Shown one piece after another: positions 1-64,000 of a stretch of 64,000 nucleotides of DNA. Positions within the stretch are counted from its first letter, which is position 1, and the number at the start of each line of letters is the position of its first letter. Under the pieces are notes generated by a model, which made no database searches, was not told the DNA's origin, and saw nothing but the letters and a program-made list of their open reading frames with translations. Source of the stretch: an uncultured Candidatus Berkelbacteria bacterium (lineage in GTDB: Bacteria; Patescibacteriota; UBA1384; UBA12157; JAENIV01); assembly GCA_963698075.1 (NCBI GenBank), contig OY969116.1, positions 542,131 through 606,130 on the forward strand, in the 5' to 3' direction. A program made the translations under genes and the position numbers.

Positions 1-846
1 AAATCGATTAAATCGCCTTCTCGAGAAATTCCCTCGCCATAGATGATGTCAAATTCCGCCGTTCTAAAAGGTGGGGCAACTTTGTTTTTGACGATTTTTA
101 CTCTAACATGACTGCCAATAGGTGTCTCTCCTTCTTTAATCTGTTCAGTTCGACGAATATCCAAACGGATTGAAGCATAGAATTTGAGGGCCATGCCACC
201 AGACGTGGTTTCCGGATTACCAAACATAATTCCAATTTTCATTCTGAGCTGATTGATAAAAATTATGATTGATTTTGAGCGGGAGATTGCCCCGGTCAGT
301 TTCCTCAAAGCTTGCGACATTAAGCGCGCCTGGACGCCCACCATGGCATCGCCCATTTCGCCTTCAATTTCGGCCCGCGGGACTAAGGCGGCTACGGAAT
401 CAATGACAATGACATCCACCGCGTTAGACCGCACCAAAGTTTCGGCGATTTCTAGCGCCTGTTCGCCAGTATCGGGCTGGGAAATCAAAAGCTCTTCGAC
501 ATTAATGCCCAAACGCTTGGCGTATTCGGGATCAAAAGCATGTTCGGCATCAATAAAGGCGCCGACGCCGCCTTGAGCTTGCGATTCAGCAATCGCGTGC
601 AAAGCTAAGGTGGTCTTGCCCGTTCCTTCGGGACCGAAAATTTCAATAATTCGGCCGCGCGGAAAACCGCCGACTCCCAAAGCCAAATCTAAAGAAATTG
701 AGCCAGTGGGAATCGATTCGACTTGAAGACCGCGCTTTTCGCCAAAACGCATAATTGCTCCTGAGCCAAATTGCCTTTCAATTTGGCCTAAAGCCATCTC
801 GAGTGCCTCCTTCTTCTGTTTACTTTGTTCAGCCATAATATTCCTT
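1..846 (-). CDS. recA: Recombinase RecA (window-truncated; C-terminal end lies before position 1)
   Basis: Reverse-strand translation from the ATG at 844-846 gives [24 protein letters not shown]...[13 protein letters not shown]...IDAEHAFDP... with Walker A and canonical RecA core motifs. It is absent from the ORF track only because no stop lies inside the window. Confidence 0.9.
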
Positions 847-865
847 TCTTGCCCCCAACCGCATT

Positions 866-1008
866 CTGCGGGAAAATTCTAAATTCTAATATCTAAATCC
901 TAAACAAATTCTAATGTTTTAAATTCTAAATTACAAACAATTTATGAATTTTGAATTTGTGATTTGGAATTTGTTTAGAAATTCGGATTTAGGATTTCGG
1001 ATTTGTCA
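866..1008. repeat. AT-rich palindromic MITE-like element (ggatttcggattt family), full-length copy with inverted-repeat arms
   Basis: The left arm tctaaatcctaaacaaattctaa is the reverse complement of the right arm ttagaaattcggatttaggattt. The right half is homologous to 54658-54749. Confidence 0.6.
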
Positions 1009-1674
1009 TTAAAATTCTGCCAAAATTTTAATGACTTTCACTGTCTCTTTTTTCAAACGATTGGTCGCCCGAATCTCAATATTATTTAATCCTGGCTGGA
1101 GTTTGACGCTTTCATGAAAATTACCCTTATCATCAATAAAAATTGTCTGATCATTAATTGCCAAAGTGACTCCCTCATCGGTTTTACCAATAATCTCCAC
1201 GCTATCTTGGCGAATCACCTGATCAGCCACAGGTGAGGAAATTTCCAAATTCGGGGGTGAGGTAAAATTCCTGACTGAATAAAAAATATATCCCAGCAAG
1301 GCGGCGACAAATAAAACAGCTAGCCCCAAAATAATTGTTCTCGGTGTCAGATAGATTTTATTTTCTTTAAGATGAATTTTAGGAGAAATTGGCCGAACAT
1401 TGCCGACTGTTCCCCGTTCCTGCCGATAAAGCAGGATTAGTTCCTCTTTAGGAGCGCCTAAAAAATCAGCATATTTTGACAAAAAACCGATCGTGTAAAC
1501 ATCTTCTGGTAATTGGCTATAATCACCCTTCTCCAACGCCACAAGGTATTTTAAACGAACCCTGGTTTCTTCTTCGGCCTGCTCTAAAGTGAGACGGTTA
1601 CGACGACGATAAACTTTTAAGCGCTCGCCTAATGTTTTAGGACTAGGAAGTTGTCTGTGGGCAAATTCTTTCAC
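1009..1674 (-). CDS. RodZ-like cytoskeletal protein (N-terminal XRE-type HTH, one TM helix, C-terminal domain)
   Basis: The N-terminus LGERLKVYRRRNRLTLEQAEEETRVRLKYLVALEKGD resembles an XRE-type HTH. A hydrophobic helix (IILGLAVLFVAALLGYIFY) follows, then a C-terminal beta-rich domain. Confidence 0.55.
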   Translation of the reverse strand: MKEFAHRQLPSPKTLGERLKVYRRRNRLTLEQAEEETRVRLKYLVALEKGDYSQLPEDVYTIGFLSKYADFLGAPKEELILLYRQERGTVGNVRPISPKIHLKENKIYLTPRTIILGLAVLFVAALLGYIFYSVRNFTSPPNLEISSPVADQVIRQDSVEIIGKTDEGVTLAINDQTIFIDDKGNFHESVKLQPGLNNIEIRATNRLKKETVKVIKILAEF

Positions 1675-1717
1675 GTTTTAATTAAAGCAAAGAGTACTAA
1701 ATAGTCAAATACTTAGT

Positions 1718-1906
1718 TCATTGACCAAAATGGTGCTTAATTTTGTTCCAATCATCCATATTGAGAGAGCCAGTGGTCTCGTTTTGGCCCGAAGTGGTCG
1801 CCTCGGTGATTTTGGTCTTCAAAAATCTAATACTAAAAAAGCAAGCCACAATAAAAGCGAGAATCAATAAAACCACAATTAAGTTTTCTTTCCTGTCTTT
1901 AATCAT
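1718..1906 (-). CDS. Small single-pass membrane protein (hypothetical)
   Basis: 62-aa ORF in operon orientation with one hydrophobic helix (LIVVLLILAFIVACFF). An antisense ORF of equal length also exists. Confidence 0.35.
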   Translation of the reverse strand: MIKDRKENLIVVLLILAFIVACFFSIRFLKTKITEATTSGQNETTGSLNMDDWNKIKHHFGQ

Positions 1907-1932
1907 CTCGTCGTTTCACTCCTCCATGTAAA

Positions 1933-2544
1933 CTACTTGGTATAAACTTTTAAAGTGATGGTGGCCACTGAATCTTTATCTAATCCTTGCTGCGAGGCTA
2001 AATTAAAGTTATTCACTTGAACAAAATAAGGTAGATTTTCCAAATTTTTCAAAAAGAGCGCAAAACTGGTAAGTGTGCCTTTTAATTCAACGGTGTGCTC
2101 AATCGAACTGGCCGCACTCGTCTTGTTCGCACCCGTTGCTTGAGTAGCGTTGAAATTGACAGAAATTTGGACTCCGGCCGCTTGGGCGGCTTGTTCCAAA
2201 GCATTCTGATATTCCAAAAGGTTATCCGAAGAAGGTAGGCCGGCTTTGATTTTCGCTTCAAAGGGGGCGACTTCCTCCCAATTGTTCTTAAGATTAGCAT
2301 CAAGAGTATTATTCTTAATCGCGGTCATCAGTTGATTTTGCTTTGTTCCAAGCGCTGACGCTTTTTGGCTTAATCTAAGGCTAATATAGAGAATCAGCCC
2401 AGCGGCGATCACCAAAGTAAAAATAATAATTAGAAAAGATTTTCTAATCTGCCTTGTAATCCTCAATTGCGGATCTTCGGTATAGAGTCGCAATCGTTCG
2501 GTAACTGGGATTAAATTTGGCTTGACGTTTAAGTTAGTTTTCAT
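1933..2544 (-). CDS. pilO: Type IV pilus assembly protein PilO-like
   Basis: It lies directly downstream of the pilM/N gene. It has an N-terminal TM helix and a coiled-coil/periplasmic domain, the size and architecture typical of PilO. Confidence 0.5.
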   Translation of the reverse strand: MKTNLNVKPNLIPVTERLRLYTEDPQLRITRQIRKSFLIIIFTLVIAAGLILYISLRLSQKASALGTKQNQLMTAIKNNTLDANLKNNWEEVAPFEAKIKAGLPSSDNLLEYQNALEQAAQAAGVQISVNFNATQATGANKTSAASSIEHTVELKGTLTSFALFLKNLENLPYFVQVNNFNLASQQGLDKDSVATITLKVYTK

Positions 2545-3953
2545 TTTCTAGTTAAGGCCTCTTTTTTGAAAGTTATGCTGAGGGTAAAATTGACCAACTG
2601 CTCTTGGCTAAAATTGGTTGACGGCATCTGGACCGCCGAGACAAAATCTAGGGTCGAAATTGTGTCGCGAAAATTCGATAAAACATCGCGGGAAGTTGCT
2701 TGACCAATGATGGTTATAGTCTCGCCTGTCCCGGGATAGCTTATCGTCGTCAAAGTCACTCCTTGGGGTATATTTTTCGAAATTTCTTCGATTGGCCCTG
2801 ACCAAAAAGAAAGCTGATCTTCGATTTTTGCTTCTTTCTCGATTGAAGGTTTTAAATCATTGATATTTTTTTGGAGTTCGACGAGTTCAGAATTTTCGCT
2901 CTGACCTTGAAAAAGTTTTGCCAACTGACCATCGAGATTATTACCTAAGTAGTTCAAAAAGACGAGACTTCCAAAAAACATTGCCACCAAAAGTAACGAG
3001 GTGGCGACAACTATATTGGCAATTCCCCCATAAAAAAGCAACTTTCTTTTTTCTTCCGCCGCCACTTTAGCACCGACAGGCAAAAGTGATAAATAATTAT
3101 CATCTCGGGCCTCTATTAGGCCGCGGATGCCGGCGCCAACCAACGGCAAAGTCTGAACTCTAAATCCAGAAATTTGGAAAATCTCCGGCGTGGTTTTGAC
3201 CTCTAAATTAAAGGTCTGGCCTAAAGTGTGAGCTAGTTCTGGTTTTGCCCCCGAGCCATCCAAGATAAGATTGTCAATTTGATTTTGATTTTTCTCAACG
3301 AGGTAAAAATTCATCACTCGCCTTATTTCCGCCACGAGATTTTTAAACTGTTGGTCTTTGGGACCAACAATCTGAAACTCCCGAGCAAATTTGGGAAAAC
3401 CAGCACTGATAATTACCGAGGTCAAAATCTCTCCTTCGATATTTAAGACTAAAATGTTACCAGTCTTGCCAAAAACTCTTCCGATTGAACAGCTTTTGGG
3501 CTCGATGGCGATCGGCACGATTCCTGCTCGATCAAAAACCACAAGATAGTTGGTCAGATCTTTTTTGGTAATCGAAGAAATCATCACTTCCCCATCAACC
3601 TTCTGCCATCCCCAAGAGGTTTCTTCAATTTTACCCGGCAAGAGACTGGAAACATTGATTTCTATCGCTTCTTTCAGATCTTCTTCGGACAGATTAGGAA
3701 AAGTTTTGTAGGTCGTAAAAATTGCCGCTTCGGGCAAAGAAACAATCCAATGAGAACTGGAAAAATGATTCTTTCTTAAAAAATCTTTGAGAATTTGAAA
3801 AAATTGCTCTCCGTTAGTCAAGCGACCATTACTAACTAAACCGTCAGGTAACGGTGCTTCGGCGATTTTTTTTAAAATTAAATTTCGACCAGAATATCCG
3901 AGAAGAATCGCCCGGACGAATTTGGGATTTATCTCTAAGGCGGGAATTTCCAA
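2541..3953 (-). CDS. Type IV pilus assembly PilM (actin-like ATPase) fused to a PilN-like TM/periplasmic domain
   Basis: The N-terminal ~330 aa are PilM-like. A TM segment (GIANIVVATSLLLVAMFFGSLVFLNYL) and a PilN-like C-terminus follow. Its 4-nt overlap with the pilO start indicates an operon. Confidence 0.65.
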   Translation of the reverse strand: MEIPALEINPKFVRAILLGYSGRNLILKKIAEAPLPDGLVSNGRLTNGEQFFQILKDFLRKNHFSSSHWIVSLPEAAIFTTYKTFPNLSEEDLKEAIEINVSSLLPGKIEETSWGWQKVDGEVMISSITKKDLTNYLVVFDRAGIVPIAIEPKSCSIGRVFGKTGNILVLNIEGEILTSVIISAGFPKFAREFQIVGPKDQQFKNLVAEIRRVMNFYLVEKNQNQIDNLILDGSGAKPELAHTLGQTFNLEVKTTPEIFQISGFRVQTLPLVGAGIRGLIEARDDNYLSLLPVGAKVAAEEKRKLLFYGGIANIVVATSLLLVAMFFGSLVFLNYLGNNLDGQLAKLFQGQSENSELVELQKNINDLKPSIEKEAKIEDQLSFWSGPIEEISKNIPQGVTLTTISYPGTGETITIIGQATSRDVLSNFRDTISTLDFVSAVQMPSTNFSQEQLVNFTLSITFKKEALTRK

Positions 3954-3962
3954 CTGCCCCTC

Positions 3963-4532
3963 CTAATATGTTTCTTCCCACTTTTGAACGGTTAAAACTT
4001 CATCATTAACATTGACAGTGGCCATTATCTTGCGATAGGCCCTACCCACTTGAGCGGTGGAGGTTATTTCAAAAGCCGTGCCAGTGCCAGTTATCTTGAT
4101 TGTACAATTTCCATCTTGGATCGTAAAGCTTGGTGGTTGGCTTGAATCAGTTCTGGCTAATCTCATTAAAGCGTCCTCCAGACAGCCTCGGGCCAGAGCA
4201 TCGGCTCGCGTTGCTTGTCTGGCAACCTGGGAGATATTGACCTCAGAGGAGGATATCGTGGCCACGGCCAAAGCAATTGCCAAGGCAGCGGCAGTGATCA
4301 TCAAAATCGCCACTAACATTCCTTGACCAGGGTTCCTTGAAAAAATCGCCTCGGGTCGACCCGTTCGCTTTGGCCACCCTAGCCGACCTACTCGGTTGCT
4401 TCCGTTTCGCCTCGCGCCTGGCTGCGGCGAGTCGGAGCGCAACCTCGACCGGCGCGCGCTCAGGGTCTCACCTTGGCTCCTTCCATCAGTTTTAAGTTTA
4501 AAGTTGTTTTTCGCATGCATTTTTAGTTTCAT
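3963..4532 (-). CDS. PilX-like minor pilin N-terminal-domain protein. The true start is probably the ATG at 4317-4319; the upstream 71 codons are a GC-rich repeat element read in frame.
   Basis: MLVAILMITAAALAIALAVATISSSE...RADALARGCLEDALMRL matches the PilX_N architecture. Residues 1-71 (RRSRLRSDSPQPGARRNGSNRVGRLG...) are encoded by repeat copy 4347-4476. Confidence 0.45.
   Translation of the reverse strand: MKLKMHAKNNFKLKTDGRSQGETLSARRSRLRSDSPQPGARRNGSNRVGRLGWPKRTGRPEAIFSRNPGQGMLVAILMITAAALAIALAVATISSSEVNISQVARQATRADALARGCLEDALMRLARTDSSQPPSFTIQDGNCTIKITGTGTAFEITSTAQVGRAYRKIMATVNVNDEVLTVQKWEETY
4347..4476 (-). repeat. GC-rich MITE-like dispersed element, copy 1 (minus orientation, inside the PilX-like ORF)
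   Basis: The reverse complement aligns with 7229-7382 and 60717-60836 (gccaggcgcga...agtaggtcggctagggt...gaacgggtcgacccgaggc). Confidence 0.7.
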
Positions 4533-4680
4533 ATGTTGAACATAAGGAGCGAGTCATGTGCCTTCCAAAGTAAATCGCGCAGGCGAGGCGCATGGTTAAG
4601 GCCGAGCCGAGCGCTTAGGCCCAAAATCCACGCTGGGGATTTTGAGGCCGGTACTTTGAAGGCATTGACGAGAGACTTTT

Positions 4681-5199
4681 CTATTTCCCCTCCAATACTG
4701 CTGCGGTTTCGAATTCGCGAGAGAAATTATTTTGTTTAAAGGTTATTTTAAATCTTATTTGGACGCTTTGAGCCTGGCCATTGGCAAGATGTTTAAAAAT
4801 ATTTTCTGAGATATCGATCGGCGTCACTTCCACTTTTGAATCTGTCAGCGCCATTGCCTGTCCCCCGCCTTCTTGATAAAAAATTTGACCATTTTCTAAA
4901 GAAAAAATTACTGGCAAGGAATTGATCGTCAAATTTAAATTATTGGCGGGATACGTTCCGGAAATGGCGCTGGCTTGACTCGTGGCCAAACTCAAACGCT
5001 CACACAAAAAACGGGCGTTTTGGGTGACTTCTGTTTGACCTTGGGAGGCCCCGCGGTTCTGGGCAATCCGCGTCACCAAATCAATAACCACCACTAAAAC
5101 AATGGCCGTAATGGCCAAATAAATTAACAGCTCGATGAGAGTAATCCCAGGCCTTTTTCTTAATTTTAAATTTTTAATTTTAAATTTTAAATTTCTCAT
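4681..5199 (-). CDS. Type IV pilin-like protein (prepilin-type N-terminal cleavage/methylation domain)
   Basis: KRPGITLIELLIYLAITAIVLVV is a class III signal with Glu at +5. Confidence 0.7.
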   Translation of the reverse strand: MRNLKFKIKNLKLRKRPGITLIELLIYLAITAIVLVVVIDLVTRIAQNRGASQGQTEVTQNARFLCERLSLATSQASAISGTYPANNLNLTINSLPVIFSLENGQIFYQEGGGQAMALTDSKVEVTPIDISENIFKHLANGQAQSVQIRFKITFKQNNFSREFETAAVLEGK

Positions 5200-7200
5200 C
5201 TAATAGCTCCAATTTACTCGCACCCAATCAACGATGGGGCTCGTGGTTTCATCTTGGGTATCAAGACGAATTTTATAACGCAGATATCGAGCCGGCTGGG
5301 GGGCGGCAGCCGAATAAAGTCCCGTCCAAATATTTTCTCCTGTCTTAGTGGAATACCAGGTACCGGTACCATTTGGACCCGACCAATTCCAGGTAGCGTT
5401 ATCATTATTAGCGGCCAATTGAATCCTGACCGTCGTGTTGGGCGGTAAAGCCCCTTCTAAATTCCAGGAAATTCGATTAAAACCGCCGCCGCCAGGATTA
5501 CCGGTATCCAAACTTGAGGATATTAATTCTCCCCAAGGCACATAGACTTCGGTTGCCGAAACAATTAAATAATAAGATAAGTCAACAAAGCTCGAGTCAG
5601 TAAAACTCCCCCCAGAATTGGTTGATCTTGTGGTTAGCGAATTTATCCCATCCCAATTAAGCGTGTTATATTCAACCAAATTGGGATTCGATTGGTTAGA
5701 AATCAGATAATTTCGATTCGAGCTCGAACCGGGCGAAGAAAAATAGAGCCGAAATTGATGATTGGCTGGCAGCGTAATTGATGAAGAAAAATTATGTTCT
5801 ACCCAAGAAAAACTGGTGCCTAAAGTCGTCGTCGCGACATCGATAAAAGTCTCGGGGGGGTTGACTAAATTAACCCCCGCCGTCAAGTCGTATAGACTAA
5901 CATATAAATTATCGTTTGGCAGGTTGTTTGCCGAGGAAGCCACATACAAAGCCACTCCTGCAACTTCTCTTTGAGTTGTCAAAGTGAAAGTCTCCCCTTC
6001 AAACCGCGTCCCATAAATATTGCGGCTGGCCCGGGTGTCATAAGGATTACCTTCAAAAGTGTTGTCACTAAAACCCAAAAGATAAATTGGTTGTTGATTA
6101 AGCGCCAGCCAAGAAGTGCCGTTGTATCTTAAAGTATTAGCTGAGGGGTCGCTCCGGCCGGATTTGGGAACGATTGAGTTATTGGGCAGACTGGCGCGGA
6201 TGTTGATATAGCGACTGTTACTCGGTGTCTGGCCAGAGCCGCTCCATTGGACCACCAGATGATAAACATTACCGGCCACCAGCGGCGCTGGACTGGTTAA
6301 ATTGATCGTTTGCCAACCGGTCGCTCCAAAACTGGCGGTGTTTGAGGCCAAAAATGTTCCCGAGGGATAATGATTACTGCTGTCGTCATCAGCTTGGATT
6401 CCATATTGATAATTGACATTGGCGCCGTTACGTTGGCTGTCAATATAAATTCGAATTTGATTGACATTGCTACTTTGTTGAGCTGTAAAACGCATGGAGA
6501 CACGCCGATTGGCGGCATTGAGGCTATAAATATAAGTCGTCGTATTGGCGATGAATTGATTGCCATATTTTGAAGTTCCGGCGCTGGGAATCTTGGCCAA
6601 TCGTAAAGTTCCAGCGATGCTGGTATCAATGTCGCCCGCGGCCTTGAAATTTTGAGTTATTGAAAAAAATTTATTACCGCTCCAATCATTTTGTCGCCAC
6701 AAGGAATTTTGATAGCGTCCGAGAAAATTTACGAGCTCAATTCCTGCCGAGCCTGGCCAAGTCACCTTGACAGTAATTTTTTGTGTTCCAGGATCGTCGC
6801 GGCCGGGATTGTAAGTGGTTTCAATATTCCCTGCGCCGTTATTTCCGGTACGAGAGACATTATCAATCTGAATTTGGCGGTTAAAAGTTAAATTATTGAT
6901 TGTGATTTGTTCATCACCAGCAGCTAGCGACCAACTATTGGCATTATTAATAGCGTGGTAAGGGTTACTCGATCCTTTATTATTGGTTCCTAAGGGTCGA
7001 TAGAGATTATTCCAATTTTCCATCTTTAAGGCCTTGGCGGCCGCCATTGCCTCAGCAGCAAGGAGTCTGGCGCTGTCGGTTCGCCAAGATTCACTTCCCC
7101 CGCGAATACCGACTAAAAATAAAGGAATAATCCCGGCCAAAACAAAAGCAATTACCCCCACCCCGATGATTGTTTCGACTAAAATTTGCCCTTTTTTCAT
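5200..7200 (-). CDS. Large (666 aa) type IV minor pilin-like protein, possibly a tip-associated adhesin
   Basis: The N-terminus KKGQILVETIIGVGVIAFVLAGII is prepilin-like. A long Asn/Ser/Thr-rich beta-type extracellular region follows. Confidence 0.6.
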   Translation of the reverse strand: MKKGQILVETIIGVGVIAFVLAGIIPLFLVGIRGGSESWRTDSARLLAAEAMAAAKALKMENWNNLYRPLGTNNKGSSNPYHAINNANSWSLAAGDEQITINNLTFNRQIQIDNVSRTGNNGAGNIETTYNPGRDDPGTQKITVKVTWPGSAGIELVNFLGRYQNSLWRQNDWSGNKFFSITQNFKAAGDIDTSIAGTLRLAKIPSAGTSKYGNQFIANTTTYIYSLNAANRRVSMRFTAQQSSNVNQIRIYIDSQRNGANVNYQYGIQADDDSSNHYPSGTFLASNTASFGATGWQTINLTSPAPLVAGNVYHLVVQWSGSGQTPSNSRYINIRASLPNNSIVPKSGRSDPSANTLRYNGTSWLALNQQPIYLLGFSDNTFEGNPYDTRASRNIYGTRFEGETFTLTTQREVAGVALYVASSANNLPNDNLYVSLYDLTAGVNLVNPPETFIDVATTTLGTSFSWVEHNFSSSITLPANHQFRLYFSSPGSSSNRNYLISNQSNPNLVEYNTLNWDGINSLTTRSTNSGGSFTDSSFVDLSYYLIVSATEVYVPWGELISSSLDTGNPGGGGFNRISWNLEGALPPNTTVRIQLAANNDNATWNWSGPNGTGTWYSTKTGENIWTGLYSAAAPQPARYLRYKIRLDTQDETTSPIVDWVRVNWSY

Positions 7201-7228
7201 AATTTTATTCCTAATTTACGAATTCATG

Positions 7229-7382
7229 CGGCCGAGGGGAGCCCCTGAACGAATGGCGGTCTCGACTGCGCTCATTATCGATGAGCCAGGCGCGAATTGA
7301 TAAGGAAGCAGTCGAGTAGGTTGGTTAGGGAGCCTGCACTGCCGAAGGTAAGGCATTCATGTGAACGGGGCGACCCGAGGCC
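7229..7382 (+). repeat. GC-rich MITE-like dispersed element, copy 2 (intergenic)
   Basis: ggccgaggggagcccctgaacgaatggcggtctcgactgcgctc...gaacggggcgacccgaggcc. This is a GC-rich patch in an AT-rich intergenic region, homologous to the other copies. Confidence 0.7.
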
Positions 7383-7388
7383 AGTATT

Positions 7389-7832
7389 TCATTCGATCAT
7401 TCCTTGAGCATTAATGGTCAATTCTTGCGTTTTGGCGGCAGTGCCAGAGAGTGTTATCATCCCCGGATTAATCGGCTTGCCCGACCTTATCGAGAATTCA
7501 AGACTATCGCCGCCGTCTGTTAGATTCCAGCTTAAATTAGTTTTATTGGGTAAGACTCTGACTGAATTTTCTTTCGCATTAGCCGCATATCCTGAGCCAC
7601 TATCGGCGAAAATAACCACTCGGCCGGTCTCCAAGTGGACTCCCCAAAGTTTATCGTCAATTTGAGCCTCTGAATTGGCTTGAGCCTCTTTCAAAGCACC
7701 GAGAACCATTGTCTGAGCCGTCTCAATATCACCGGCCTGTCCGAAGGAAACCAGACTCAAAGAAGCCAATCCGGTCATGATGGCTAAAACCCCAACGACA
7801 ATAATAACTTCGATTAAAGTATATCCCTTCAT
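7389..7832 (-). CDS. Type IV pseudopilin (GspH/FimT-like)
   Basis: MKGYTLIEVIIVVGVLAIM is a prepilin leader with a conserved Glu. Confidence 0.7.
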   Translation of the reverse strand: MKGYTLIEVIIVVGVLAIMTGLASLSLVSFGQAGDIETAQTMVLGALKEAQANSEAQIDDKLWGVHLETGRVVIFADSGSGYAANAKENSVRVLPNKTNLSWNLTDGGDSLEFSIRSGKPINPGMITLSGTAAKTQELTINAQGMIE

Positions 7833-9037
7833 TAAATTGTTCCGATTAATTGATATATCGGCACCACAATCGAAATCGCCATTCCCCCAATAAGCAAACC
7901 AACAATGACCAGTAAAACCGGTTCGATCAAACTGGTTAAGGTTTTTAAACTATTATCGGCCTGCTCCTCATAAAAATCGGCTAATTCAAGCAAAATCTTA
8001 TCGAGCTGGCCAGTTTTTTCACCGACACTGATCACCGAAATTAATAATCCCGGAAAATATTTTTCATCGCCCCGAAAAGCATTGGCCAAAGAAACACCTT
8101 TAATAATCTTCTCTTTGGCTTCACGAACTATTTTTTTATAAATCGCCAAACCCATCCCCTCGCTGGTAATTTCTAAAGCTTCACCGATGGGAATCCCACT
8201 GGCCAAGAGCCCACCCAGTACTCGAGCAAACCTCACCAGCTCCATTTGTCTTAAAAGATTTTTGGAAATGGGTATCCGATATAGGAGACGATTAAAAAAA
8301 GCTTTGACTTTATCCAATCTTAATAAATATATTCCCAAGGATACCAAGATCACCAAAATGGCGATCGTTAAGGCCGGTTTGTATGAGGCCGCTTTGGCTA
8401 AGAAAAAAAGCACCCGGGTGGTCACCGGAATTTTTAGACTCGACCCTTCAAAAACCGTGGCCAGCCGAGGAATGACAAAGGTAATAATCAAAACTAAAAC
8501 ACCCAAAACGCCGGCTATTAAAACGACCGGGTAAATCAAGGCATTTTTGACCTTGGAAACAAGGGCGTATTCTTTTTTAAGTTGAAGATTTAAACGCCTC
8601 AGGGATTCATCCAATTTGCCTGAGGCCTCGCCTGCCTTGATCATATTGATAAAAACAGGACTAAAATCTTTGGGATAATGGCTTAATCCTTCCGACAAGG
8701 GTTTGCCATTTTCAATTGAGAATTTAAGATCACCTAAAATTAATCTAAAATAAGAATTACGAGTATCGGCGGCTAAAACATCTAAGGCCGGCGGCAGATT
8801 TACGCCGGCTTTAATCATCGTGGCCAGATTTCCGGTCAAACTGATCTTTTCAAGATAAGAAATTTTCTTCGAAAAAAGGGCGATATTTCTCAAATTTTTT
8901 TGTTTTTGAGCAACTTTGACGACTAATAAGTTTTCTGATCGCAAAAAATCAATGACCGTTTGGCGATCAACCGCCTCCATTTCCCCCTTTTTTAAATTAC
9001 TAGCCTCATCAACCGCCAAATATTCAAAAAAAGGCAT
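7832..9037 (-). CDS. pilC: Type IV pilus platform protein PilC (GspF family)
   Basis: It has two GspF repeats and three TM segments, a typical length of 401 aa, and sits immediately downstream of pilB. Confidence 0.85.
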   Translation of the reverse strand: MPFFEYLAVDEASNLKKGEMEAVDRQTVIDFLRSENLLVVKVAQKQKNLRNIALFSKKISYLEKISLTGNLATMIKAGVNLPPALDVLAADTRNSYFRLILGDLKFSIENGKPLSEGLSHYPKDFSPVFINMIKAGEASGKLDESLRRLNLQLKKEYALVSKVKNALIYPVVLIAGVLGVLVLIITFVIPRLATVFEGSSLKIPVTTRVLFFLAKAASYKPALTIAILVILVSLGIYLLRLDKVKAFFNRLLYRIPISKNLLRQMELVRFARVLGGLLASGIPIGEALEITSEGMGLAIYKKIVREAKEKIIKGVSLANAFRGDEKYFPGLLISVISVGEKTGQLDKILLELADFYEEQADNSLKTLTSLIEPVLLVIVGLLIGGMAISIVVPIYQLIGTI

Positions 9038-9048
9038 CCTTATTTCCC

Positions 9049-10770
9049 CTATTCTCTCGTTACTCTCAACACTTCATCTAACGTTGTCATGCCCGCTTCG
9101 ACTTTCCTAAAACCATCCTCAAGCATCGTCTTCATTCCTTCCTTAAGAGCTTGGGTTTTAATTTTTTCCGCCGGTGAATGGGCAACGGTTAAATTTTGGA
9201 TTGTTGTTGAAGTGGACAAAACTTCAAAAATGCCAATTCTACCGCGGAATCCCGAACCGCCACACTGCTCGCAACCTTTGCCTTTATAGATTTTAGTCGG
9301 CATTTTGATTCCATTTTCTCCACCAGAAAGCCCCGTAATTTGTTTTTTTAAATTTTCAATGTCTTTTTCGGAAACTTTGATCGACGTCACACAATTTTTA
9401 CAAATTTTTCTCACCAATCTTTGGGCAATCACTAAATTCAAAGTTGAGGCTAAAAGAAATGGTTCGACGCCAATGTCCAAGAGTCTCGGGATGGCGCCGG
9501 CGGCATCATTGGTGTGCAAGCTCGAAAGCAATAAATGACCAGTCAGGGCCGAATGAATAGCCATTTCAGCAGTTTCTTTGTCACGGATTTCGCCCACCAT
9601 CAAAATATCTGGGTCTTGGCGTAAGAGACTTCTCAAACCATCAGCAAAGTTGAGTCCAATTTTAGGATTAACCTGAATCTGATTAATTCTTTTAATGTCG
9701 TATTCGATTGGGTCCTCAATGGTGGAAATATTGACTTCCGGCCGGTTTAAGAGATGTAAAATCGTATACAAAGTCGTCGTTTTCCCCGAACCCGTCGGAC
9801 CGGTGGCCAGAATCATTCCATGCGGCCGCTCGATTGCTTCTTTGATAATTTTGAGATCTCTGGGAGACAAACCTAGTTCTTCTAAAGTCAAAAACCTTTC
9901 TGACTCCTCAAGCAAACGCATCACCACCTTTTCTCCATAAAAAGCGGGAATAATTGAGACACGAATCGCGGTACTATGATGTTCGCTTTCATAGCGAAAA
10001 CGGCCGTCTTGGGGAATCCGATGCTCATCAATTTTGAGGTCAGCCAGGATCTTCACTCTCGCCACTAAAGCCGGATGAATGGCAATTGGCAAATTAATAA
10101 TATCTCGAAGCAAGCCATCAACTCGAAAACGAATGATAAATTCTTTGGGGAGGCGTTCCATATGAATATCTGAGGCCCGTTGGGCAATTGCATATTCGAT
10201 GACCGTATCTAAAATATTGATCACCGGTAAATCTTTGGCGAGTTCGGCAATATTGCCTTGAGCCTTAGATTTCGCCACATTTTGCTCGATTATTTTGGTA
10301 AAATCCGAGGCAATCGATTTTTTATAAACTCCGAGGGCTTCGCGGAGATCGGTCTCCGTAGCAATAAAGGGAATTACTTTGAGGCCGGTATGTTTTTGGG
10401 CAAAATCAAGAGCATTGATGTCGCCTGGATCCGCCATGCCAAGCTTAAGGGCCTCCTGGCCATTTTGCTTTTCGCGGCCAAAAACAATCATTTTTCGAGC
10501 TTTGGCCATCTGTTCGGGAATTAGCTTGACGTCATCTTCAGAAATTTTGATTTTCCCCAAAGAGACAAATTGAACCCCAAAATAATCAGCTAAAATTTCC
10601 GCGAGATATTCTTCGGAAATATCGCCGTGTTCAACTAAAACATGACTGATATCACGATCAGTTTTTTGCGCCTCAGCTTCCGCCGAACTAAATTGCTTTT
10701 CATCGATAAAACCCGAGGCGAGCAAGGTTTTTTTTAATTCATCAGGGGTGATATGTAACATCTCATTCAA
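9049..10770 (-). CDS. pilB: Type IV pilus assembly ATPase PilB (GspE family)
   Basis: It has the Walker A GPTGSGKTTTLY, Asp/His boxes and a CxxC...CxxC tetracysteine motif (CKNC...CEQC), plus an N-terminal GspII domain. Confidence 0.9.
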   Translation of the reverse strand: MNEMLHITPDELKKTLLASGFIDEKQFSSAEAEAQKTDRDISHVLVEHGDISEEYLAEILADYFGVQFVSLGKIKISEDDVKLIPEQMAKARKMIVFGREKQNGQEALKLGMADPGDINALDFAQKHTGLKVIPFIATETDLREALGVYKKSIASDFTKIIEQNVAKSKAQGNIAELAKDLPVINILDTVIEYAIAQRASDIHMERLPKEFIIRFRVDGLLRDIINLPIAIHPALVARVKILADLKIDEHRIPQDGRFRYESEHHSTAIRVSIIPAFYGEKVVMRLLEESERFLTLEELGLSPRDLKIIKEAIERPHGMILATGPTGSGKTTTLYTILHLLNRPEVNISTIEDPIEYDIKRINQIQVNPKIGLNFADGLRSLLRQDPDILMVGEIRDKETAEMAIHSALTGHLLLSSLHTNDAAGAIPRLLDIGVEPFLLASTLNLVIAQRLVRKICKNCVTSIKVSEKDIENLKKQITGLSGGENGIKMPTKIYKGKGCEQCGGSGFRGRIGIFEVLSTSTTIQNLTVAHSPAEKIKTQALKEGMKTMLEDGFRKVEAGMTTLDEVLRVTRE

Positions 10771-11387
10771 ATTAATTTTGTCAAGCCGATTAAACTCAGA
10801 AAATTAATGTAAAAAGAAAAGTTACCAAGAACCAAAATAGCGAGACTTGTAAAGATTAAAAAAGGAGCGATTTTTAGACGCTCGTTCAAAAGATGCTTAC
10901 CAAAGACTAAACTTTGAAAGATTTGAAAAATTATCATTAAAATCAACGCCGCCACAATCAAAACAATAAGATTGGGAAAACCGACAATGAATACGGTTAA
11001 TAAAATCACCAACCAATCAGCTTCTTCAAAAAATGGACGCTTGACGAGGTGAGCAACAAGAAGAACAACGGCGACAAGAACAAAATCAATTGCGATCGTC
11101 ACCACCAAAGGCAAGAGATAATTGGCCCAAACATTATCGACAAAAAAAGAAGTCCCTTTACCAGGCAACAAATAAATTCCCAGGGTACTTTTTTTAAGCT
11201 GCCAATAAAAGATAAAGACGCGAGCTAAAAGTTGAAGGATGTAGGCGGCAACAATTACGATTGTCCATTTTTTCAAGAATTTAACCTGAATTTCGCCAGC
11301 AAGGATAATCTGACGAAACAAAATTATCAATAAAATCACCGCTAGTATTTGCGGAATCCAAAAAACTATCTGGTCAATCCAGATCAT
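10767..11387 (-). CDS. pilD: Prepilin peptidase PilD-like (A24 family) polytopic membrane protein
   Basis: A 206-aa protein with about six TM helices, sitting between pilA and pilB. Its start overlaps the pilB stop. Confidence 0.55.
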   Translation of the reverse strand: MIWIDQIVFWIPQILAVILLIILFRQIILAGEIQVKFLKKWTIVIVAAYILQLLARVFIFYWQLKKSTLGIYLLPGKGTSFFVDNVWANYLLPLVVTIAIDFVLVAVVLLVAHLVKRPFFEEADWLVILLTVFIVGFPNLIVLIVAALILMIIFQIFQSLVFGKHLLNERLKIAPFLIFTSLAILVLGNFSFYINFLSLIGLTKLI

Positions 11388-11391
11388 CTCT

Positions 11392-11470
11392 GCCCCTCCG
11401 CTCCTGAGTCCCGCCTCCGGCGGGAGCTCAGGAAGCCCCGCTAATGACGCTCCTGTGTGATTGAATGTAA
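11392..11470. repeat. Hairpin-containing repeat, copy 1 (between pilA stop and pilD start)
   Basis: gctcctgagtcccgcctccggcgggagctcaggaagccccgc is homologous to 12058-12110 and also includes a ccccgc...gcgggg long-range stem. Confidence 0.6.
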
Positions 11471-11523
11471 TTCAATAAACAGGAAGGAATTTTGCGGGGC
11501 ACGTGAATCTCAACTTATTTTAT

Positions 11524-12051
11524 TTACGGCAGTATCGTTAAATCCGTGCCCACTTCATAGCGAGCATTGTTATTACCACCATCAGCTGACTCTTTGGGAG
11601 TGTTATCAGTACTTTCAAAAACGCAGTCAATTTCGTAAGTTTTGTTGGCCACGGAAACGCCAAAACGATAATTGTGGTTCGCATCATTGGTCGGATCGAG
11701 CGGCAAAGCAGCAATTGGCGCTCCCGAAGAGACCGCGGTAAAGTCAAGTCCGGTAATCCAGCCTGTGCCGTCGTTCTTCTTCATGGCATTGGCCGAACCA
11801 ACAATCGGGAAGGTGCTGTAGGGTCCTGCCATTCCGGCAAAGTCATGGCTATCCGCCAAATAAAGATTGACCGACGTCGCCAGCGACGTCATATCAGAAA
11901 ATCGCTGCGAATCGCGGGATTTTTCCAAAATCCTTGCCGGGTTGATGGCAATGACAATAATAATTGCCAAAATCGCAATAATGGCAATGACAATTAAGAG
12001 CTCGATGAGGGTAAAACCTCTCCCATTAGATCTTTCTTGTACCAAATCCAC
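11524..12051 (-). CDS. pilA: Major type IV pilin (PilA-like)
   Basis: RGFTLIELLIVIAIIAILAIIIV is a canonical class III signal. The gene has a strong RBS (aggagg) and is a stand-alone highly expressed-type gene. Confidence 0.8.
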   Translation of the reverse strand: MDLVQERSNGRGFTLIELLIVIAIIAILAIIIVIAINPARILEKSRDSQRFSDMTSLATSVNLYLADSHDFAGMAGPYSTFPIVGSANAMKKNDGTGWITGLDFTAVSSGAPIAALPLDPTNDANHNYRFGVSVANKTYEIDCVFESTDNTPKESADGGNNNARYEVGTDLTILP

Positions 12052-12130
12052 CTCCTTCGCTCCTGAATTTCGCTTCTGCGATAGCAGAAAGAAAGTTCAG
12101 GAAGCCCCGCACCTGGCGCTTCTGCAATAA
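12052..12130. repeat. Hairpin-containing repeat, copy 2 (5' leader of pilA)
   Basis: gctcctgaatttcgcttctgcgatagcagaaagaaagttcaggaagccccgc has the same ctga-hairpin-tcaggaagccccgc architecture as 11392-11470. Confidence 0.6.
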
Positions 12131-12195
12131 CAGGACGTAGTCCGTTTTGCAGAAAGGAATGGTGCTGGGGTAATTATTTTTACTTGTAAATTTTA

Positions 12196-12591
12196 CTACT
12201 TTTTCTGTTCCGCTAAAAATGTCTCGACTTTTTTCACCACTTGTTGTGGGGTAACGTCGGTTTTAACCAGATAATCAACCGCGCCAAGTTTGAAACACTC
12301 AAAGACCGCGTCTTCTTGACCAAAATTGGTCAATAAGATCACCGGCGTGGTAAAAGTCGCTGGTTGGCTGCGAAGTTTCTTAAATAAAGCCAGGCCATCG
12401 AGTTTGGGCAGCATAATGTCAAGCAAAATCAAGTCAGCTTTTTCTTTGGTCGCCTTTTCCATGCCTTCGAGACCATCGTAGGCAACTATCACATCATAAC
12501 CATCAGAGACGAATTTACGCTCATACATTTTTACCAGCGTGACATCATCTTCAATGAAAAGAATCTTGGCTTTAGCCATTTTGTTCCTCAA
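12196..12591 (-). CDS. Stand-alone response-regulator receiver domain (CheY-like)
   Basis: ILFIEDD...LILLDIMLPKLDG...K. The Asp pocket and phospho-acceptor Asp are conserved, and there is no output domain. Confidence 0.8.
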   Translation of the reverse strand: MRNKMAKAKILFIEDDVTLVKMYERKFVSDGYDVIVAYDGLEGMEKATKEKADLILLDIMLPKLDGLALFKKLRSQPATFTTPVILLTNFGQEDAVFECFKLGAVDYLVKTDVTPQQVVKKVETFLAEQKK

Positions 12592-12710
12592 ACTAATTGT
12601 ACGATAAATAATCCAAAATGCAAAGTTGATTAGCGCTTTTACGGCACTGTAATACTCACCTGGCTGGCGTTCGAATAATCACCCGCGCGATATTTTATGA
12701 TGCTTCAACT

Positions 12711-14471
12711 CTAGCTATTATCCTCAAAGCTGGGATTAGTTAAGGGTAAATATTGAGCCGCATCGAGTTTAAAAGTAAAACCTTGAGCCCAACAACCGGT
12801 TAGTTGAATCGGCGCATTCTCAATTTTTTGTAACCCAGAGTCATCAGGCGGGTAAATGTTGACTGTCAGGTTTTTAGGAAAACTTTCCCCTATTTCATTT
12901 TTCTCCGGCAATAGAATCGATCCGTCTGAATCTGTGGTTCCTGAAAACCCTGAAAATAAATCGGGATATTTTTCAATTAACTCATTAGCTAAAGTTGATC
13001 CATTTAATTCAACTTTAGCATTTGGAACCGGTTCTCCTGTTAGGGCATTATCAATATTGATCTGTAAATAAGATACATGAGTGCGGAAAGTCAAATTTTT
13101 CTTTATTTGGGTAACCCCGGGATCGACAATCACCTCGTCTTGGACCCAAACCATCCATTCGTCAGCTTTAATCTGATAGGTTGTCGGAACTTGACTGGCA
13201 GGAACTGAAATTAGATAAACTATTTCCGTACCAATATAGTCGAAGTTTTCATCTAAAATAGCTCTTCTGGTTTTTAAAGCCCCATAAGTATTGCTTCCAT
13301 TCATGGCAACAAGCGTCATATGTTCGAGTTCGCTATTGATTGCTTCAATTGCATCAAAATTAGCTGCTTCATCTTCAGGTTTAATTATCCCCTCTTCAAG
13401 TAAAATCTTGGAAAGAACACTACTCATTATTGTGCAATCTTCTGGGCATTCCTCGCTTGGCATAATTAACTCGCCGGTGATTAGAACATCACCGTGGTAC
13501 TTTAAAGGGATTGGTGCATTAGGAATATTAACAAATATTAAGCTCGCTACAATCTGACCTTCAGAATTATCGAACCCCGAGTCTGTAGGTGGGGTAACCC
13601 AATAACTATAATGAATACCGGCGAGTTCGGTGACAAAAGTTTGAATTGGCCAGCTTTTAACAAATCTATATTCTACTTGTCCAGTAGTGGAATTGTAAGT
13701 TGCTGTCCCATCAGCCAGGACTGTGCCGTCGTCCAGCCGAAATTCGACTTTCGAGCCATCAAGTTTTTCGATCGGGTCAGTACTCTTTTGCCCTTCCAAT
13801 GTTCCGCTAAATAATACACTAATATTTTGATTAGTATTCCAAACCAGATAGGCCGCCGCTTGAGCCCGGGTGATCGGTAATCCATCGGAATAAGGCGAAA
13901 GATCACCAGAATAATTTGGTGGGACGACCAACGCCGCGGGATCGACGTTGAGCGCTTTGCTCAGCCATAATAGAAAATCGCCTTTGGTGACGGTATTCGA
14001 GGGGTAAAACACACAATGTCCCAATGGATCGGACGAACATTGGATTATTTGGCGCTGAAAGGCAGCTTGAATAAAACCCCAGGACCAGTAATCCGTCGGG
14101 ACATCGTCGAAAATTTGGGTCATGGGACAGGATATTTGCGGATCATCGGGAAAAGGATAATCATTAATACAGGAGGGAATTTTAGCCGTTCGCAAGATAT
14201 AAATGATCGCCTGATCCCGGTTCATTTGCAAGGCTGGGCGATAAGTGTCATCTGGATATCCACCTAAAATTTTGTTTTGAACCGATGAATGGGAATACCA
14301 GTAAAACCAATCCGAAGAGATTACATCGGAAAACCCTTGATAGTCAGTGGCGGTCGGTATAACTGTTGCTATGGACCGATTTTTAAATCTTATGATCAAA
14401 AAACCACCGGCTACCAAAATGACCATGAGTATGCCAATAATAATTTTTCTTTTGGATAAATTTATTTTCAT
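12711..14471 (-). CDS. Secreted SLH-domain surface protein
   Basis: It has a signal/TM segment and one SLH-like motif (GYPDDTYRPALQMNRDQAI), followed by a large extracellular region. Confidence 0.6.
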   Translation of the reverse strand: MKINLSKRKIIIGILMVILVAGGFLIIRFKNRSIATVIPTATDYQGFSDVISSDWFYWYSHSSVQNKILGGYPDDTYRPALQMNRDQAIIYILRTAKIPSCINDYPFPDDPQISCPMTQIFDDVPTDYWSWGFIQAAFQRQIIQCSSDPLGHCVFYPSNTVTKGDFLLWLSKALNVDPAALVVPPNYSGDLSPYSDGLPITRAQAAAYLVWNTNQNISVLFSGTLEGQKSTDPIEKLDGSKVEFRLDDGTVLADGTATYNSTTGQVEYRFVKSWPIQTFVTELAGIHYSYWVTPPTDSGFDNSEGQIVASLIFVNIPNAPIPLKYHGDVLITGELIMPSEECPEDCTIMSSVLSKILLEEGIIKPEDEAANFDAIEAINSELEHMTLVAMNGSNTYGALKTRRAILDENFDYIGTEIVYLISVPASQVPTTYQIKADEWMVWVQDEVIVDPGVTQIKKNLTFRTHVSYLQINIDNALTGEPVPNAKVELNGSTLANELIEKYPDLFSGFSGTTDSDGSILLPEKNEIGESFPKNLTVNIYPPDDSGLQKIENAPIQLTGCWAQGFTFKLDAAQYLPLTNPSFEDNS

Positions 14472-14645
14472 TTTAATTTTAAAAAGATTAAGATTTTAAT
14501 TTTTAAGATATTCAATGCCAAGGAGTAGCTACTTCGCCCCCTTCAAGTTGGATAGCATCCCAATAAACGGTGTCAGTTGGAATCGCCCCATTACTTAAAA
14601 GATGAATTCTGGCTTTACTGGTGGCAGTGGCGGTAAAAGTGACGC

Positions 14646-16691
14646 TTAATCTTTCCCACTGATCGAAAGTTTTCCCCCTGAAGAAAAGACTTGATTGACA
14701 TTTTGCGTGTCATGAACCCAAAGAATAGGCACGGCGTTGGCGCCGTTCTTGCGAAAGACATAAGCGGAGATGGTATATTTATTACCATTCTTTAAATAAG
14801 AAGGCGTATCTTGGTAGGAATAATCTTGACCGTTGCTATAAAACACCATTTTTAAAGATTGACTGCCGTCAAAAGCTTGATCTTTCGAGATTAAGGAACT
14901 TGAATGTCCCAAGACTGAAGATTTCCAACCCTTCAAAATCCGAGTGTGAAAAAACCGACAATCGCCTGTTCCTTTTCCCGCCGTATTAATGGCATAAGCA
15001 CGGTAAGAATAATCAGTATCTTGGGCAAGATCCCTGACATCGATTGAATATGTCCCGCTATTATAGGGGCCCGATTTTTGTTTTGGATATTGAATAATGG
15101 TCCCACCACAGCTTTTCCCATTATAAAGATAAAATCCTCGTTCGGTCGGTTGAGTAATACCAATAGATGTAATATTGCCATTTAAGGTAGAACCGTTTAT
15201 TTGAAGGTTAGAGGCATCCAGGGTGCTTAAAGTTGGCACCGCTTTTAAGGTTTTAAACGATTGGCAAGCGCTAATCCCCTCAAGAGGGGTTTTGGAATAG
15301 GCCTTATAAGAATAGATTGAATCTGGACTGAGTTGAAAAACATCGGCATTGTATTTGCCCAAAGTGGCATTAGGACCGGTCACCTTCGGATTTCGGACCA
15401 CGCTGCCAGTACAGTCATTACTGCTGTAAAGATAAAAACCTCGTTCGGTTATTTGGTCATAGCCAAGGCTCGTCAAGTTTCCGTTTAAAGTCGCACTGTT
15501 AAAGGAAATATTGGTGGCTGGATCAGCAATAATGACTGGGATAAAAGCCTTGCTCATAAAGGAGGCGGCTTGAGCGCGGGTAAGATTTTCAGTTGGATGG
15601 AAAGTGCCATCCGGGTAGCCGCTGATAATTCCCATTTTGGCTAAATATTCAATATATTTGTAGGCCCAATAAGTTGTGGGTACATCTTTAAAAGTTGGGG
15701 TTGTCGGACCAGCCGGAACTTTGGAGTCTACGCCAGCTAACGCTCGAGCCAACAAAGTTGCCATTTGGTCCCGGGTCATATTGGTAGTCGGATTGTAGTT
15801 TAAGGCGGGAAGAATAATACTTTTAATTTGGAGATACTGGATGTATTTATAGGCCCAGTAGGATGACGGCACATCGTTAAAGGGCGATTGATAATCAGTG
15901 ATAGAGGAACCGAGATCCAATTGCACGGCATCATAATAAATTGAGCCGTAGGCCCGATCAGTGACGGCGCGGATCCTAACACTGGTGGTTGCCGCTCCGG
16001 TTTTAAAACTGCAACTGACTCTTCTCCAGGAACCGCGACCAGCCGTGGCATTGGTATAGGCATGACATTCTTCGGGGATATCACTTAAATCAAAATATGC
16101 CCCACCAGAACCGGAGGCAATGAAGATATATCCGGAAAGGGCGTAGGTGGTATTGGGACTAACGGCAATCGAGTCTGATTGACTGGCCACCGAAATCGGC
16201 GAATAGTTATTGAGAAACCTTAGTGAAGCAGAACCGATAAAGGCTTTACTGGTTACTCGTAACATCCACTGGGAGCCACCCCAGATAGGGACACTCCAAT
16301 TGGCAGGCAGCTGGGTGTAGCCGGAAACATTATTTTCAAAGCTTGAATTCAAAACTGTCGCGGTCGGGGCAACTTTAACGTTTGCGTCTGATCCGGCGAG
16401 TGCTCGGCTAAGGAAAGCCGCGGCCTGATCCCGAGTGACCACCTGCTCGGGCCTGAAGGTGCTGTCCGGATAACCTTGGATAATGCCGGCGTGATTGGCA
16501 GCCTCAATTTGAGAGTAAGCCCAGTAACTCGGCGGGACATCAGAAAAAGATTGACCGGCAACCGTTTTGAGGCGAGGCAAGAATTTACCTGATTTTACCT
16601 GCCAGCCAAAAACCCCGAGACAAATTAAAACCATCACCCCAAAGAAAACGAGGATCACTTTTTTTCTCACCGAAATTTCTGACCAAAACAT
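14646..16691 (-). CDS. S-layer-like protein with three SLH domains followed by Ig/fibronectin-like repeats. A 3' frameshift is possible, with a continuing frame reaching 14523.
   Basis: There are three SLH repeats (FSDVPPSYWAYSQIEAANHAGIIQGYPDSTFRP..., FKDVPTTYWAYKYIEYLAKMGIISGYPDGTFHP...). After the stop, another frame encodes a plausible C-terminus ...DTVYWDAIQLEGGEVATPWH. Confidence 0.7.
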   Translation of the reverse strand: MFWSEISVRKKVILVFFGVMVLICLGVFGWQVKSGKFLPRLKTVAGQSFSDVPPSYWAYSQIEAANHAGIIQGYPDSTFRPEQVVTRDQAAAFLSRALAGSDANVKVAPTATVLNSSFENNVSGYTQLPANWSVPIWGGSQWMLRVTSKAFIGSASLRFLNNYSPISVASQSDSIAVSPNTTYALSGYIFIASGSGGAYFDLSDIPEECHAYTNATAGRGSWRRVSCSFKTGAATTSVRIRAVTDRAYGSIYYDAVQLDLGSSITDYQSPFNDVPSSYWAYKYIQYLQIKSIILPALNYNPTTNMTRDQMATLLARALAGVDSKVPAGPTTPTFKDVPTTYWAYKYIEYLAKMGIISGYPDGTFHPTENLTRAQAASFMSKAFIPVIIADPATNISFNSATLNGNLTSLGYDQITERGFYLYSSNDCTGSVVRNPKVTGPNATLGKYNADVFQLSPDSIYSYKAYSKTPLEGISACQSFKTLKAVPTLSTLDASNLQINGSTLNGNITSIGITQPTERGFYLYNGKSCGGTIIQYPKQKSGPYNSGTYSIDVRDLAQDTDYSYRAYAINTAGKGTGDCRFFHTRILKGWKSSVLGHSSSLISKDQAFDGSQSLKMVFYSNGQDYSYQDTPSYLKNGNKYTISAYVFRKNGANAVPILWVHDTQNVNQVFSSGGKLSISGKD

Positions 16692-16708
16692 TTCCCCTCT
16701 TTATTACT

Positions 16709-18817
16709 TTATACCATCGGTAAACTAAAATGGAAGGTTGAACCTTTGCCTTCAACCGACTCCACCCAAATCTTCCCGCCTTGTCTTTCCACCAATTGCT
16801 TGGTAATCCAAAGGCCTAAACCAGTGCCGGTAATTCGGCGAGTTTTATCGGTTTTAACGCGATAAAATTTTTCAAATAATTTTTCCTGACCTTCTTTAGA
16901 AATCCCCATGCCAGTATCTTCGACCGCGACAATCACTTCGTGCTCATTTTTACCCAAGGCGACAGTGACGCTGCCGTGCTCGGTATATTTAATGGCATTG
17001 CCGACCAAATTAATTAAAATCTGCCGCGTTCTTTCTGGATCGGCTTTGACTTGTTCCATTTCGTGTTTTTCAAATCTTAATTGTAAATTTTTATCTTTGG
17101 CTTGAATTTGGAGCTCTTTGACCACTTCCTCAATTAATTTAACAATGTCCATGGGAATTGGTTTGAGCTCAATTCTCCCCTGCTCAATCCGGCCGACATT
17201 TAACAAATCATCAACCAAATCGGCCAAGCGCTGATTGATTTTGATAATTTCTTCAATCATTTCTTTGAGTTCGCCTGATATCGGTCCAGCATCTCCTGTC
17301 AAAATCATATCCAAATAACCCTTAATCCCGGTAATGGGCGTCCGGAGTTCATGAGTAGCAATGGAGATAAGTTCCTGTTTCATTTGCTCGACTTCCAACT
17401 CATGGGTAATGTCGCGGAAAACGACAATTGCTCCCATTACTTTGTCATCGGCATCGCGCGTTGCCGCCACTGAAAGGTAAGCCGGAAAAAGGGTCCCGTC
17501 CCTCTTTTTAAGATAGATTTCTGATAAGGCCAGTTTTTTGCCGTCGGTCAAAACTTTAGGAATGGGCGAATCTTTGTCCTCAATCAGTTTGTTTTCTTTG
17601 TTCCATATCCCCAGTGTCTCTTTGATTGTTTTGCCGAGCAATTCCTCCTGTAAGTAACCTGTGATTTGTTCGCCGGAGGGATTAAGTAAAATAATTTTCT
17701 CAAGTTTATCGACGGCCAAAACCCCTTCGCCAATCGAGGATAAAAGGGCGGAGTCTTTTTTGCGTTCTTCTTCAATTTCCCTTAACATTTTCGAGGAAGT
17801 GACGACCACCGCTGCCTGTGAAGAAAGAATCATAAAAAGCCGCAAGTCATCCTCATGAAAATTGTTTTCTTTTTGGGAAAAAACATGAATTACGCCCAAT
17901 GTTTGTGATTTCACTTTCAAGGGGGCCGCCAAAATACTCTTTACCTCATTGAGACCAGCTCGGCGTAAAACTTGTGTCGTTTCTTCGTCGAGCCTGTTGA
18001 GCATTATGGGGATGCCTTTACAGAATGATTGGCCAGTGACGCCTTCATCGGGTCGGGTGCGAAAATCTTTCATTTGCGTCTCGGTCAAGCCAAAAGCCGG
18101 TTTCACCGCTCGGAGTAATTTTTCCTGGCCGTCATATAAAACTAAGGCTCCCTTGTCTGCACGAAGAGTCCGGGTGATTAAACCAATAATTGAAAAAAGA
18201 GTTTCTTCAAAATCAAACAAAGTCGAAATGCTTTTGGAAAGTTCGTTCAAAGCCTCGAGCTCGGCCAAGCGTTTGCGATTCTCTTCTAAAAGCTCGGCCG
18301 AACGGATACTGGCGATCGCCACAGCCGCTTGATTGGCAATCGAGGAAAATAAATTAACGTCTTTGGCGGCAAAATTTCTTTCTTTACGCGTAAAAACGCT
18401 CATGACCCCAATGGTTTGGCTGCGGACCATCATCGGCACTGTCACTAAAGAATGCATCGTCTCTGACAAGACTTTTGAAGCCACTTTTTCTTTGGTAAGA
18501 TCAGTGATTATTTTTGGCTGGCGTGATTTAACCACCCCCCAAGAGACTCCGCCCTTACTCGCGTGAATCGGCGGCTCTTTCATAATCTCTTCGCCCATGC
18601 CAATCGCCACTCGGCGAACTAAAAAATCCCCTTCTAAAGTCATTAAAGTCCCGGCATCAACATTGAGGGCCTTAAGGACCACTTCCAGTAAAGGTTCCCA
18701 AAGACTAGGAAGATCTTTGGCCTCGGCAATTATTTTTGAGATCCGATACCACGTGTCTAAAACAATTTTTAAATCATCCCCTGATTGTTCCGCCATTCCC
18801 CTCCTACTTTTTTTCAA
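16709..18817 (-). CDS. Sensor histidine kinase (GAF-GAF-PAS-HisKA-HATPase_c), cytoplasmic
   Basis: It has an H-box HELRTPITGIKGY and a G-box GTGLGLWITKQLVERQGG, with no TM segments. Confidence 0.85.
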   Translation of the reverse strand: MKKSRRGMAEQSGDDLKIVLDTWYRISKIIAEAKDLPSLWEPLLEVVLKALNVDAGTLMTLEGDFLVRRVAIGMGEEIMKEPPIHASKGGVSWGVVKSRQPKIITDLTKEKVASKVLSETMHSLVTVPMMVRSQTIGVMSVFTRKERNFAAKDVNLFSSIANQAAVAIASIRSAELLEENRKRLAELEALNELSKSISTLFDFEETLFSIIGLITRTLRADKGALVLYDGQEKLLRAVKPAFGLTETQMKDFRTRPDEGVTGQSFCKGIPIMLNRLDEETTQVLRRAGLNEVKSILAAPLKVKSQTLGVIHVFSQKENNFHEDDLRLFMILSSQAAVVVTSSKMLREIEEERKKDSALLSSIGEGVLAVDKLEKIILLNPSGEQITGYLQEELLGKTIKETLGIWNKENKLIEDKDSPIPKVLTDGKKLALSEIYLKKRDGTLFPAYLSVAATRDADDKVMGAIVVFRDITHELEVEQMKQELISIATHELRTPITGIKGYLDMILTGDAGPISGELKEMIEEIIKINQRLADLVDDLLNVGRIEQGRIELKPIPMDIVKLIEEVVKELQIQAKDKNLQLRFEKHEMEQVKADPERTRQILINLVGNAIKYTEHGSVTVALGKNEHEVIVAVEDTGMGISKEGQEKLFEKFYRVKTDKTRRITGTGLGLWITKQLVERQGGKIWVESVEGKGSTFHFSLPMV

Positions 18818-19184
18818 TCGCCTTTTCTACCATCGCCACCACATCCCTGGAGCTGGTTTTGTATTTTACTAAATAATCCTTGACCCCCAGGCGTTTCGCT
18901 TCCTCAATAAAAATTTCCGAAGTGCCAAGATTGGTCAAAATCACAATCGGAATGTTGCGGGTGGTCTCCTCTTGCTTAAGGTTTCTAATCACGGCAAAGC
19001 CATCAATAGCAGGCATCATGATGTCCAATAAAATACAATTAGGTTTTTCCCTGGACGCTGCAGCCATGCCCTCACCACCAGAATAAGCTGCTACCACCTG
19101 ATAACCGTCGTACTCAAATTTTTTGGAGTACATCCGCACCAACACGACGTCGTCCTCAATAATTAAAATTTTTCCTTTAGCCAT
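18804..19184 (-). CDS. Stand-alone response-regulator receiver domain
   Basis: ILIIEDD...ILLDIMMPAIDG...K. Its stop overlaps the kinase start by 14 nt, indicating translational coupling. Confidence 0.8.
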   Translation of the reverse strand: MAKGKILIIEDDVVLVRMYSKKFEYDGYQVVAAYSGGEGMAAASREKPNCILLDIMMPAIDGFAVIRNLKQEETTRNIPIVILTNLGTSEIFIEEAKRLGVKDYLVKYKTSSRDVVAMVEKAIEKK

Positions 19185-19199
19185 ATAGCCTCCGGTTAG

Positions 19200-19613
19200 C
19201 TATCTCACTATCCCCTTCACTTTCTCCACGATTTGGGCCGGCGTCATATCCGATTTAACCAAATAATCAGCCGCTCCCATTTTTTGCCCCTTTTCTCTGT
19301 CTTCGACTGCTCCACCTAGATTGGTGAGAAGAATGACCGGAATATCTTTGGTTGCCGCGTCAGCTTTAACTTTCTCCAAAACCTGAAAACCATCTAGTTT
19401 CGGCAGCATCACATCCAAAAGAATGATATTTGGTTTGGGCGAGGCCTTAGCGAGCTCGTCTAAGCCGGCCTGGCCATCAAAAGCCGCCAAAACCTTAAAA
19501 CCTTCTTTTTCAAATTTCCGGGTGTACATGCGGATTAAGATTTGATCATCTTCGACCAGTAATATAATCTTCTGTTGCTCCATAAGACCTCCTAAATTTA
19601 TGTTAAAACTCAA
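19200..19613 (-). CDS. Stand-alone response-regulator receiver domain (likely true start at MEQQKIILLVEDD)
   Basis: LLVEDD...ILLDVMLPKLDG...K, with no output domain. Confidence 0.8.
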   Translation of the reverse strand: MSFNINLGGLMEQQKIILLVEDDQILIRMYTRKFEKEGFKVLAAFDGQAGLDELAKASPKPNIILLDVMLPKLDGFQVLEKVKADAATKDIPVILLTNLGGAVEDREKGQKMGAADYLVKSDMTPAQIVEKVKGIVR

Positions 19614-19699
19614 AACGCAAATGTCAAAGTAACAGCAAAAAATTAAAATGATTTTCTTTTATGCTTTTAGTTGTAGTTTTAAGTTTTGACATTTTAACT

Positions 19700-20440
19700 T
19701 TAAGTTTCCCTTTTTGGTAACGCCAAACTAAAAGTTGAACCTTTGCCCGGTTCCGAATGTTCCAGCCAAAGTTTTCCGCCTTGGGCTTCGGTTAAACGTC
19801 GGGCCAAATATAATCCTAAGCCGGTGCCTTTTTCTTGACCCGCCAAGGAAAGATTGCCTTTGGAAAAAATCTCAAACAAACGATCTTGATCTTCTTTTTT
19901 AATTCCAGTGCCAGTATCAGCCACGTCAGTAATCACCCAATTATTATCAAGACGATGAGAAACCTTAATTTGCCCGTTCGCGGGCGTAAATTTGACCGCA
20001 TTGGAAACCAAATTCATTAAAATTTCTCGGGCGCGGTCGGGGTCGGCTCTGACAAAAAGATCCTCGGAAGATGGCTGATACTCTAAAGCTAGTTGCTTTT
20101 CTTTGGCCGGGATTTGAAAATCGGAAACAATCATTTTGGACTCGCGGCTGATATCAACTTGGCCAATTTTTAGCGAAATTTTTCCTTCTTGGATCCGGGC
20201 AACCTTCATCATGTGTTCGACCAAACGAATCAATCGATCATTGGCAATGTAGGCTTGGGCGATAAACTCCTTAACATCGTCGGAAATTGGCCCAGCATCA
20301 CCTTCCAAAATCATTGATAAATAGCCCTTAACGCCGGTCATCGGCGTCCGGAGCTCATGCGACATCACGCTTAAAAACTCCTGCTTTTGGGCTTCCAAAA
20401 GATGTTTTAATTTCTGGATTCTTGCTTTATCTTCTTCCAT
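19700..20440 (-). CDS. Soluble histidine kinase core (HisKA + HATPase_c only, no sensor domain)
   Basis: SHELRTPMTGVKGY, plus N/G boxes GTGLGLYLARRLTEAQGG. Confidence 0.8.
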   Translation of the reverse strand: MEEDKARIQKLKHLLEAQKQEFLSVMSHELRTPMTGVKGYLSMILEGDAGPISDDVKEFIAQAYIANDRLIRLVEHMMKVARIQEGKISLKIGQVDISRESKMIVSDFQIPAKEKQLALEYQPSSEDLFVRADPDRAREILMNLVSNAVKFTPANGQIKVSHRLDNNWVITDVADTGTGIKKEDQDRLFEIFSKGNLSLAGQEKGTGLGLYLARRLTEAQGGKLWLEHSEPGKGSTFSLALPKRET

Positions 20441-20457
20441 TGTAATAGTTTAAAAGT

Positions 20458-21105
20458 TTATACCAGTCGTTCTGGGGTTCTTTTAAGGACTGTGATTCTC
20501 TCGACAACTCCCTTAACCCCGAAGCCACCCATGCCAGCCCTGAGATAAACATTGGGCATAACTGTTCTTGTATAGTAAGGATAATTACTACCCGCTTTTT
20601 CAAACTCTGATTTCAACTGGTCAGCTATTTCTTCATTTAAACCAAAGGATCGAAAAACCAAGTCACGATATTCATTTCGAAAATCTTCGTCCGAAACACC
20701 GAGACTCTTTGCTCCCTCAACCTGTTCATCAGTTGGCGTAAAATCATAATTGATTGGTTCTTCTCTTTTCCCTCTTTGCATTTTAACCGCTCCCTCAGCC
20801 ACCTGTGTCATTAAATCACTGAGCATCGCTAGGATTTTTGCTTGCCGGACATCATAGTTGGCTTCTGCCTGATCGCGTGTCTCATTCGCCAATTTGTCTT
20901 GGGTGGCGGCCATTTCTAACCACTGTTTCACCATAGGATTCTCACTTTGATCGGGGTCGCCTCCCGCCAATTCTCTGGCTTGGGTTCTAAAATGGGCCGC
21001 TAACGAAGCATTTACGTTTTGTTGCCTCGCTATTTCCTCGGCCTTCGTTTCGTCCTCTTCCCAGCCTGGTTGTTTTTCCATCGGGTGCCATTTTTCTTCT
21101 TCCAT
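20458..21105 (-). CDS. Hypothetical acidic protein, no recognisable domain
   Basis: A 215-aa ORF with an RBS, sitting between the kinase operon and ftsK. Confidence 0.4.
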   Translation of the reverse strand: MEEEKWHPMEKQPGWEEDETKAEEIARQQNVNASLAAHFRTQARELAGGDPDQSENPMVKQWLEMAATQDKLANETRDQAEANYDVRQAKILAMLSDLMTQVAEGAVKMQRGKREEPINYDFTPTDEQVEGAKSLGVSDEDFRNEYRDLVFRSFGLNEEIADQLKSEFEKAGSNYPYYTRTVMPNVYLRAGMGGFGVKGVVERITVLKRTPERLV

Positions 21106-21119
21106 TTTACCTCATTTCA

Positions 21120-23381
21120 TTAAGGATTATTTTGAATATTATCATCTTCAACCCCTGGTGGCTGATTAGTTGGCTGATTGGCTGGCGGGTAGTTGGACGG
21201 TGGAGGTGGTTCTCGGAATGGTTGATGCCAATCTCCTCGCTGGCGATAATCTGGTTGACCATACGGCGGTCGCTGGCTGCCATGTTGCCGCGAAAATTCC
21301 TCACCTTGCCTATTCGCCTCGCGGCGAAGCGGGCCGATAGACGGATTCATTGGCGTCCGGGCCTGTTGACGCTCGTGGTCTAAAGTAATTGGGTCAATCA
21401 TCACGTCGCGCGGTTTGGCCCCATCAGGGGGACCAATCACCCCTTCTTGCTCGAGCATATCAAGTAAACGCGCGGCGCGGGCATAGCCCACCCGTAACCG
21501 CCGCTGAAGCAAAGAGGCTGAGGCCTTGCCGGCCATGACGACCGTTTCTTTAGCATCATTATACAACTCATCTTCGGCCATCAATTCGCCGCTCAAACCT
21601 CTTTCCGAACCGGCCCGATAAGTCAAGACTGTTTCATCATAATTGGCGTAACCTTCACGCTTTAAGAATTCAGTGACGCGGTTAATTTCTTTATCGGTCA
21701 CCATCACCCCTTGGACACGTTTGGGCTTACCCAATTCATTGCCAATGTAGAGCATATCGCCGTTGCCAAGCAATCGTTCGGCGCCAGCTAAATCAAGAAT
21801 GGTGCGCGAATCAACTTGAGAAGCCACGGCAAAGGCGATGCGGTTGGTAATATTGGCTTTAATGAGGCCGGTGATGACATCCACCGATGGCCGCTGGGTA
21901 GCCACCACCAAATGAATCCCAGTGGCCCGCGCCATTTGAGCTAGTCTGACAATGGCTGCCTCAACCTCGTTGGCCGCTTGCGCCATCAAATCCGCCAACT
22001 CATCAATGAAAATGACAATGTAAGGCAGTTTGCCGTTGGGTGGATTGGCGTTATAGGCCTCAATATGGCGGCGATTAGTTTCTTGAAATAGACGAAAACG
22101 GCGATCCATTTCCGCTACCGTCCATTTTAACGCGGAAATGGTTTGGTCAACATCATGAATGACCGGCGCCAGTAAATGGGGGACGCCATTATAGGGCGTA
22201 AATTCCACTCTTTTCGGATCAACCAAAATTAGTCTTAAATCCGCCGGCGAATTTTGATACAAAAACGACAAAATCATCGCATTAATACAAACTGATTTTC
22301 CCGAGCCAGTCGCGCCGGCAATCAAAAGATGAGGCATATTTTTGATATCAACGACAAAAGGTGAGCCAGCGACATCGCGGCCAAGCGCGGTGGTTAAATT
22401 TGACTTGGAATTTTTAAAATCTTCAGTCTCCAACACTTCTCGTAAAGTCACCAAAGCCGGCACTTTGTTGGGAATCTCAATTCCCACCGCTGACTTGCCC
22501 GGGATCGGCGCTTCAATCCTGATTGGATGAGCGGCTAAAGCGAGGGCCAGATCATTGGTCCGAGCCGTAATTTGATTGAGCTTGACTGCTGGCGCTGGTT
22601 TAAGGGTATATTGAGTCACCGCCGGACCAATATTGACGTCGCCCATAGTCACTTCAATCCCAAAATCTTTGAGGGTTTTTTGAACAATTTCGACATTTTT
22701 AGCAATGTTGCCCGATGTTGCTTTCGAGGAATTTTGGTCTAATAAATCAACTGGCGGGAATTCCCAAATTTTCTGGCCGACGTGAGGCAAACTTTGTTGA
22801 TATGGCGATGTCGCCGCCGAACGTCGCCCCAAAGTCGCAAAAACCGAGGCCTTGGGCTCGTTGACTCTCACCCCGGGTTCCATGGAACCGCTACCGAGTT
22901 TTGCCCAAAGGGCTTTAATCGAAGTGTTAAAAGTAACCAATAACGAGACAATGGCTAAGACAAAAACTAAGATAAGTGAAGCGTAAATCCCCAGGAAACT
23001 CGCAAATAAAGAACGGACACCCGAACCGATCCAACCGCCCAAAGGCGACAACAAGGCCGGGACAAAAATGAGCGATAAAATTGTCCCCACCACCGAGATG
23101 GGTTTAACTTGGAAACGCGAGGGCAAAAGCAGGATCGTGCCAAAACCCGCGAAAATAAAGGGAATGAGGTAACCAACGATTCCCCAAAGATTGATAGTGG
23201 TGCGATAGAAAAACCGACCAAAAGAACCAGCTAAATTAAACCAGCCCAAGAAAATGAGCAAACCCAAAATCAGTAAGATAAAAGCGGCGATTTCCCGGGT
23301 CGTATCGGGGTTCATCGTCCAATCAAGGTTTTCCCATATCGAAAGTCTTTGGCCCTTTCTTCGATATTTGCGTCTGGCCAT
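21120..23381 (-). CDS. ftsK: DNA translocase FtsK/SpoIIIE
   Basis: It has N-terminal TM helices, a RecA-like motor with Walker A GATGSGKSVCINAMI, and a gamma wHTH domain, plus a Pro/Gln-rich C-terminal tail. Confidence 0.9.
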   Translation of the reverse strand: MARRKYRRKGQRLSIWENLDWTMNPDTTREIAAFILLILGLLIFLGWFNLAGSFGRFFYRTTINLWGIVGYLIPFIFAGFGTILLLPSRFQVKPISVVGTILSLIFVPALLSPLGGWIGSGVRSLFASFLGIYASLILVFVLAIVSLLVTFNTSIKALWAKLGSGSMEPGVRVNEPKASVFATLGRRSAATSPYQQSLPHVGQKIWEFPPVDLLDQNSSKATSGNIAKNVEIVQKTLKDFGIEVTMGDVNIGPAVTQYTLKPAPAVKLNQITARTNDLALALAAHPIRIEAPIPGKSAVGIEIPNKVPALVTLREVLETEDFKNSKSNLTTALGRDVAGSPFVVDIKNMPHLLIAGATGSGKSVCINAMILSFLYQNSPADLRLILVDPKRVEFTPYNGVPHLLAPVIHDVDQTISALKWTVAEMDRRFRLFQETNRRHIEAYNANPPNGKLPYIVIFIDELADLMAQAANEVEAAIVRLAQMARATGIHLVVATQRPSVDVITGLIKANITNRIAFAVASQVDSRTILDLAGAERLLGNGDMLYIGNELGKPKRVQGVMVTDKEINRVTEFLKREGYANYDETVLTYRAGSERGLSGELMAEDELYNDAKETVVMAGKASASLLQRRLRVGYARAARLLDMLEQEGVIGPPDGAKPRDVMIDPITLDHERQQARTPMNPSIGPLRREANRQGEEFSRQHGSQRPPYGQPDYRQRGDWHQPFREPPPPSNYPPANQPTNQPPGVEDDNIQNNP

Positions 23382-23442
23382 TTTCTAAATCCCTCCAATT
23401 AGTTCTATTATACCATCTTTTTAATGTGTCTATATGTCTTTA

Positions 23443-23540
23443 GAGGCCGAAGTGGTGTCCCGAGTGAAGTGGCGGCGTCCCGAACGTAGTTCGAGACAGG
23501 GATGGAGTGGGTGCCCGAGAGCGAGGGATACCACGAGGCC
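23443..23540 (+). repeat. GC-rich MITE-like dispersed element, copy 3 (intergenic, upstream of ftsK)
   Basis: gaagtggcggcgtcccgaacgtagttcgagacaggg...gggtgcccgagagcgaggg is nearly identical to the stretch within valS at 63645-63738. Confidence 0.75.
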
Positions 23541-23564
23541 GAATAATTATAATAATTAACGAAA

Positions 23565-23597
23565 AAATCGCCTTTTTCTTAGGCGATTTTTTCATCC
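23565..23597. terminator. Bidirectional rho-independent terminator hairpin
   Basis: aaaaaatcgcc-tttttctta-ggcgatttttt is a perfect stem with A/T runs on both sides. Confidence 0.55.
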
Positions 23598-23719
23598 GTC
23601 TCTCGATGAAATTCCACAAATTTGCCGGTTTCCGGATCAATTTGAACTTCGATTTGTTCCGGCTCTTTGCCAGTGTCAATCTCTTGGGAAATCTCTTGAA
23701 TTGTCTCGTTCATGTCCAT
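23579..23719 (-). CDS. Small acidic protein (46 aa; MDMNETIQEISQEIDTGKEPEQIEVQIDPETGKFVEFHRETDEKIA)
   Basis: Reverse-strand ORF ending in the terminator hairpin. It is below the ORF-track size cutoff and is a speculative call. Confidence 0.3.
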   Translation of the reverse strand: MDMNETIQEISQEIDTGKEPEQIEVQIDPETGKFVEFHRETDEKIA

Positions 23720-23775
23720 TTACCCCGTTAGATGCGTCAGCTATCTAACTGGGGCCCTCCATTTTTATATTTATT

Positions 23776-23997
23776 TTAAGCGGCTTTTCTTTCCTGCTCG
23801 CCGCGATGAAATCGGATAATTTTTTGCCCTTCGGGTGCATTAGGATTATAAGTTCCTTCTTCCGTTTCTGGCTCTTGGACAAGAACCGTCAGTGGTCCAT
23901 GGCCGGTCTGCCAGACCTCTTCATGGCCAGGCGATAATTTAATTCCCGCCCTTTCCATTTCTTCCAAAGTCATTACCCCTTTTCCTTTTTCTATCAT
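23776..23997 (-). CDS. Hypothetical small protein (73 aa)
   Basis: It has a strong RBS (aggaggg) upstream of the ATG. Confidence 0.45.
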   Translation of the reverse strand: MIEKGKGVMTLEEMERAGIKLSPGHEEVWQTGHGPLTVLVQEPETEEGTYNPNAPEGQKIIRFHRGEQERKAA

Positions 23998-24131
23998 GCT
24001 CCCTCCTTGAGAGCTCCTCCTTAATTCAGGAGTATTAAATTATTGTAACATAATTTTCGCCGAAAGTCAAGGAGAACGAAAAGTCCTGGCTCGGTTGGCC
24101 AGGACTCGGAAAGGTTCGATCAGCTCGAAAG

Positions 24132-24932
24132 CTAAAGTGGGGCGATGACCATCTGGGTATAGCTGGCCTTCAAGGGAGGAAGTCGGATATCGCCGTACTC
24201 ATCCTCGTGGGTGACCTTGGCGCGGTGGTAGCGTCCGCCGACAAGATAGCCGCGGATCCCGGGAGAGATCTCGATGCCTGCAAGGCGCTTGACAACCTCC
24301 GGGAAATGGGCGCCTTTGAGCAGGAGGTCAACCACTGCCATCCTGATCCGACTTTCGGTCACCGCGCAAAGAAAGCCAAACTGCCAGAGGGGAAGACCCG
24401 GACAAGCCTCAAACTCAATCACCAAGGCAACACGAGTGTTATGCTCGACCTCATCGATTGCCAGTCTCTCCTTACCCAGGACAAACCATTCGTATCCGCA
24501 GGTTTGCCACTGCACCCCTTTGTTAATCCATTGGATTGTTGGTCTGCCTGTCCACCGATGGGTATAGACGGCCCAACCAGGTCCAGCATGATCGGCCGGG
24601 CCAATCTCATTGCTGGCGAAGGAAAGGAAGATGAGAATGGGAGAAAGACAACCGACAATCACTGCTCGAGCTAAGTCATCAAGATCACCTGAGCTGGCGG
24701 CCACAAGGAAACAGACTGTCGTACCGACCACTAGACCGGCGCAGATGAGGTCGACCAGCAAGCTCATTCGAAACCGAGTGAGCAGCAGTTTCTCATATCC
24801 GGGCAGATTGCTCTTGGTAACCATGTAGAAGAGTCGATTGAGATAGATGTACCATGTTGCCACCACAGCGACGAGCGCAACTAGCATGATTACGGTGGAC
24901 ATTGTTTCCCTCCCTGGGTAGGTTCCTGGCAA
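24132..24932 (-). CDS. Hypothetical polytopic membrane protein (GC-rich island)
   Basis: A 266-aa ORF with about four TM helices in the N-terminal half. GC is about 55%, against a backbone of about 40%. Confidence 0.45.
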   Translation of the reverse strand: MPGTYPGRETMSTVIMLVALVAVVATWYIYLNRLFYMVTKSNLPGYEKLLLTRFRMSLLVDLICAGLVVGTTVCFLVAASSGDLDDLARAVIVGCLSPILIFLSFASNEIGPADHAGPGWAVYTHRWTGRPTIQWINKGVQWQTCGYEWFVLGKERLAIDEVEHNTRVALVIEFEACPGLPLWQFGFLCAVTESRIRMAVVDLLLKGAHFPEVVKRLAGIEISPGIRGYLVGGRYHRAKVTHEDEYGDIRLPPLKASYTQMVIAPL

Positions 24933-25052
24933 GACATCCCAGATGTTCGTAAGATATCATTTTTTCTCTTTTTAGTCAACAACCGGCAGCGCGATTGAGA
25001 TTACAGAAACACGCCCTGGATCAGAGCGTGTTGAGAAAGTTCAATGTGAAGC

Positions 25053-25529
25053 TCAAATATAATGGATGCCGCGGGCATCCATGAAGACCCGCTGTTGAGA
25101 GTGGATGCTTTCCAAGAGAACACAGCTGGTGATGTAAAGGAAATGTTGTTGCTCGCCGATTTCGTCTTCGCTTAACGACCTTTTACCAGCAAGAATATCC
25201 TTGATAATGGCCCGGAAAGTCCTTGCCTGACGCGGCCAATCGCGAGGGTCAAATAACTCTCGTACGTTTTGACCCGCCTCCAAGAAGCGTTCGGCGCGCT
25301 CATAATCCTTAAGCTGTTTAGGGCTGATTTCCGTCAGCTTGTGAACTCTAAGTGAATGCAATAGCAAGGCGCAGAGTTGGCTTGCCACCGCAAGCATCGA
25401 TTTGACGTCAGGCAGGAATTGACCGTCTTCGCCCAAATGCTTGCCTCGTCGGATGTACTCCAAACCACAGACGCCGTTGTTGGCCATAACATCTAGATCG
25501 TGGTCTTCGAACAGCCCGTCAAACTCCAT
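25053..25529 (-). CDS. Hypothetical protein
   Basis: 158-aa ORF with no recognisable domain. Confidence 0.4.
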   Translation of the reverse strand: MEFDGLFEDHDLDVMANNGVCGLEYIRRGKHLGEDGQFLPDVKSMLAVASQLCALLLHSLRVHKLTEISPKQLKDYERAERFLEAGQNVRELFDPRDWPRQARTFRAIIKDILAGKRSLSEDEIGEQQHFLYITSCVLLESIHSQQRVFMDARGIHYI

Positions 25530-25586
25530 GGTTCACCCCCTATGAGTGGTGACTAAATAATATCAAACTGAATTTCAAAAGCAATA

Positions 25587-25614
25587 ACAAAAAGCGCGAT
25601 CGAGGAATCGGCCA
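25587..25614. repeat. Cassette-boundary direct repeat, copy 1 (acaaaaagcgcgatcgaggaatcggcc)
   Basis: It is identical over 24 of 27 nt with 27572-27600 and related to 26131-26159. Confidence 0.65.
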
Positions 25615-25626
25615 CAAAATATCAAA

Positions 25627-25857
25627 TTATTTCTTTAATAGTCTTTTGAGTTCTTCTTTATTTATTTCGGCAAATTTTAAAATATTATTCAAGGTTCCGG
25701 GTCGAATAATTTTATGATTTGGCACAATCACGGTTTTCTTAATCGGCTTTAATTTTCTTAATTTAATATGACTGCCTCTTTGGCTGATAACAATAAATCC
25801 TCTTTTTACGAGGACTTTTATGAGTTCTTTGGCCGAGATTTGAGGTAATTTACTCAA
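25627..25857 (-). CDS. hicA: HicA-family toxin (mRNA interferase)
   Basis: KELIKVLVKRGFIVISQRGSHIKL...VPNHKIIRPGTLNNILKFAEI matches the HicA/YcfA fold signature. Confidence 0.7.
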   Translation of the reverse strand: MSKLPQISAKELIKVLVKRGFIVISQRGSHIKLRKLKPIKKTVIVPNHKIIRPGTLNNILKFAEINKEELKRLLKK

Positions 25858-25865
25858 GAATCTCC

Positions 25866-26081
25866 TTAATGGCCAACTTCTAAAGGCACGATAAATTCTT
25901 TAATCGGCGCCTCGGGTAATTCCTCATCTTCCAAATATAAATCAATCGCTTCTTGAATATTTTTTAGGGCTTCTTCAAAAGTATCACCTTGAGAAAAACA
26001 ACCCGGAAGAGAAGGCACCGATACTGAATATCCCCCGTCTTTTTCTTGTTCAAATAAAACCGCTAAATTTCTTACTTTCAT
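25866..26081 (-). CDS. hicB: HicB-family antitoxin (probable start MKVRNLAV; the ORF-track start at 26132 is an upstream extension)
   Basis: It shows HicB/UPF0150-like sequence (YSVSVPSLPGCFSQGDTFEEALKNIQEAIDLYLE) and sits immediately upstream of hicA. Confidence 0.6.
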   Translation of the reverse strand: MKVRNLAVLFEQEKDGGYSVSVPSLPGCFSQGDTFEEALKNIQEAIDLYLEDEELPEAPIKEFIVPLEVGH

Positions 26082-26130
26082 TTTAACTCCTAACCAAAAT
26101 ATAGCACAAAAATATAAAAAATCAAACATC

Positions 26131-26159
26131 ACAAAAAGTGCGAGCGAGATGTCGGCCCA
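26131..26159. repeat. Cassette-boundary direct repeat, copy 2 (degenerate)
   Basis: acaaaaagtgcgagcgagatgtcggccca. Confidence 0.55.
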
Positions 26160-26162
26160 ATA

Positions 26163-26861
26163 TCAATATCCCTCCCCAAGTATTTTTGAATATTTCCAGA
26201 GGCCGTTAAATATCGATTTGTATGTTTCGGCAATAACCCGATCCGATATTAAATACCCAATCCCTCCATATTGATCCGAAATCATTAACACGCATTCGCC
26301 GAAAACCGCCATTGTTCCGTGAAAAGGCAGGGTCTTTTGCCCCAGCCGAACAATGCGACCGGTTCTGATAATTGCTTCTTGGGAATGGTATTTATGATAT
26401 CCTTTGGAAACCGGCGACCTCAAAACCCTGATCATAATTTTTTTACTAATTGATTCTTCAATATAATTTTCAAAAAACCTGTTTCCCAAAAGTTCAGTCG
26501 AAGTTTTGGAATCAATGATCCAGTCAACTTTTCTGGATGGATTTTGATCCAAAGTTAGTAATATCGCTTCTTTTAAGTTTCTTTTCCCTACGAAACACAA
26601 AAAATTCCCAAATTTGAGGTTTTTATTGGGAAATTCCTTAATTTCTTCTTGATTTAATATCGAATAGGTTCTTTTATTATTAACAATTTTCTCCGATATT
26701 AAACCCGCCAAAACCAAGTGATCAATAAAATTATAAACGGTTGTCCTCTTAACTTTACTCGCTTCCGATATTTGACTGACCGTCCCCGTCCTAATTTTTT
26801 GAATCGCCTTATAAACCGCGATCTCTTTTGCCGATAGGTTAGTATAAATCTTTTTTCCCAT
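26163..26861 (-). CDS. TrmB-like wHTH transcriptional regulator (paralog 1 of 3)
   Basis: It has an N-terminal wHTH (LSAKEIAVYKAIQKIRTGTVSQISEASKVKRTTVYNFIDHLVLAGLI) and a C-terminal TrmB-type domain. It is paralogous to 36433-37221 and 42214-42984. Confidence 0.6.
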   Translation of the reverse strand: MGKKIYTNLSAKEIAVYKAIQKIRTGTVSQISEASKVKRTTVYNFIDHLVLAGLISEKIVNNKRTYSILNQEEIKEFPNKNLKFGNFLCFVGKRNLKEAILLTLDQNPSRKVDWIIDSKTSTELLGNRFFENYIEESISKKIMIRVLRSPVSKGYHKYHSQEAIIRTGRIVRLGQKTLPFHGTMAVFGECVLMISDQYGGIGYLISDRVIAETYKSIFNGLWKYSKILGEGY

Positions 26862-27060
26862 TTTCTTTCCTTAATATTATGAATAGATATTTAAGAGTGT
26901 TGTCTATATTTTAGACATCGTGTCTTAAAAAGTCAAGAAATATGGTTTGAGGGGATAAAATGGTTAACAATATTGACAAGTTTGATAATATATGAGGATT
27001 CGGCAGAAAGCGATTTAATCTGCCGAACGAACCTGAACAAGAAAAGAAGAGGAGAAAAAG

Positions 27061-27489
27061 ATGTCTGAGTTCGAGAAGGAAATCAGGAACCGAATAGCAA
27101 CAGTAAGCAAGAAGATGGAAGGGATATTGATGACCGCTCTTCAGCTTGCAAAACAATGGAGAGCTAAGGTAGAAGCTACTCCTCCACCGATCGGAGAGCA
27201 CCCCTGGAAGGTGCGTGAGGAGAAAGGACCATCTCCTCTTGAACAGGTCTTCCCGCAACTCTGTGAATGCGAGTTGGAGGTTTTTGGGATTTTCTTTGAC
27301 GCTCTAAGTTGTACTGATGAGTTGAGTCCCCAAACCATAGAGAGAATCCGAATCCTCGAACCGCTCTTTGAGCTCACACGCGATAAGATCCGCGTGGGAG
27401 ATACAGAACTTCTAATGGATGAGTGGAGGGAAGTTTGGAGCGCGCAAGAAAGGTTGGCAGAACGCCAAAGACCTGCACCGAAACCTTGA
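27061..27489 (+). CDS. Hypothetical protein
   Basis: It has a strong RBS (gaggagaaaaag-ATG). The overlapping minus-strand ORF 26911-27258 lacks an RBS. Confidence 0.45.
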   Translation: MSEFEKEIRNRIATVSKKMEGILMTALQLAKQWRAKVEATPPPIGEHPWKVREEKGPSPLEQVFPQLCECELEVFGIFFDALSCTDELSPQTIERIRILEPLFELTRDKIRVGDTELLMDEWREVWSAQERLAERQRPAPKP

Positions 27490-27571
27490 GACATCCGGGG
27501 CCGATTGCCTAAATCCCCGACTATTTAGTCCCGCTTGACTAAAACAACAAGTCCGGCGGGATTTCTTTATC

Positions 27572-27600
27572 ACAAAAAGCGCGATCGAGGAATCGGCCCA
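27572..27600. repeat. Cassette-boundary direct repeat, copy 3
   Basis: acaaaaagcgcgatcgaggaatcggccca. Confidence 0.65.
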
Positions 27601-28204
27601 ATATTACTTTAAATTGTTGACCGTCCGTCGCGCTTTTTGCGTTTAGCTACCCGAGAAGCCATGCCCCTCGAATAGAATTTTGATAGACAGACGAGAACAT
27701 CCTATAGATAACTAGGCGTCATCCATAAGAAAAAATGTCTGCCTCTTGCCGGGTTTTTGGCCCGCGACGCTCTTCGAAGTTTACGCTCGCTGGCCTAAAA
27801 GAAGGTGCTACCTCCGCCTAACCTTGCTTGGTCAAAGTTTAAAACGGCTCTGGATCATGCGGATTGGATAGCCATACAACAGCCATCCAAAAACCTTAGC
27901 TGAAGGGTCTAAATGTTAAGAATCGCGAAATGCCGATTTAGTGATGATCGGGGGAACGGCGCGGGACGAAATTCAGGATTGACAGTCGGCGAATTTCCAG
28001 ATTAGCATGCGATTATTAAAAAACGGCAAGAAGGAAAGATACGAAAAACCCTCCTACATTTTCTTCTGGCCATTTTGCTAAAGTACTTTTGTTATTTTTA
28101 TCATAGCATGGATTTTGGCTATTGTCAATTCTCGCATCTTATCGCGGGGTCTTGACAAATGAAAATATTGTATTAGGATACGCCATTTAAACCTTATTAT
28201 AACG

Positions 28205-28235
28205 AAAAGTCCGCCCAAGAGCGGACTGATGGATG
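28205..28235 (-). terminator. Stem-loop terminator for the 28247-28624 gene
   Basis: tcagtccgctcttgggcggactttt on the minus strand. Confidence 0.5.
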
Positions 28236-28246
28236 ATAGAAAAAGG

Positions 28247-28624
28247 CTAGGTAATTCTTCCAGAAAGTGCCCTGGCATGATGGCGAATAACGGTGATTGT
28301 CTCGGGATCCAACAGCTCCTGCGCATCGCGAGCGAAAACACTCCCCAATGCCGATCCAGAAATAGTCATCATCCCATCAGAAAAAGTGATATCCGGACAA
28401 TCATTCAAGCAGGCATGGATTTCCGGCGAAAAACCAGAGCCTCTGAATCTGGCGATCCCTTGCAGTTCGCGACACTCATGCATCAACCCTTTGATTGCTT
28501 GATGGAAAACCATTCTGTCCCCGGGCAATCGTTTTCGGGCTGGCAATGCCGCCATCAAGCCCTGTAAGACGACCGGTAGTCTCGGATCAATCTGGATCTT
28601 CTGCTCGTCTTTCTTCCCCATCAC
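28247..28624 (-). CDS. Hypothetical protein (GC-rich island)
   Basis: A 125-aa ORF at the 3' end of the isomerase-like gene, on the same strand. Confidence 0.4.
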   Translation of the reverse strand: MMGKKDEQKIQIDPRLPVVLQGLMAALPARKRLPGDRMVFHQAIKGLMHECRELQGIARFRGSGFSPEIHACLNDCPDITFSDGMMTISGSALGSVFARDAQELLDPETITVIRHHARALSGRIT

Positions 28625-28756
28625 TCGCCCTCCTGGAGAAATGTCTATTACTAATTTACTTTTCTAACCCTTTTCTGTCAAGACAAGAAACACCCCGGCG
28701 GTAAACTACCCGCCGGGGCGCACATTGTGTTCGATCTTCTGAATATCCCTTCTTCG

Positions 28757-30364
28757 TCAGGCCTGGACCAGCCTCGCGAGCCCTGTGCCGCGACGGCGCT
28801 TGGCGATCTCGTCCGCCCCTGGCAGGAAGATATCGGCCTCGCCGAGCCCCAGGAAACGAGAGACCGTGTCCACCAGGTGGGCCTTCTCGCCCGCGGCAAC
28901 AGCGAAGTGATGGACAGTGGTCTTCCACTTCCCGTCGACGCCCAGGACGAGTGCCTCTTCGAGCTCATCGAAGGTGGCATCGTCCACGCCCACGTAGAAG
29001 TGGGTGCCCAGTGTCATGGGGCCGTTGACTACTAGCGCCTCAAAGGCAGCGAGCGAGAAGCTGACGCCGGCCGCGCTGTTCCGGTTGCAGAGCCGGGCCA
29101 GCGTCATTGGCGTCCCCTTCTCGAAGTTCCCTACACCATCGAGGAAGGCGTAGGCCGGCCGCGAGGTCGGGATGATCCAGCCCTGCCTGGCGACGCAGCG
29201 GGTGCAGTTGACCGAGGGGAACGGCCCGCAGTGCCAGACCAAGATCCCGATGATCTTTCCGTCATCGAGGATCACCGTGATGGTGATGTCCGCGAACATC
29301 GGCGGTTTGCCACAAGGGTCGAGGGCCTGAAGCATCATCATCGAGAGCAGGCCACCCCTGTCGGTCTCGCAAGCGACCGGCACGCCGTGGCGGAGCAGCT
29401 CACCGCCAACCATGCAGAGCATGAGCTGGTAGTTCTCCATGCACGCCGGCCAGCAGTTGTGGGTCAGCCCGTCGAGGTCGTACCTCAGGCAGAGTTCGAG
29501 CTCCGCGATGATCGCCGCGGCGATCCGTCTGGCCGCCTCAGGCGGGATCTGGCTGAGATCGATGCCGCGCACCTGCATCGCCTGACACTCTGCCTCGAGC
29601 ATCGGCTGGTCGGGGTCCTGAAGCAGGCTGACCACGCGTCCGAACAGCTCGACCTGATCGATGGGGACCACCTCGACACCGAACCGCGTCCCCAGGACCG
29701 CCGGGCTGCATTCGATCGCTTCGAAGGTGGGCTGGTCGCCGCCGATCTGGCCGATGCGCACGCCCCGCGACATGTTCCGTACTGCCCTAGCTGCGGCGAC
29801 GAAGTCGCGGAACTTGGCAATCTCCTTCTGGCTGCCGGGCTGGCTCTGGCCAACGTAGTCATAGTGGTAGACCCCGTAGTCGGCCACGAGCTTCGAGGCG
29901 GGCTGGAATCCACACCAGGCATCGGTCTCGCGCGTGCCGTCGGTGTTCGGGTAGCCATCGTAGGGCGCGAAGAGCAACACCGGTAGGCCGAGCTCCTGGG
30001 CGAGCACGGCGATTTCGTGCTCGCAGCCGTAGTTGCCGAAGCCCACCTCGAGCGCATCGGCACCCTTGAGCTTGAGGTCCGCCGCCAGGCGCAGCACATC
30101 TGTTCCCGGAGAGATCACACCGCCATCGATGACAGTGATGTCCTGGCGGCAACCAAGCTCTGCGAGCCTGGCTGCGTGTCGCTGGCCCGGTGCCTTCTGG
30201 CTGAAGACCTGCCGCGAAGCGGTCACCCGCACCAACCCGAGAGGCCACTGGGTACGCCGACATTCCTTCCACTGTCTTACCAGTTCTTCTGAACGGGTTT
30301 GCGTCGCCACGACTTTCACCTCCTCGGTTACCTCCAGGCTCACGCCTGTGAGGGGGACTGCCAA
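28757..30364 (-). CDS. L-fucose/L-arabinose isomerase family protein (COG2407-like)
   Basis: A 535-aa protein of about 62% GC with many spurious overlapping ORFs. The assignment rests on overall resemblance to FucI/AraA-like sugar isomerases and is uncertain. Confidence 0.4.
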   Translation of the reverse strand: MAVPLTGVSLEVTEEVKVVATQTRSEELVRQWKECRRTQWPLGLVRVTASRQVFSQKAPGQRHAARLAELGCRQDITVIDGGVISPGTDVLRLAADLKLKGADALEVGFGNYGCEHEIAVLAQELGLPVLLFAPYDGYPNTDGTRETDAWCGFQPASKLVADYGVYHYDYVGQSQPGSQKEIAKFRDFVAAARAVRNMSRGVRIGQIGGDQPTFEAIECSPAVLGTRFGVEVVPIDQVELFGRVVSLLQDPDQPMLEAECQAMQVRGIDLSQIPPEAARRIAAAIIAELELCLRYDLDGLTHNCWPACMENYQLMLCMVGGELLRHGVPVACETDRGGLLSMMMLQALDPCGKPPMFADITITVILDDGKIIGILVWHCGPFPSVNCTRCVARQGWIIPTSRPAYAFLDGVGNFEKGTPMTLARLCNRNSAAGVSFSLAAFEALVVNGPMTLGTHFYVGVDDATFDELEEALVLGVDGKWKTTVHHFAVAAGEKAHLVDTVSRFLGLGEADIFLPGADEIAKRRRGTGLARLVQA

Positions 30365-30558
30365 AACAGCTTGTTTCTTACTCTGCCACCTCCTCTCGCC
30401 CTTTGGGGAAACTTGGATTGTTCTTTTTCAACCCGCCCAAGGCGGATAATATCAAATCTTACCAAAAAGTTATATTAACTGTCAATATACAAAAAGCCCC
30501 GGTTGGCCTGCTGCACAAATCCGGAGCCTTCTGCTATCTATCTACTATAGAATTTAAA

Positions 30559-32280
30559 TTAAACCTCGATGATGACCGGTATCACCATTGGCCGTCTTTC
30601 TGTTTCCGCAAATAAGAATTCGCCCATCTCCTGACGCAGCGCTTTTTTAATAAAGTCCCAATTGGCCGGGTATTTTTCATTGTGTCGAGCAAACATTTTT
30701 TTAACTTCCTGACGGGCTTTGTAAACCAAATCTTCGCGTTGGCGCATATAAATAAAACCGCGAGAAATTATATCCGGGGAGGTGACAATTTTGCCGGTTT
30801 CGTGATCAACGGTTAAGATAACCACGAAAATGCCGTCTTTGGCCATTGCCTGACGGTCGCGCAAAACAATATTGCCGACATCGCCAACGCCTAAACCGTC
30901 CACCAAAACATAGGAGGCATCGGCTTTTTCTTGAGATAGCCGCGCCTTGCCTTGATAAATTTCAAAAATCTGACCATCTTCCATAACAAAAGTTTTTTCT
31001 TCCGAAATCCCCAATTCCTGCGCCAATCGGCCATGTAAAACAAGATGGCGAAATTCGCCGTGAATCGGCATAAAATTTTCTGGCTTAACTGATTCAATGA
31101 CTAATTTTAGTTCGTCCCGCTTAGCATGGCCTGAAGAATGGACTCTCTGCGTCTCGGCACCGTAATAAACATAGGCTCCAAGCCGAAAAAGATTGTTTAA
31201 ATTATCTTGAACTGTTCTTTCGTTGCCAGGAATCGCCGAAGCAGAAATAACCACCGTATCGCCTTTTTTAATGTGGACCTGCTTATGTTCGCCGCTGGCC
31301 ATCCTCGTTAAGGCCGAATATTCCTCGCCTTGTGAGCCGGTACAAAGCAGGACTAATTGACTATCAGGAATATTAGCAATCCGGCGGTTATCAACAATGA
31401 TGTTCTGAGGTACTTTCAAATATCCCAAATTCATGGCAATGTTAATTGCCTTATCCATCGAGCGGCCAAAAACTGCCACTTTCCGATTAGAACGCAAAGC
31501 CGCGTTAAGAACTCCTTGGATACGATCTAAGCTTGAAGCAAACGAGGTCACAATGATTCGTCCTTTGACCTTCCTAAAAATCGAGGTAATCGTGTCGTGG
31601 ACAACACTTTCGGAAATGTGACTAGTTTTATATTCAACATTAGTTGATTCCAAAAGGAGTAATTTAACATTTTGGCTCCCCATCTCCTTAAGTCTAACAA
31701 TTACTTTTTGCGATTCTTCTTTGTTGGGATCAAGTCTAAAGTCGGAAATATGGACGACTTTACCTTCAGGGGTGTCAATAATTAAACCAACATCATCCAA
31801 AAAAGTGTGGGAAAAAGGCATAAATTCAATTTTAAAAACGCCCAATTGTAAATGGTCGCCAGCTTTAACCACCCGGATTTTCGGATTTTGTTCAAACTCT
31901 TTCATTTTGGCTTCAATATAGCCGGCGGTCAGTTTGGTCGCATAAATCGGCGCTGGGATTTTCGGCCAAATATAAGGTATCCCGCCAATATGGTCTTCAT
32001 GGCCGTGGGTAAAAATAATTCCCCGGATTTTGTCTTTCCGCTCTTCTAAATAGGCGATATTGGGAATAATATAATCAATTCCCAGCATCTCGCCGCGAGG
32101 AAACATGATTCCGCAGTCGACAATAATAATATCGTCGCCGTATTCGTAAATGGTCATGTTTTTGCCAATTTCGCCGTTGCCGCCGAGCGGAATAACCCGC
32201 AGTCGAGGGGTAAAGGCGCGGAAAATTTTTACAGGTTTGGTTTGGCTGCCTTGTTGAGGCAAAGTAGCAATGTTGTTCAT
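30559..32280 (-). CDS. rnj: Ribonuclease J (MBL/beta-CASP)
   Basis: It has HGHEDHIGG and beta-CASP motifs and an RNase J-specific C-terminal domain, in 573 aa. Confidence 0.85.
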   Translation of the reverse strand: MNNIATLPQQGSQTKPVKIFRAFTPRLRVIPLGGNGEIGKNMTIYEYGDDIIIVDCGIMFPRGEMLGIDYIIPNIAYLEERKDKIRGIIFTHGHEDHIGGIPYIWPKIPAPIYATKLTAGYIEAKMKEFEQNPKIRVVKAGDHLQLGVFKIEFMPFSHTFLDDVGLIIDTPEGKVVHISDFRLDPNKEESQKVIVRLKEMGSQNVKLLLLESTNVEYKTSHISESVVHDTITSIFRKVKGRIIVTSFASSLDRIQGVLNAALRSNRKVAVFGRSMDKAINIAMNLGYLKVPQNIIVDNRRIANIPDSQLVLLCTGSQGEEYSALTRMASGEHKQVHIKKGDTVVISASAIPGNERTVQDNLNNLFRLGAYVYYGAETQRVHSSGHAKRDELKLVIESVKPENFMPIHGEFRHLVLHGRLAQELGISEEKTFVMEDGQIFEIYQGKARLSQEKADASYVLVDGLGVGDVGNIVLRDRQAMAKDGIFVVILTVDHETGKIVTSPDIISRGFIYMRQREDLVYKARQEVKKMFARHNEKYPANWDFIKKALRQEMGEFLFAETERRPMVIPVIIEV

Positions 32281-32840
32281 AGTTCTCCAATCTGTTTAAG
32301 AATTTCTGGTATTTTTTTAAAATCTTCTTTAATGGTGGTTTTTAAATTCGCTTGGTATAAGGCCGCGGCCGGGTGAAACATCAGCATATAGACCTGACCG
32401 GCTTTTTTGTAGGCCTTGCCGTGGACCTGAGAAATTGTACGGATTTGGGGAAAAAACTGATGCATTGAATGCCGACCCAAAGTGATGATCAGTTTCGGCT
32501 TAATCAGCCGGATTTGATCATATAAATAGGCGGTCGTACAAATCCGCACCTCTTCATCCAAGGGATCGCGATTATTTAAGGGTCGACATTTAACGATGTT
32601 GGTGATAAAAACATCTTCGCGTTTGATTTTGATCGAACCAAGTAATTCATCTAAGAATTGGCCGGCCTCCCCAACAAAAGGGCGACCGGTTTCATCTTCG
32701 CTCTCGCCTGGACCCTCGCCGATAATCAGGATTTCTGCTTTAAGATTGCCTTCGCCCGGAACCGCCTTTTTGCGGCTGCGGTGCAAAGGACACTGAGTGC
32801 ATGAACGGATATCGCGAGCAATTGATTCAAGAGTAGGCAT
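32277..32840 (-). CDS. Uracil-DNA glycosylase, family 4
   Basis: CTQCPLH...GEGPG...F...HPAAALY motifs. It overlaps the rnj start by 4 nt. Confidence 0.8.
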   Translation of the reverse strand: MPTLESIARDIRSCTQCPLHRSRKKAVPGEGNLKAEILIIGEGPGESEDETGRPFVGEAGQFLDELLGSIKIKREDVFITNIVKCRPLNNRDPLDEEVRICTTAYLYDQIRLIKPKLIITLGRHSMHQFFPQIRTISQVHGKAYKKAGQVYMLMFHPAAALYQANLKTTIKEDFKKIPEILKQIGEL

Positions 32841-33022
32841 ATAAATTATTTTCTAGAACGGAATAAATTCCTTCTTAAAAGAGAGCTTCTTTTATCGTTA
32901 ATTCTATTATAGCATATCTTGAGAAAAATGTCAAATATCAAAGCCCAAAACTACAACTTAAATGAAAAAGGAAATAATCTTTTTTGCTTTTAGTTAAAGC
33001 TTTAACTTTTGAGTTTTTAGTT

Positions 33023-33796
33023 TTAAACTTGGAGCTCGAGTAAATCTCGAGCGACAATTACTTCTCCTTTAAAAAATCTTGCCGCATCTTTTTTCGGATC
33101 GTATTTTTGTATATATAACGGCGCCATGTGGGTTATCACCAGCTTTTTGACCCCATTTTCAGCGGCGAATTTCCCTGCCCGTGAACCGGTAAAATGAGAT
33201 TTTGGCTGAACTTCATCGGGCCAAGCGGCTTCAACCATTGCCAAATCGGCATTTTGAAGACATTTTTTGAGACCTTCGGATTCGACCGAGTCGCCAGAAT
33301 AAGCAAAAACTTTACCTTCAGATTCGAGACGATAACAGATGGGTTTCATGCCGTCATTATGGATAGTCGGATAGGAATAAATTGTCCAGCCCTTGTCTTC
33401 AATTTTATCCTCGGATATCTCTTTGACCTCAATGTTATCAAGCGACCTTTCTCCATATCGGATGATGCGGACGATCGCCTTGAGATTTTCTAATGTTCCT
33501 TCTGGTCCATAAATTTTTAAGGGCTTAATCCTCACTGGCCATAAACCATGGTCAGCCGGTGGCGCGGTCGTGATATGTAAAAGAGTCACTAAATCATTAA
33601 CATGGTCCCCATGCCAATGGGTAATGAATAACGCGTCCAATTGATTAACATGAACGCCAATTTTTAAAAGCTGTTCAATTGCCCCTCGGCCAAAATCAAA
33701 ACAAAGATTTTGGCCGGCGGTTTGAACAAGATACGCCGCCGACCGCCTCTCCAATTCCGGTTGATAGGTGCCAGATCCGAGTATAGTTAATTTCAT
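33023..33796 (-). CDS. MBL-fold metallo-hydrolase (RNase Z/BN-like)
   Basis: It has HWHGDH and downstream His/Asp ligands. Confidence 0.6.
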   Translation of the reverse strand: MKLTILGSGTYQPELERRSAAYLVQTAGQNLCFDFGRGAIEQLLKIGVHVNQLDALFITHWHGDHVNDLVTLLHITTAPPADHGLWPVRIKPLKIYGPEGTLENLKAIVRIIRYGERSLDNIEVKEISEDKIEDKGWTIYSYPTIHNDGMKPICYRLESEGKVFAYSGDSVESEGLKKCLQNADLAMVEAAWPDEVQPKSHFTGSRAGKFAAENGVKKLVITHMAPLYIQKYDPKKDAARFFKGEVIVARDLLELQV

Positions 33797-33892
33797 AATC
33801 TAATTGTAATTTATTTTAGGATAGAAAAAAAGACCGTTCTCGGTCAGCGAGCCCAAAGGGGGCAGGCTCAAACGCGCTCGGCGTCTGGGCAG

Positions 33893-35344
33893 TTAGTTCG
33901 TTGGTTCCTCTTCGGAATCGTTGTCCTCGAAAACTCTCTCGAGGAGCTCAGTAGTCGGGTTGGCGATCTGTTTGACCGCCTCTTCCAGGTCGAGTTGGAT
34001 CCGGGCTTTGATGTACTTAGGCAACCGGTTCCACTCTTCCGCGGAGATTGTCGGCGAGATGTACGGGCGGACAACGGTGTAGCCCTCGGGGATGAAGCGT
34101 AAGACCTGGATACCGTACTGGGCTTCAAACTCCTGGACCGCTTGCCGCTGTTCGTCGCTCATGTTAGCGCGCCGCCGATGCATTCGTACATACCGGGGCG
34201 TGTAGGGTTCGCGGGACTCGAGAACCTTGCTCCGAACCGGCAGCTCGCGGTTGTAAACTACCCGTGGGATGTACGTCCAGCCAGTACAGATCTGTGGCTT
34301 CTCAGGCTTGGGCTTCTTCTTACCCTTCCCGCCTTCCTTCTGCGGCCGGCGGACGGTGATCTGCTTGGCGGTGACCAGATCGTGGTAGACCTGAACACAC
34401 AACCAGAGCAGATAGGTGTTGAACTTCTCTGGAACCGCATCTGGGGGAAGATACTCGGGTCTGTCGCGCAGTATGAACACAACATCGTTGATACTGAAGA
34501 ACGAAGACCCGTGTTCATGCTCCAGCTTGGCCATCAATCCCAAGGATGTTTCGTCGCGGGGAGACTGGTACACCTTGAGAATCATGGACCTGACCGGAGA
34601 CCTGGGATCATGGAAAACCACGATTGACCCTTCTGGGTTGGGTACGTAGCGGAAATTCGCCCAGGCATCCTCGAGAAGAGTCAAGATTGGACGCATGCTG
34701 GGAAACTGAGGCAGCCTATCCGCGAGGTCTCCAGAGCCCCTCAGCGTGTCTTCTGGATCGGGGATAAAGGCAGCATCATCAGGGCCGATGTCATTCATCT
34801 GAGCCGCCACGGGGAAGTGGAACCTCACAAAGTCGGTCTCGATTTGGAGCGGTTTCCTTAGTTGCCGCCAGATTGGCTCCCCCTTGGTCCCTATTAGCAC
34901 CGTGTCTTCGGAACCGGCCGCAAAATGCAGGAACCGCACTGAATAGTAGAGGAACACGTGAAGTGCTCCGTAGGGATTATCCTTGTCTAGCATCCTGTTC
35001 AGATCGGGCAGAAGTCCCAGAGCGGTCATCTCCTCCAGAATCCCGTATTGGAACGGGATGATCCGGTACTGGCCGCTGTTGACGATCCTGTCCAACATGT
35101 TCAGCAAGTATCTGACATAGTACTGGTTCATCTTATCCCTGGCATCGGCTAGTTTGAGCCCCGAAGTGCGCTCGAACTCAGCTTTACAGTGACGGAATAG
35201 TCCTACCAGCAGCCTGTTCGCTGAGCTATGCTCTGGTGGTAGTGCGAAAGGGAAGCCCTCGAACTCTAGTCCAGCCATCCCTTTCGAAAACAGAGTGTAG
35301 ACATCGGGCAAAGTACTTATGAGTAGGTCGATGTCTTGCCACAT
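33893..35344 (-). CDS. Orphan 483-aa protein with no recognisable domain (GC-rich island)
   Basis: A long intact ORF of about 56% GC with a basic patch RRPQKEGGKGKKKPKPEKP. The antisense ORFs are much shorter. Confidence 0.5.
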   Translation of the reverse strand: MWQDIDLLISTLPDVYTLFSKGMAGLEFEGFPFALPPEHSSANRLLVGLFRHCKAEFERTSGLKLADARDKMNQYYVRYLLNMLDRIVNSGQYRIIPFQYGILEEMTALGLLPDLNRMLDKDNPYGALHVFLYYSVRFLHFAAGSEDTVLIGTKGEPIWRQLRKPLQIETDFVRFHFPVAAQMNDIGPDDAAFIPDPEDTLRGSGDLADRLPQFPSMRPILTLLEDAWANFRYVPNPEGSIVVFHDPRSPVRSMILKVYQSPRDETSLGLMAKLEHEHGSSFFSINDVVFILRDRPEYLPPDAVPEKFNTYLLWLCVQVYHDLVTAKQITVRRPQKEGGKGKKKPKPEKPQICTGWTYIPRVVYNRELPVRSKVLESREPYTPRYVRMHRRRANMSDEQRQAVQEFEAQYGIQVLRFIPEGYTVVRPYISPTISAEEWNRLPKYIKARIQLDLEEAVKQIANPTTELLERVFEDNDSEEEPTN

Positions 35345-35541
35345 TTTCTGCTTCGCTCTCCTTTCCCCTGGATGTGTTTTATTCAGTTGTCGAGGTACTA
35401 AACCAAATGATCATACCATGATAAACGCTTTTTGTCAATCCCCAAAAGAGCCCTTGGCGAGTTTACATCGAGTAAACGAGATGCCTCGGGCTCTTTTTCG
35501 TATCTAGAATTTATAATATTCCCAGATTAGACCTACGAGGT

Positions 35542-36408
35542 CTACTCTTTCACTAATCCTAAGTACTCTTTTGCAATCGCAATATTAACCGGCCTCTGTT
35601 TGACCCCGCCAATTAATTTAGGGTTTAAACCACGGCTTTGCAGGGCCTGTTCAATCTGAGGTGATTGACTTTCAATTTCTTCATCAGTTTCGGCATCAAT
35701 CCTGACATCCGTTTTGGCCAAATTGTCGCATAAAAACAAGATGCCAATTTCTGTTTGAAATTCGGGAAAACCTGAAGCAATTTCTTGACAGGCCTGGCGG
35801 CACCCCTCACTTTGGGCGAAAGCAATAGTAAAACCTAATTCTGATTTCTTAGCGGCATCGCGCATTTTCCCGAGTTCGTAATGAAGCCCGGCACAACGGG
35901 CAATATAATCTACTTGACCATCAGTTAAACCATATGTCTGCTGTAATAAACCTCTAATTTCAGGATTTTCTCTGATAATACTTTCTGACTTGGCTTCATG
36001 GCCTTTGTAATCAGGTTCGAGCTTGCCATCTTTATCCTTAAAACCGCGGGCAAATTTCCCTAGATCATGTAAAGGGATGCTGGTTCGTAAAAGTTCCTCC
36101 TTAGTTTTGCCATCAATTTGACCAGATAATTTTGAGGCAACGGTCTCGGACAGGCCCCATTTTTGAAAGTATTCCTGCGCTTCAGTCCGATAAAACTCAG
36201 CAAACTTTCTCGTGTGAGTGATGATTCCGAACTGATGCCAAACGGCATCGTGTTCGACTGGATCGTCAGGGTTTTCCTTAAAATGAGCATTTTCTGGACG
36301 CTCCTCTATTAAACCAACGGCTAAACGAGGCAGCTCGTCCAACAGCCGTAAATCAATATCGGTCAAAGTTTCCCCAGGAGGGGTTGGTTCAGTCCCAAAT
36401 TTAGGCAT
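35542..36408 (-). CDS. HD-domain phosphohydrolase-like protein
   Basis: H...HD spacing (HQFGIITHTRKF ... IPLHDLGKF). Confidence 0.5.
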   Translation of the reverse strand: MPKFGTEPTPPGETLTDIDLRLLDELPRLAVGLIEERPENAHFKENPDDPVEHDAVWHQFGIITHTRKFAEFYRTEAQEYFQKWGLSETVASKLSGQIDGKTKEELLRTSIPLHDLGKFARGFKDKDGKLEPDYKGHEAKSESIIRENPEIRGLLQQTYGLTDGQVDYIARCAGLHYELGKMRDAAKKSELGFTIAFAQSEGCRQACQEIASGFPEFQTEIGILFLCDNLAKTDVRIDAETDEEIESQSPQIEQALQSRGLNPKLIGGVKQRPVNIAIAKEYLGLVKE

Positions 36409-36432
36409 TTTTTCTCCTTACTAAATTATTTA

Positions 36433-37221
36433 TTATTTCGAATGCTCCCACATAAACTCAAAGAAAATCCGCATCATCTCTGTGAGAGGTTTATTCTTAA
36501 TTATAACCGTAAAATTATTCTCAAATTCAACAAATAATATCTTATTATCTAAGATATTTGTTCCGCCTGGGTAGGCATATTTTTTTGGTAAATATCTTAT
36601 CTTATAATATTTTTCCTGAATCGCTTTCATTGGCCCAGGCAATTTTTTAACCCAAAGCAGCATTTTTGTTTCCAGGCCTGTTTTTTGTCTTTTTAGGGCA
36701 TATTTGGGAAAATCCGGCCAAGCATCCAATAAAGGCTGGGTGGCTCCATGAACTAAGAGTGGGATTTTTGCTTTAGCCATTCTTCGACAATCCGGCATAA
36801 TTGATTCGTAGGCGGCTTTAATCCCTTCTTTACCCTCAAAATATTCAACTTCGGGTCGAAATAAAGATTCTTTTTGCAGTTTTTTTAATTCTGGTAGTAT
36901 TTTTTCGATTTCTTGAGAAATGAGATCTAAATTATATTTTTTACCTTCGATATAGGATTTTAATAATTCCGGGTTTTCAACATTAAATTTCAAAATCCCA
37001 CCGGCTTTTTCCGTTTTTGAGGCAAGACCTTTATAAACTAAGTCTTCTAAAATGCCATAACAAGTGCTTCTGACAATACCGGCCTTTTGGGCAATCGTGG
37101 AAGCGGATGCCGAGCGCAATTCTAAAGCCGCCAAATATACTTTAGTCTCTTTATCATCAAAGCCCGCTTTTTTTAATAACTCTTCGTACTCCATACGACT
37201 AATCCTTTCTACACGAATCAT
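36433..37221 (-). CDS. TrmB-like wHTH transcriptional regulator (paralog 2)
   Basis: ETKVYLAALELRSASASTIAQKAGIVRSTCYGILEDLVYKGL. Confidence 0.6.
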   Translation of the reverse strand: MIRVERISRMEYEELLKKAGFDDKETKVYLAALELRSASASTIAQKAGIVRSTCYGILEDLVYKGLASKTEKAGGILKFNVENPELLKSYIEGKKYNLDLISQEIEKILPELKKLQKESLFRPEVEYFEGKEGIKAAYESIMPDCRRMAKAKIPLLVHGATQPLLDAWPDFPKYALKRQKTGLETKMLLWVKKLPGPMKAIQEKYYKIRYLPKKYAYPGGTNILDNKILFVEFENNFTVIIKNKPLTEMMRIFFEFMWEHSK

Positions 37222-37223
37222 AA

Positions 37224-37595
37224 CTAATTTAAAATTCTACGATATTTAACGCCTTCTTTTTTGAATAAAAATAAAATACCTAAATGAAGATTCTTGGCTT
37301 GTAGATAAGATATTATTTGGTTGATATCCTTTTGATAGAAATCGTTAGCCACTTTTAATTCGACCACAATCTTATTATCAATCAAGAAATCTAGATAATA
37401 TCTCCCGATCTTTTTCCCGTTAAATAAAATTGGACAATATAGCTCTCGTCTGAAAGGAATCTGGTTCTCCAATAACTCCTGGGCAAAAGCTTGTTGATAC
37501 ATTCTTTCATTATGACCATATTGCAATTGATTGAAGACATTAAATAACGCCCCCACAATTTTATAACTTAACTCTTTGTAAATAAGTTCTGCCAT
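37224..37595 (-). CDS. GxxExxY family protein (PD-(D/E)XK-like)
   Basis: The N-terminal region (IYKELSYKIVGALFNVFNQL) resembles the GxxExxY family. Confidence 0.55.
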   Translation of the reverse strand: MAELIYKELSYKIVGALFNVFNQLQYGHNERMYQQAFAQELLENQIPFRRELYCPILFNGKKIGRYYLDFLIDNKIVVELKVANDFYQKDINQIISYLQAKNLHLGILFLFKKEGVKYRRILN

Positions 37596-37724
37596 ATTTG
37601 CGTCTATTATTCGTGTCTATTCGTGAAAAAAAGATTCGTCGTTAGTTCTGCTCTTATTTTAACATTTTTGTCGGTTTTTGTCAACAATTGCTTATTTAAA
37701 TCATAATATCTTTGTCCCAAAGAC

Positions 37725-37753
37725 TTGACATTTTGTTTATAATGTGCTATAAT
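37725..37753 (+). promoter_or_regulatory. Consensus sigma70 promoter (TTGACA-17-TATAAT) followed by a ~100-nt leader
   Basis: ttgaca ttttgtttataatgtgc tataat. Confidence 0.6.
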
Positions 37754-37855
37754 GGTTAGTCACGATAGGAAAGGGTTTAACCCGAACCTGTCGGACTTGT
37801 CCCTCGAAGCCGTAAGGCGGAGTGGGATGAACCTGAAAATATAAGGAGAACCAAG

Positions 37856-38392
37856 ATGCGGAACCTAATGTTCGCCGCTACCCTGGTATGCCTGGCGGTT
37901 TCGCCCTGTCTGGCCAGCGAGAACCTGGACCTGTATGAAGGAGGAACGGTTGTCGCCACGCTCTGCGGCTTCGAGGATCTCGGTAACGGGTTCTCAACCA
38001 ACGGGTTTGTCGACATCAAGAAAGACGGCTGGTTCTCCAAGGTTCGCGTAGCGAAGATGGAGAATCAGGCCGGAGTGGCCGTCGAGCTCCGAAGCGCTTC
38101 TGGCGGCTACCGCGAGGTAGTCGGCGGACCGCAGCTCGAGCTCAAGGACAGTGCCGGCTTCGTCCGGACTAACTGCTGGAGCGATGGGACCCTCTCAATC
38201 TGGCAGCAACACACCCTCTCCCAGGACTTCTGGACCAATGGCTGGCTCGATGTCAAAAGAGGCCAGACTATGGCCGAGCTCCAAGTCGGCCACAAAGTCG
38301 CGCCAAGGGCGGACCTGATCGCCGAGTACCGGTTCGGCTCCAAGAGGGCCGAAACCGAGCTGGCAGTCGGAGTCCAATTCGGACTTCGGTAG
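37856..38392 (+). CDS. Secreted protein with signal peptide (GC-rich)
   Basis: MRNLMFAATLVCLAVSPCLASE is a signal peptide. The gene is about 58% GC. Confidence 0.5.
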   Translation: MRNLMFAATLVCLAVSPCLASENLDLYEGGTVVATLCGFEDLGNGFSTNGFVDIKKDGWFSKVRVAKMENQAGVAVELRSASGGYREVVGGPQLELKDSAGFVRTNCWSDGTLSIWQQHTLSQDFWTNGWLDVKRGQTMAELQVGHKVAPRADLIAEYRFGSKRAETELAVGVQFGLR

Positions 38393-38398
38393 TATCCA

Positions 38399-38426
38399 CC
38401 CCCGCCTTCCCAACGGAAGGCGGGGG
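38399..38426 (+). terminator. Strong GC stem-loop (possible terminator)
   Basis: cccccgccttcc-caac-ggaaggcggggg. Confidence 0.45.
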
Positions 38427-38504
38427 CAACTCCGAACTCTCAAGTTCCTTGAGGGCTGGGAAGTTGAAAATACACCGCCAGGATATCTGGCATAAGGAGA
38501 AAGA

Positions 38505-38928
38505 GATGATAAAGGCCATCAAAACCTGGATGGAACGATTGTTGTTCGTCTGTGGCCTTAGGACAAAGCCAGCCCGCTGCAACAAGTGCAGCAAGGTCTA
38601 TGAGACCTTCCCATGCCCAGAATGCGGCGTTGACCTGGTGAAGAAAGGCACCTTCAGTATCATCTGGCGACCAACGGATTGTGGCTATGTCTGGCAGTTA
38701 TTGGACCAGCAACGCCGATCGGTTTGTAGAAGATGTAAGCACCAGTTGGTCGAGGAATGCATCTGTTCGTGCCGGGAAGGAAGGATTGAGTTTCCCAGGG
38801 AAATCCCTCGGCAAAACAGAATCTTCATGGATGGGTTCTCAAAGATCTGCAGAGAATGCGGCTATGTGATCGGCAAAGGAGAGAAATGCCGTAACTGCGG
38901 GGCTTGGTCCGAAGAAGAAACCGACTGA
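38505..38928 (+). CDS. Cys-rich zinc-ribbon protein (six CxxC pairs). Start taken at MIKAIK; the ORF-track start at 38449 is an upstream extension.
   Basis: CNKC, CPEC, CRRC, CICSC, CREC and CRNC motifs. An RBS aaggagaaagag precedes the ATG at 38505. Confidence 0.5.
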
Positions 38929-39005
38929 TCGTATACTTGCCACCGTCCCGCCCCAATCAGGGGGCTGAACCTCTATTCAGGACCTCCACTGTAAGGATAC
39001 GCAGA

Positions 39006-39035
39006 CGGCGGCGCAGTAGCGCCGCCTTTTTTCGT
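39006..39035 (+). terminator. Rho-independent terminator
   Basis: gacggcggcgc-agta-gcgccgcc followed by tttttt. Confidence 0.7.
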
Positions 39036-39054
39036 ATTCCTTTAATTTATTAGA

Positions 39055-39564
39055 TCATAAAAATAAGGTAACCGCGTAAACCACTATCGCCAACAAAATG
39101 CCGTAGATGAGAACTCTAATAGACAAATGAGTGTAAAATTTTTTGGGGGCATTAGAATATTTAGTCAGGTTATACGCCTCGGTAATATAGGCGTCAAAAG
39201 CACTCTGTTCATCGCTTAAGACGTCGTAAACCTCCTCGCTATATTCTGAAAATCCCTTACTGGCAATATAATCATGATAAAAAATGCTTTCTTTTTGACC
39301 TTTTTTGCTTAAAAATTTCGGTGGTTTTAAGGCCAAAATAGCGCAGAATAAAGAGATAAATAGAGCAACTAAAGCCACTGAAAAGGCAATGTTTTTGGCT
39401 AAATTGTCGTGGTAATTACTGATGACAAAGAGAATTAAGACCGAATCAAAACCAATAATAATATTGGCTCGCGTATCAAGCATGTTGCGGATCTCGTTTT
39501 GTTTGCGCATTAAATCTGCCAGTAATTTCTGTTTGGTTTCTTGTTCGAGTTGTTTGGCTGCCAA
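39055..39564 (-). CDS. Hypothetical membrane protein (2-3 TM helices)
   Basis: 169-aa ORF with TM helices IIIGFDSVLILFVISNY and IAFSVALVALFISLFCAILAL. Confidence 0.4.
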   Translation of the reverse strand: MAAKQLEQETKQKLLADLMRKQNEIRNMLDTRANIIIGFDSVLILFVISNYHDNLAKNIAFSVALVALFISLFCAILALKPPKFLSKKGQKESIFYHDYIASKGFSEYSEEVYDVLSDEQSAFDAYITEAYNLTKYSNAPKKFYTHLSIRVLIYGILLAIVVYAVTLFL

Positions 39565-39590
39565 TAATCCTCCTGTTTGATTATAACAGA

Positions 39591-41678
39591 TTATTTCGCC
39601 GCTTTAATACTTAGCGAAACGCGTCCCCTCTCCTTATCAATCTCCATCACTTTCACCTTGACCACTTGGCCGATTTTGAGATAGTCTTCAATGCGGTTGA
39701 CGCGCTCGGGGGCGATTTGGGAGATATGGACCATGCCGTCCTGGTTGGGCAAAATCTGGACAATCGCGCCGATTTCATTGCCGCGCATTCTATCTTTGAC
39801 AATCGAAGTCACCGGCCCCTCATAGATTTCCCCAATTTGGACTTCTTTGGTCATATTTTCAATCCATTGAATCGCTTTTTGGCCCATCGCCGAATCAGTG
39901 GAGGCCACCATCACGGTGCCGTCGTCTTCCAAATCAATCGAAGTTACTTCTTTGCCGCCACATTCTTCAATAATTTTGCGGATGGTTTTGCCGCCCGGAC
40001 CAATCACATCACCAATTTTATCCACCGGGATTTTGAGTGATTTGATTCGCGGCGCATAAACCGAAAGTTCTCCTCGTGGCGCCGCTAAAACTTTCTCAAT
40101 TTTATCCAAAATTTCATTGTTGGCTTTCCGGGCCTGGGCCAAGGCCTCCTCCAAGATTTCAGTTCTAAGACCTTTTAACTTGGTATCCAATTGAATCGCG
40201 GTGATGCCTTTGCGAGTGGCGGTGACTTTAAAATCCATGTCCCCGGCAAAATCCTCAATTCCTTGAATATCGGTCAGGATCTTGTATTTGTCATCTAAAC
40301 TCATCAGCCCAATGGCAATTCCCGCCACTGGCGCTGAAATCGGCACACCCGCATCCATCAAGGCCAAAGTTGAACCGCAAGTTGATGCCATTGAAGAGGA
40401 GCCATTTGAGGATAGAACTTCCGAAACCACCCGAATGGTATAGGGAAAATCATCCCGCGAGGGCATCACTGGTTTGAGCGCTCTTTCAGCCAAGGCGCCG
40501 TGACCGATTTCGCGCCGAGATGCCGTGCGCATCGGCCGAACTTCACCGGTGGAAAACGGCGGAAAATTATAGTGGTGCATATAGCGTTTGGTGCCTTCTT
40601 CCTCCATAGTTTCAATCACTTGCTCTTCGCCCGGCGCACCAAGCGTCACAATCGATAAGACTTGGGTTTGACCGCGCGTAAACAAGGCAGAGCCATGAGT
40701 GCGCGGCAAAAGCCCAACCTCAATATTGATCGGCCGAATTTCATCGATTTTTCGGCCGTCAGGCCGGACTTCTTTTTCAACAATTGCCTGACGGACCTCT
40801 TTTTCCAAAACTTGACCAAAAGCGCTTTTTAATTCAACTTGTTTGTAATTACCCTCAAAATTTTCCAAAACGTGTTTTTCAAATTCGGAAATCGCCTCGT
40901 CGCGCTTGGACTTATCCATTTCGTGAACCACTTTGTCAAGTTTTTTGCCCAAGTATTTTCTGACATCTTTGATAATTTCCGGCTCAACCTCCTCAACCGT
41001 CTGTTTATCCGCAGATTTGAATTCCCGCTGCAGCGTGATGGCGGGCCGGAGCGCTTCAAAACCGGCTTTGACCGCTTCGATTAAGGTTTTTTCTTCAATT
41101 TCTTGAGCACCCGCCTCAAGCATCATAATTTTATCGCCTGTGCCCGCGACCACCAGATCTAAAGTCGAATTCTCGAGTTCGGTTTGGGTCGGGTTAATAA
41201 CTAACTTGCCGTCAAGCAGACCAACGCGCACCGCTGCCACCGGGCCTTCAAAGGGAGCGTGCGACAAAGACAAGGCCGCGGAAGCGGCAATAATTGAAAT
41301 CACGTCTGGCTCATTTTCCAAATCAAAAGAAAGAACCGTAATCACGATTTGGACATCATTGTAATAACCCTTGGGAAACAAGGGTCGAATTGGCCGATCA
41401 ATTAAACGGCAAGCCAAAACCGCCCCTTCTGACGGTCGGCCTTCGCGTTTGATAAACCGGCTCCCAGAAATTTTTCCGGCCGCGTAGAGCCGCTCTTCGT
41501 AGTCAACTAATAATGGGAAAAAATCAATCTCTTCTTTTGGTTCTTCCGCCACTACAGCAGTGGCCAAAACCACGGTATCGCCGTAGCGAACCGTGACCGA
41601 CCCCGATGCCAGTTCTGCCAGTTTACCAGTGGAAATAATTAAATCTCGTCCCCCAATTTGTGTTTTGTACTCCTTCAT
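39591..41678 (-). CDS. pnp: Polyribonucleotide nucleotidyltransferase (PNPase)
   Basis: It has two RNase PH domains, KH and S1 domains, in 695 aa, and sits downstream of rpsO. Confidence 0.95.
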   Translation of the reverse strand: MKEYKTQIGGRDLIISTGKLAELASGSVTVRYGDTVVLATAVVAEEPKEEIDFFPLLVDYEERLYAAGKISGSRFIKREGRPSEGAVLACRLIDRPIRPLFPKGYYNDVQIVITVLSFDLENEPDVISIIAASAALSLSHAPFEGPVAAVRVGLLDGKLVINPTQTELENSTLDLVVAGTGDKIMMLEAGAQEIEEKTLIEAVKAGFEALRPAITLQREFKSADKQTVEEVEPEIIKDVRKYLGKKLDKVVHEMDKSKRDEAISEFEKHVLENFEGNYKQVELKSAFGQVLEKEVRQAIVEKEVRPDGRKIDEIRPINIEVGLLPRTHGSALFTRGQTQVLSIVTLGAPGEEQVIETMEEEGTKRYMHHYNFPPFSTGEVRPMRTASRREIGHGALAERALKPVMPSRDDFPYTIRVVSEVLSSNGSSSMASTCGSTLALMDAGVPISAPVAGIAIGLMSLDDKYKILTDIQGIEDFAGDMDFKVTATRKGITAIQLDTKLKGLRTEILEEALAQARKANNEILDKIEKVLAAPRGELSVYAPRIKSLKIPVDKIGDVIGPGGKTIRKIIEECGGKEVTSIDLEDDGTVMVASTDSAMGQKAIQWIENMTKEVQIGEIYEGPVTSIVKDRMRGNEIGAIVQILPNQDGMVHISQIAPERVNRIEDYLKIGQVVKVKVMEIDKERGRVSLSIKAAK

Positions 41679-41680
41679 TT

Positions 41681-41741
41681 TGCCTTCTAGAAGGCAGAGA
41701 GCTGTAAAGCAAGTAACGAGATATCCTCCTTAGGATATATC
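41681..41741 (-). promoter_or_regulatory. rpsO-pnp intergenic leader with two hairpins; the proximal one sequesters the pnp RBS
   Basis: tgccttctagaaggca (41681-41696) contains the gaagg RBS; aggatatatcct lies at 41730-41741. Confidence 0.45.
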
Positions 41742-41783
41742 CTTATTCGCCTTACTACTCTTACTGCCTTAATATTATTTTAT

Positions 41784-42035
41784 TTATTTTTTAAGTCCCA
41801 AGTCTTTAATCAATTTCTCGTAAATCTTGGGGTCATTTTTCTTAAGGTAGTTTAACAATCTTCGGCGCTTGCCGACCATGATCAGCAAGCCCCGGCGCGA
41901 ATCAGAGTCTTTGGCATGTTTTTTTAAGTGTTTGGCCAATTCTTTGATTTTTAGCGTCAATAAAACCGCCTGAACCTCCGCCGACCCAGTATCTTTCTTA
42001 TGCGTTTGATACTTTTTAACCAAGTCTATAGTCAT
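41784..42035 (-). CDS. rpsO: 30S ribosomal protein S15
   Basis: 83 aa with conserved LKKHxKDxxSRRGL, in the classical rpsO-pnp arrangement. Confidence 0.9.
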   Translation of the reverse strand: MTIDLVKKYQTHKKDTGSAEVQAVLLTLKIKELAKHLKKHAKDSDSRRGLLIMVGKRRRLLNYLKKNDPKIYEKLIKDLGLKK

Positions 42036-42213
42036 CTTCTTCCTCTTAAAAAGTAGGCATTCTATTTTTTGACCAGATTTACAGTAGTCATATTCCTTTC
42101 AAAAAATAGCATTTTACTTGTATCATGCCCGCAGGGCATGTAGTTTTGCCATAATTCCTTTTTATTCTAACATACCCTGATATTTTTGACAATATCCAAA
42201 CGATAATCCTTGG

Positions 42214-42984
42214 TTATAAAACCTTTGGTTTTTTAGAACAGGCGAGCCACAAAAATTGATACATCACGCGCATCGTATCAGCAATCGCTTTGTTTTCTAA
42301 TATTGTCCCAGCAACGGGTTCTTCGAAAGCAAGAAGGGCAACTTTATTTCCGTAAATGATCATGGCCGATTTTAACTCAATTTTTTCAGGCAGGAATCGA
42401 AACTCTCGGAAGCCTGTATCTTCTAATCTCCATAACCTTTGCGCAAGTGGGTGCGGATCGCTAATAATAAAAGATTTTGTCTTACCAAACTGTCTTCTTT
42501 TTTTAGAAAAACGATCTAAAAGATCTTGGAAATCCAAATATTTTAATGCCGAACCAAATGAGCCAAACCAATATGGATCTTTTTTCTCTTTCAAAATGTC
42601 TTCAAAAATATGCCAGACATTATCTTTGCCTTCATAAAAACTAACGCTTGACCGATGAGGAAATTCATGAATCAGAGCCTTGAGCTGTGGGACGATCTCA
42701 CTGGCAATTAATTCTTTGTTTTTGAGATCTGATTTTTCTCTCGCTAAAATATCAAAAAAATGTTCTGGTTCCTCAGCTTCGACTGTCTTTTTGTTGCCGA
42801 CGATTTTCTGGTGAAGGAGGCCTCTTTCTATCAAATGATCGATCGCGTAATAGGAAGTGCTTCTTTTTACACCCGCTGCTTTAGCTAAAATTCGAACACC
42901 TGAAGGTCCAATCTTCAGGGACGTTCGGTAAATTGCTTCTTCAGTTTTTGTTAATCCAAAAGGAGATAAATTAATTTCTCTCAT
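42214..42984 (-). CDS. TrmB-like wHTH transcriptional regulator (paralog 3)
   Basis: LTKTEEAIYRTSLKIGPSGVRILAKAAGVKRSTSYYAIDHLIERGLL. Confidence 0.6.
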   Translation of the reverse strand: MREINLSPFGLTKTEEAIYRTSLKIGPSGVRILAKAAGVKRSTSYYAIDHLIERGLLHQKIVGNKKTVEAEEPEHFFDILAREKSDLKNKELIASEIVPQLKALIHEFPHRSSVSFYEGKDNVWHIFEDILKEKKDPYWFGSFGSALKYLDFQDLLDRFSKKRRQFGKTKSFIISDPHPLAQRLWRLEDTGFREFRFLPEKIELKSAMIIYGNKVALLAFEEPVAGTILENKAIADTMRVMYQFLWLACSKKPKVL

Positions 42985-43084
42985 TTTGTCCTTTGTCTAC
43001 TATATTCGACAACATCTATATTCTATAATATATGGCTATTTAATGTCAAGTGTCCCTGCATGTAAAGTGATTGTCCAATGACTA

Positions 43085-43113
43085 TTGACAAACAGAATAA
43101 AATCTGTTATAAT
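43085..43113 (+). promoter_or_regulatory. Consensus sigma70 promoter (TTGACA-17-TATAAT)
   Basis: ttgaca aacagaataaaatctgt tataat, about 25 nt upstream of the GTG start, with the RBS aagggagg in between. Confidence 0.6.
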
Positions 43114-43139
43114 AACTTGTTTGAACCTTAACAAGGGAG

Positions 43140-44117
43140 GTGACAAAGGTGTCACAGATAAACCCGATAGACGCGGGAATGGCGTTCATGCTGTCCCAAA
43201 AAGATGAAGATGGCTTTTGGCGTGAATTCGGCCAGCTTCGCCACGGGCCGTCTACTGCCTGGGCCAGCGCCTATATTGGCCGGTTGCTCCTACCTATCCT
43301 CAAGGCCAGAGGGCAGGCTCAAGTTCTGGACTCCACGCTTGGGGCGATTATCTCCAGTCAGAATCAGGACGGCGGTTTTTCCTACAATGAGTATGTCCCT
43401 TCTGACGCCGATTCTACCGCCAATGTCCTTCTTCTGGCTCAAGCGCTCGGAATTACGATCGAGGGCGCCGAACGAGCACTGTTGGGTCATCAACAGCCAG
43501 ACAATGGATTTTCGACTTACACGCCCGGGCACTTCGCGAGCATCCATCCGGACATGATCGCTGTTCTGCAATGCGAAGAGTGTCTGACGGACTACTGTTC
43601 GGGGAATTCCTGCCCCCTCTTCCCTGGAAGAGGCTGGTGTAGCTCCCATGTCTGCGTGACTGCTGTTGCTGCACAGGCATTAACTGACCGCCAGGCGAAA
43701 GCGGGTGTCTTGAAGTTCCTAACCGCCAAACAGCTCAGCTCGGGTCTCTGGCCGGCTTACTGGTGGATAGGACAAAACTACAGCACCCTCCAAGCGATCA
43801 AGGCGCTGGGTAAAGACAGGATGCCAAATCTGGAAACGCTGGTCGCCGGTCTAAAGAGGTCGGGTGTCCAGAACATTTTTTCGGTGGCTCTGGCAATCGA
43901 GGGGTTACTTCTGCTTGGTACCAGGCCTCCTGATCAGTTCGGCGACTGGTTGATAAGGAACCAATGCCCAGACGGCGGTTGGCCTTCTTCGCCGGTACTC
44001 CGCATTCCCAGACCGGATATGGAAAATCCGGAGGAAGCCAACGAGGTTCTGTTCGATCAGCACCGTCTTTTCTCAACAGTTCAGGCTGTCCATTCACTCT
44101 ATCTCTCAGGGAGGTGA
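43140..44117 (+). CDS. Prenyltransferase/squalene-cyclase-type alpha/alpha-toroid repeat protein (GC-rich)
   Basis: It has QxxDGGF/W repeats: QNQDGGFSY, QQPDNGFSTY and QCPDGGWPSS. The start codon is GTG. Confidence 0.5.
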   Translation: MTKVSQINPIDAGMAFMLSQKDEDGFWREFGQLRHGPSTAWASAYIGRLLLPILKARGQAQVLDSTLGAIISSQNQDGGFSYNEYVPSDADSTANVLLLAQALGITIEGAERALLGHQQPDNGFSTYTPGHFASIHPDMIAVLQCEECLTDYCSGNSCPLFPGRGWCSSHVCVTAVAAQALTDRQAKAGVLKFLTAKQLSSGLWPAYWWIGQNYSTLQAIKALGKDRMPNLETLVAGLKRSGVQNIFSVALAIEGLLLLGTRPPDQFGDWLIRNQCPDGGWPSSPVLRIPRPDMENPEEANEVLFDQHRLFSTVQAVHSLYLSGR

Positions 44118-44121
44118 GGAA

Positions 44122-44290
44122 AATGTGGTGGCATTACCTTCTGTATCCAGCAAACCTAATCGTAGCCACTATTCTCGCGGGCTATCTGCTATTCTGGGGC
44201 GGCAGAAACCCAGCGAAAAGATGGCCCGTCGGACTGCTGGCGATAGTCATTCTCGCCACCGCCTTTCTATCAGGATTACTCTACCGGTAG
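44122..44290 (+). CDS. Small two-TM membrane protein (56 aa, MWWHYLLYPANLIVATILAGYLLFW...)
   Basis: An RBS gggaggtgagg lies 6 nt upstream. It is probably co-transcribed with 43140-44117. Confidence 0.45.
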
Positions 44291-44368
44291 CCGTCAGAGC
44301 GAGCAACACAAAAGCCTGCTTAACCACAGCAGGCTTTCTCGTAATAAAAAATAGCTTATAAGTCCGAG

Positions 44369-45535
44369 TTACGCAATTTTACTTCTCTGAAACTCGCGGA
44401 TTTTCCCCAAAATCTCTTCTTCATTCGTCGCTAAACTTGCACCAGAGAGCTGAAACCCGGCGGCCCCCTCATGGCCGCCACCACCAAAAAGCTTGGCGAC
44501 GGCCGAAACATCAGTTCCTGGAACGACCGCCCGCAGCGATCCATCCAATTCCCCTGCCTTCTCCGCCAAAAGCAAAACAAAATCAATGTTAGGGGCACTT
44601 TTTAGGAGTTCGTCGATAACGCCGCTGGTCTCCGATTCTTGAGCTCCGGATGAGAGAAAGTCATCTTGGGAGATTTTGGCCCAAAGAAAACGGCTTTCCG
44701 GATCAAGTCGCACCGATTCCAAAATCCTTCCCCAAAGTTTCAGGGTTGACAAAGGTTTCGTCTTAAAAACATGACGAATAATTTCTTGCTGACGACCGCC
44801 AGCAGCCACCAATTGCGCCGCAACCGTCAAAGATTTCGGGGTGGTATTAGCGTTTTGAAAACTGCCAGTATCAGTTATAATCCCAGTCAAAAGAGCGGTG
44901 GCAATATCTTCATCAATTAATGGTCTTTCTCGCGCCAAAGATTCAATCAAAGAAACCAAAATTTCCGCTGAAGAAGTCGCGGTCAAATCAACCCAGTTGA
45001 TTTTGCCAAAAAAATCATTGCCAGCATGGTGGTCAATATTGATCACCGGCGTTTCGTAAAAAAGCGAGCTTTGGCCATCGTAGAGAGGTCCCAGACGTTC
45101 CAAATCGGGCGAATCGAGGACGATGATCAAATCAAATTTAAATGCGCCGTATGAGAAAGAAACGTCTTCATTGCGAAAAGTCCCTCCCAAGGGGGTGATG
45201 ACAATATTGAGTTTATTTTCTTCGGGCAAATGTTTATAACCCAACCGATCAACTTGAGTCCTGGAGGTATCAATGGTAATAATAAAATCCTTGGTGCCAG
45301 AAAAGCCCTTGGTCAAGTCAGCCGCGTGCGGCAAAAAACTAAAAGCTCCCGGAATAACTTCCGGCGCCACGGCCGTGACATCTTTACCTAATTTTTTGAG
45401 GACCAAATATAAGGCGATGAGCGATCCCAAAGCGTCGCCATCGGGATTAACGTGGGTTAAAACTAAAATTTTCTGGGCGGCGCTGATGGTTTGAGTTGTT
45501 TGTTGTTTGGGAGTAAGTTCCATATATTCTTCCAC
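44369..45535 (-). CDS. DHH/DHHA1 phosphoesterase (NrnA-like nanoRNase/pAp phosphatase)
   Basis: DHH motifs HVNPDGDALGS and DHH, with the DHHA1 motif GGGHEGAAG. Confidence 0.7.
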   Translation of the reverse strand: MEEYMELTPKQQTTQTISAAQKILVLTHVNPDGDALGSLIALYLVLKKLGKDVTAVAPEVIPGAFSFLPHAADLTKGFSGTKDFIITIDTSRTQVDRLGYKHLPEENKLNIVITPLGGTFRNEDVSFSYGAFKFDLIIVLDSPDLERLGPLYDGQSSLFYETPVINIDHHAGNDFFGKINWVDLTATSSAEILVSLIESLARERPLIDEDIATALLTGIITDTGSFQNANTTPKSLTVAAQLVAAGGRQQEIIRHVFKTKPLSTLKLWGRILESVRLDPESRFLWAKISQDDFLSSGAQESETSGVIDELLKSAPNIDFVLLLAEKAGELDGSLRAVVPGTDVSAVAKLFGGGGHEGAAGFQLSGASLATNEEEILGKIREFQRSKIA

Positions 45536-45672
45536 TAATTTTATTCGCTAATCTACGCTAATTTCTTGATTCGCGTTAATTCGCTTAAAAAAATTCGCGG
45601 ATAGCTCACTATCATAACAAATTGGCGAAACTAATGTCAATACTCTATATTACGATGTGCTACGATTAAAAC

Positions 45673-46116
45673 ATGCGTATCGAAATTGATCAGAGCGGAA
45701 GAATTGAATATACCAGTAAGCCAACGGTTATTGCCTTTGCCAACAGCAAAACATGTTCAATTATTTTCTTATCTCGTGATAAAAAATATTTACAAAAAAT
45801 CTTCAGAAAAGCTGGTGTACCGAATTTGTTCATAAATAAAACTTTCGCCATCTTGATATTTCTTCTCATCAAAGATTTTCTCAAATCGATTGATCAAATT
45901 ATTATTGATCACGAATATCTTGGTCATGATAAAGTTATTAAGCAATTTTTGCTTGAGTTCTTGCGCCGTCATAAGAAAAATTTTGATTCCCACGATATTT
46001 CTTTCCGCTATATTGGCAAAAAATCATCTGCCCATCGCATTGCTATCGAGGCTTACAGAACCAAGAGAGCAGATAGAAAAATAACCATCAAAGATATTCT
46101 CAAAATTGCATTTTAA
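45673..46116 (+). CDS. Hypothetical protein preceded by iteron-like repeats
   Basis: An AT-rich 147-aa ORF. Upstream, 45545-45600 carries about five copies of the attcgc(t/g)taa(t) motif. Confidence 0.4.
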   Translation: MRIEIDQSGRIEYTSKPTVIAFANSKTCSIIFLSRDKKYLQKIFRKAGVPNLFINKTFAILIFLLIKDFLKSIDQIIIDHEYLGHDKVIKQFLLEFLRRHKKNFDSHDISFRYIGKKSSAHRIAIEAYRTKRADRKITIKDILKIAF

Positions 46117-46317
46117 TAATGCAGCTACATTAGCATCATAAAAAATCGGGGAACGCTTAAGTGCAATTCTCTGTCTTGCAGTTCGGCGTCCTACCCGATC
46201 TTGATTAGATTGTACTATGACGTGAGACCGTTTGTCAAGGGTCGGTATTCTAAAAGGATAACAAAAAAAGAGGCCGGTTTCCCGACCCCTGTGCGTCTAC
46301 TGCCAAGGCTTTAGCTA

Positions 46318-46767
46318 TCACCAGGGATCTTGGCCCCATCTCTGCCAATTGGGAGGTAATTCTTGGTTAGCTAGCTTTGCCATCATCTCTTCTATTTCGG
46401 CGGGCAACTTGTAGTACTTAGCGATTTCTTCCAGTGTCTCCCTACAAGCGAAAGCGATGTCACGGCTTGAACCCCGCACGCCGCTGACGGGATGGCGAAT
46501 ACAATAGACATGATGACTCATCATTTTGTCGGCCATCTTCTCGACAAAGACCTGCAAACCCTCAGGCAGTTCAACGGGTTCGATGCTGCCGAGTTGGATA
46601 TCAACACTACCGCAGGCAGGACAGCGGAGAACTCTGACCTGGGCGACTTCAACTTCTGCCGACCGAGCCAGAATCTCACCGGCCTCACGACGAGGAAATT
46701 CATGCTTACAGTTATTACAGAGCATTTGCGTGCCTCTCCTCTCTGTCCGACCATAGTATATTAGCAC
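46318..46767 (-). CDS. Zinc-ribbon protein (CxxC...CxxC), GC-rich; likely start at MLCNNCKHEF (46725)
   Basis: CNNCKHEF...CPACGS. Confidence 0.4.
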   Translation of the reverse strand: MLIYYGRTERRGTQMLCNNCKHEFPRREAGEILARSAEVEVAQVRVLRCPACGSVDIQLGSIEPVELPEGLQVFVEKMADKMMSHHVYCIRHPVSGVRGSSRDIAFACRETLEEIAKYYKLPAEIEEMMAKLANQELPPNWQRWGQDPW

Positions 46768-46801
46768 ATAGGAGAGAAGTTGTCAATAATAGAACAATAA
46801 T

Positions 46802-46905
46802 CCTTTACAAATTTCCCCTTATTCCCGACCTCGCAGGTCTACTCTTTCAATTTGGCATAGTTTTGTGCCTAACCGATTTGCCCTCACTTACGAAGTGAGT
46901 GCTAA
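46802..46905. repeat. Cluster of three short intergenic motifs shared with 35529-35553, 47471-47492 and 54088-54115
   Basis: ctttacaaatttccccttat; gacctcgcaggtctactctttca; and ctcac-ttacgaa-gtgag. Confidence 0.55.
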
Positions 46906-47079
46906 CTGGGTCAAAGTTAATATATAATCAAATTGGATCGGTCGATGAATTTTTATTATATTTTTCCTCTATAGCTGGCAAGAGTTTGTAAGTTTTTTGT
47001 GAGAAGAATTTGGATACGAAAAAGGGGCCGGTAAGCCGGCACCCTTGTTTAGTATGCTGTATTGTGGGTTACGGATTCT

Positions 47080-47442
47080 TCACCGCTTTTCAAACGTGAC
47101 TAAAAGGGCCAAAGCGACGTTTATCGCTGTAAAAAATCCAGCGGTTAAAAACAATAAAGACTGGATGATCTGGTGGTGACTTAGTCCCAAAACAACCAGA
47201 TATATCAGAACGTTGACCGTTGCTAGAATAAAGATGGTTCGATCGGCAAAAAGCCTAAGTACCGAGAGTGGCCCGGCTGCTCTTTGTCGCTTTCTGACCA
47301 CAATGCAGGCCAACACCGCATTCAGCACCATCGAAATTACAATACTGGTCACCAAAGCACGATGAATCAAATCGTTCAGTGACTGGATGTCGGGCATCTC
47401 TTTGCCTCCTGTTGCGCCTTGGTCAACTTGATAACATAACAC
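47080..47442 (-). CDS. Hypothetical membrane protein (likely start MPDIQ at 47397)
   Basis: Three TM helices. The RBS ggaggcaaagag precedes the internal ATG. Confidence 0.4.
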   Translation of the reverse strand: MLCYQVDQGATGGKEMPDIQSLNDLIHRALVTSIVISMVLNAVLACIVVRKRQRAAGPLSVLRLFADRTIFILATVNVLIYLVVLGLSHHQIIQSLLFLTAGFFTAINVALALLVTFEKR

Positions 47443-47596
47443 TTTTCAATGGCTTTGTCAATGCATTAAATCTTTACAAATTTCCCCTTATCTGATATAT
47501 TCAACGTAGTTGAATAAAATTTTCAATTATTAATTTTTAATTTTAATTTAATTTGAAATTAGTAACTTGAAATTTAAATTATTCCTGAAAGGAATT

Positions 47597-47929
47597 ATGC
47601 CTCTTACCAAATCAGCCAAAAAGGCCTGGCGATCATCGGAAAGAAAGCGCCAAAGAAATCAAAAACAGAAAGTTGAATTAGAAAAAGCGCTGAAAAACCT
47701 GTCTCGCCGAGCCAAGGCGGAAGTGAGCGCAAGCATCAACGAGGTTATTTCTAAAATTGACAAAGCCGCTAAAACTCATCTTATTTCCAAAAACAAAGCC
47801 GCCCGGCTGAAGTCGAGGTTGATGAAGAAGTTCGGCACGCCAAAGAATGTTAAAACTAAAAGCGCAAATGTTAAAGCAACAACTAAAAGCAAAAAGGAAA
47901 TTCCAAAGAAATCTCCAAAGAAAAAATAG
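47597..47929 (+). CDS. rpsT: 30S ribosomal protein S20 with a Lys-rich C-terminal extension
   Basis: MPLTKSAKKAWRSSERKRQRNQ is an S20 N-terminus. The ORF-track start at 47567 is an upstream extension. Confidence 0.75.
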   Translation: MPLTKSAKKAWRSSERKRQRNQKQKVELEKALKNLSRRAKAEVSASINEVISKIDKAAKTHLISKNKAARLKSRLMKKFGTPKNVKTKSANVKATTKSKKEIPKKSPKKK

Positions 47930-48013
47930 TAAATTTCTTCGAAATAAATCTTTTTTCCTTTAAGCTGCAGTTTTTAGCTTTTAATTTTAAGTTTTAAGTT
48001 TTCAAGGAGGGTA

Positions 48014-48628
48014 ATGCTCGACGAAATTATCACTCCCGCCGAAGCGGAGCTCGCCTCAAAAGCAACCAAAGGCGAACTCTCTTTTTGGCAAAAATTTTTC
48101 TATGGCACCGGCTGTCTTTATGAATTGACCAAATGGATTATTGTTGTTCTAGTGATTGGCACTTTAATTCATTTCTATGTCGGGACTCTTTTTATTGTTG
48201 ATGGTCAATCCATGGAACCCAATTTCAAAAATGGTCAATATATTTTAGTTGATCGCTGGCAATATAACTTCGGGAAACCAGAAAGGGGTGATGTTGTCGT
48301 TCTGAAATTTCCCGGCGATCCTGAACACAAAAAATATATCAAAAGAATTATTGGGCTGCCTGGAGAACATGTCCAAATTATCGAGGGTTTTGTTTACATC
48401 AATGGTCAGAAATTGAATGAATCCTATATTCCTGCCGGCGTCTTAACCATTCCCAATTTAGACCGATGGCTGCGCCAAGATGATTATTTTCTCTTGGGCG
48501 ATAATCGCTATAATTCTTCAGACTCGCGAATTTGGGGGATTTGCCCAAAAAGAGACCTCATTGGTAAGGCTTTTTTTACGCTCTATCCGTTGGAGATGTT
48601 CGGCAAAATAGCCGAAACTAGCAAGTAG
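48014..48628 (+). CDS. lepB: Signal peptidase I
   Basis: GQSMEPNF (Ser nucleophile), KRIIGLPGE (Lys base) and GDNRYNSSDSR boxes. Confidence 0.85.
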   Translation: MLDEIITPAEAELASKATKGELSFWQKFFYGTGCLYELTKWIIVVLVIGTLIHFYVGTLFIVDGQSMEPNFKNGQYILVDRWQYNFGKPERGDVVVLKFPGDPEHKKYIKRIIGLPGEHVQIIEGFVYINGQKLNESYIPAGVLTIPNLDRWLRQDDYFLLGDNRYNSSDSRIWGICPKRDLIGKAFFTLYPLEMFGKIAETSK

Positions 48629-48727
48629 GTTAAGGTTAGGAAGCCAGTATGGTTTAGAGGTTAAGTCAGTAGGCCTTTTAGACCTAACCCATTAACCATT
48701 CCAGCGTCTTAACCCTAACCCTCTAAC
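48628..48727. repeat. MITE-like element with terminal inverted repeats ggttaaggttagg ... cctaacccattaacc (copy 1)
   Basis: The TIRs lie about 70 bp apart. The element is homologous to 60381-60486. Confidence 0.55.
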
Positions 48728-50254
48728 CTATTCAACAGTTGGTTCATGAGAACGGGCGAGATTTTCGGCCACATAGCCAATCAAGGGGAAAAGCTCTCTC
48801 GCAAAACTGTCCAAAGTAACCACGTTTTCATTGGATGAATACCAATCTGGCGGGCTGAAGCGCTCTTGGCCGAAACGCTTGGCCCAGTCAACTTCTGCCC
48901 CCAAAACCATTGAATAAGGCAGGTACTCTTCAAATTTACCCTGAAGCGCTTGAACCCCCGGGGCGGGTTTTTTGTCAGTTAAATATTCTCTAAATTCCAG
49001 CCATTCTTGAAGTTCTTGATTACCAAGATTAGTCCGCGCCGGCATAAAAGGCGCGAGCCGCACAATCACCGCCGCGGCAACCATTCCGCCGGCCCAAAAA
49101 AACAGACCATATTTAGGATCAGCGCCGAATATTGCCCCGAGCATAAAACCGGCGAAACTTAAGAAGAATAAAACTACGCCTGCATATTTCCACGCCAAGT
49201 GGACTTTGGCCGGGTTTTGAACAAAATAGCCGCGCTTGGTGGCCTCGTTATAAACTCCCAAATAAAATTTAGCAATTTTTCGGGAAAAAATGTGGCGACC
49301 AATCCGCATTTCGACATCAGCGACGCTACTTTTAATTGATCGGGGTAAAAAGACTTTTCCTAGCAATTCTTTTTCAAAATCTGATAATCCTTTCATTGAC
49401 CCAAAATCCGTCCCCCGGCGAATGCCAAAAGAAAATTGACCATTGCCTTTGTTGATAATGTAGATAAAACCACGTCTAGCCAAATCAATTAAAGTCGCGG
49501 CAATCTCTCGAGCGCCGACCACACCGTCAATCAAAACGCCGGGAATCGCCGGGGCGATTGTATCAGGCGGTCCCCCTAATTGACCGCGGATGGGGATCAT
49601 TTGGGCGCGTCGACGCTTTAAAATCATAAAAAGCATCAAAACAAGGGTGACTCCTGGCAAAACAATGGCAATGTAAAGCCAGATTTTTACCGGTAAATTA
49701 GTAATCGAAAATTCTAATACTTGCCAAAAATTTGGCTGGATCAAGCCCTTGGGTAAATCAGCGACAATCGTGAGGGTGGCTTGCGGTGAAATATCGGTCG
49801 CCTCATAAACTAAAGTTTGCGGATCGCTTAAATAAATTCTGGTCGAACCAATGCCATGGACAGCATAGACAATTTGGCGAACTTCTTCTGACTTAACTGG
49901 AGAAGGTAAGTGAACAATTCCTTGAAAAGCTGAGATATATTCACCAGTTGAATCAAAAACCAGAATTCTGAGTTCGTCATATTGCTCATAAAATCGCAGG
50001 GCGTGATTTTTCTTTTCGCCATCAATGGTGACGGTCCCGGTTTTACTAACCTCAATATTCATCGTTCTTTGATTAATCACTGAGTTAAAAGGTAAGTCTT
50101 TAAATTCGACTGCTGCCAAGGGTCGGCCAAAGATTTGCCAACCTAAAAAAACCAAGACCGCCACGCCGGCGAGGATGACAAAAAAGAAGGCTTTTTTTCG
50201 ATAAAAACCGATCTCACGAAAAAGCGCCTTAATCACTTCCCACGTTGACATCAC
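48728..50254 (-). CDS. DUF2207-like membrane protein
   Basis: It has an N-terminal TM helix, an extracellular domain and a C-terminal multi-TM region, in 508 aa. Confidence 0.45.
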   Translation of the reverse strand: MMSTWEVIKALFREIGFYRKKAFFFVILAGVAVLVFLGWQIFGRPLAAVEFKDLPFNSVINQRTMNIEVSKTGTVTIDGEKKNHALRFYEQYDELRILVFDSTGEYISAFQGIVHLPSPVKSEEVRQIVYAVHGIGSTRIYLSDPQTLVYEATDISPQATLTIVADLPKGLIQPNFWQVLEFSITNLPVKIWLYIAIVLPGVTLVLMLFMILKRRRAQMIPIRGQLGGPPDTIAPAIPGVLIDGVVGAREIAATLIDLARRGFIYIINKGNGQFSFGIRRGTDFGSMKGLSDFEKELLGKVFLPRSIKSSVADVEMRIGRHIFSRKIAKFYLGVYNEATKRGYFVQNPAKVHLAWKYAGVVLFFLSFAGFMLGAIFGADPKYGLFFWAGGMVAAAVIVRLAPFMPARTNLGNQELQEWLEFREYLTDKKPAPGVQALQGKFEEYLPYSMVLGAEVDWAKRFGQERFSPPDWYSSNENVVTLDSFARELFPLIGYVAENLARSHEPTVE

Positions 50255-50266
50255 CCTCCCTAAATC

Positions 50267-51214
50267 TTAGGTCTTTGCTATTTCAAAAATTAGCAGCTCC
50301 AAAGCCGTTCTTAACTCTATTTTACCAGTTTTTATCCGCACATCAAAATCGAGGAGTTTTGCATAAATTTGTTTTAGGTCCTCTAACGTGTATTTGGCCG
50401 CGATAGCGATGCTTTTTTGGACCACAAAAGGATGAAGACCAGATTTTTTGGCCAGCGTCCAGCGATTATTTGATTTTAGACGCTGGCTTAAATCCTTAAT
50501 CACCAGGAGATTGCGATACTGGTAAATAATCATCGTCAAAATATAAAGTTCATTGGCGCCGGTTTTTAAAAGCTTGTAAAGCTCCTTAGTCGCCGCCGGT
50601 AAATTTTTTTGCGCGGCCTCATCGATCAGATTAAAAATGTTCGCCTGAATTTGAGAATTAACCAAGAGTTCGATATTCTCAGTTGTCAGTTGTAAGTTGT
50701 AAGTTGTCAGTTTATCTATTTCATTCGTCATTCGCCACAAATCGTTGCCGATGTATTCGACAAGTTTTGAGATGGCCGCTGAATCAATAGCTCCGCCCCG
50801 GGTTTCGACTTCTTTTTTGACCCACCGTCGCAATGGCTCACTTTCTAATAATTTAAATTCTTCCATCTTGCCAGGCTGGTTAAGTTTTTTAAAGGGGGCT
50901 GTCCGGCGATCAGGAACACCCTCCTCAACAAAAACCAGGACCGTTGATTTGGGAACTTTGATCAGTGCTTCGGGAATTTTTTCTAAAATATCTTTCTTGC
51001 CATCTTTTAAAATATTTTCCACGATAACTAATCGTGATTTTGCCAAAAAGGGCATCGCCAAAATTTGGCGAATAAATTCGTCAAAAGTTATCGTTTTGCC
51101 ATCCAGCACGGCCAAATTCGTATCACCCAAAGAGGCAGAAATAAATTTCTCCTTGAGCGCTTTTAATTTTTGCCAAAGTCGATATGTATCTTCGCCATAG
51201 AAAAAAAGGATCAT
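50267..51214 (-). CDS. holA: DNA polymerase III delta subunit
   Basis: A 315-aa protein whose N-terminal region (ILFFYGEDTYRL) resembles DNA polymerase III delta. Confidence 0.6.
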   Translation of the reverse strand: MILFFYGEDTYRLWQKLKALKEKFISASLGDTNLAVLDGKTITFDEFIRQILAMPFLAKSRLVIVENILKDGKKDILEKIPEALIKVPKSTVLVFVEEGVPDRRTAPFKKLNQPGKMEEFKLLESEPLRRWVKKEVETRGGAIDSAAISKLVEYIGNDLWRMTNEIDKLTTYNLQLTTENIELLVNSQIQANIFNLIDEAAQKNLPAATKELYKLLKTGANELYILTMIIYQYRNLLVIKDLSQRLKSNNRWTLAKKSGLHPFVVQKSIAIAAKYTLEDLKQIYAKLLDFDVRIKTGKIELRTALELLIFEIAKT

Positions 51215-51298
51215 TTTCCCTCTTGACTTTTAGTCTACGCACATCATAACATATGTTATTTTAAGTTTAGCAAGCACGCTTGCCTAAGGGGAGGTACC

Positions 51299-52351
51299 TT
51301 GATGATCAAGCTCCAACCGGTAACGATCATTGGCTTGGGTTCATATGTTCCCAGCACCGTTCTCACTAATGATGATATCCGTGACCGGCGTCCCTCGGAC
51401 ATTCCAGAAACTGAATGGACCGGCGATGCCTGGATCTTCCCGCGCACCGGCATCAGAGAACGAAGGATTGCCCCCAAAGATTGGGGTTCATCTGATTTGA
51501 TGGTGCCGGCGGCTAACCGGGCACTCGCTGATGGAAATCTAGCTATCGGCGATATTGATCTGATTATCACTTCAACTTCTTTCCCCGACAAGGGTTCCGA
51601 CTGCCCCCGGACTTCCGAGATCTTCAAACATCTCATCGGCGCCCATCAAACCCCACTTTCGGTGACGGAAAACGCCGAATGCGCCGGGTTTGAGTGGGCC
51701 TCGATCCGCGCTCAAGAGATGATGACTCTCTACGGCTACGAGCGCGTGATGGTCGTCTCCGGCGACAAGACTAGTTCAGCCGCCAACCCCCGTGACCGCA
51801 AAACCTACCCTTTGTTCGGCGACGCCGGCGGCTGCGTCATTCTGGCCCCTTGCGATGAGGGTGACGGCTTCTTGGCCTCGGCTCGCGGCACCGATACCAC
51901 CTATATCGACGCCATTGAGATTCCCGCTGGCGGGTCGAAAATGCCAGCCACCCTGGAAACCGTCCAGCAAGGTCTTCATTATATGACAATGCCTGGCGGT
52001 AGCGATATGCTCAAGATCATTGGTGGTAAAGTCTTCCCCGACATTTGCCGCGAGCTTGTCGCTAAGGCCGGGATCTCCTTAGAGCAAGTCCGCCACATCA
52101 TTGCCCATCAAGCCAATATTCGCATCACCATTGCTGCTGAGAGGCGTCTTGGCACGCACCTCTTCAAGGAAACCCAGCTTTGGTTCGGCAATACCTCGGG
52201 CTCAAGCGTGCCTCTGGCTCTCGACACCCTCTATCTTCACGGCGATCTTGAGCCAGGTGATTACATCATCATCGTCGGTTTCGGCGCTGGCTTTATCTGG
52301 GGCGGCCTCTTGATGCGCTGGACCAAACCGCGGTTCCGATTCCAGGGGTGA
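51299..52351 (+). CDS. FabH-like 3-oxoacyl-ACP synthase III / type III KS (GC-rich)
   Basis: It has an active-site Cys in ENAECAGF and a His/Asn C-terminal half (HQANIRI, GNTSGSS). It is about 58% GC. Confidence 0.7.
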   Translation: MMIKLQPVTIIGLGSYVPSTVLTNDDIRDRRPSDIPETEWTGDAWIFPRTGIRERRIAPKDWGSSDLMVPAANRALADGNLAIGDIDLIITSTSFPDKGSDCPRTSEIFKHLIGAHQTPLSVTENAECAGFEWASIRAQEMMTLYGYERVMVVSGDKTSSAANPRDRKTYPLFGDAGGCVILAPCDEGDGFLASARGTDTTYIDAIEIPAGGSKMPATLETVQQGLHYMTMPGGSDMLKIIGGKVFPDICRELVAKAGISLEQVRHIIAHQANIRITIAAERRLGTHLFKETQLWFGNTSGSSVPLALDTLYLHGDLEPGDYIIIVGFGAGFIWGGLLMRWTKPRFRFQG

Positions 52352-52363
52352 AAGGAGGAGACG

Positions 52364-52690
52364 ATGAGAAGAGAAGTCTTCCTAGTTATCCGTCAGAATC
52401 CGGAGGCATTTTCGCTCACTCGTTTGGATGGTAATGTCACCACTATTCCCAATCTATGCCAACCACCCAAGGTATTCTTAGGCATTTCCGTCAATCGGGA
52501 TGAGCTGGGCGAAAATCCACCACTCCCCATCTTGCGCCGAGATCTTATAGGCGCATTGGCGCATCCAGTTTCTCCGCCCTTCGGTCAAGAAGACCAGCTC
52601 ATCGCCATCATGGTAGCTTCCGCGAAGGCTGATTGCAGCAGCCTTCGCGATTGCACCCTGGAAGAGGCCCTCACCCTCTGCGAACTATAA
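52364..52690 (+). CDS. Hypothetical small protein inside the biosynthetic island
   Basis: A 108-aa ORF with an RBS aaggaggagacg, starting 10 nt after the FabH-like stop. Confidence 0.4.
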   Translation: MRREVFLVIRQNPEAFSLTRLDGNVTTIPNLCQPPKVFLGISVNRDELGENPPLPILRRDLIGALAHPVSPPFGQEDQLIAIMVASAKADCSSLRDCTLEEALTLCEL

Positions 52691-52787
52691 TCCCGCCTGT
52701 TTACCAATCGATCTTTTCCCCGCCGCCCTTGAAAAGGGCGGCTTTCTGTATTAAAATATCTATATCCGCTAGGCTAGGAGGTTTGCC

Positions 52788-53291
52788 ATGGCCGGTATTC
52801 TCGATCTTTGCCCAGAGCCATTCCGCTTGCCCCAACCGCTCGCGCCGCGACTTTCCCATGGCGAAACTTGGATCCAGGTCGGAGCAGTTGTCGGCTACGA
52901 TCCGGAAACCAAGACCATCTACGCCACGCGCACTTTCACCGGCGAGGAAGAAATCAAGAATCCCGATCACTTCCCTGGATGGGTGATCATGGCTGGCGTC
53001 CTCCAGCAAGAGTTTGTCGCTCAGGCCGCTATCCAGTATGCCCTGTTCGACGCCCAATACGACGACTGTCTCTTCACCATCGTCCGAGTGGAGGCGGAGT
53101 TTCGCCAGCAGGTACCTGCTGGCACCGAACTCATGGCAATCTGCCGGCTCCTGACCTTGCCGAAGCCGGGCACCATCAAACTCGGCGATGCCGAATGCCA
53201 GCTATTAACAGCTGACTGTAAGCTGGTCATGTCGGCCAAAATCCGCTTCAAAGTCGTCACCAAAAGCAAGACGCCACTGGCCCAACTCTAA
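52788..53291 (+). CDS. FabZ/FabA-like hot-dog dehydratase
   Basis: HFPGWVIMAGVLQQEFVAQAA matches the FabZ catalytic His motif HFPGxPxMPGVL. Confidence 0.55.
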   Translation: MAGILDLCPEPFRLPQPLAPRLSHGETWIQVGAVVGYDPETKTIYATRTFTGEEEIKNPDHFPGWVIMAGVLQQEFVAQAAIQYALFDAQYDDCLFTIVRVEAEFRQQVPAGTELMAICRLLTLPKPGTIKLGDAECQLLTADCKLVMSAKIRFKVVTKSKTPLAQL

Positions 53292-53361
53292 CTGGGCCTC
53301 TTCCAGCGATCACCACCCCGCCTCCTCGGCGGGGTTCTCATATCTAGAGCTATTCTGATTA

Positions 53362-53958
53362 TTATTTAAGCGCTATTGCCTTTTCCCATTCCTTCTCCAG
53401 CCCCAATTTCTTAACCCACGAGAGCAAATATTTTCGATTGATATTACTGGCTTCTAAAACCGCTCTCACATCCTCCAGTTGTCTATCCGATCTGCTTTCA
53501 TGATACCATCGCAGTTTGGCGATAATGAGATCTTCTGGCGAAATAAATCTGATAAGTTTTCCGCCAATTTTTTTCTTTTTAGCGCGCTTTATTTCTAATT
53601 TTTGATGCTCATCTTGGCCTATCACAAAAAAATCGGCTTTGAGACCATATTCCGGCTCAATCAAATTAAACTCGCCCTTGTTTTTATAAGCAGCCAGCGC
53701 AGTATCTTTATTCAAATATCCAACTTTAAACTTCTTTAATAATCCTTCTGTTAGCTCTTCGATTTTCTCTCGAGAGCTAATTTCGATCACAATATCTAAA
53801 TCGGCCGTATAGCGAGGCCTGCCCCAGACTGACACGGCGACACCGCCCGAAACGGCATATTCGATTTTAAGCTCGTCTAAGGTTTGGCTTATTCCGACGA
53901 GAAACTGTTTGATGGTCATGTTTGAGTTCTTTGGCAAACTTGAAAAAATCATCCACAA
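53362..53958 (-). CDS. Nucleotidyltransferase-fold protein (AbiEii/MNT-like); likely start MTIKQ at 53919
   Basis: AVSGGVAVSVWGRPRYTADLDIVIE is the GS...DxD nucleotidyltransferase signature. Confidence 0.5.
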   Translation of the reverse strand: MWMIFSSLPKNSNMTIKQFLVGISQTLDELKIEYAVSGGVAVSVWGRPRYTADLDIVIEISSREKIEELTEGLLKKFKVGYLNKDTALAAYKNKGEFNLIEPEYGLKADFFVIGQDEHQKLEIKRAKKKKIGGKLIRFISPEDLIIAKLRWYHESRSDRQLEDVRAVLEASNINRKYLLSWVKKLGLEKEWEKAIALK

Positions 53959-54137
53959 TGGTTATCTTTTTATCCGCGGACATTTTTTTATAGATTTTGA
54001 TCTGCTTTTCTTCGGCTTTGTTCATCGCGATTTCATCATACAGCATGCCGCCTAATTTACAAATTCACCCTCACACCAAATATTTTGGTTGAGGGTCTAA
54101 CCTGTTTGACCCCACCTACGAAGTGGGGTTAGAATGG

Positions 54138-55124
54138 TCAGAGCAATTTTTGCTGGTTGTTAGCGCGTCGGGATTCCGGTAATCGCGAGATCAAGGATTT
54201 AAAACCGAGTTTATTTAGTAATTTGATAACGTTATTTTGATCGTAGTCGTGGATGCGTGAATCAGCTAAATTAAATTCGAGCGGGACATCATCAATAATT
54301 TTTGATAATTTTTGTGACAAAAATGCTTGCTCTTTGTTCTCTTTTAATAAGATTTGAACTTTTCCGCTAATTTTTGCAATATTTTTATAAATTTTTTCTA
54401 AATTTCCAAATTCGGAAATCAATTTCGCTGCGCCTTTTTCGCCAATCCCTGGCACCCCGGGAATGTTATCGCTCGGATCTCCTTTGAGCGCCTTAAAATC
54501 GACGAATTGTTTGGGCTCGAGTCCGTAGCGTTCGCGGACTTTCTCAACATCATACATCATCGCAGAATTTACGCCTCGCGCCATTGAATAAACCTTAGTT
54601 TGCTCATCCACCAGTTGTAGGCAGTCTAAGTCTCCGGTGACAATAATAAATTCAAGAGTAGGATTTAGGGTGTAGCGTTTAGCGTTTAGTGATTTGGAAT
54701 TTTGAATTTGGGATTTGTTTAGGATTTCGGATTTAGGATTTCGGATTTTCGCGATAATACTCGCGATCACATCCTCGCCTTCGTACCCTTCCACCGCAAA
54801 AACCGGAATATTCATCGCTTTCAAAATTTCTTTTGTATATGGCACTTGAGCCATTAAATCTTCAGGCATCGGCGCACGATGAGCCTTGTATTCAACATAT
54901 TCGATATGCCGTTTGGTCGGCTTGGGTAAATCAAAACCGCAGGCCAAATATTCCGGCTCTAAGGCTTTAATCGCCGCCAATAAGGCGCTCGTAAATCCAT
55001 AAGCGGCATTAAGCTGCACGCCTTTTTTGTTCGTCAAAGGCGGCAAGGCATAATAAGCCCTAAAAATCAAGGCAAAGGCATCAATTAGGACAAATCTATT
55101 CTTGATCATCTTTGCCAAAATCAT
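54138..55124 (-). CDS. 5'-3' exonuclease (Pol I N-terminal / FEN-like) carrying an in-frame repeat insertion. Start taken at MILAKMIK; the ORF-track start at 55268 is an upstream extension.
   Basis: FVLIDAFALIFRAYYALPPL...GDPSDNIPGVPGIGEKGAAKLI (H3TH). The stretch RNPKSEILNKSQIQNSKSLNAKRY is encoded by repeat 54658-54749. Confidence 0.75.
   Translation of the reverse strand: MILAKMIKNRFVLIDAFALIFRAYYALPPLTNKKGVQLNAAYGFTSALLAAIKALEPEYLACGFDLPKPTKRHIEYVEYKAHRAPMPEDLMAQVPYTKEILKAMNIPVFAVEGYEGEDVIASIIAKIRNPKSEILNKSQIQNSKSLNAKRYTLNPTLEFIIVTGDLDCLQLVDEQTKVYSMARGVNSAMMYDVEKVRERYGLEPKQFVDFKALKGDPSDNIPGVPGIGEKGAAKLISEFGNLEKIYKNIAKISGKVQILLKENKEQAFLSQKLSKIIDDVPLEFNLADSRIHDYDQNNVIKLLNKLGFKSLISRLPESRRANNQQKLL
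54658..54749. repeat. AT-rich MITE-like element (ggatttcggattt family), partial copy inserted in frame in the exonuclease gene
   Basis: gatttggaattttgaatttgggatttgtttaggatttcggatttaggatttcggatttt. Confidence 0.65.
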
Positions 55125-55162
55125 ACCATATTTTTCGAACAAAAGAAAGCCCTGAAGTAACC

Positions 55163-56512
55163 TCAGAGCTTTCGGAGTCGTTTTACCCAGCCCCAAATGC
55201 GGGGCACAAAATGGCCAAAAAGCAGTCGGAAGAAATTGAGCCGGCGAAGCGGATGGCGCCAAAACCAAGGATCAGTGATCAGCCGCCAAATCATATTTAG
55301 AATCCAGTAATAGCGATGATAGAGATTGCGCACTCCTTCCTCAAGCTCTTCCGGAGTCATTTGCGCTGGCTCAAAAACCGCATGGGTCCCGTCATACAAG
55401 CTAGGATCTAGCTTCCGAATCCTCCCCTCCCTTTGCCAGCGCCGATAAAGCTTGGTTCCTGGCAAAGGCGTCAGCACGGTGAATTGAGGCGCATCAGCCT
55501 TCAGTCGATTGAGCTCTCGGAAGGCCCGCCTAAACTCCGCGGGGGTATCACTGTCAAAACCGAAAATCATGGCTGGGATAATGGCGATTCCTGAACGATG
55601 GAGCAACCTTACCATCTCACGATATTGCTCAACTTTGTTAATGGCTTTGCCGGCCAACTCAATTGAGGCCGGGTTGAATGATTCGAAGCCAACGAAGAGG
55701 ACGGCACAGCCGCTTTTGGCTGCCAAGCGAGCCAGATCCGGCCTCTTAAGGAGAGTCATATCTGCCTGGGCAAACCAAGGGCGTCTGACCGGAATGAGCG
55801 CCCGAAAGAGCTCTTCGGCATAGTCGAAGTCAGCCACAATATTATCATTAGCAAAGACTAGCGGGCCTGGCGGCAAGCCGCGGATCTCATCGAGAGTGGG
55901 GCCAATCGGCCGAAAACGGACTTGCTGACCGGAGAACATCCAAACCGAGCAGAAATCGCAAGAGTTGGGACAGCCGCGGGCAGTCTGGAGGATGTTGAAA
56001 TAAGCATAGTCTCTGGGGTTCAGACCCTCTCTTTTGGGACTCGGGATATTCGCCAAACTGGGGGAATGCTCGGCCGTAAAGATGGCCGGCGCCACCCCAT
56101 CCTCGAGGGATGTCAAAAACCGCGACCAGCCACCTTCGGCCTCTCCTCGAAAAACATAGTTAGCTTGCTTGAGGCATTCTTGCGGACAAAACGTGGGATC
56201 AACACCGCCGTAGACAATAGGTATGCCTCGCTCTTGAAATCGAGCGGCGATGGCGTTGGCTCGAGGTCTGACAGCGCTCATCGTCACGGTAATTCCCACC
56301 AGATCCACGGGTAGATCGAAATTGATGGGACTGACAGATTCATCAACAATCGTTACTTGATAGCGAGGAGGTGTCAAGGCAGCGATCTGCATCAAAGCCA
56401 GTGGTGGAAAAAATGGTTTATATTGATGGGGTCCTGGACCGCCTGGATCGGCGGTAACCAGCAGTATCCGCTCAAGCCGCTTATTTTTCAAGGTTCTCAC
56501 CCCTTTCGTCAT
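55163..56512 (-). CDS. B12-binding (class B) radical SAM enzyme
   Basis: It has an N-terminal cobalamin-binding-type domain and the rSAM triad CPNSCDFC. It is about 56% GC. Confidence 0.75.
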   Translation of the reverse strand: MTKGVRTLKNKRLERILLVTADPGGPGPHQYKPFFPPLALMQIAALTPPRYQVTIVDESVSPINFDLPVDLVGITVTMSAVRPRANAIAARFQERGIPIVYGGVDPTFCPQECLKQANYVFRGEAEGGWSRFLTSLEDGVAPAIFTAEHSPSLANIPSPKREGLNPRDYAYFNILQTARGCPNSCDFCSVWMFSGQQVRFRPIGPTLDEIRGLPPGPLVFANDNIVADFDYAEELFRALIPVRRPWFAQADMTLLKRPDLARLAAKSGCAVLFVGFESFNPASIELAGKAINKVEQYREMVRLLHRSGIAIIPAMIFGFDSDTPAEFRRAFRELNRLKADAPQFTVLTPLPGTKLYRRWQREGRIRKLDPSLYDGTHAVFEPAQMTPEELEEGVRNLYHRYYWILNMIWRLITDPWFWRHPLRRLNFFRLLFGHFVPRIWGWVKRLRKL

Positions 56513-56549
56513 CAGGTGCCATTATACCACGACGGAATTTTATCACATA

Positions 56550-56580
56550 CGAAAAGCCCCCCGCCGCAGGCGGGGAGCCA
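56550..56580 (-). terminator. Rho-independent terminator for the 56593-58020 gene
   Basis: ggctccccgcctgcggcgggggctttt on the minus strand. Confidence 0.55.
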
Positions 56581-56592
56581 TGAGTCATGGAT

Positions 56593-58020
56593 TTATCTGA
56601 TAGAACCGGAAACCGGTGAGTCATCGCCTTCAAAATTCCGATAATAATCCCGATTGGTGACGAGGGCTTGGTCAGCCAAAGGGGCATAAACACCCGCCAA
56701 TTGCCGAATCTGATGGCAGAGCGGTTCCTCAATGACCGCTTCAGCCCCTTCGTGGGTCGGGTGAGCGCCACAGGTCCTCACGCAATGTTCAAGCCACTCA
56801 TTGTGGTCAATGATTATACAAGGCCTTAGCAGGTTGGGGTCGCGGCGGTTGTGGGCCCTGATCTCACGAAAGAAAGGGGAACTCAAAACATCCCAGAGAT
56901 GGCCGCCATTGGCCCAGATGTCTTTGATATTGTCCTTGGCAAAATGGATAAACACACATGGTTCCAAGTCGCCTCGGAAGTTGACGTGCAAATAGAGCTC
57001 GCCGCCGGCCATGCAGCCGCGAGTTAGGTGGCCGTCGTTCCAGAAGTCGGCGACAAAGATGGGCTTGGTACGCCTTAGATAGATAGTGTTGAAATGCCGG
57101 AGCCGATCGCGCTGTTCGGGCGTGATCATTAACTCCACGGTATTATCTTTGCCGACGGGCACAAAGATGAAGAACCAGCCGTAAAGGCAGCCGCGCTGGA
57201 TCATCTCGTCCACAAAGTCATCATGGAGAAAGTATTCCGCATTCGTGCGCATGGCGGTGGCGGAAAAACCGAAGAGCAGGCCGGCTTCATTCAATCGGGC
57301 CATGGTCTCTTTGGTTTTTCGATAAACCCCAGGGCCCCGCCGCCAATCAGTCATTGCCTCATCGCCCTCGATACTAATCGCTGGAGTGAAATTGCCCAGT
57401 GTTTGCATTGCTTCGATTTCGCGCTCGCCAATGGTGGTGCCATTGGTGTAAATGAGGAAAAAAGCATCTCTGTGCTTAGCATAAAGATCCAAAAGATCCG
57501 ACCGGACGAATGGTTCGCCGCCCGAGATGGTGTACATGAAGACGCCCATCTCCTTGCCTTCAGAAACGAGTCGATCCAGATCGTCGAAGGAAAGTGGATC
57601 GGGCCCCTTGGGATATTCGGCGGCATAACAACCACGGCAATGCAGATTACAGCGCATTGTCGGCGAAATCACCATGAGATAGGGCGGCACAACGCCATGA
57701 CGTCTGGCGAATTCCTGTCTGTTTTCACGTCCCCGCCAAGTGGCGTTGATGACCAGATTATCAATAATCGCCCGCCTGACGTTGGGATGTCGCCGCATTA
57801 GGTGCAGCGTCAGATCGGTTGCAGGATGACTGGCCTCATAAAGGCCTTTCAATTGGCGAAGCTGGGTTTGGAAATGCGCTCCTAGCCGGCGCCATTTTGA
57901 GGCAATGTTGGTCGCAGCAATCAGCGTCCTTCGGCTTCGACCAATGACAGCCGGATTCAGAGTCTTCTTGGCCACTTGTGACCAAAAGATCTGCTTGAAA
58001 AATCGTACCAGGAATCGCAC
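56593..58020 (-). CDS. Radical SAM enzyme with a Cys-rich C-terminal (SPASM/twitch-like) auxiliary-cluster domain
   Basis: It has CNLHCRGC and ISGGEPF motifs, and C-terminal Cys clusters GCMAG...C...CxxxC. Confidence 0.7.
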   Translation of the reverse strand: MRFLVRFFKQIFWSQVAKKTLNPAVIGRSRRTLIAATNIASKWRRLGAHFQTQLRQLKGLYEASHPATDLTLHLMRRHPNVRRAIIDNLVINATWRGRENRQEFARRHGVVPPYLMVISPTMRCNLHCRGCYAAEYPKGPDPLSFDDLDRLVSEGKEMGVFMYTISGGEPFVRSDLLDLYAKHRDAFFLIYTNGTTIGEREIEAMQTLGNFTPAISIEGDEAMTDWRRGPGVYRKTKETMARLNEAGLLFGFSATAMRTNAEYFLHDDFVDEMIQRGCLYGWFFIFVPVGKDNTVELMITPEQRDRLRHFNTIYLRRTKPIFVADFWNDGHLTRGCMAGGELYLHVNFRGDLEPCVFIHFAKDNIKDIWANGGHLWDVLSSPFFREIRAHNRRDPNLLRPCIIIDHNEWLEHCVRTCGAHPTHEGAEAVIEEPLCHQIRQLAGVYAPLADQALVTNRDYYRNFEGDDSPVSGSIR

Positions 58021-58102
58021 TTATCCTCACCTCCCTGTTTTCAGGTTCTCCCCCATTTCCAATAAAGTATATGCCAAAGGCACTTCTTTTTCAAGAGAAA
58101 GT

Positions 58103-59410
58103 TCATTGATTAAGTCTTTTGAGCAATAATTCTTTGGCCACTTTTTTATCTGACCAAGGAATTTTTTCATGCCCGACCACCATCCAATCTTCCGCCCCCT
58201 TGCCAGTGATGATAACAATGTCGCCCTTTTGAGCTAAAGTTAAAGCTTTTTCAATCGCCGCCCGCCGATCAAGAATTTTAAAAAAATTTTTGCCTTCAAT
58301 TTTCGGATTGGTTTTTGAGGCTCCCCGCGGTACACCATCAGCCACTTCTTCGATAATTCTTATCGGGTCTTCAGTATAGGGATCTTCATTAGTGATAATG
58401 ACCACGTCGGCGAATCTTCCCGCTAAAGCGCCCATAATCGGTCTTTTTGAACGATCGCGATCCCCGCAAGCGCCAAAAACCGCAATCAGCCGACCACGAA
58501 GAGAAGCTTGCAAAGTCGCAAAAATTTTTTCTAACGCGTCCGGGGTGTGAGCATAGTCAATAATGACCACAAACGACTGCCCCATTTCCACTTTTTCCAT
58601 CCGGCCAGGAATATTGTCAATTGATTCCAAAGCCTGCTTGGCCAGCCCCAAATTGATCTTAAGATCAATGGCAACGCACAGAGCCGCCAACGTATTATAA
58701 ATATTGAATTTGCCCGGCAATTTCAAATCAATCGCCACTTGCGTTTGGGGCGTCACCACCGTAAATAAACTACCGGTTGATTCCAAGATAATTTTTTTGG
58801 CTAAAATCTCCGGTTTTCTTGGACGTTCATTTTCTGGGCTTTCCGTTCCGTAAGTAATAATTTTCGGACCATCCATCTTCAAGAAAAAACTGGCTGATTT
58901 ATCATCCATATTGATAATTGCTGTCTCGGATTCTTGAAAAATTTTTGCCTTGGTGTCGCGGTATTCTTCGTAGGTTTTGTGATAGTCAAGATGATCATGA
59001 GTAATATTGGTCAAAACCGCAATTTTTGGCTCAATTGACCAAATGCGGTTTTGAGCGATTGAATGCGAGGTCGTTTCTAAAACCAACCAATGGCAGCCAA
59101 CCTTAACCGCCTCGCGCAGAAATTTCTGCAAAGCAAAAGGCGAAACCACCGTCATTTTGGTCCTGTTTTTCCATTCCCGGGCGCCAATTTTAAAATTAAT
59201 TGTCGTTGCCATCGCCACTTTGTAATTGGCCGCTTCCAAAATCCGAGCAATCATGTTGCAGGTGGTGGTTTTACCGTTGGTGCCGGTGACCATAATCACC
59301 CGAATATTTTTGGCCGGAAAGCGATAAATTGCCGCCGCCAATATTCCCCGAACTTTGTGGCTCCAAAGGATAAAAGATTGGGGTAAAGTTTTGCGTAAAA
59401 AATCCCTCAT
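58103..59410 (-). CDS. Mur ligase family protein (MurE/MurT-like)
   Basis: It has the P-loop MVTGTNGKTTT and Mur ligase middle and C-terminal domains. Confidence 0.7.
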   Translation of the reverse strand: MRDFLRKTLPQSFILWSHKVRGILAAAIYRFPAKNIRVIMVTGTNGKTTTCNMIARILEAANYKVAMATTINFKIGAREWKNRTKMTVVSPFALQKFLREAVKVGCHWLVLETTSHSIAQNRIWSIEPKIAVLTNITHDHLDYHKTYEEYRDTKAKIFQESETAIINMDDKSASFFLKMDGPKIITYGTESPENERPRKPEILAKKIILESTGSLFTVVTPQTQVAIDLKLPGKFNIYNTLAALCVAIDLKINLGLAKQALESIDNIPGRMEKVEMGQSFVVIIDYAHTPDALEKIFATLQASLRGRLIAVFGACGDRDRSKRPIMGALAGRFADVVIITNEDPYTEDPIRIIEEVADGVPRGASKTNPKIEGKNFFKILDRRAAIEKALTLAQKGDIVIITGKGAEDWMVVGHEKIPWSDKKVAKELLLKRLNQ

Positions 59411-60345
59411 CGTCGTCGAAAACTTTCTGCTAATTTAAATATTTTATACCATAACGGCTTATATACCAGGTCCCAACTACCAACGATATTGATTTTTTGT
59501 CCGCCGAATTGTTCTTTAAAAAAAGTCAAATTAGCGTATTTGTGATTTTCGCCCGCTTCCGGCGGCGCTATCGCCAATAAATCATAAATTTTACATCCCC
59601 GCTTTTTGGCTTCCAAAATTGCCTGCCAATGGGTCGCGTACGGTGCCATCACTTCTTTGTGCAATCGCGACGTTCCACCATACAAATATGAAGCCGCGCG
59701 GTCATAAAATGTAACAATGATTGCTGCCAAAGGAACATGATTATAGCGAGCAATAATTATCGCCGCTTCGCCTCTAGGATATAAACTTTTCATCATTTCC
59801 AAAAAATACTTCTTGTCGCGCAAAGAAAGTTTCTGATGTTCGGCAGTTTGCTGATAAAGGTCATAAAAAATTTCAATGCCATCATTTAATCGGTCAATGG
59901 GGCATATCGTCACCTCAACGCCGTGTTTTTGGCTGACTTTGATATTATAGCGTCCTTTCGGCTTCATCTGGGCTAAAATTTCTTCTTCGGATTTGGAAAT
60001 ATCAATTATTTGCCGCCATTCGGGCTGAAGTTCCTCGAAAGCTTTAATGAATTTTTTTTCACGCAATTTTTGAACCATTTTTTTATCATTTTCGTCCAAA
60101 ATTTCCAATCTTACAAATATGGTTCCATTTTTTTTAATATTTTTTTGTATTTTTTCTAAAAAATTTTGTAAATCTTTGATCGTCCTCCATTCAACCTCCG
60201 GCGCATACAAAAACGATAATCCCATTGGCAATGGTTTTTCCAGAACAAAAATATCATCGATTTTCTCGCTTTTCCAACCCTGCGAGACTTTAAGATCAAC
60301 CCATTCCTGGGTTTGTAATAAAGACTTCATGAGTTGATTATACAA
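59407..60345 (-). CDS. FemAB-family peptidyl/aminoacyl transferase
   Basis: It has a FemABX double-GNAT architecture in 312 aa, and its 3' end overlaps the Mur ligase start by 4 nt. Confidence 0.65.
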   Translation of the reverse strand: MYNQLMKSLLQTQEWVDLKVSQGWKSEKIDDIFVLEKPLPMGLSFLYAPEVEWRTIKDLQNFLEKIQKNIKKNGTIFVRLEILDENDKKMVQKLREKKFIKAFEELQPEWRQIIDISKSEEEILAQMKPKGRYNIKVSQKHGVEVTICPIDRLNDGIEIFYDLYQQTAEHQKLSLRDKKYFLEMMKSLYPRGEAAIIIARYNHVPLAAIIVTFYDRAASYLYGGTSRLHKEVMAPYATHWQAILEAKKRGCKIYDLLAIAPPEAGENHKYANLTFFKEQFGGQKINIVGSWDLVYKPLWYKIFKLAESFRRR

Positions 60346-60380
60346 CGACTTTAAGGTAAAATTAAAGTCGTTAGTTCAGG

Positions 60381-60486
60381 GGTTAAGGTTAGGATGCTAT
60401 TTTGGTCTATGGTCTAAAGTTTTAAGTCAATAATTAATCTAATAACCATTTACTCTTAACCAAACCAGCTTCTTTACCCTAACCCA
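60381..60486. repeat. ggttaaggttagg MITE-like element, copy 2 (divergent promoter region)
   Basis: ggttaaggttaggatgctattttggtctatggtctaaag...ccctaaccc. Confidence 0.5.
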
Positions 60487-60499
60487 AATACTATAAACT

Positions 60500-61750
60500 A
60501 TGAAAATATTAGCGATCGAAACATCTTGTGATGAAACAGCTGCATCTGTTATTGAAAAAACGCCATCGGGCGTTAAAATTTTGAGTAATATTGTTGCTTC
60601 GCAAATTGAGATTCATCAAAAATATGGCGGGGTTTTCCCCGAGCATGCCTCCCGGGCGCATGTCGAAAAAATAATTCCAGTAGTTGAACAGGCATTAATC
60701 CAGGCCGAAGGGATATCCCTGAGCGAGCGGCGGTCTCGACTGCGCTCCGTTTTTGGCGAGTCACGCATGAGCCAAAACGGAAGCAGGCGAGTAGGTCGGT
60801 TAGGGAGCCCAAATGCGAACGGGGTATCCCGAGGCCAAAATGATATTGATATTATCGCGGTAACGACAGGTCCAGGGCTGATCGGTTCTCTTCTAGTTGG
60901 GGTTAATTTTGCCAAAACTCTTTCATACGCGAAGAATTTACCCATAATTGGCATTAATCATTGGCTCGGGCATATTTACTCCAACTGGGCCGAAAAACCA
61001 TTTCCGCAGTTTCCTGCTTTGATATTGATCGCGAGTGGCGGACATACAGGTCTAGTTTTAATGAAATCGCACAAAAAAATAATTCCACTCGGCGAAACTT
61101 TAGACGATGCCGCCGGCGAGGCGTTCGACAAAGTGGCGAAATTATTAGATCTCGGATACCCCGGCGGGCCGGCGATAGCCGCTGCTGCCGCAGCTAAATT
61201 CAAAAATCAAAATGCAAAAAACAAAAAAACTGCAATTCAAAAATTAAAAATAGAATTTCCGAGAAGCATGTTGGACAGCGGAGATTTTAATTTTAGTTTT
61301 TCGGGCTTAAAAACGGCTGTATTATATAAATACAAAGAAGTGATTAGTCGTGATTCAGGAGTGATTAATAGTGATTTGTCGTCTGACAATCAATCACCTA
61401 ATCACAATAAATCACACGGCAAAGCCGCAAATCACTTAACTGCCGCTATCGCGGCCGAATTCCAACAAGCCGTCATTGATATTTTAATCGGCAAAACCAT
61501 CCAAGCCGCCTATGAATATCAGCCAAAATCCATCTGTCTCTGCGGCGGAGTGAGCGCGAATAAAGAACTTAGAGAACAAATGAAAAAGGCCGTTTCCGGC
61601 CTCCCCAGCCATCCATCCTTCCATGTTCCAGCCATCCACCTTTCAACAGATAACGCCGCCATGATCGGCATTGCCGCCGCTTATCACCTAAATGAAGCGA
61701 CCACATGGAAACGAGTGCATGCTAACGCTAATTTAAAACTCTACAACTGA
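60500..61750 (+). CDS. tsaD: tRNA N6-adenosine threonylcarbamoyltransferase TsaD (Kae1/Gcp), expanded by an in-frame repeat insertion plus low-complexity inserts
   Basis: Its MKILAIETSCDETAAS, HxxGH and GGVSAN motifs are canonical. The roughly 39-aa segment ERRSRLRSVFGESRMSQNGSRRVGRLGSPNANGVSRGQN has no counterpart in canonical TsaD and is encoded by repeat 60717-60836. Confidence 0.85.
   Translation: MKILAIETSCDETAASVIEKTPSGVKILSNIVASQIEIHQKYGGVFPEHASRAHVEKIIPVVEQALIQAEGISLSERRSRLRSVFGESRMSQNGSRRVGRLGSPNANGVSRGQNDIDIIAVTTGPGLIGSLLVGVNFAKTLSYAKNLPIIGINHWLGHIYSNWAEKPFPQFPALILIASGGHTGLVLMKSHKKIIPLGETLDDAAGEAFDKVAKLLDLGYPGGPAIAAAAAAKFKNQNAKNKKTAIQKLKIEFPRSMLDSGDFNFSFSGLKTAVLYKYKEVISRDSGVINSDLSSDNQSPNHNKSHGKAANHLTAAIAAEFQQAVIDILIGKTIQAAYEYQPKSICLCGGVSANKELREQMKKAVSGLPSHPSFHVPAIHLSTDNAAMIGIAAAYHLNEATTWKRVHANANLKLYN
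60717..60836 (+). repeat. GC-rich MITE-like dispersed element, copy 4 (in frame inside tsaD)
   Basis: ggcggtctcgactgcgctc...aaacggaagcaggcgagtaggtcggttagggagcc...gaacggggtatcccgaggcc is homologous to 7229-7382. Confidence 0.8.
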
Positions 61751-61752
61751 AA

Positions 61753-62253
61753 CTATTTGACAATCCCATATTTCTCTTCAAGCTCGGCTTTCCTTCCTTC
61801 CATTAACTCATATCTTGCCCGGTCTTCCGGCGTTTTTACAAGTCTTGCTGACGCTAATATTCTACTTATCTCTTGATATTCCTCTTGGGGCCCCATCGCC
61901 CCAATTGTCCTAAACAATGATTCCATTGCTTGTTTGTATTGCCATTGTTTTGATTGGACATCCTCTGGGCTACCCTGCTGAACAGAAACTTGATTTTGTA
62001 TGAAATCAACCATATCCAATTTAGTCTCAAGTAATTGATCTCTCATGCCACCTTTATGTGCATCAATCATGCCCCCAACGACTCCGACAATGTCTGGATT
62101 GGTTTTTTGACTTGGATCCATCGTAACAATCATTCTTACTAGCCGATTGCCTTCCGGATTTGTCCTATCTAGTAGTTGTGCCAGATTGCTTCTCGTTTCA
62201 TCCGTTAAAGTATCAGCAAATTTTATTGACTTTTCTGCTTCCAGATCCATCAA
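61753..62253 (-). CDS. Hypothetical protein
   Basis: 166-aa ORF with no recognisable domain. Confidence 0.4.
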   Translation of the reverse strand: MMDLEAEKSIKFADTLTDETRSNLAQLLDRTNPEGNRLVRMIVTMDPSQKTNPDIVGVVGGMIDAHKGGMRDQLLETKLDMVDFIQNQVSVQQGSPEDVQSKQWQYKQAMESLFRTIGAMGPQEEYQEISRILASARLVKTPEDRARYELMEGRKAELEEKYGIVK

Positions 62254-62334
62254 ACCTCCTTTGTTTTAAAAATAATTTGGCTAATTTTATTCTATTCTTG
62301 TCTAAATTTATGTCAAATGATAGGATAAGAGTAT

Positions 62335-64000
62335 GAAAGAGTTATCAAAAGCCTATGATCCAAAGGCAACTGAGGATCGCATATATTCTATGTGGGAGAA
62401 AAGCGGCGCATTTTCTCCCCAGCTAACACCTGAAACCTTAAACCTGAAACCTTTTGTGATTGTCATTCCCCCGCCCAATGTTACTGGCTCTCTCCATATG
62501 GGTCATGCTTTGAACAACACGATTCAAGATATTTTGATAAGACGCTCGCGGATGAAGGGCGTGCCGACTTTGTGGGTGCCGGGAACTGACCACGCAGGAA
62601 TTGCCACCCAAAATGTGGTTGAAAAGCAGCTCGCTAAAGAGGGTAAAAACCGCAACGATTTAGGCCGGGAAGAATTTGTCAAAAGAGTTTGGCAGCACGT
62701 TGACGAATACGGCCATATTATCATTGACCAGCTCAAGAAAATGGGCTGTTCCTGCGACTGGTCGCGCCAGCGCTTCACTATGGACAAAGACTATTCCAAA
62801 GCCGTCAAAGCCGCTTTCAAACACTATTATGACAAAGGTTGGATTTATCAAGGCGAGCGCGTGATTAACTGGTGCGTCCGTTGCCAAACCGCGCTTTCGG
62901 ATATTGAAGTGGAATACAAAGAACAGCCGACCAAACTTTATTTCTTTCGCTACGATAAGAATTTTCCTATCTCAATCGCCACCGCCAGACCAGAAACCAA
63001 ACTCGGCGATACGGCGGTGGCCGTCAATCTAAATGATAATCGCTATAAGAAATATGTCGGCCAAGAATTCGATGCCAATTTTGCCGGCAAAAACTTAAAA
63101 ATTAAAATTATTTCAGAGCCGTCGATTGATCCGAAATTTGGCACCGGCGCGGTCGGGATAACGCCAGCTCATTCAATCGTTGATGACGAAATCGCCGCCA
63201 AAAACAAACTCGAATCAATAAAAATTATCGATCAATATGGGAAAATGACCGAAGAAGCCGGCAAAGATTATGAAGGTCTCAAAACCGTCGAAGCCCGGGG
63301 AAAAGTAATTGAATGGCTTAAAAATAATAATCTCCTTGAAAAAGAAGAAGATATTACTAATAACATCAGCGTTTGTTATCGCTGCGGCAAAGAACTGGAG
63401 CCGCAACCTTCCAAACAATGGTTTGTCAAAATGTCAGAATTGATTAAACCGGCAATTGAGGCGATTGAAACCGATCAAATATCATTTACACCAACGCGTT
63501 GGAAAAAAATCTATCTAGATTGGATGAAAAACATCCGTGACTGGTGTATTTCCAGGCAAATCTGGTGGGGACACGGATTGCCAGTCTGGCAATCTGAACT
63601 CAAAAGTAAAAACTCAAAAGTAAAAACTGAAGAACAAAAAGACGACCGAGGGGATGCCCTGAGCGAAGTGGCGGCGTCCCGAACGCAGTTCGAGACAGGG
63701 CTGGGGTGGGTGCCCGAGAGCGAAGGGCGATCCGAGGGAGAAATTTACGTCGGAGACAATCCTCCCCCCGGTTATTCCCAAGTCTCCGACGTATTAGATA
63801 CTTGGTTTTCGAGCGCCTTGTGGCCTTTCGCCACGCTTGGGTGGCCTAAAGAAACAGATGATTTAAAATATTTTTATCCGACAACAATTCTCTCCACTGC
63901 CCGCGACATTAATATGCTTTGGGTGGTGAGGATGATTTTTTCTGGCCTTGAGTTTATGAAAGAAAAACCCTTCAGCCAAGTCTATGTTCATCCGACGATT
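62335..64000 (+). CDS. valS: Valyl-tRNA synthetase (window-truncated at the 3' end) carrying an in-frame repeat insertion
   Basis: It has a HIGH-region PPPNVTGSLHMGHAL and a CISRQ-WWGHxxP motif. The stretch RGDALSEVAASRTQFETGLGWVPESEGRSEGE before DTWFSS is encoded by repeat 63645-63738. Confidence 0.9.
63645..63738 (+). repeat. GC-rich MITE-like dispersed element, copy 5 (in frame inside valS)
   Basis: gaagtggcggcgtcccgaacgcagttcgagacagggctggggtgggtgcccgagagcgaaggg matches copy 3 at about 90%. Confidence 0.8.

Follow-up and report, generated by a model that had tools for sequence, protein, structure and literature searches.

The interval between the RNase J gene rnj (30559..32280, minus strand) and ftsK (21120..23381, minus strand), the conserved left-hand and right-hand anchors of a variable region, was studied in a 64-kb window, that is, the whole 64,000-nt stretch of a Berkelbacteria contig that was analyzed. 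It contains a toxin-antitoxin pair, a gene for a TrmBL2-like DNA-binding protein, an orphan reading frame and a conserved structured non-coding region, with a short direct repeat at three positions among them. The hicA toxin gene (25627..25857, minus strand, 76 aa; PF07927, 2.4e-16) and the hicB antitoxin gene (25866..26084, minus strand; PF15919, 1.1e-13; 72 aa when counted from the ATG that follows an AGGAG ribosome-binding site) are adjacent and 8 nt apart, as in type II toxin-antitoxin systems of the HicAB family, and have their own sigma-70-like promoter, TTGATT-16-TGcTATATT (26098..26125, minus strand), that is conserved in the related genome L036. The TrmBL2-like gene follows at 26163..26861 on the minus strand (PF01978, 1.8e-8), and the 142-aa orphan lies at 27061..27489 on the plus strand, without a Pfam match and closed by a terminator-like hairpin and T-run read from the sequence (27529..27568, plus strand). 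These gene assignments agree with those of the first-pass annotation. Promoter-like sites are present for hicBA, the TrmB-like gene and the orphan, one each, and payload reading frames such as the orphan are on the opposite strand. Exact-protein look-ups returned no match for HicB or for a 46-aa protein adjacent to FtsK. Elsewhere in the window, PilM/N/O and T2SSE/F genes at 1.9-11 kb encode a type IV pilus or competence-like apparatus.

The TrmB-like protein combines an N-terminal TrmB winged helix-turn-helix with a PLD-like C-terminal domain, as do TrmB/TrmBL2-like regulators. In a Foldseek search its AlphaFold model (pLDDT 80.5) matched TrmBL2 (5box) at E = 7e-10, while the C-terminal part matched the PLD fold of NucT/Nuc at 1e-4 to 1e-5. 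A hidden recombinase or nuclease was considered for this protein and rejected, as no HxK motif was seen in the PLD-like domain and the structure resembles a chromatin protein, TrmBL2, most closely. The divergent promoter region between this gene and the orphan carries a palindrome, TTCGGCAG-N11-CTGCCGAA (26999..27027), that is also conserved in the relatives L036 and L040 and is a probable operator of the TrmB-like protein.

For the repeat, two exact copies and one degenerate copy had been noted before, and these were confirmed: the 27-mer ACAAAAAGCGCGATCGAGGAATCGGCC occurs without mismatch on the plus strand at 25587-25613 and 27572-27598, and none of 100 dinucleotide-preserving shuffles matched it (chance expectation, 0). 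The full repeat unit is about 36 nt long, ATCACAAAAAGYGCGAKCGAGRWRTCGGCCCAATAT, and its three copies (25584-25619, 26128-26163 and 27569-27604) were recovered by a profile search of the 64-kb window at E = 1e-6 to 2e-9, with nothing else matching; their spacings of 544 and 1441 nt exclude CRISPR. All three are half-hairpins when read on the minus strand. Copy 1, the distal one, shares its 27-nt core with copy 3, directly follows the hicA stop codon and terminates in ...TTTTTGTTAT, as does its orthologue in L036. Copy 2 is degenerate (31 of 36 positions identical to copy 3) and reaches into the stop codon of the TrmB-like gene; its GATG variant is also present in the hairpin of the relative L003. 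Copy 3 is the resident 3' arm of a complete hairpin together with its U-tract, and it pairs with a fourth copy, inverted and partial, at 27628-27639, which had not been reported earlier. Such an inverted partner was found for copy 3 only, copies 1 and 2 being half-sites. Two Logan contigs (run ERR10755944) are identical (100%) to window positions 16685-27888, so the repeat region is no assembly artefact.

What is repeated is one half, on the 3' side, of a conserved hairpin of 67 nt; this half extends from the edge of the loop through the U-tract. The complete hairpin (27573..27639, minus strand) comprises a 5' arm, a 20-nt loop, AAYAATTTAAAGTAAWATTG, and a 3' arm, and is followed by UUUUUGUGAU; as an RNA it has a free energy of -30.2 kcal/mol (z = -4.7). 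It was found in nine related loci, in which the loop is nearly invariant and 5 of the 18 predicted pairs are kept through changes on both sides. Its base, GCGCGA/UCGCGC, and the following U-tract fit a Rho-independent terminator in sequence, and its absence from the results of a consensus terminator scan is explained by the long loop and interior. The hairpin forms the 3' end of a conserved structured non-coding region (27640..28095, minus strand) that lies, like the hairpin, between rnj and ftsK and belongs to no Rfam family. Compensatory changes were seen in 23 of the 128 predicted pairs of the region upstream of the hairpin (three sequences) and in 13 of 54 pairs in another clade (four sequences), where a TTGACA-17-TATGAT promoter is conserved as well. 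In the window, a sequence scan identified a strong promoter-like site, TTGACA-17-TGcTATGAT (28100..28128, minus strand), directed toward the non-coding region and hairpin. The region would be transcribed and its transcript would end at the hairpin, and we propose the hairpin as the predicted terminator of this upstream RNA and as a candidate attachment site.

With respect to the identity of this RNA, searches of the window and seven loci yielded no tRNA or tmRNA and no Rfam match at the gathering threshold, the latter ruling out tmRNA, RNase P, 6S, SRP, ROOL, GOLLD, OLE and HEARO, while a relaxed Rfam search of the hairpin region produced chance-level matches only (E >= 0.13). A coding function was rejected as every frame is broken by indels between relatives. 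An origin of replication was also considered, since the RNA of one clade contains a perfect DnaA-box-like sequence, TGTGGATAA; however, only one such box is present, and no switch of GC skew is seen in the window. The locus had further been placed at the edge of a GC-rich insertion, which is loosely right: the reading frame with 65% GC (28757-30364) is 1.15 kb away, with a 125-aa reading frame and some 600 nt of conserved non-coding sequence in between.

Comparison of the same interval in related genomes revealed both empty and occupied versions of the site. Among the matches listed for RNase J, more than 60 homologues had an identity of 73% or higher. In three relatives (L005, L006 and L010), which serve as unoccupied reference sites, a bare hairpin lies 40-60 nt after rnj, and neither cassettes nor additional copies are present. 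In L036 the hairpin is accompanied by three more half-sites that bound hicBA, a 304-aa reading frame with a TrmB gene, and a 137-aa reading frame, and in L040 by a copy behind a radical-SAM gene with a TrmB gene. L003 has the hairpin and a partial copy bounding unrelated reading frames, L008 has degenerate copies with different gene modules, and in L004 an inverted partial copy flanks an inverted RNA locus. The extra copies are always on the 3' side of the hairpin, whichever orientation the locus has, and the array modules range from 0.5 to 2.2 kb. Several copies are truncated to differing lengths (L036 10703, L040 10707 and L003 638), always retaining the ...CGCGCTTTTTGT end. Displaced copies and the resident site have no common sequence past the loop edge, so a crossover cannot lie in the loop centre. 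A GAGCGA variant is found in both arms of the L040 hairpin, in the displaced L040 copy and in the L043 hairpin, a sharing that points to duplication or gene conversion within the lineage rather than import. A large part of the variability in the interval has no bounding repeats, including the side from rnj to the RNA and the 158-aa and 266-aa reading frames beyond copy 1.

The first-pass annotation had divided the region into two repeat-bounded modules, hicBA and the TrmB-like gene with the orphan. The repeats do mark boundaries and hicBA appears exchangeable, but the TrmB-like gene and the orphan are not one mobile unit. Window positions 26163-25584 align with L036 8253-8842 at 86% identity over 593 nt; the homology begins at ATATTGGGCCGA and stops at CGCGCTTTTTGTTAT, between unrelated flanks, and HicA is 89% identical in amino acids. 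The hicBA module ranks second in the array of the window and first in that of L036, with identical boundaries. At third codon positions, identity to L036 is 0.76 for hicB and hicA versus 0.45-0.57 for rnj, ftsK, udg and the TrmB gene, which places the exchange of hicBA later than the split of the two genomes. These results support the view that at least hicBA behaves as a discrete, exchangeable cassette. For the TrmB-like gene the corresponding identity is 0.53, and inter-genome homology ends about 20 nt ahead of the payload start codon, the payload position being occupied by the orphan in the window, by the 304-aa reading frame in L036 and by a B12-radical-SAM gene in L040. Both the TrmB gene and the promoter region in front of it have been inherited vertically, and only the divergent payload differs between genomes. 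More distant hicBA homologues (L049, L052 and L053; HicA identity 73-78%) and a 44% TrmB homologue (L042) are at unrelated loci without the half-site; the repeat therefore belongs to the locus and not to the cassette genes.

No recombinase was detected in the intervals analyzed. As had been noted before, there is no integrase in the window: a Pfam analysis of about 50 reading frames, PF00589 included, identified no integrase, resolvase or transposase, and precomputed Pfam assignments for the rnj-ftsK intervals of L036, L040, L043 and L047 contained no recombinase. With the hairpin as query, BLAST found nothing in phage and plasmid collections, and no phage or plasmid bearing an attP was found there or in IMG/VR. 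A search for further copies, which had been suggested earlier, covered the 64 kb and, in relatives, stretches of 13-22 kb around the interval, and returned none beyond the locus. Among GTDB species genomes neither exact nor degenerate repeats were found (exact pattern, 0 of 185,579), IMG/VR gave no matches save one chance match within a coding region, and JGI metagenomes contained one match to the repeat pattern. In all sequences examined the motif is thus confined to the locus and is not genome-wide. A dif/Xer (pdif) site, compared as a 28-bp site with two 11-bp inverted arms and a 6-bp spacer, was rejected: the repeat has no dif-like arms and is not internally palindromic, and the loop lacks a TTATGT-type XerD arm.

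The reading that we favor, at a probability of about 0.5, is the tandem accretion of small integrase-less cassettes at an attachment site formed by the 3' end of an RNA gene. The hairpin would be a chromosomal attachment site in the rnj-ftsK interval of Berkelbacteria-like Patescibacteria, and small circular gene modules with one half-site each would recombine with a resident copy, either the hairpin or a displaced one. As each inserted module carries one half-site, each event would add one direct repeat, and successive insertions would yield the minus-strand array of the hairpin, the payload orphan with the TrmBL2-like regulator, copy 2, hicBA and copy 1. Since the modules have no recombinase, they would be moved in trans by one encoded elsewhere or represent decayed remnants similar to CIMEs. 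We infer site-specific recombination as such, along with the identity of the recombinase, the circular intermediate and the crossover position. In accordance with accretion, the direct repeats correspond in sequence to the 3' part of a resident structured locus of a predicted RNA that is intact at the array end, and unoccupied sites in relatives are found together with different inserts at one site, which also answers an earlier suggestion to compare strains (bare hairpins in L005, L006 and L010; different modules in L036, L040, L003 and L008). A cognate integrase in some of the elements, a further mark of accretion, was encountered at none of about a dozen distinct loci. Module size also speaks against this reading, as 0.5-2.2 kb is far below what typical integrative elements measure, and so do the uneven truncation of several copies, the GAGCGA pattern in L040 and L043 and the share of variability that lies outside repeat bounds.

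By analogy, the locus looks like a miniature of the tandem islands known from attachment sites at tRNA and tmRNA genes, placed at an unannotated RNA and with no integrase seen. In Dehalococcoides, tandem islands at ssrA are separated by 20-bp repeats of the ssrA 3' end, with insertion in the T-loop, and 15 ssrA islands have no integration module (PMC3146451). Both systems combine a single-copy structured RNA gene bordering a high-plasticity region, a small host genome, 3'-end direct repeats between tandem islands, an inferred insertion in a stem-loop and many units without an integration module (PMC3146451). In contrast to Dehalococcoides, the target here is an unannotated RNA with a terminator-like hairpin end rather than tmRNA, the modules are 0.5-2.2 kb rather than tens of kb, the repeat of 27-36 nt covers the whole 3' arm and U-tract, and none of the loci examined showed a serine or tyrosine integrase. 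CIMEs likewise undergo site-specific accretion at gene 3' ends: they lack an integrase, retain direct repeats of attL and attR type and are stacked in tandem at a single attachment site (PMC5704250). They are, however, defined with reference to a cognate ICE or IME as the source of integrase, and no such partner was found here. Tycheposon arrays separated by partial tRNAs at Prochlorococcus tRNA and tmRNA genes are similar in their streamlined host genomes, in the location of islands beside an RNA gene, in degenerate remnants across the island and in cargo and defence-type genes (10.1101/2020.12.28.424599). Tycheposons encode a tyrosine recombinase and replication genes, whereas only cargo is present here. 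In Salmonella, too, horizontally acquired DNA reportedly integrates time and again at a small-RNA locus instead of a tRNA: Balbontin et al. in 2008 are said to have described an insertion hot spot inside ryeA/ryeB, which is occupied by prophages and integrase-bearing islands and not by arrays of mini-cassettes.

Several features can also be accommodated without a dedicated recombinase, if the half-hairpins served as short homology tracts for RecA-dependent shuffling, deletion and insertion, possibly helped by natural transformation or homology-facilitated illegitimate recombination. That no examined locus yielded a recombinase agrees with this somewhat unlikely alternative, as do the concerted lineage-specific variants in L040, the competence-like or type IV pilus apparatus encoded in the window, and the inverted partial copy in L004, which would be expected from recombination between inverted repeats. 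The variable truncation of copies with constant retention of the ...CGCGCTTTTTGT end is accounted for by sloppy or homologous joining no less well than by a crossover at a fixed point. However, tracts of 27-36 nt barely reach, or fall short of, the length that RecA usually needs for efficient exchange, hicBA has an exact left boundary in two genomes, and RecA exchange leaves unexplained both the origin of the first half-hairpin duplicate and the restriction of insertions to the 3' side. Less probable still is that the hairpin and half-sites are the recombination sites of an undescribed gene-capture platform of Patescibacteria, a functional analogue of integrons, in which mini-cassettes of one or two genes with a single half-hairpin each would enter, leave and change their order where a structured RNA is terminated. 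An enzyme of unrecognised type, given that no known integrase family is encoded nearby, or a mechanism that duplicates the resident 3' arm at each insertion, would then be at work, and the GAGCGA variant common to the L040 hairpin, its displaced copy and the L043 hairpin hints at the latter; the TrmBL2-like regulator and its conserved operator, preceding a swappable payload, would act as a module for expression and silencing. It is quite unlikely that the copies were retained mainly for function as terminator or insulator remnants, with their boundary positions a by-product. Copies 1 and 2 do begin at most 8 nt from the stop codons of hicA and the TrmB gene, a GC-rich base and a U-tract are found in the full hairpin, and the half-site alone, as folded for copies 1 and 2, can form a 4-8 bp mini-hairpin (CGAU..AUCG) followed by UUUUUGU. 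These mini-hairpins are weak, though, and absent from copy 2 and the truncated L036 and L040 copies; the copies were not flagged by the consensus terminator scan, and a terminator function alone explains neither why copies 1 and 3 are identical at 27 of 27 positions nor why hicBA was transferred together with the copies that flank it. Moreover, such a function is compatible with either recombination model and replaces neither.

The analogy with integron attC sites, which the first-pass annotation had drawn, did not hold up. A chromosomal integron-like array, or a group of attC sites without an integrase (CALIN), would account for small self-contained modules that lie between short recombination-site-like repeats, include toxin-antitoxin pairs and vary in order between strains, and one repeat is indeed within a 67-nt imperfect palindrome. 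Yet this palindrome is the only full one, the remaining copies being half-sites of one resident hairpin without inverted partners and not self-folding attC sites, and the repeat, as read from its sequence, contains no R''/R' (GTTRRRY) core. In addition, IntI is absent from the window and from the intervals of relatives, the modules possess promoters of their own and differ in orientation while integron cassettes are mostly promoterless and co-oriented, and the repeat is part of a conserved resident RNA locus that is also present in cassette-free genomes. The integron explanation is thereby largely refuted and very improbable. Equally improbable is a binding site for a transcription factor such as the TrmB-like protein, even though the motif adjoins the gene of a DNA-binding regulator in three genomes: the palindrome in the promoter region (26999-27027) is the better operator candidate, and the motif is missing at the two other TrmB-like paralogues of the window. 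A genome-wide repeat of the REP or MITE type shares this low probability, given the lack of copies elsewhere in the 64 kb and the relatives' 13-22 kb stretches and the near-absence of the exact pattern from the collections searched. The earlier annotation had reckoned with a terminator remnant scattered through the genome without relation to modules; the motif does derive from a terminator-like hairpin, but in the sequences examined it is strictly tied to module boundaries.

In bacteria of the candidate phyla radiation, whose genomes are tiny, mobile elements and the ways in which genes are acquired have been little studied. The present locus is a concrete, repeatable site at which related lineages gain, swap and reorder modules of one or two genes, including those for a radical-SAM enzyme and a toxin-antitoxin pair as well as orphan genes, and its analysis also uncovered a conserved, structured and unannotated predicted RNA in Berkelbacteria. 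The recurring pairing of a TrmBL2-like regulator with a divergent and compositionally foreign gene may be a sign that acquired DNA is controlled locally. Should the hairpin be the target of a recombinase, small-RNA terminators would constitute a new class of attachment site and would offer a handle for genetic tools in organisms that now have none.

Exact copies of the 27-mer ACAAAAAGCGCGATCGAGGAATCGGCC lie at 25587-25613 and 27572-27598 of the window; none of 100 dinucleotide-preserving shuffles produced a match, and repeat finding places the 27-mer in a family of approximately 36 nt (ATCACAAAAAGYGCGAKCGAGRWRTCGGCCCAATAT) at 25584-25619, 26128-26163 and 27569-27604 (copies 1, 2 and 3). The first-pass annotation had placed these repeats at the edges of gene modules, and the assignments of hicA (25627-25857), hicB (25866-26084), a TrmB-like gene (26163-26861) and a 142-aa ORF (27061-27489; no Pfam match) were confirmed by gene calls and Pfam. 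As the Logan contigs L001 and L002 (run ERR10755944) match positions 16685-27888 at 100% identity, an assembly artefact does not account for the arrangement.

The repeat derives from a larger structure. A fourth copy, inverted and partial (TCGCGCTTTTTG), is located at 27628-27639 and forms with copy 3 a 67-nt imperfect hairpin (27573-27639; -17.4 kcal/mol, z = -3.25 as DNA; -30.2 kcal/mol, z = -4.7 as minus-strand RNA) that is followed on the minus strand by UUUUUGUGAU. The 3' half of the hairpin, taken from the loop edge (AUAUUGGGCC...) through the last base of the U-tract, coincides exactly with the direct repeat; the 5' arm is missing from copies 1 and 2, which alone form at best a weak CGAU..AUCG mini-hairpin. 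In nine loci, 5 of the 18 predicted hairpin pairs are kept through two-sided changes, and the 20-nt loop AAYAATTTAAAGTAAWATTG hardly varies. When further copies were sought with a half-site profile, as the first-pass annotation had proposed, they were confined in every sequence examined to the interval between rnj (RNase J, 30559-32280) and ftsK (21120-23381), with none elsewhere in the 64-kb window; within these sequences there was no evidence for a dispersed REP/MITE repeat.

Upstream of the hairpin, the relatives fall into two clades with different structured regions. In the first clade, a region of approximately 210 nt (L005 8155-8372, L006 11760-11972, L010 9442-9683 and L008 16632-16872, all on the minus strand) has a conserved TTGACA-17-TATGAT promoter about 210 nt upstream of the hairpin, and 13 of its 54 predicted pairs are compensatory; it contains four helices, a conserved CUUAC[variable stem]GUAGG motif and, in helix one, a perfect DnaA-box-like TGTGGATAA. 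In the window clade, a conserved non-coding region (window 27640-28095, minus strand; L003 1416-1900; L036 7705-8218) spans approximately 450-530 nt and contains many helices; 23 of its 128 predicted pairs are compensatory, from three sequences only, and it may represent a large, previously undescribed structured RNA in Berkelbacteria. Searches against Rfam and for tRNA and tmRNA matched neither the hairpin nor the structured region. Given the conserved hairpin, the structured region before it and the lack of a known family, the hairpin is read as the terminator-like 3' end of a predicted, unannotated structured RNA. A strong promoter-like site, matching the consensus at 11 of 12 positions and carrying a TG, is present at 28100-28128, and within approximately 20 nt downstream of it lies another conserved hairpin with a U-run (28020-28074, minus strand), which is kept with its CTTCTTGCCGTTTTTT tail in L003, L004, L036 and L040 and may correspond to a very short transcript or to an attenuator ahead of the structured RNA.

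Berkelbacteria and Patescibacteria loci retrieved with RNase J as the anchor (75-83% amino-acid identity) all have rnj and ftsK as neighbours, and all except L009 carry the hairpin between them. The comparison of relatives for the presence or absence of modules, also suggested in the first-pass annotation, revealed differences. In L005, L006 and L010 the interval is just 1.0-1.3 kb and holds a bare hairpin 40-60 nt past the terminator of rnj itself, with no cassettes. Two long contigs found through TrmB homologues hold different modules: L036 has the hairpin at 8219-8285 and direct 3'-arm copies at about 8805-8841 (after hicBA), 10700-10717 (after TrmB) and 11241-11280 (after a 137-aa ORF), and in L040 the hairpin (8437-8503) is joined by one copy, at 10698-10721, after a B12-radical-SAM gene plus TrmB. 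L003, the sole metagenome match, is 73% identical to the window over the hairpin and RNA region, the homology stopping precisely at the repeat's outer boundary, and a second, partial copy at 638-657 bounds unrelated ORFs. L043-46 and L047/48 contain a single hairpin alongside other genes, and no further copies. In L008 (Berkelbacteria GW2011_GWE1_39_12) the half-site copies are degenerate, and a 93-nt direct repeat (15993-16085 and 16484-16576, 96% identical) that begins with the same AAAAAGCGCGAA core flanks a 98-aa ORF immediately before the hairpin; the site thus also holds a repeat-bounded module of a second type. The orientation of the RNA locus relative to rnj and ftsK is inverted between the two clades, and L004 retains an inverted partial 18-nt half-site remnant (4535-4555) at the far end of the inverted segment (hairpin 5012-5079), as if inversion had occurred between inverted half-sites.

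Other features of the region and window were also noted. A 535-aa ORF at 28757-30364 (65% GC versus the window mean of 45%; no Pfam match) has a 34%-identical homologue with a weak Fucose_iso_C match beside RNase J at the same place in L047 and L048, so the gene is no chimera but a genuine occupant that different genomes share in this interval. An element of approximately 81 nt occurs twice (23447-23527, immediately upstream of ftsK, and 63646-63726; 88% identity, 63% GC over the ~95-nt stretch examined) with a conserved GUCUCGAAC...GUUCGGGAC hairpin, the outer stem of which differs in sequence between the copies with pairing kept. Defence-like genes of HD/Cas3_HD-like, PD-(D/E)XK nuclease, PycTM (Pycsar effector-like) and AbiEii-like nucleotidyltransferase types are dispersed over the window (35542-36408, 37224-37595, 39055-39564 and 53362-53958).

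The hicBA module with its bounding copies (window 26163-25584) is 86% identical to L036 8253-8842, with homology running from ATATTGGGCCGA to ...CGCGCTTTTTGTTAT and unrelated flanks. In the window this cassette comes second, following TrmB; in L036 it comes first, right behind the hairpin. Third-codon-position identity between the two genomes is 0.76 for both hicB and hicA, versus 0.57 for rnj, 0.53 for TrmB, 0.51 for udg and 0.45 for ftsK. The higher identity and the different array position indicate that hicBA moved between lineages after their split, landing beside different resident copies; less closely related hicBA operons found elsewhere do not carry the repeat.

By contrast, comparison of the genomes shows vertical inheritance of the TrmB gene together with its promoter region. 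Only the divergent payload ORF differs: the window has the 142-aa orphan there, L036 an ORF of 304 aa and L040 a radical-SAM gene. Homology on the TrmB side stops approximately 20 nt short of the payload start codon, immediately after a conserved palindrome, TTCGGCAG-N11-CTGCCGAA (26999-27027). The TrmB-like protein combines a winged HTH with a PLD-like domain lacking the HxK motif, and its model (pLDDT 80.5; Foldseek match to TrmBL2, E = 7e-10) indicates a TrmBL2-type DNA-binding protein, read as a regulator and not a recombinase. Three TrmB-like paralogues in the 64 kb each adjoin divergently transcribed ORFs (26163-26861 with 27061-27489, 36433-37221 with 37856-38928, and 42214-42984 with 43140-44117); these ORFs lie in GC-richer DNA (52-56% in the 38-39 and 43-44 kb bins versus 45% for the window) and have weak or no Pfam matches. 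Such recurring pairing of a regulator with a foreign payload may be a sign that acquired genes are controlled locally. L042, another Patescibacteria contig, has two similar long GC-rich hairpins of approximately 50 nt (CTCGGAGG...CCCGAGAG, 3050-3330) downstream of a distant TrmB homologue; they are unrelated to the half-hairpin repeat.

The array has an intact, predicted structured RNA gene at one end, displaced copies of the RNA 3' end on the 3' side only, and a site that is bare in some relatives and differently occupied in others. Together, these three features form the pattern that site-specific integration and accretion leave at tRNA or tmRNA genes. Published parallels include the ssrA islands of Dehalococcoides, with a 20-bp repeat, T-loop insertion and 15 islands lacking an integration module (PMC3146451), CIMEs (PMC5704250) and tycheposon arrays (10.1101/2020.12.28.424599). 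This pattern and its parallels favour, with a probability of about 0.5, recombination of a resident half-site with a cassette-borne half-site, which would be catalysed in trans. The locus would then work like an att-site accretion array; however, it departs from such arrays in one membership feature, as no integrase is present in any occupant examined, and also in its target, a terminator-like hairpin of a predicted, unannotated RNA, and in scale, the modules being 0.5-2.2 kb.

An alternative that we consider unlikely, yet of some weight, is RecA- or transformation-driven shuffling between short repeats. Four findings speak against the favoured reading and keep this one alive: no integrase or transposase was found among the ~50 window ORFs, in agreement with the first-pass annotation, or in the L036, L040, L043 and L047 intervals; searches found no attP-bearing phage or plasmid; several half-site copies are truncated to differing lengths; and the variant GAGCGA occurs in L040 in each arm of the hairpin and in the displaced copy, and again in the L043 hairpin. 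Either recombination model is compatible with half-site copies acting as weak terminators. The earlier reading of cassette-like modules with repeats as boundary or recombination sites stands, but the likeness to attC sites does not: an integron was rejected, there being no IntI, self-folding attC or GTTRRRY core, and cassettes having their own predicted promoters and mixed orientations. A pdif/Xer module was also rejected. It is rather doubtful, more so than RecA-driven shuffling, that the locus represents an integron-like platform for mini-cassette capture in Patescibacteria, with an unrecognised enzyme or duplicating mechanism. Genes for a type IV pilus or competence-like apparatus (PilM/N/O, the T2SSE ATPase, the T2SSF platform protein and several proteins with a prepilin-type N-methylation motif) cluster at 1933-12051 of the window, which bears on DNA uptake as a route of cassette exchange.

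Follow-up and report, generated by a model that had tools for sequence, protein, structure and literature searches.

Two GC-rich gene blocks in a Berkelbacteria-like CPR genome: a ketosynthase cassette and a radical SAM pair that may couple and modify acyl chains

The radical SAM enzyme Mss, the bacterial membrane-spanning lipid synthase, is known from Thermotoga maritima (Tmari_0825, WP_004080829.1) and Thermoanaerobacter ethanolicus (WP_129545148.1) (Sahonero-Canavesi et al. 2022, PMC13159169). Expressed alone in E. coli, it sufficed to yield coupled diacids from the host's own fatty acids (PMC13159169). Six sequence blocks (I–VI) are described for confirmed Mss enzymes (supplement, bioRxiv 10.1101/2022.04.21.487849), and the published criterion for membership is E≤1e-50 with at least 30% identity. 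Mss ranges over Firmicutes, Armatimonadetes, gamma-Proteobacteria and candidate phyla (3/428 Patescibacteria and 7/13 Armatimonadota MAGs), and its homologs in Patescibacteria are already reported at survey level. In archaea, the GMGT synthase Gms/Hbs is accompanied by its B12-radical SAM methylase, Gmm/Hgm (Garcia, Chadwick and Welander; PMC11214058, bioRxiv 10.1101/2023.10.20.563219). Here we describe a locus within a 64-kb stretch of CPR DNA (the window), in which a probable Mss family member is encoded beside a B12-binding radical SAM enzyme.

An ORF check of the window recovered all five ORFs with their motifs where the first-pass annotation had placed them (Table 1), and its gene identities hold: a KAS III with intact triad, a FabZ-like hot-dog protein, a B12-type radical SAM enzyme and one of SPASM/twitch type. 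These genes lie in two sharply bounded blocks of 53–56% GC against 43% in the backbone, and in both blocks the GC switches fall at gene boundaries. Island genes have a GC of 0.52–0.57 and GC3 of 0.53–0.69; both measures are 0.37–0.45 in their neighbours. In tetranucleotide usage, the KAS block correlates with the backbone at 0.23 and the rSAM block at 0.49, where 2.5-kb chunks drawn at random from the backbone reach 0.91±0.04 (minimum 0.775) and the DNA separating the two blocks 0.91. The signatures of both blocks are far outside the backbone range, bearing out the atypical composition noticed at first pass. At least five other atypical GC-rich ORFs occur elsewhere in the window; the island is not its sole oddity.

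Table 1. Positions of genes and putative signals within the window
Feature	Position	Strand	Remarks
FabH-like KAS III	51299-52351	+	Pfam ACP_syn_III and ACP_syn_III_C both match
Conserved 108-aa ORF, apparently coupled to KAS III gene	52364-52690	+	AGGAGG Shine-Dalgarno 6 nt upstream
Single-domain FabZ-like hot-dog protein, 167 aa	52788-53291	+	HFPG His and Glu
DUF2204/AbiEii-like nucleotidyltransferase and overlapping ORF	53362-54046	-	Outside both units
Native 5'-3' exonuclease	54138-55124	-	Outside both units; backbone composition; parts the two GC-rich blocks
Terminator-like hairpin	55145-55173	-	Over B12 gene stop codon; upstream of exonuclease start (~55124)
B12-binding radical SAM, 449 aa	55163-56512	-	CPNSCDFC; Pfam Radical_SAM match
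GC-rich hairpin then T-run, between the two radical SAM genes	56555-56579	-	11 pairs, 9 G-C
Mss-like radical SAM, 475 aa	56593-58020	-	CNLHCRGC, GGEP; Pfam Radical_SAM and Fer4_12 match
Promoter-like site TTGAAA-17-TATACT, upstream of Mss-like gene	58066-58094	-	Consensus match only

Such abrupt switches, together with the further GC-rich ORFs inside the same window, could be taken for a chimeric assembly or mis-binning in which GC-rich pieces of another organism were fused to a CPR backbone. We regard this as extremely improbable. The Logan assembly of run ERR10755944 is independent and 100% identical across window positions 54720–59279, covering both junctions of the rSAM block; gene order is repeated in at least four other metagenomes at 72–84% nucleotide identity; and, across relatives, the divergence of the inserts keeps pace with that of their flanks. 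Two JGI metagenome contigs have the gene order of the window at 77% nucleotide identity. The rSAM block is real and no assembly artefact.

The plus-strand block, unit 1, resembles parts of FAS II. Its KAS III (349 aa in the database gene call, 350 aa in the TTG-initiated ORF, one residue longer) has the Cys-His-Asn triad of FabH (Cys in AECAGF, His in HQAN, Asn in GNTSGS) and best matches solved FabH structures, foremost the genuine FabH 8vd9 (E=3.5e-48). The hot-dog protein carries the HFPGWVIMAGVL motif plus Glu, sharing the His (HFPG) and the Glu of FabZ. Unlike FabH and FabZ, however, both fall under curated family cut-offs: the KAS III scores 225 and 208 bits on NCBIfam FabH models (cut-offs 249 and 292), and the FabZ likeness of the hot-dog protein is weak (19.1 bits on Pfam FabA against a 23-bit cut-off; E=2.5e-4 to a PDB FabZ). 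The hot-dog gene has its own Shine-Dalgarno sequence and promoter-like site and is preceded by a hairpin at 52722–52742. Homologs of the 108-aa ORF take the same position in L100 (85% identity), L018 (43%) and L015 (38%) and share the invariant motifs QPP..LGIS, LP.LR and C.LE.AL.LCE; the ORF has no match in Pfam, NCBIfam or the PDB, and its AF2 model gives no usable fold (pLDDT 40). Neither an ACP or other FAS II gene nor any fatty-acid or phospholipid synthesis gene was seen within the 64-kb window.

Unit 1 is a lineage-conserved cassette whose inheritance has been colinear with that of the backbone. Each of the related Berkelbacteria-like loci examined has a KAS III in one and the same syntenic slot, between holA and the 5'-3' exonuclease; it adjoins holA in L011, L012/13, L014, L015, L016/17, L018 and L100, with or without rSAM genes. 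KAS III homologs of the CPR clade are 45–86% identical, and all six whose contigs were read (45–80%) lie between holA and the exonuclease. L100 is colinear with the window at 83.6% nucleotide identity from DUF2207 through holA, KAS III and the small ORF, up to 52766. Individual unit 1 genes are swapped in some relatives: the KAS III of L018 is a 25%-identical paralog, while its rSAM genes keep 78–79% identity, and the adjacent hot-dog gene in five relative loci (L012/L013, L014, L015, L018 and L100) encodes a double hot-dog protein of 250–273 aa, of which L002 has a truncated copy at the same position. The double hot-dog protein is fused and shows faint ApeI-like similarity. The first-pass annotation had named, as grounds against its own island claim, FabH/FabZ homologs that are conserved core genes of backbone-like composition in relatives; the KAS III is conserved, being syntenic in the eight related CPR loci counted for the slot next to holA, but its composition there is still not backbone-like.

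Unit 2, the radical SAM pair, fills the space from the exonuclease to murE, a variable slot that in several relatives houses other genes instead, either pilin-like and bAvd genes or a Thr/Pro-rich ORF. Among the related CPR loci the pair occurs in the window, L002 and L018 only, with the slot past the exonuclease uncovered or murE not seen in L011, L014 and L015. In L018 and L002 colinearity starts in murE, runs across the two rSAM genes and reaches into the exonuclease at 77% nucleotide identity, which is the level of backbone divergence (75–77%). The closest relative, L100, has no pair beside its exonuclease; hence the cassette is dispensable. The nearest non-CPR rSAM homologs (57–64% identity) were seen on high-GC contigs only, where the two genes are adjacent too; in the closest of these with contigs read (57–59% identity) the DNA is 65–69% GC and the B12 gene lies immediately downstream. 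Downstream of the pair, GC-rich bacteria encode polytopic membrane proteins. DUF6785, a membrane protein of ~550 aa and an AIRS/PurM-like protein accompany the pair in the nearest non-CPR loci; all three are absent from the CPR version.

Between the blocks, the exonuclease is syntenic in all relatives. The nucleotidyltransferase, whose start is probably near 53919 and which is overlapped by a 59-aa ORF at 53867–54046, lies in a region of backbone composition; L015 and L002 have it, whereas L018 and L100 do not. Together with the 59-aa ORF it looks like a toxin-antitoxin-type insert.

The first-pass annotation had read all this as a single acquired island. One integrated, horizontally acquired lipid module, in which the products of the KAS III cassette build or prime an unusual acyl chain that the rSAMs couple or methylate, would account for the GC-richness of both blocks, for a mutual tetranucleotide correlation (r=0.80) far above their resemblance to the backbone, and for L018, where the exonuclease alone separates them; all components are plausible acyl-chain enzymes, and the similar signatures may reflect a common source or a functional link. 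We nevertheless consider such a module improbable. The KAS III cassette occurs without the pair in L100, L012, L016 and the P0131 contig, and in L018 the KAS III is exchanged but the rSAM genes are not. The pair and its wider family are without detectable FabH or hot-dog gene in all non-CPR loci examined, many of them on short contigs. Moreover, the halves lie on opposite strands, each with its own promoter-like and terminator-like sites and with native genes in between; the promoter-like site before the Mss-like gene recurs as a direct repeat of 30 nt at 56463–56492, near the B12 gene start. We lean towards two independent units with different histories.

The 475-aa enzyme has an N-terminal helical extension of ~110 aa and a twitch/partial-SPASM C-terminal part. 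The auxiliary-cluster Cys array reported at first pass is present in reduced form: family alignment A4 conserves just four Cys downstream of the core motif (Cys278, 336, 355 and 401), which points to a twitch-like or partial SPASM region and not a full 7-Cys array, and Pfam SPASM has no match on the window protein. The invariants of A4 are C124-N-x-x-C128-x-G130-C131; G167-G-E-P-F; G209-N..S216..R227-R-G; S253..N260..W282..P288..Q303-R304; D325-F-W..Y343-x-H345-x-N347..E353-P-C-V-F; and P400-C401. These columns agree with all six Mss blocks as compared by their published description, an agreement that is only partly specific, since CNxxC, GGEP and xEPC are common among SPASM/twitch enzymes. 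The enzyme has more than 5,000 homologs, and the published Mss distribution fits its homolog matches. In the wider family the gene mostly stands alone, with lipid-gene neighbours in a minority of loci: the recurrent neighbours over 84 loci include a 1,492-aa BcrAD_BadFG+DUF2229 protein of PlsA/Ger type (5), PlsC-type acyltransferases (4), lipid A-type (LpxL-like) acyltransferases (4) and GT2 (7). Taken together, the motifs suggest that the 475-aa enzyme is probably a member of the Mss family.

The B12 enzyme is a conserved partner of the Mss-like gene in the window's subclade, its gene lying directly downstream in L002, L018, L004–L008, L019, L020 and L027. It belongs to a large family (1,545 representatives at E≤1e-30; top non-self match 42% identical) and scores 30.1 bits on Pfam B12-binding, slightly under the 32.1-bit cut-off. 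Among NCBIfam models it scores best on BchE, HpnJ, the ladderane B12-rSAM and HpnR, in each case far under the cut-off, and its best PDB sequence match is AprD4, a dehydratase rather than a methylase. For all four proteins, scores on NCBIfam profiles of housekeeping families stay under the cut-offs.

The 475-aa protein scores best on the NCBIfam models NirJ2 and AhbD, and its partner on BchE, which might suggest a pair modifying tetrapyrroles or another cofactor. We judge this very unlikely, slightly more so than peptide maturation (below): the scores are 5–6 times under the curated cut-offs (87 bits against 500 for NirJ2; 81 against 481) and stem mainly from the shared core, no locus examined has tetrapyrrole genes as neighbours, and AhbD-like enzymes can be lipid enzymes, as the literature on Gms/Hbs attests.

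RiPP maturation, also proposed at first pass, would have the SPASM-type rSAM cross-link a precursor peptide and the class B rSAM methylate it. Indeed, the AF2 model of the 475-aa enzyme (pLDDT 86) is nearest to SuiB, SkfB, anSME and PqqE among PDB folds, the closest folds and sequences being those of the maturases SuiB, SkfB, PqqE and CteB type, pairs of B12-rSAM and SPASM-rSAM are known from RiPP clusters, and the region has a small ORF. That 108-aa ORF, however, belongs to the KAS III cassette and travels with it rather than with the rSAM genes. The intergenic spaces measure 35–97 bp. No precursor-like ORF lies beside the rSAM genes of the window, L002 or L018, whose spaces are 35–82 bp; the single overlapping gene call, of 47 aa, reads the conserved rSAM 3' end out of frame. 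The 84 loci have no recurrent peptide, protease or transporter gene, homologs commonly stand alone amid housekeeping genes, and only four auxiliary Cys are conserved. RiPP maturation is thus very unlikely. The alternative offered alongside it, unusual lipid tailoring, was on the right track as far as the two radical SAM enzymes are concerned.

For the pair we rather favour a scheme in which acyl chains are coupled anaerobically, tail to tail, and the tails then undergo a B12-dependent modification. An ancestor of the Berkelbacteria-like CPR lineage would have taken up a two-gene cassette (55163–58020, minus strand) by horizontal transfer, the donor probably being a GC-rich anaerobe, and the cassette would have entered the variable slot between murE and the exonuclease. 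The Mss-like enzyme would cleave SAM reductively and abstract H at or near the omega end of a membrane-resident acyl chain, and the activated chain would couple to a second one to give a membrane-spanning diacid of diabolic-acid type. The cobalamin-type (class B) enzyme may then modify the same alkyl chains further, with C-methylation of an unactivated carbon as the likeliest reaction and ring formation as the alternative. Since Mss alone suffices with E. coli fatty acids, the cassette would suit a lipid-scavenging organism; if so, a CPR bacterium would need external cobalamin and suitable lipids.

The proposed two-enzyme scheme mirrors archaeal Gms+Gmm and Grs. Gms/Hbs shares with the window protein a SPASM/twitch radical SAM architecture and an N-terminal extension (~100 aa), and joins lipid tails by a C-C bond; Gmm/Hgm is likewise a B12-binding radical SAM enzyme encoded beside the coupling enzyme and modifies the same tails in archaea. 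Gms, however, is closely AhbD-like (36% identity, E=7e-79) with 7–8 conserved SPASM Cys, whereas the AhbD model gives the window protein 78 bits, confined to the core, and its family conserves four Cys. This rules out membership of Gms/Hbs and makes the window protein an analogue. Tes (GDGT-MAS, PDB 7tol) is also a radical SAM enzyme with auxiliary clusters that couples sp3 carbons of two tails, but its match is weak and core-limited (E=3e-5, residues 116–194), and 7tol is absent among the top 50 structural matches of the model. Mss appears to be the closest described system: like the window protein it is a radical SAM enzyme with CNxxCxGC, GGEP and the other five described blocks, typically encoded by a stand-alone gene with the same phylogenetic spread, signs of HGT and occasional PlsA/Ger-type ether-lipid gene neighbours. 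It differs in that the window host is a ~0.93-Mb CPR genome, and in that the gene of the window's subclade is fixed beside a B12-binding radical SAM gene that is no part of the described system; this conserved partner is a new lead.

All ORFs of the GC-rich region that a first-pass annotation had read as one horizontally acquired island, together with the motifs it quoted, were found in the window (table). Two gene blocks, the KAS III cassette and a radical SAM pair, are separated there by a DUF2204/AbiEii-type nucleotidyltransferase gene and a 5′–3′ exonuclease gene. Checked against housekeeping families, none of the four KAS III, hot-dog and radical SAM proteins reaches any curated NCBIfam cut-off. 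The atypical composition of these genes was likewise borne out (GC 0.52–0.57, GC3 0.53–0.69 versus 0.37–0.45 in flanking genes), and the switches in GC coincide with gene boundaries. In tetranucleotide signature, the KAS III block correlates with the backbone at 0.23 and the radical SAM block at 0.49, compared with 0.91±0.04 for backbone chunks; the DNA separating the blocks correlates at 0.91. Mis-assembly or chimerism is ruled out by the Logan assembly of ERR10755944, which matches the window at 100% identity through the two junctions of the radical SAM block, and the same arrangement is seen on contigs of other metagenomes. On the flanks of either block, a search for direct repeats or att-like sites gave only short chance-level matches and one promoter-like repeat. 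The latter is a 30-nt direct repeat, 77% identical between copies and coinciding with promoter-like TTGAAA-17-(T/G)ATACT sites; because the B12 ORF as annotated contains one copy at its 5′ end, the true start of that gene may be further downstream.

The window is part of a 929-kb contig and shares more than 20 kb of synteny with a MAG named Candidatus Berkelbacteria. It encodes type IV pilus genes, SLH proteins, FtsK, RNase J, PNPase, S15, S20, LepB, HolA, MurE, FemAB and TsaD; no tRNA or Rfam elements were found in it. As the window holds at least five additional GC-rich atypical ORFs, the GC-rich region is one among several such patches. The five listed have GC of 0.51–0.65, differ from the backbone in tetranucleotide profile and match hardly any family. 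Foreign-looking genes seem to be scattered through the host genome.

Features of the window and of compared loci
Feature	Sequence	Position	Strand	Remarks
Type IV pilus cluster (PilM/N, pilins, PilC, PilB), then two large SLH-domain proteins and GAF/PAS histidine kinases	Window	2541–16691		Typical CPR surface/attachment apparatus
GC-rich atypical ORF	Window	24132–24932	−	
GC-rich atypical ORF	Window	28757–30364	−	GC3 0.83; faint sulfoquinovose/sugar-isomerase likeness; composition correlates 0.86 with GC-rich bacterial DNA (L004)
GC-rich atypical ORF	Window	33893–35344	−	
GC-rich atypical ORF	Window	37856–38928	+	
GC-rich atypical ORF	Window	43140–44117	+	Faint prenyltransferase/squalene-cyclase toroid repeats
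KAS III	Window	51299–52351	+	Intact Cys-His-Asn triad; Pfam and NCBIfam support
Hot-dog protein	Window	52788–53291	+	Weakly FabZ-like
DUF2204/AbiEii-like nucleotidyltransferase and overlapping upstream 59-aa ORF	Window	53362–54046	−	Backbone composition; looks like a toxin-antitoxin-type two-gene insert; in L015 and L002, not in L018 and L100 (all CPR relatives)
B12-binding-domain radical SAM enzyme	Window	55163–56512	−	Pfam/NCBIfam
Direct repeat, copy within annotated 5′ end of B12 ORF	Window	56463–56492		
Radical SAM enzyme, 475 aa	Window	56593–58020	−	Pfam/NCBIfam
Direct repeat, copy upstream of radical SAM gene	Window	58066–58095		
KAS III in the same slot	L018	11667–12716	−	Triad intact
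Double hot-dog protein	L100	6756–7577		
Double hot-dog protein	L015	5300–6112		
Double hot-dog protein	L018	10387–11208		
Five-gene cluster, GC-rich bacterium	L004	12941–17635		
Five-gene cluster, GC-rich bacterium	L007	13165–17464		
Five-gene cluster, GC-rich bacterium	L019	8414–13211		
Stand-alone Mss-like homolog	L098, E. albertii pEA5_1 (NZ_CP117576.1)	2254–3633		IncF plasmid, near IS66
Stand-alone Mss-like homolog	L099, K. pneumoniae pFF1023_1 (NZ_CP077819.1)	86720–88021		IncF plasmid, near IS66

The KAS III homologs form a distinct clade, with 45–86% identity inside it and at most 41% to ordinary FabH of Firmicutes and Armatimonadota. Wherever a clade member's contig is long enough, the gene is flanked by holA and the 5′–3′ exonuclease gene, its usual companion encoding a double hot-dog protein of 250–273 aa. 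KAS III divergence parallels that of the backbone (FabH 49–54% versus HolA 50–56%; 80% versus 86% for L100, the closest relative), and L100 is colinear with the window through DUF2207, holA, KAS III and the small ORF at 83.6% nucleotide identity. Hence, the cassette was inherited with the genome. Its GC exceeds that of the backbone in all relatives, mildly in distant ones (0.44–0.50 versus ~0.40) and strongly in close ones. The enzyme scores 225 against a FabH cut-off of 249 for NF006829 and 208 against 292 for TIGR00747, and its best PDB matches are true FabH enzymes. Pfam scans of the window ORFs found no FAS II partners (ACP, FabD, FabG or FabF), and E. coli ACP gave no tblastn match in the window. 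The literature searched contained nothing on FabH of CPR/Patescibacteria.

As judged by sequence comparison, individual genes of the KAS III cassette have been exchanged among relatives. The KAS III in the same slot of L018 is only 25% identical to that of the window while its neighbours are 73–91% identical, which indicates that another KAS III paralog has replaced it in place. The hot-dog protein, whose catalytic His of the HFPG motif and Glu align with FabZ (scores 32.9 versus a cut-off of 113 and 19.1 versus 23), is single-domain only in the window, where it has ~30% identity to the C-terminal half of the double hot-dog proteins of the relatives with an adjacent hot-dog gene; in these the catalytic His lies in the N-terminal half and is missing from the C-terminal half. 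Nucleotide colinearity between the window and L100 ends 20 bp upstream of the hot-dog gene.

The 108-aa ORF of the cassette appears to be a real gene, with its own Shine–Dalgarno sequence and conserved homologs in matching position in L100, L015 and L018. Nothing in PDB, Pfam or NCBIfam matches it, its AF2 model has a pLDDT of 40 and a homolog search found one homolog. An ACP-like reading of its 'LGIS' motif is unsupported, the ORF being without a family match and the window without a match to E. coli ACP. We also rejected the idea that a frameshift has split a double hot-dog gene into the small ORF and the hot-dog ORF, because homologs of the small ORF precede intact double hot-dog genes in L015, L018 and L100.

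Among the CPR relatives examined, the radical SAM pair was found only in L002 and L018; there, as in the window, it invariably lies between murE and the exonuclease gene. In other relatives this slot carries different cargo, in L100 a Thr/Pro-rich ORF on the opposite strand. The window aligns with L018 and L002 at 77% nucleotide identity without a break from murE through both radical SAM genes to the exonuclease gene. As this equals the divergence of the backbone, the pair has been in this lineage for a long time, and some branches have lost it or never had it fixed. Of the single acquired island, then, the atypical composition stands; the one-module reading falls, with the KAS III cassette inherited with the genome and the two blocks distributed independently. 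That KAS III and the radical SAM enzymes constitute one integrated lipid module is suggested by the similar composition of the blocks and by L018, where only the exonuclease gene lies between them, but their independent distribution makes it distinctly unlikely.

[quoted passage not shown] Compared by described sequence blocks and by distribution, the 475-aa enzyme is probably a member of the Mss family. The published description (bioRxiv 10.1101/2022.04.21.487849) gives block I of Mss as CNxxCxGC; block II as GGEP with L/F/N; block III as N, S and a Gly-rich stretch with Arg; block IV as G, S, N, E and W, then P, Q and R; block V as Asp-Phe, Y/H/N among Gly, VEPC and P-C-F; and block VI as prolines with Cys, Val and Ala. 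Block I is present as C124-N-L-H-C128-R-G130-C131, with C124, N125, C128, G130 and C131 invariant in 20 family members. Invariant residues matching blocks II–VI occur in the described order, in a 20-sequence alignment set against a verbal description in which some motifs are generic to SPASM/twitch proteins; VEPC of block V is LEPC in the window protein. Membership of Mss has been defined by E ≤ 1e-50 and at least 30% identity to either WP_129545148.1 or Tmari_0825, the confirmed enzymes, and published homologs come from Firmicutes, Armatimonadetes, gamma-Proteobacteria and candidate phyla, including 3 of 428 Patescibacteria and 7 of 13 Armatimonadota MAGs. The taxonomic spread of homologs of the 475-aa protein agrees with this distribution.

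The family is large, with more than 5,000 matches in a first search and relatives encoded at no fewer than 561 of the 600 metagenome pattern matches examined; a scan of genome contigs with the single radical SAM protein gave at least two loci, both distant. On the contigs read, the nearest non-CPR homologs are 57–59% identical, lie on DNA of 65–69% GC and have a homolog of the B12 enzyme (38–42% identity) encoded directly 3′ of the radical SAM gene. Further downstream come genes for a DUF6785/DUF6784 protein, a second polytopic membrane protein and an AIRS/PurM-like protein. No FabH or hot-dog genes were detected on the non-CPR radical SAM contigs examined. In GC-rich bacteria these genes form a conserved five-gene cluster, in which the DUF6785/DUF6784 protein has ~9 TM-like segments, the second polytopic protein ~550 aa and the AIRS/PurM-like protein is of an ATP-utilising type; the CPR lineage retains only the first two genes. 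Nothing was found on DUF6785 in the literature searched.

Members of the wider family (41–50% identity) are mostly encoded by stand-alone genes. Products of genes that recur beside them, none in more than a minority of loci, include PlsA/Ger-type BcrAD_BadFG+DUF2229 proteins, PlsC-type and lipid A-type acyltransferases and GT2 enzymes. Stand-alone copies also occur among housekeeping genes of a Clostridiaceae MAG and on enterobacterial IncF plasmids. The two plasmid homologs listed in the table are ~36% identical (E ~1e-74 to 1e-78), and a predicted lipid-tail enzyme gene is apparently mobile in Enterobacteriaceae.

The B12-binding partner scores 30.1 bits against the Pfam B12-binding model (cut-off 32.1) over residues 66–127 and matches Radical_SAM over residues 177–333, which include CPNSCDFC; its homologs carry a precomputed PF02310 match. 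The architecture is that of a class B (cobalamin-dependent) enzyme, with an N-terminal B12-binding Rossmann domain and a CxxxCxxC core. Its family is large and uncharacterised, with 1,545 representatives matched at E ≤ 1e-30 and a top match of 42% identity. Among described enzymes its best matches, all weak, are BchE, HpnJ, the ladderane B12-radical SAM enzyme, HpnR and AprD4. It stays below the methylase-family cut-offs for HpnR (52.5 versus 650) and HpnJ (68.9 versus 577), and below that for BchE (81 versus 481). For the methylase Gmm, family membership is set at E ≤ 1e-65. A hopanoid role, prompted by matches to HpnH, HpnJ and HpnR and by the squalene-cyclase-like ORF at 43140–44117, was rejected because the scores are 6–12 times under the cut-offs and that ORF has 325 aa with E ~1e-4. 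A tetrapyrrole role for the pair, to which sub-threshold core similarity alone points, is highly improbable.

The first-pass annotation had also proposed RiPP tailoring. A precursor gene was sought beside the pair and none was found, making a RiPP maturation system unlikely: there is no conserved short ORF next to the two genes and no recurrent peptide gene across 84 loci. Moreover, every RiPP maturase model scores far under its cut-off.

A B12-radical SAM gene adjoins an Mss-type gene in nine loci, three of them CPR and six GC-rich non-CPR. In known systems, the methylase Gmm is encoded beside Gms, and GrsA/B are ring synthases of the B12 type. We infer that the B12 enzyme modifies the same alkyl chains as the Mss-like enzyme, most likely by methylation. 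In the proposed mechanism, two membrane acyl chains would be joined tail to tail by the Mss-like enzyme under anoxia, and the B12 enzyme would then decorate the resulting membrane-spanning diacid. Mss alone, expressed in E. coli, yields coupled diacids from native fatty acids (PMC13159169), and for this reason the cassette would suit a lipid-importing bacterium. For the additional methyl branches or rings that brGDGT-type lipids carry, the literature searched named no enzyme. It is conceivable, though rather doubtful, that the B12 partner is the bacterial C-methylase/cyclase of membrane-spanning (brGDGT-type) chains and that a lipid-auxotrophic CPR bacterium thereby converts, after uptake, diester lipids scavenged from its host into modified membrane-spanning ones.

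Mss homologs in candidate phyla and Patescibacteria were already known from surveys. What is new is that one Mss subclade has a B12-radical SAM gene as a conserved neighbour, that the pair has long been stably present in a Berkelbacteria-like lineage and that a KAS III cassette with gene swapping occurs lineage-wide. To our knowledge, Mss is the sole confirmed bacterial enzyme making membrane-spanning lipids. The methyl branches of brGDGTs are the basis of widely used palaeotemperature proxies, and the Mss-type and B12-radical SAM genes offer a concrete two-gene candidate for brGDGT-type chain modification. For CPR biology, the pair suggests that some ultra-small lipid-scavenging bacteria remodel acquired lipid tails rather than use them unchanged. 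The region also shows that a compositional 'island' in a genome of this kind can be ancient, passed on vertically and composed of parts that have nothing to do with each other, and inferring function from islands calls for caution.

The AF2 model of the 475-aa protein (pLDDT 86) has five N-terminal helices, a radical SAM barrel and a twitch/SPASM-like C-terminal part, and its Foldseek neighbours in the PDB are generic SPASM/twitch enzymes (SuiB, SkfB, anSME and PqqE); Pfam SPASM does not match it. Tes/GDGT-MAS matches weakly, at E=3e-5 and in the core only. Gms/Hbs identity is excluded, since the protein matches the AhbD model TIGR04545 at 77.6 bits and only in the core, residues 121–303. Gms itself is closely similar to AhbD (~36% identity, E ~1e-79) and has 7–8 conserved SPASM Cys (PMC11214058; bioRxiv 10.1101/2023.10.20.563219), whereas the window family conserves only Cys278, 336, 355 and 401. 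The N-terminal extension of Gms is a separate domain of ~100 aa (COG4001); that of the window enzyme is a predicted five-helix segment of 110 aa.
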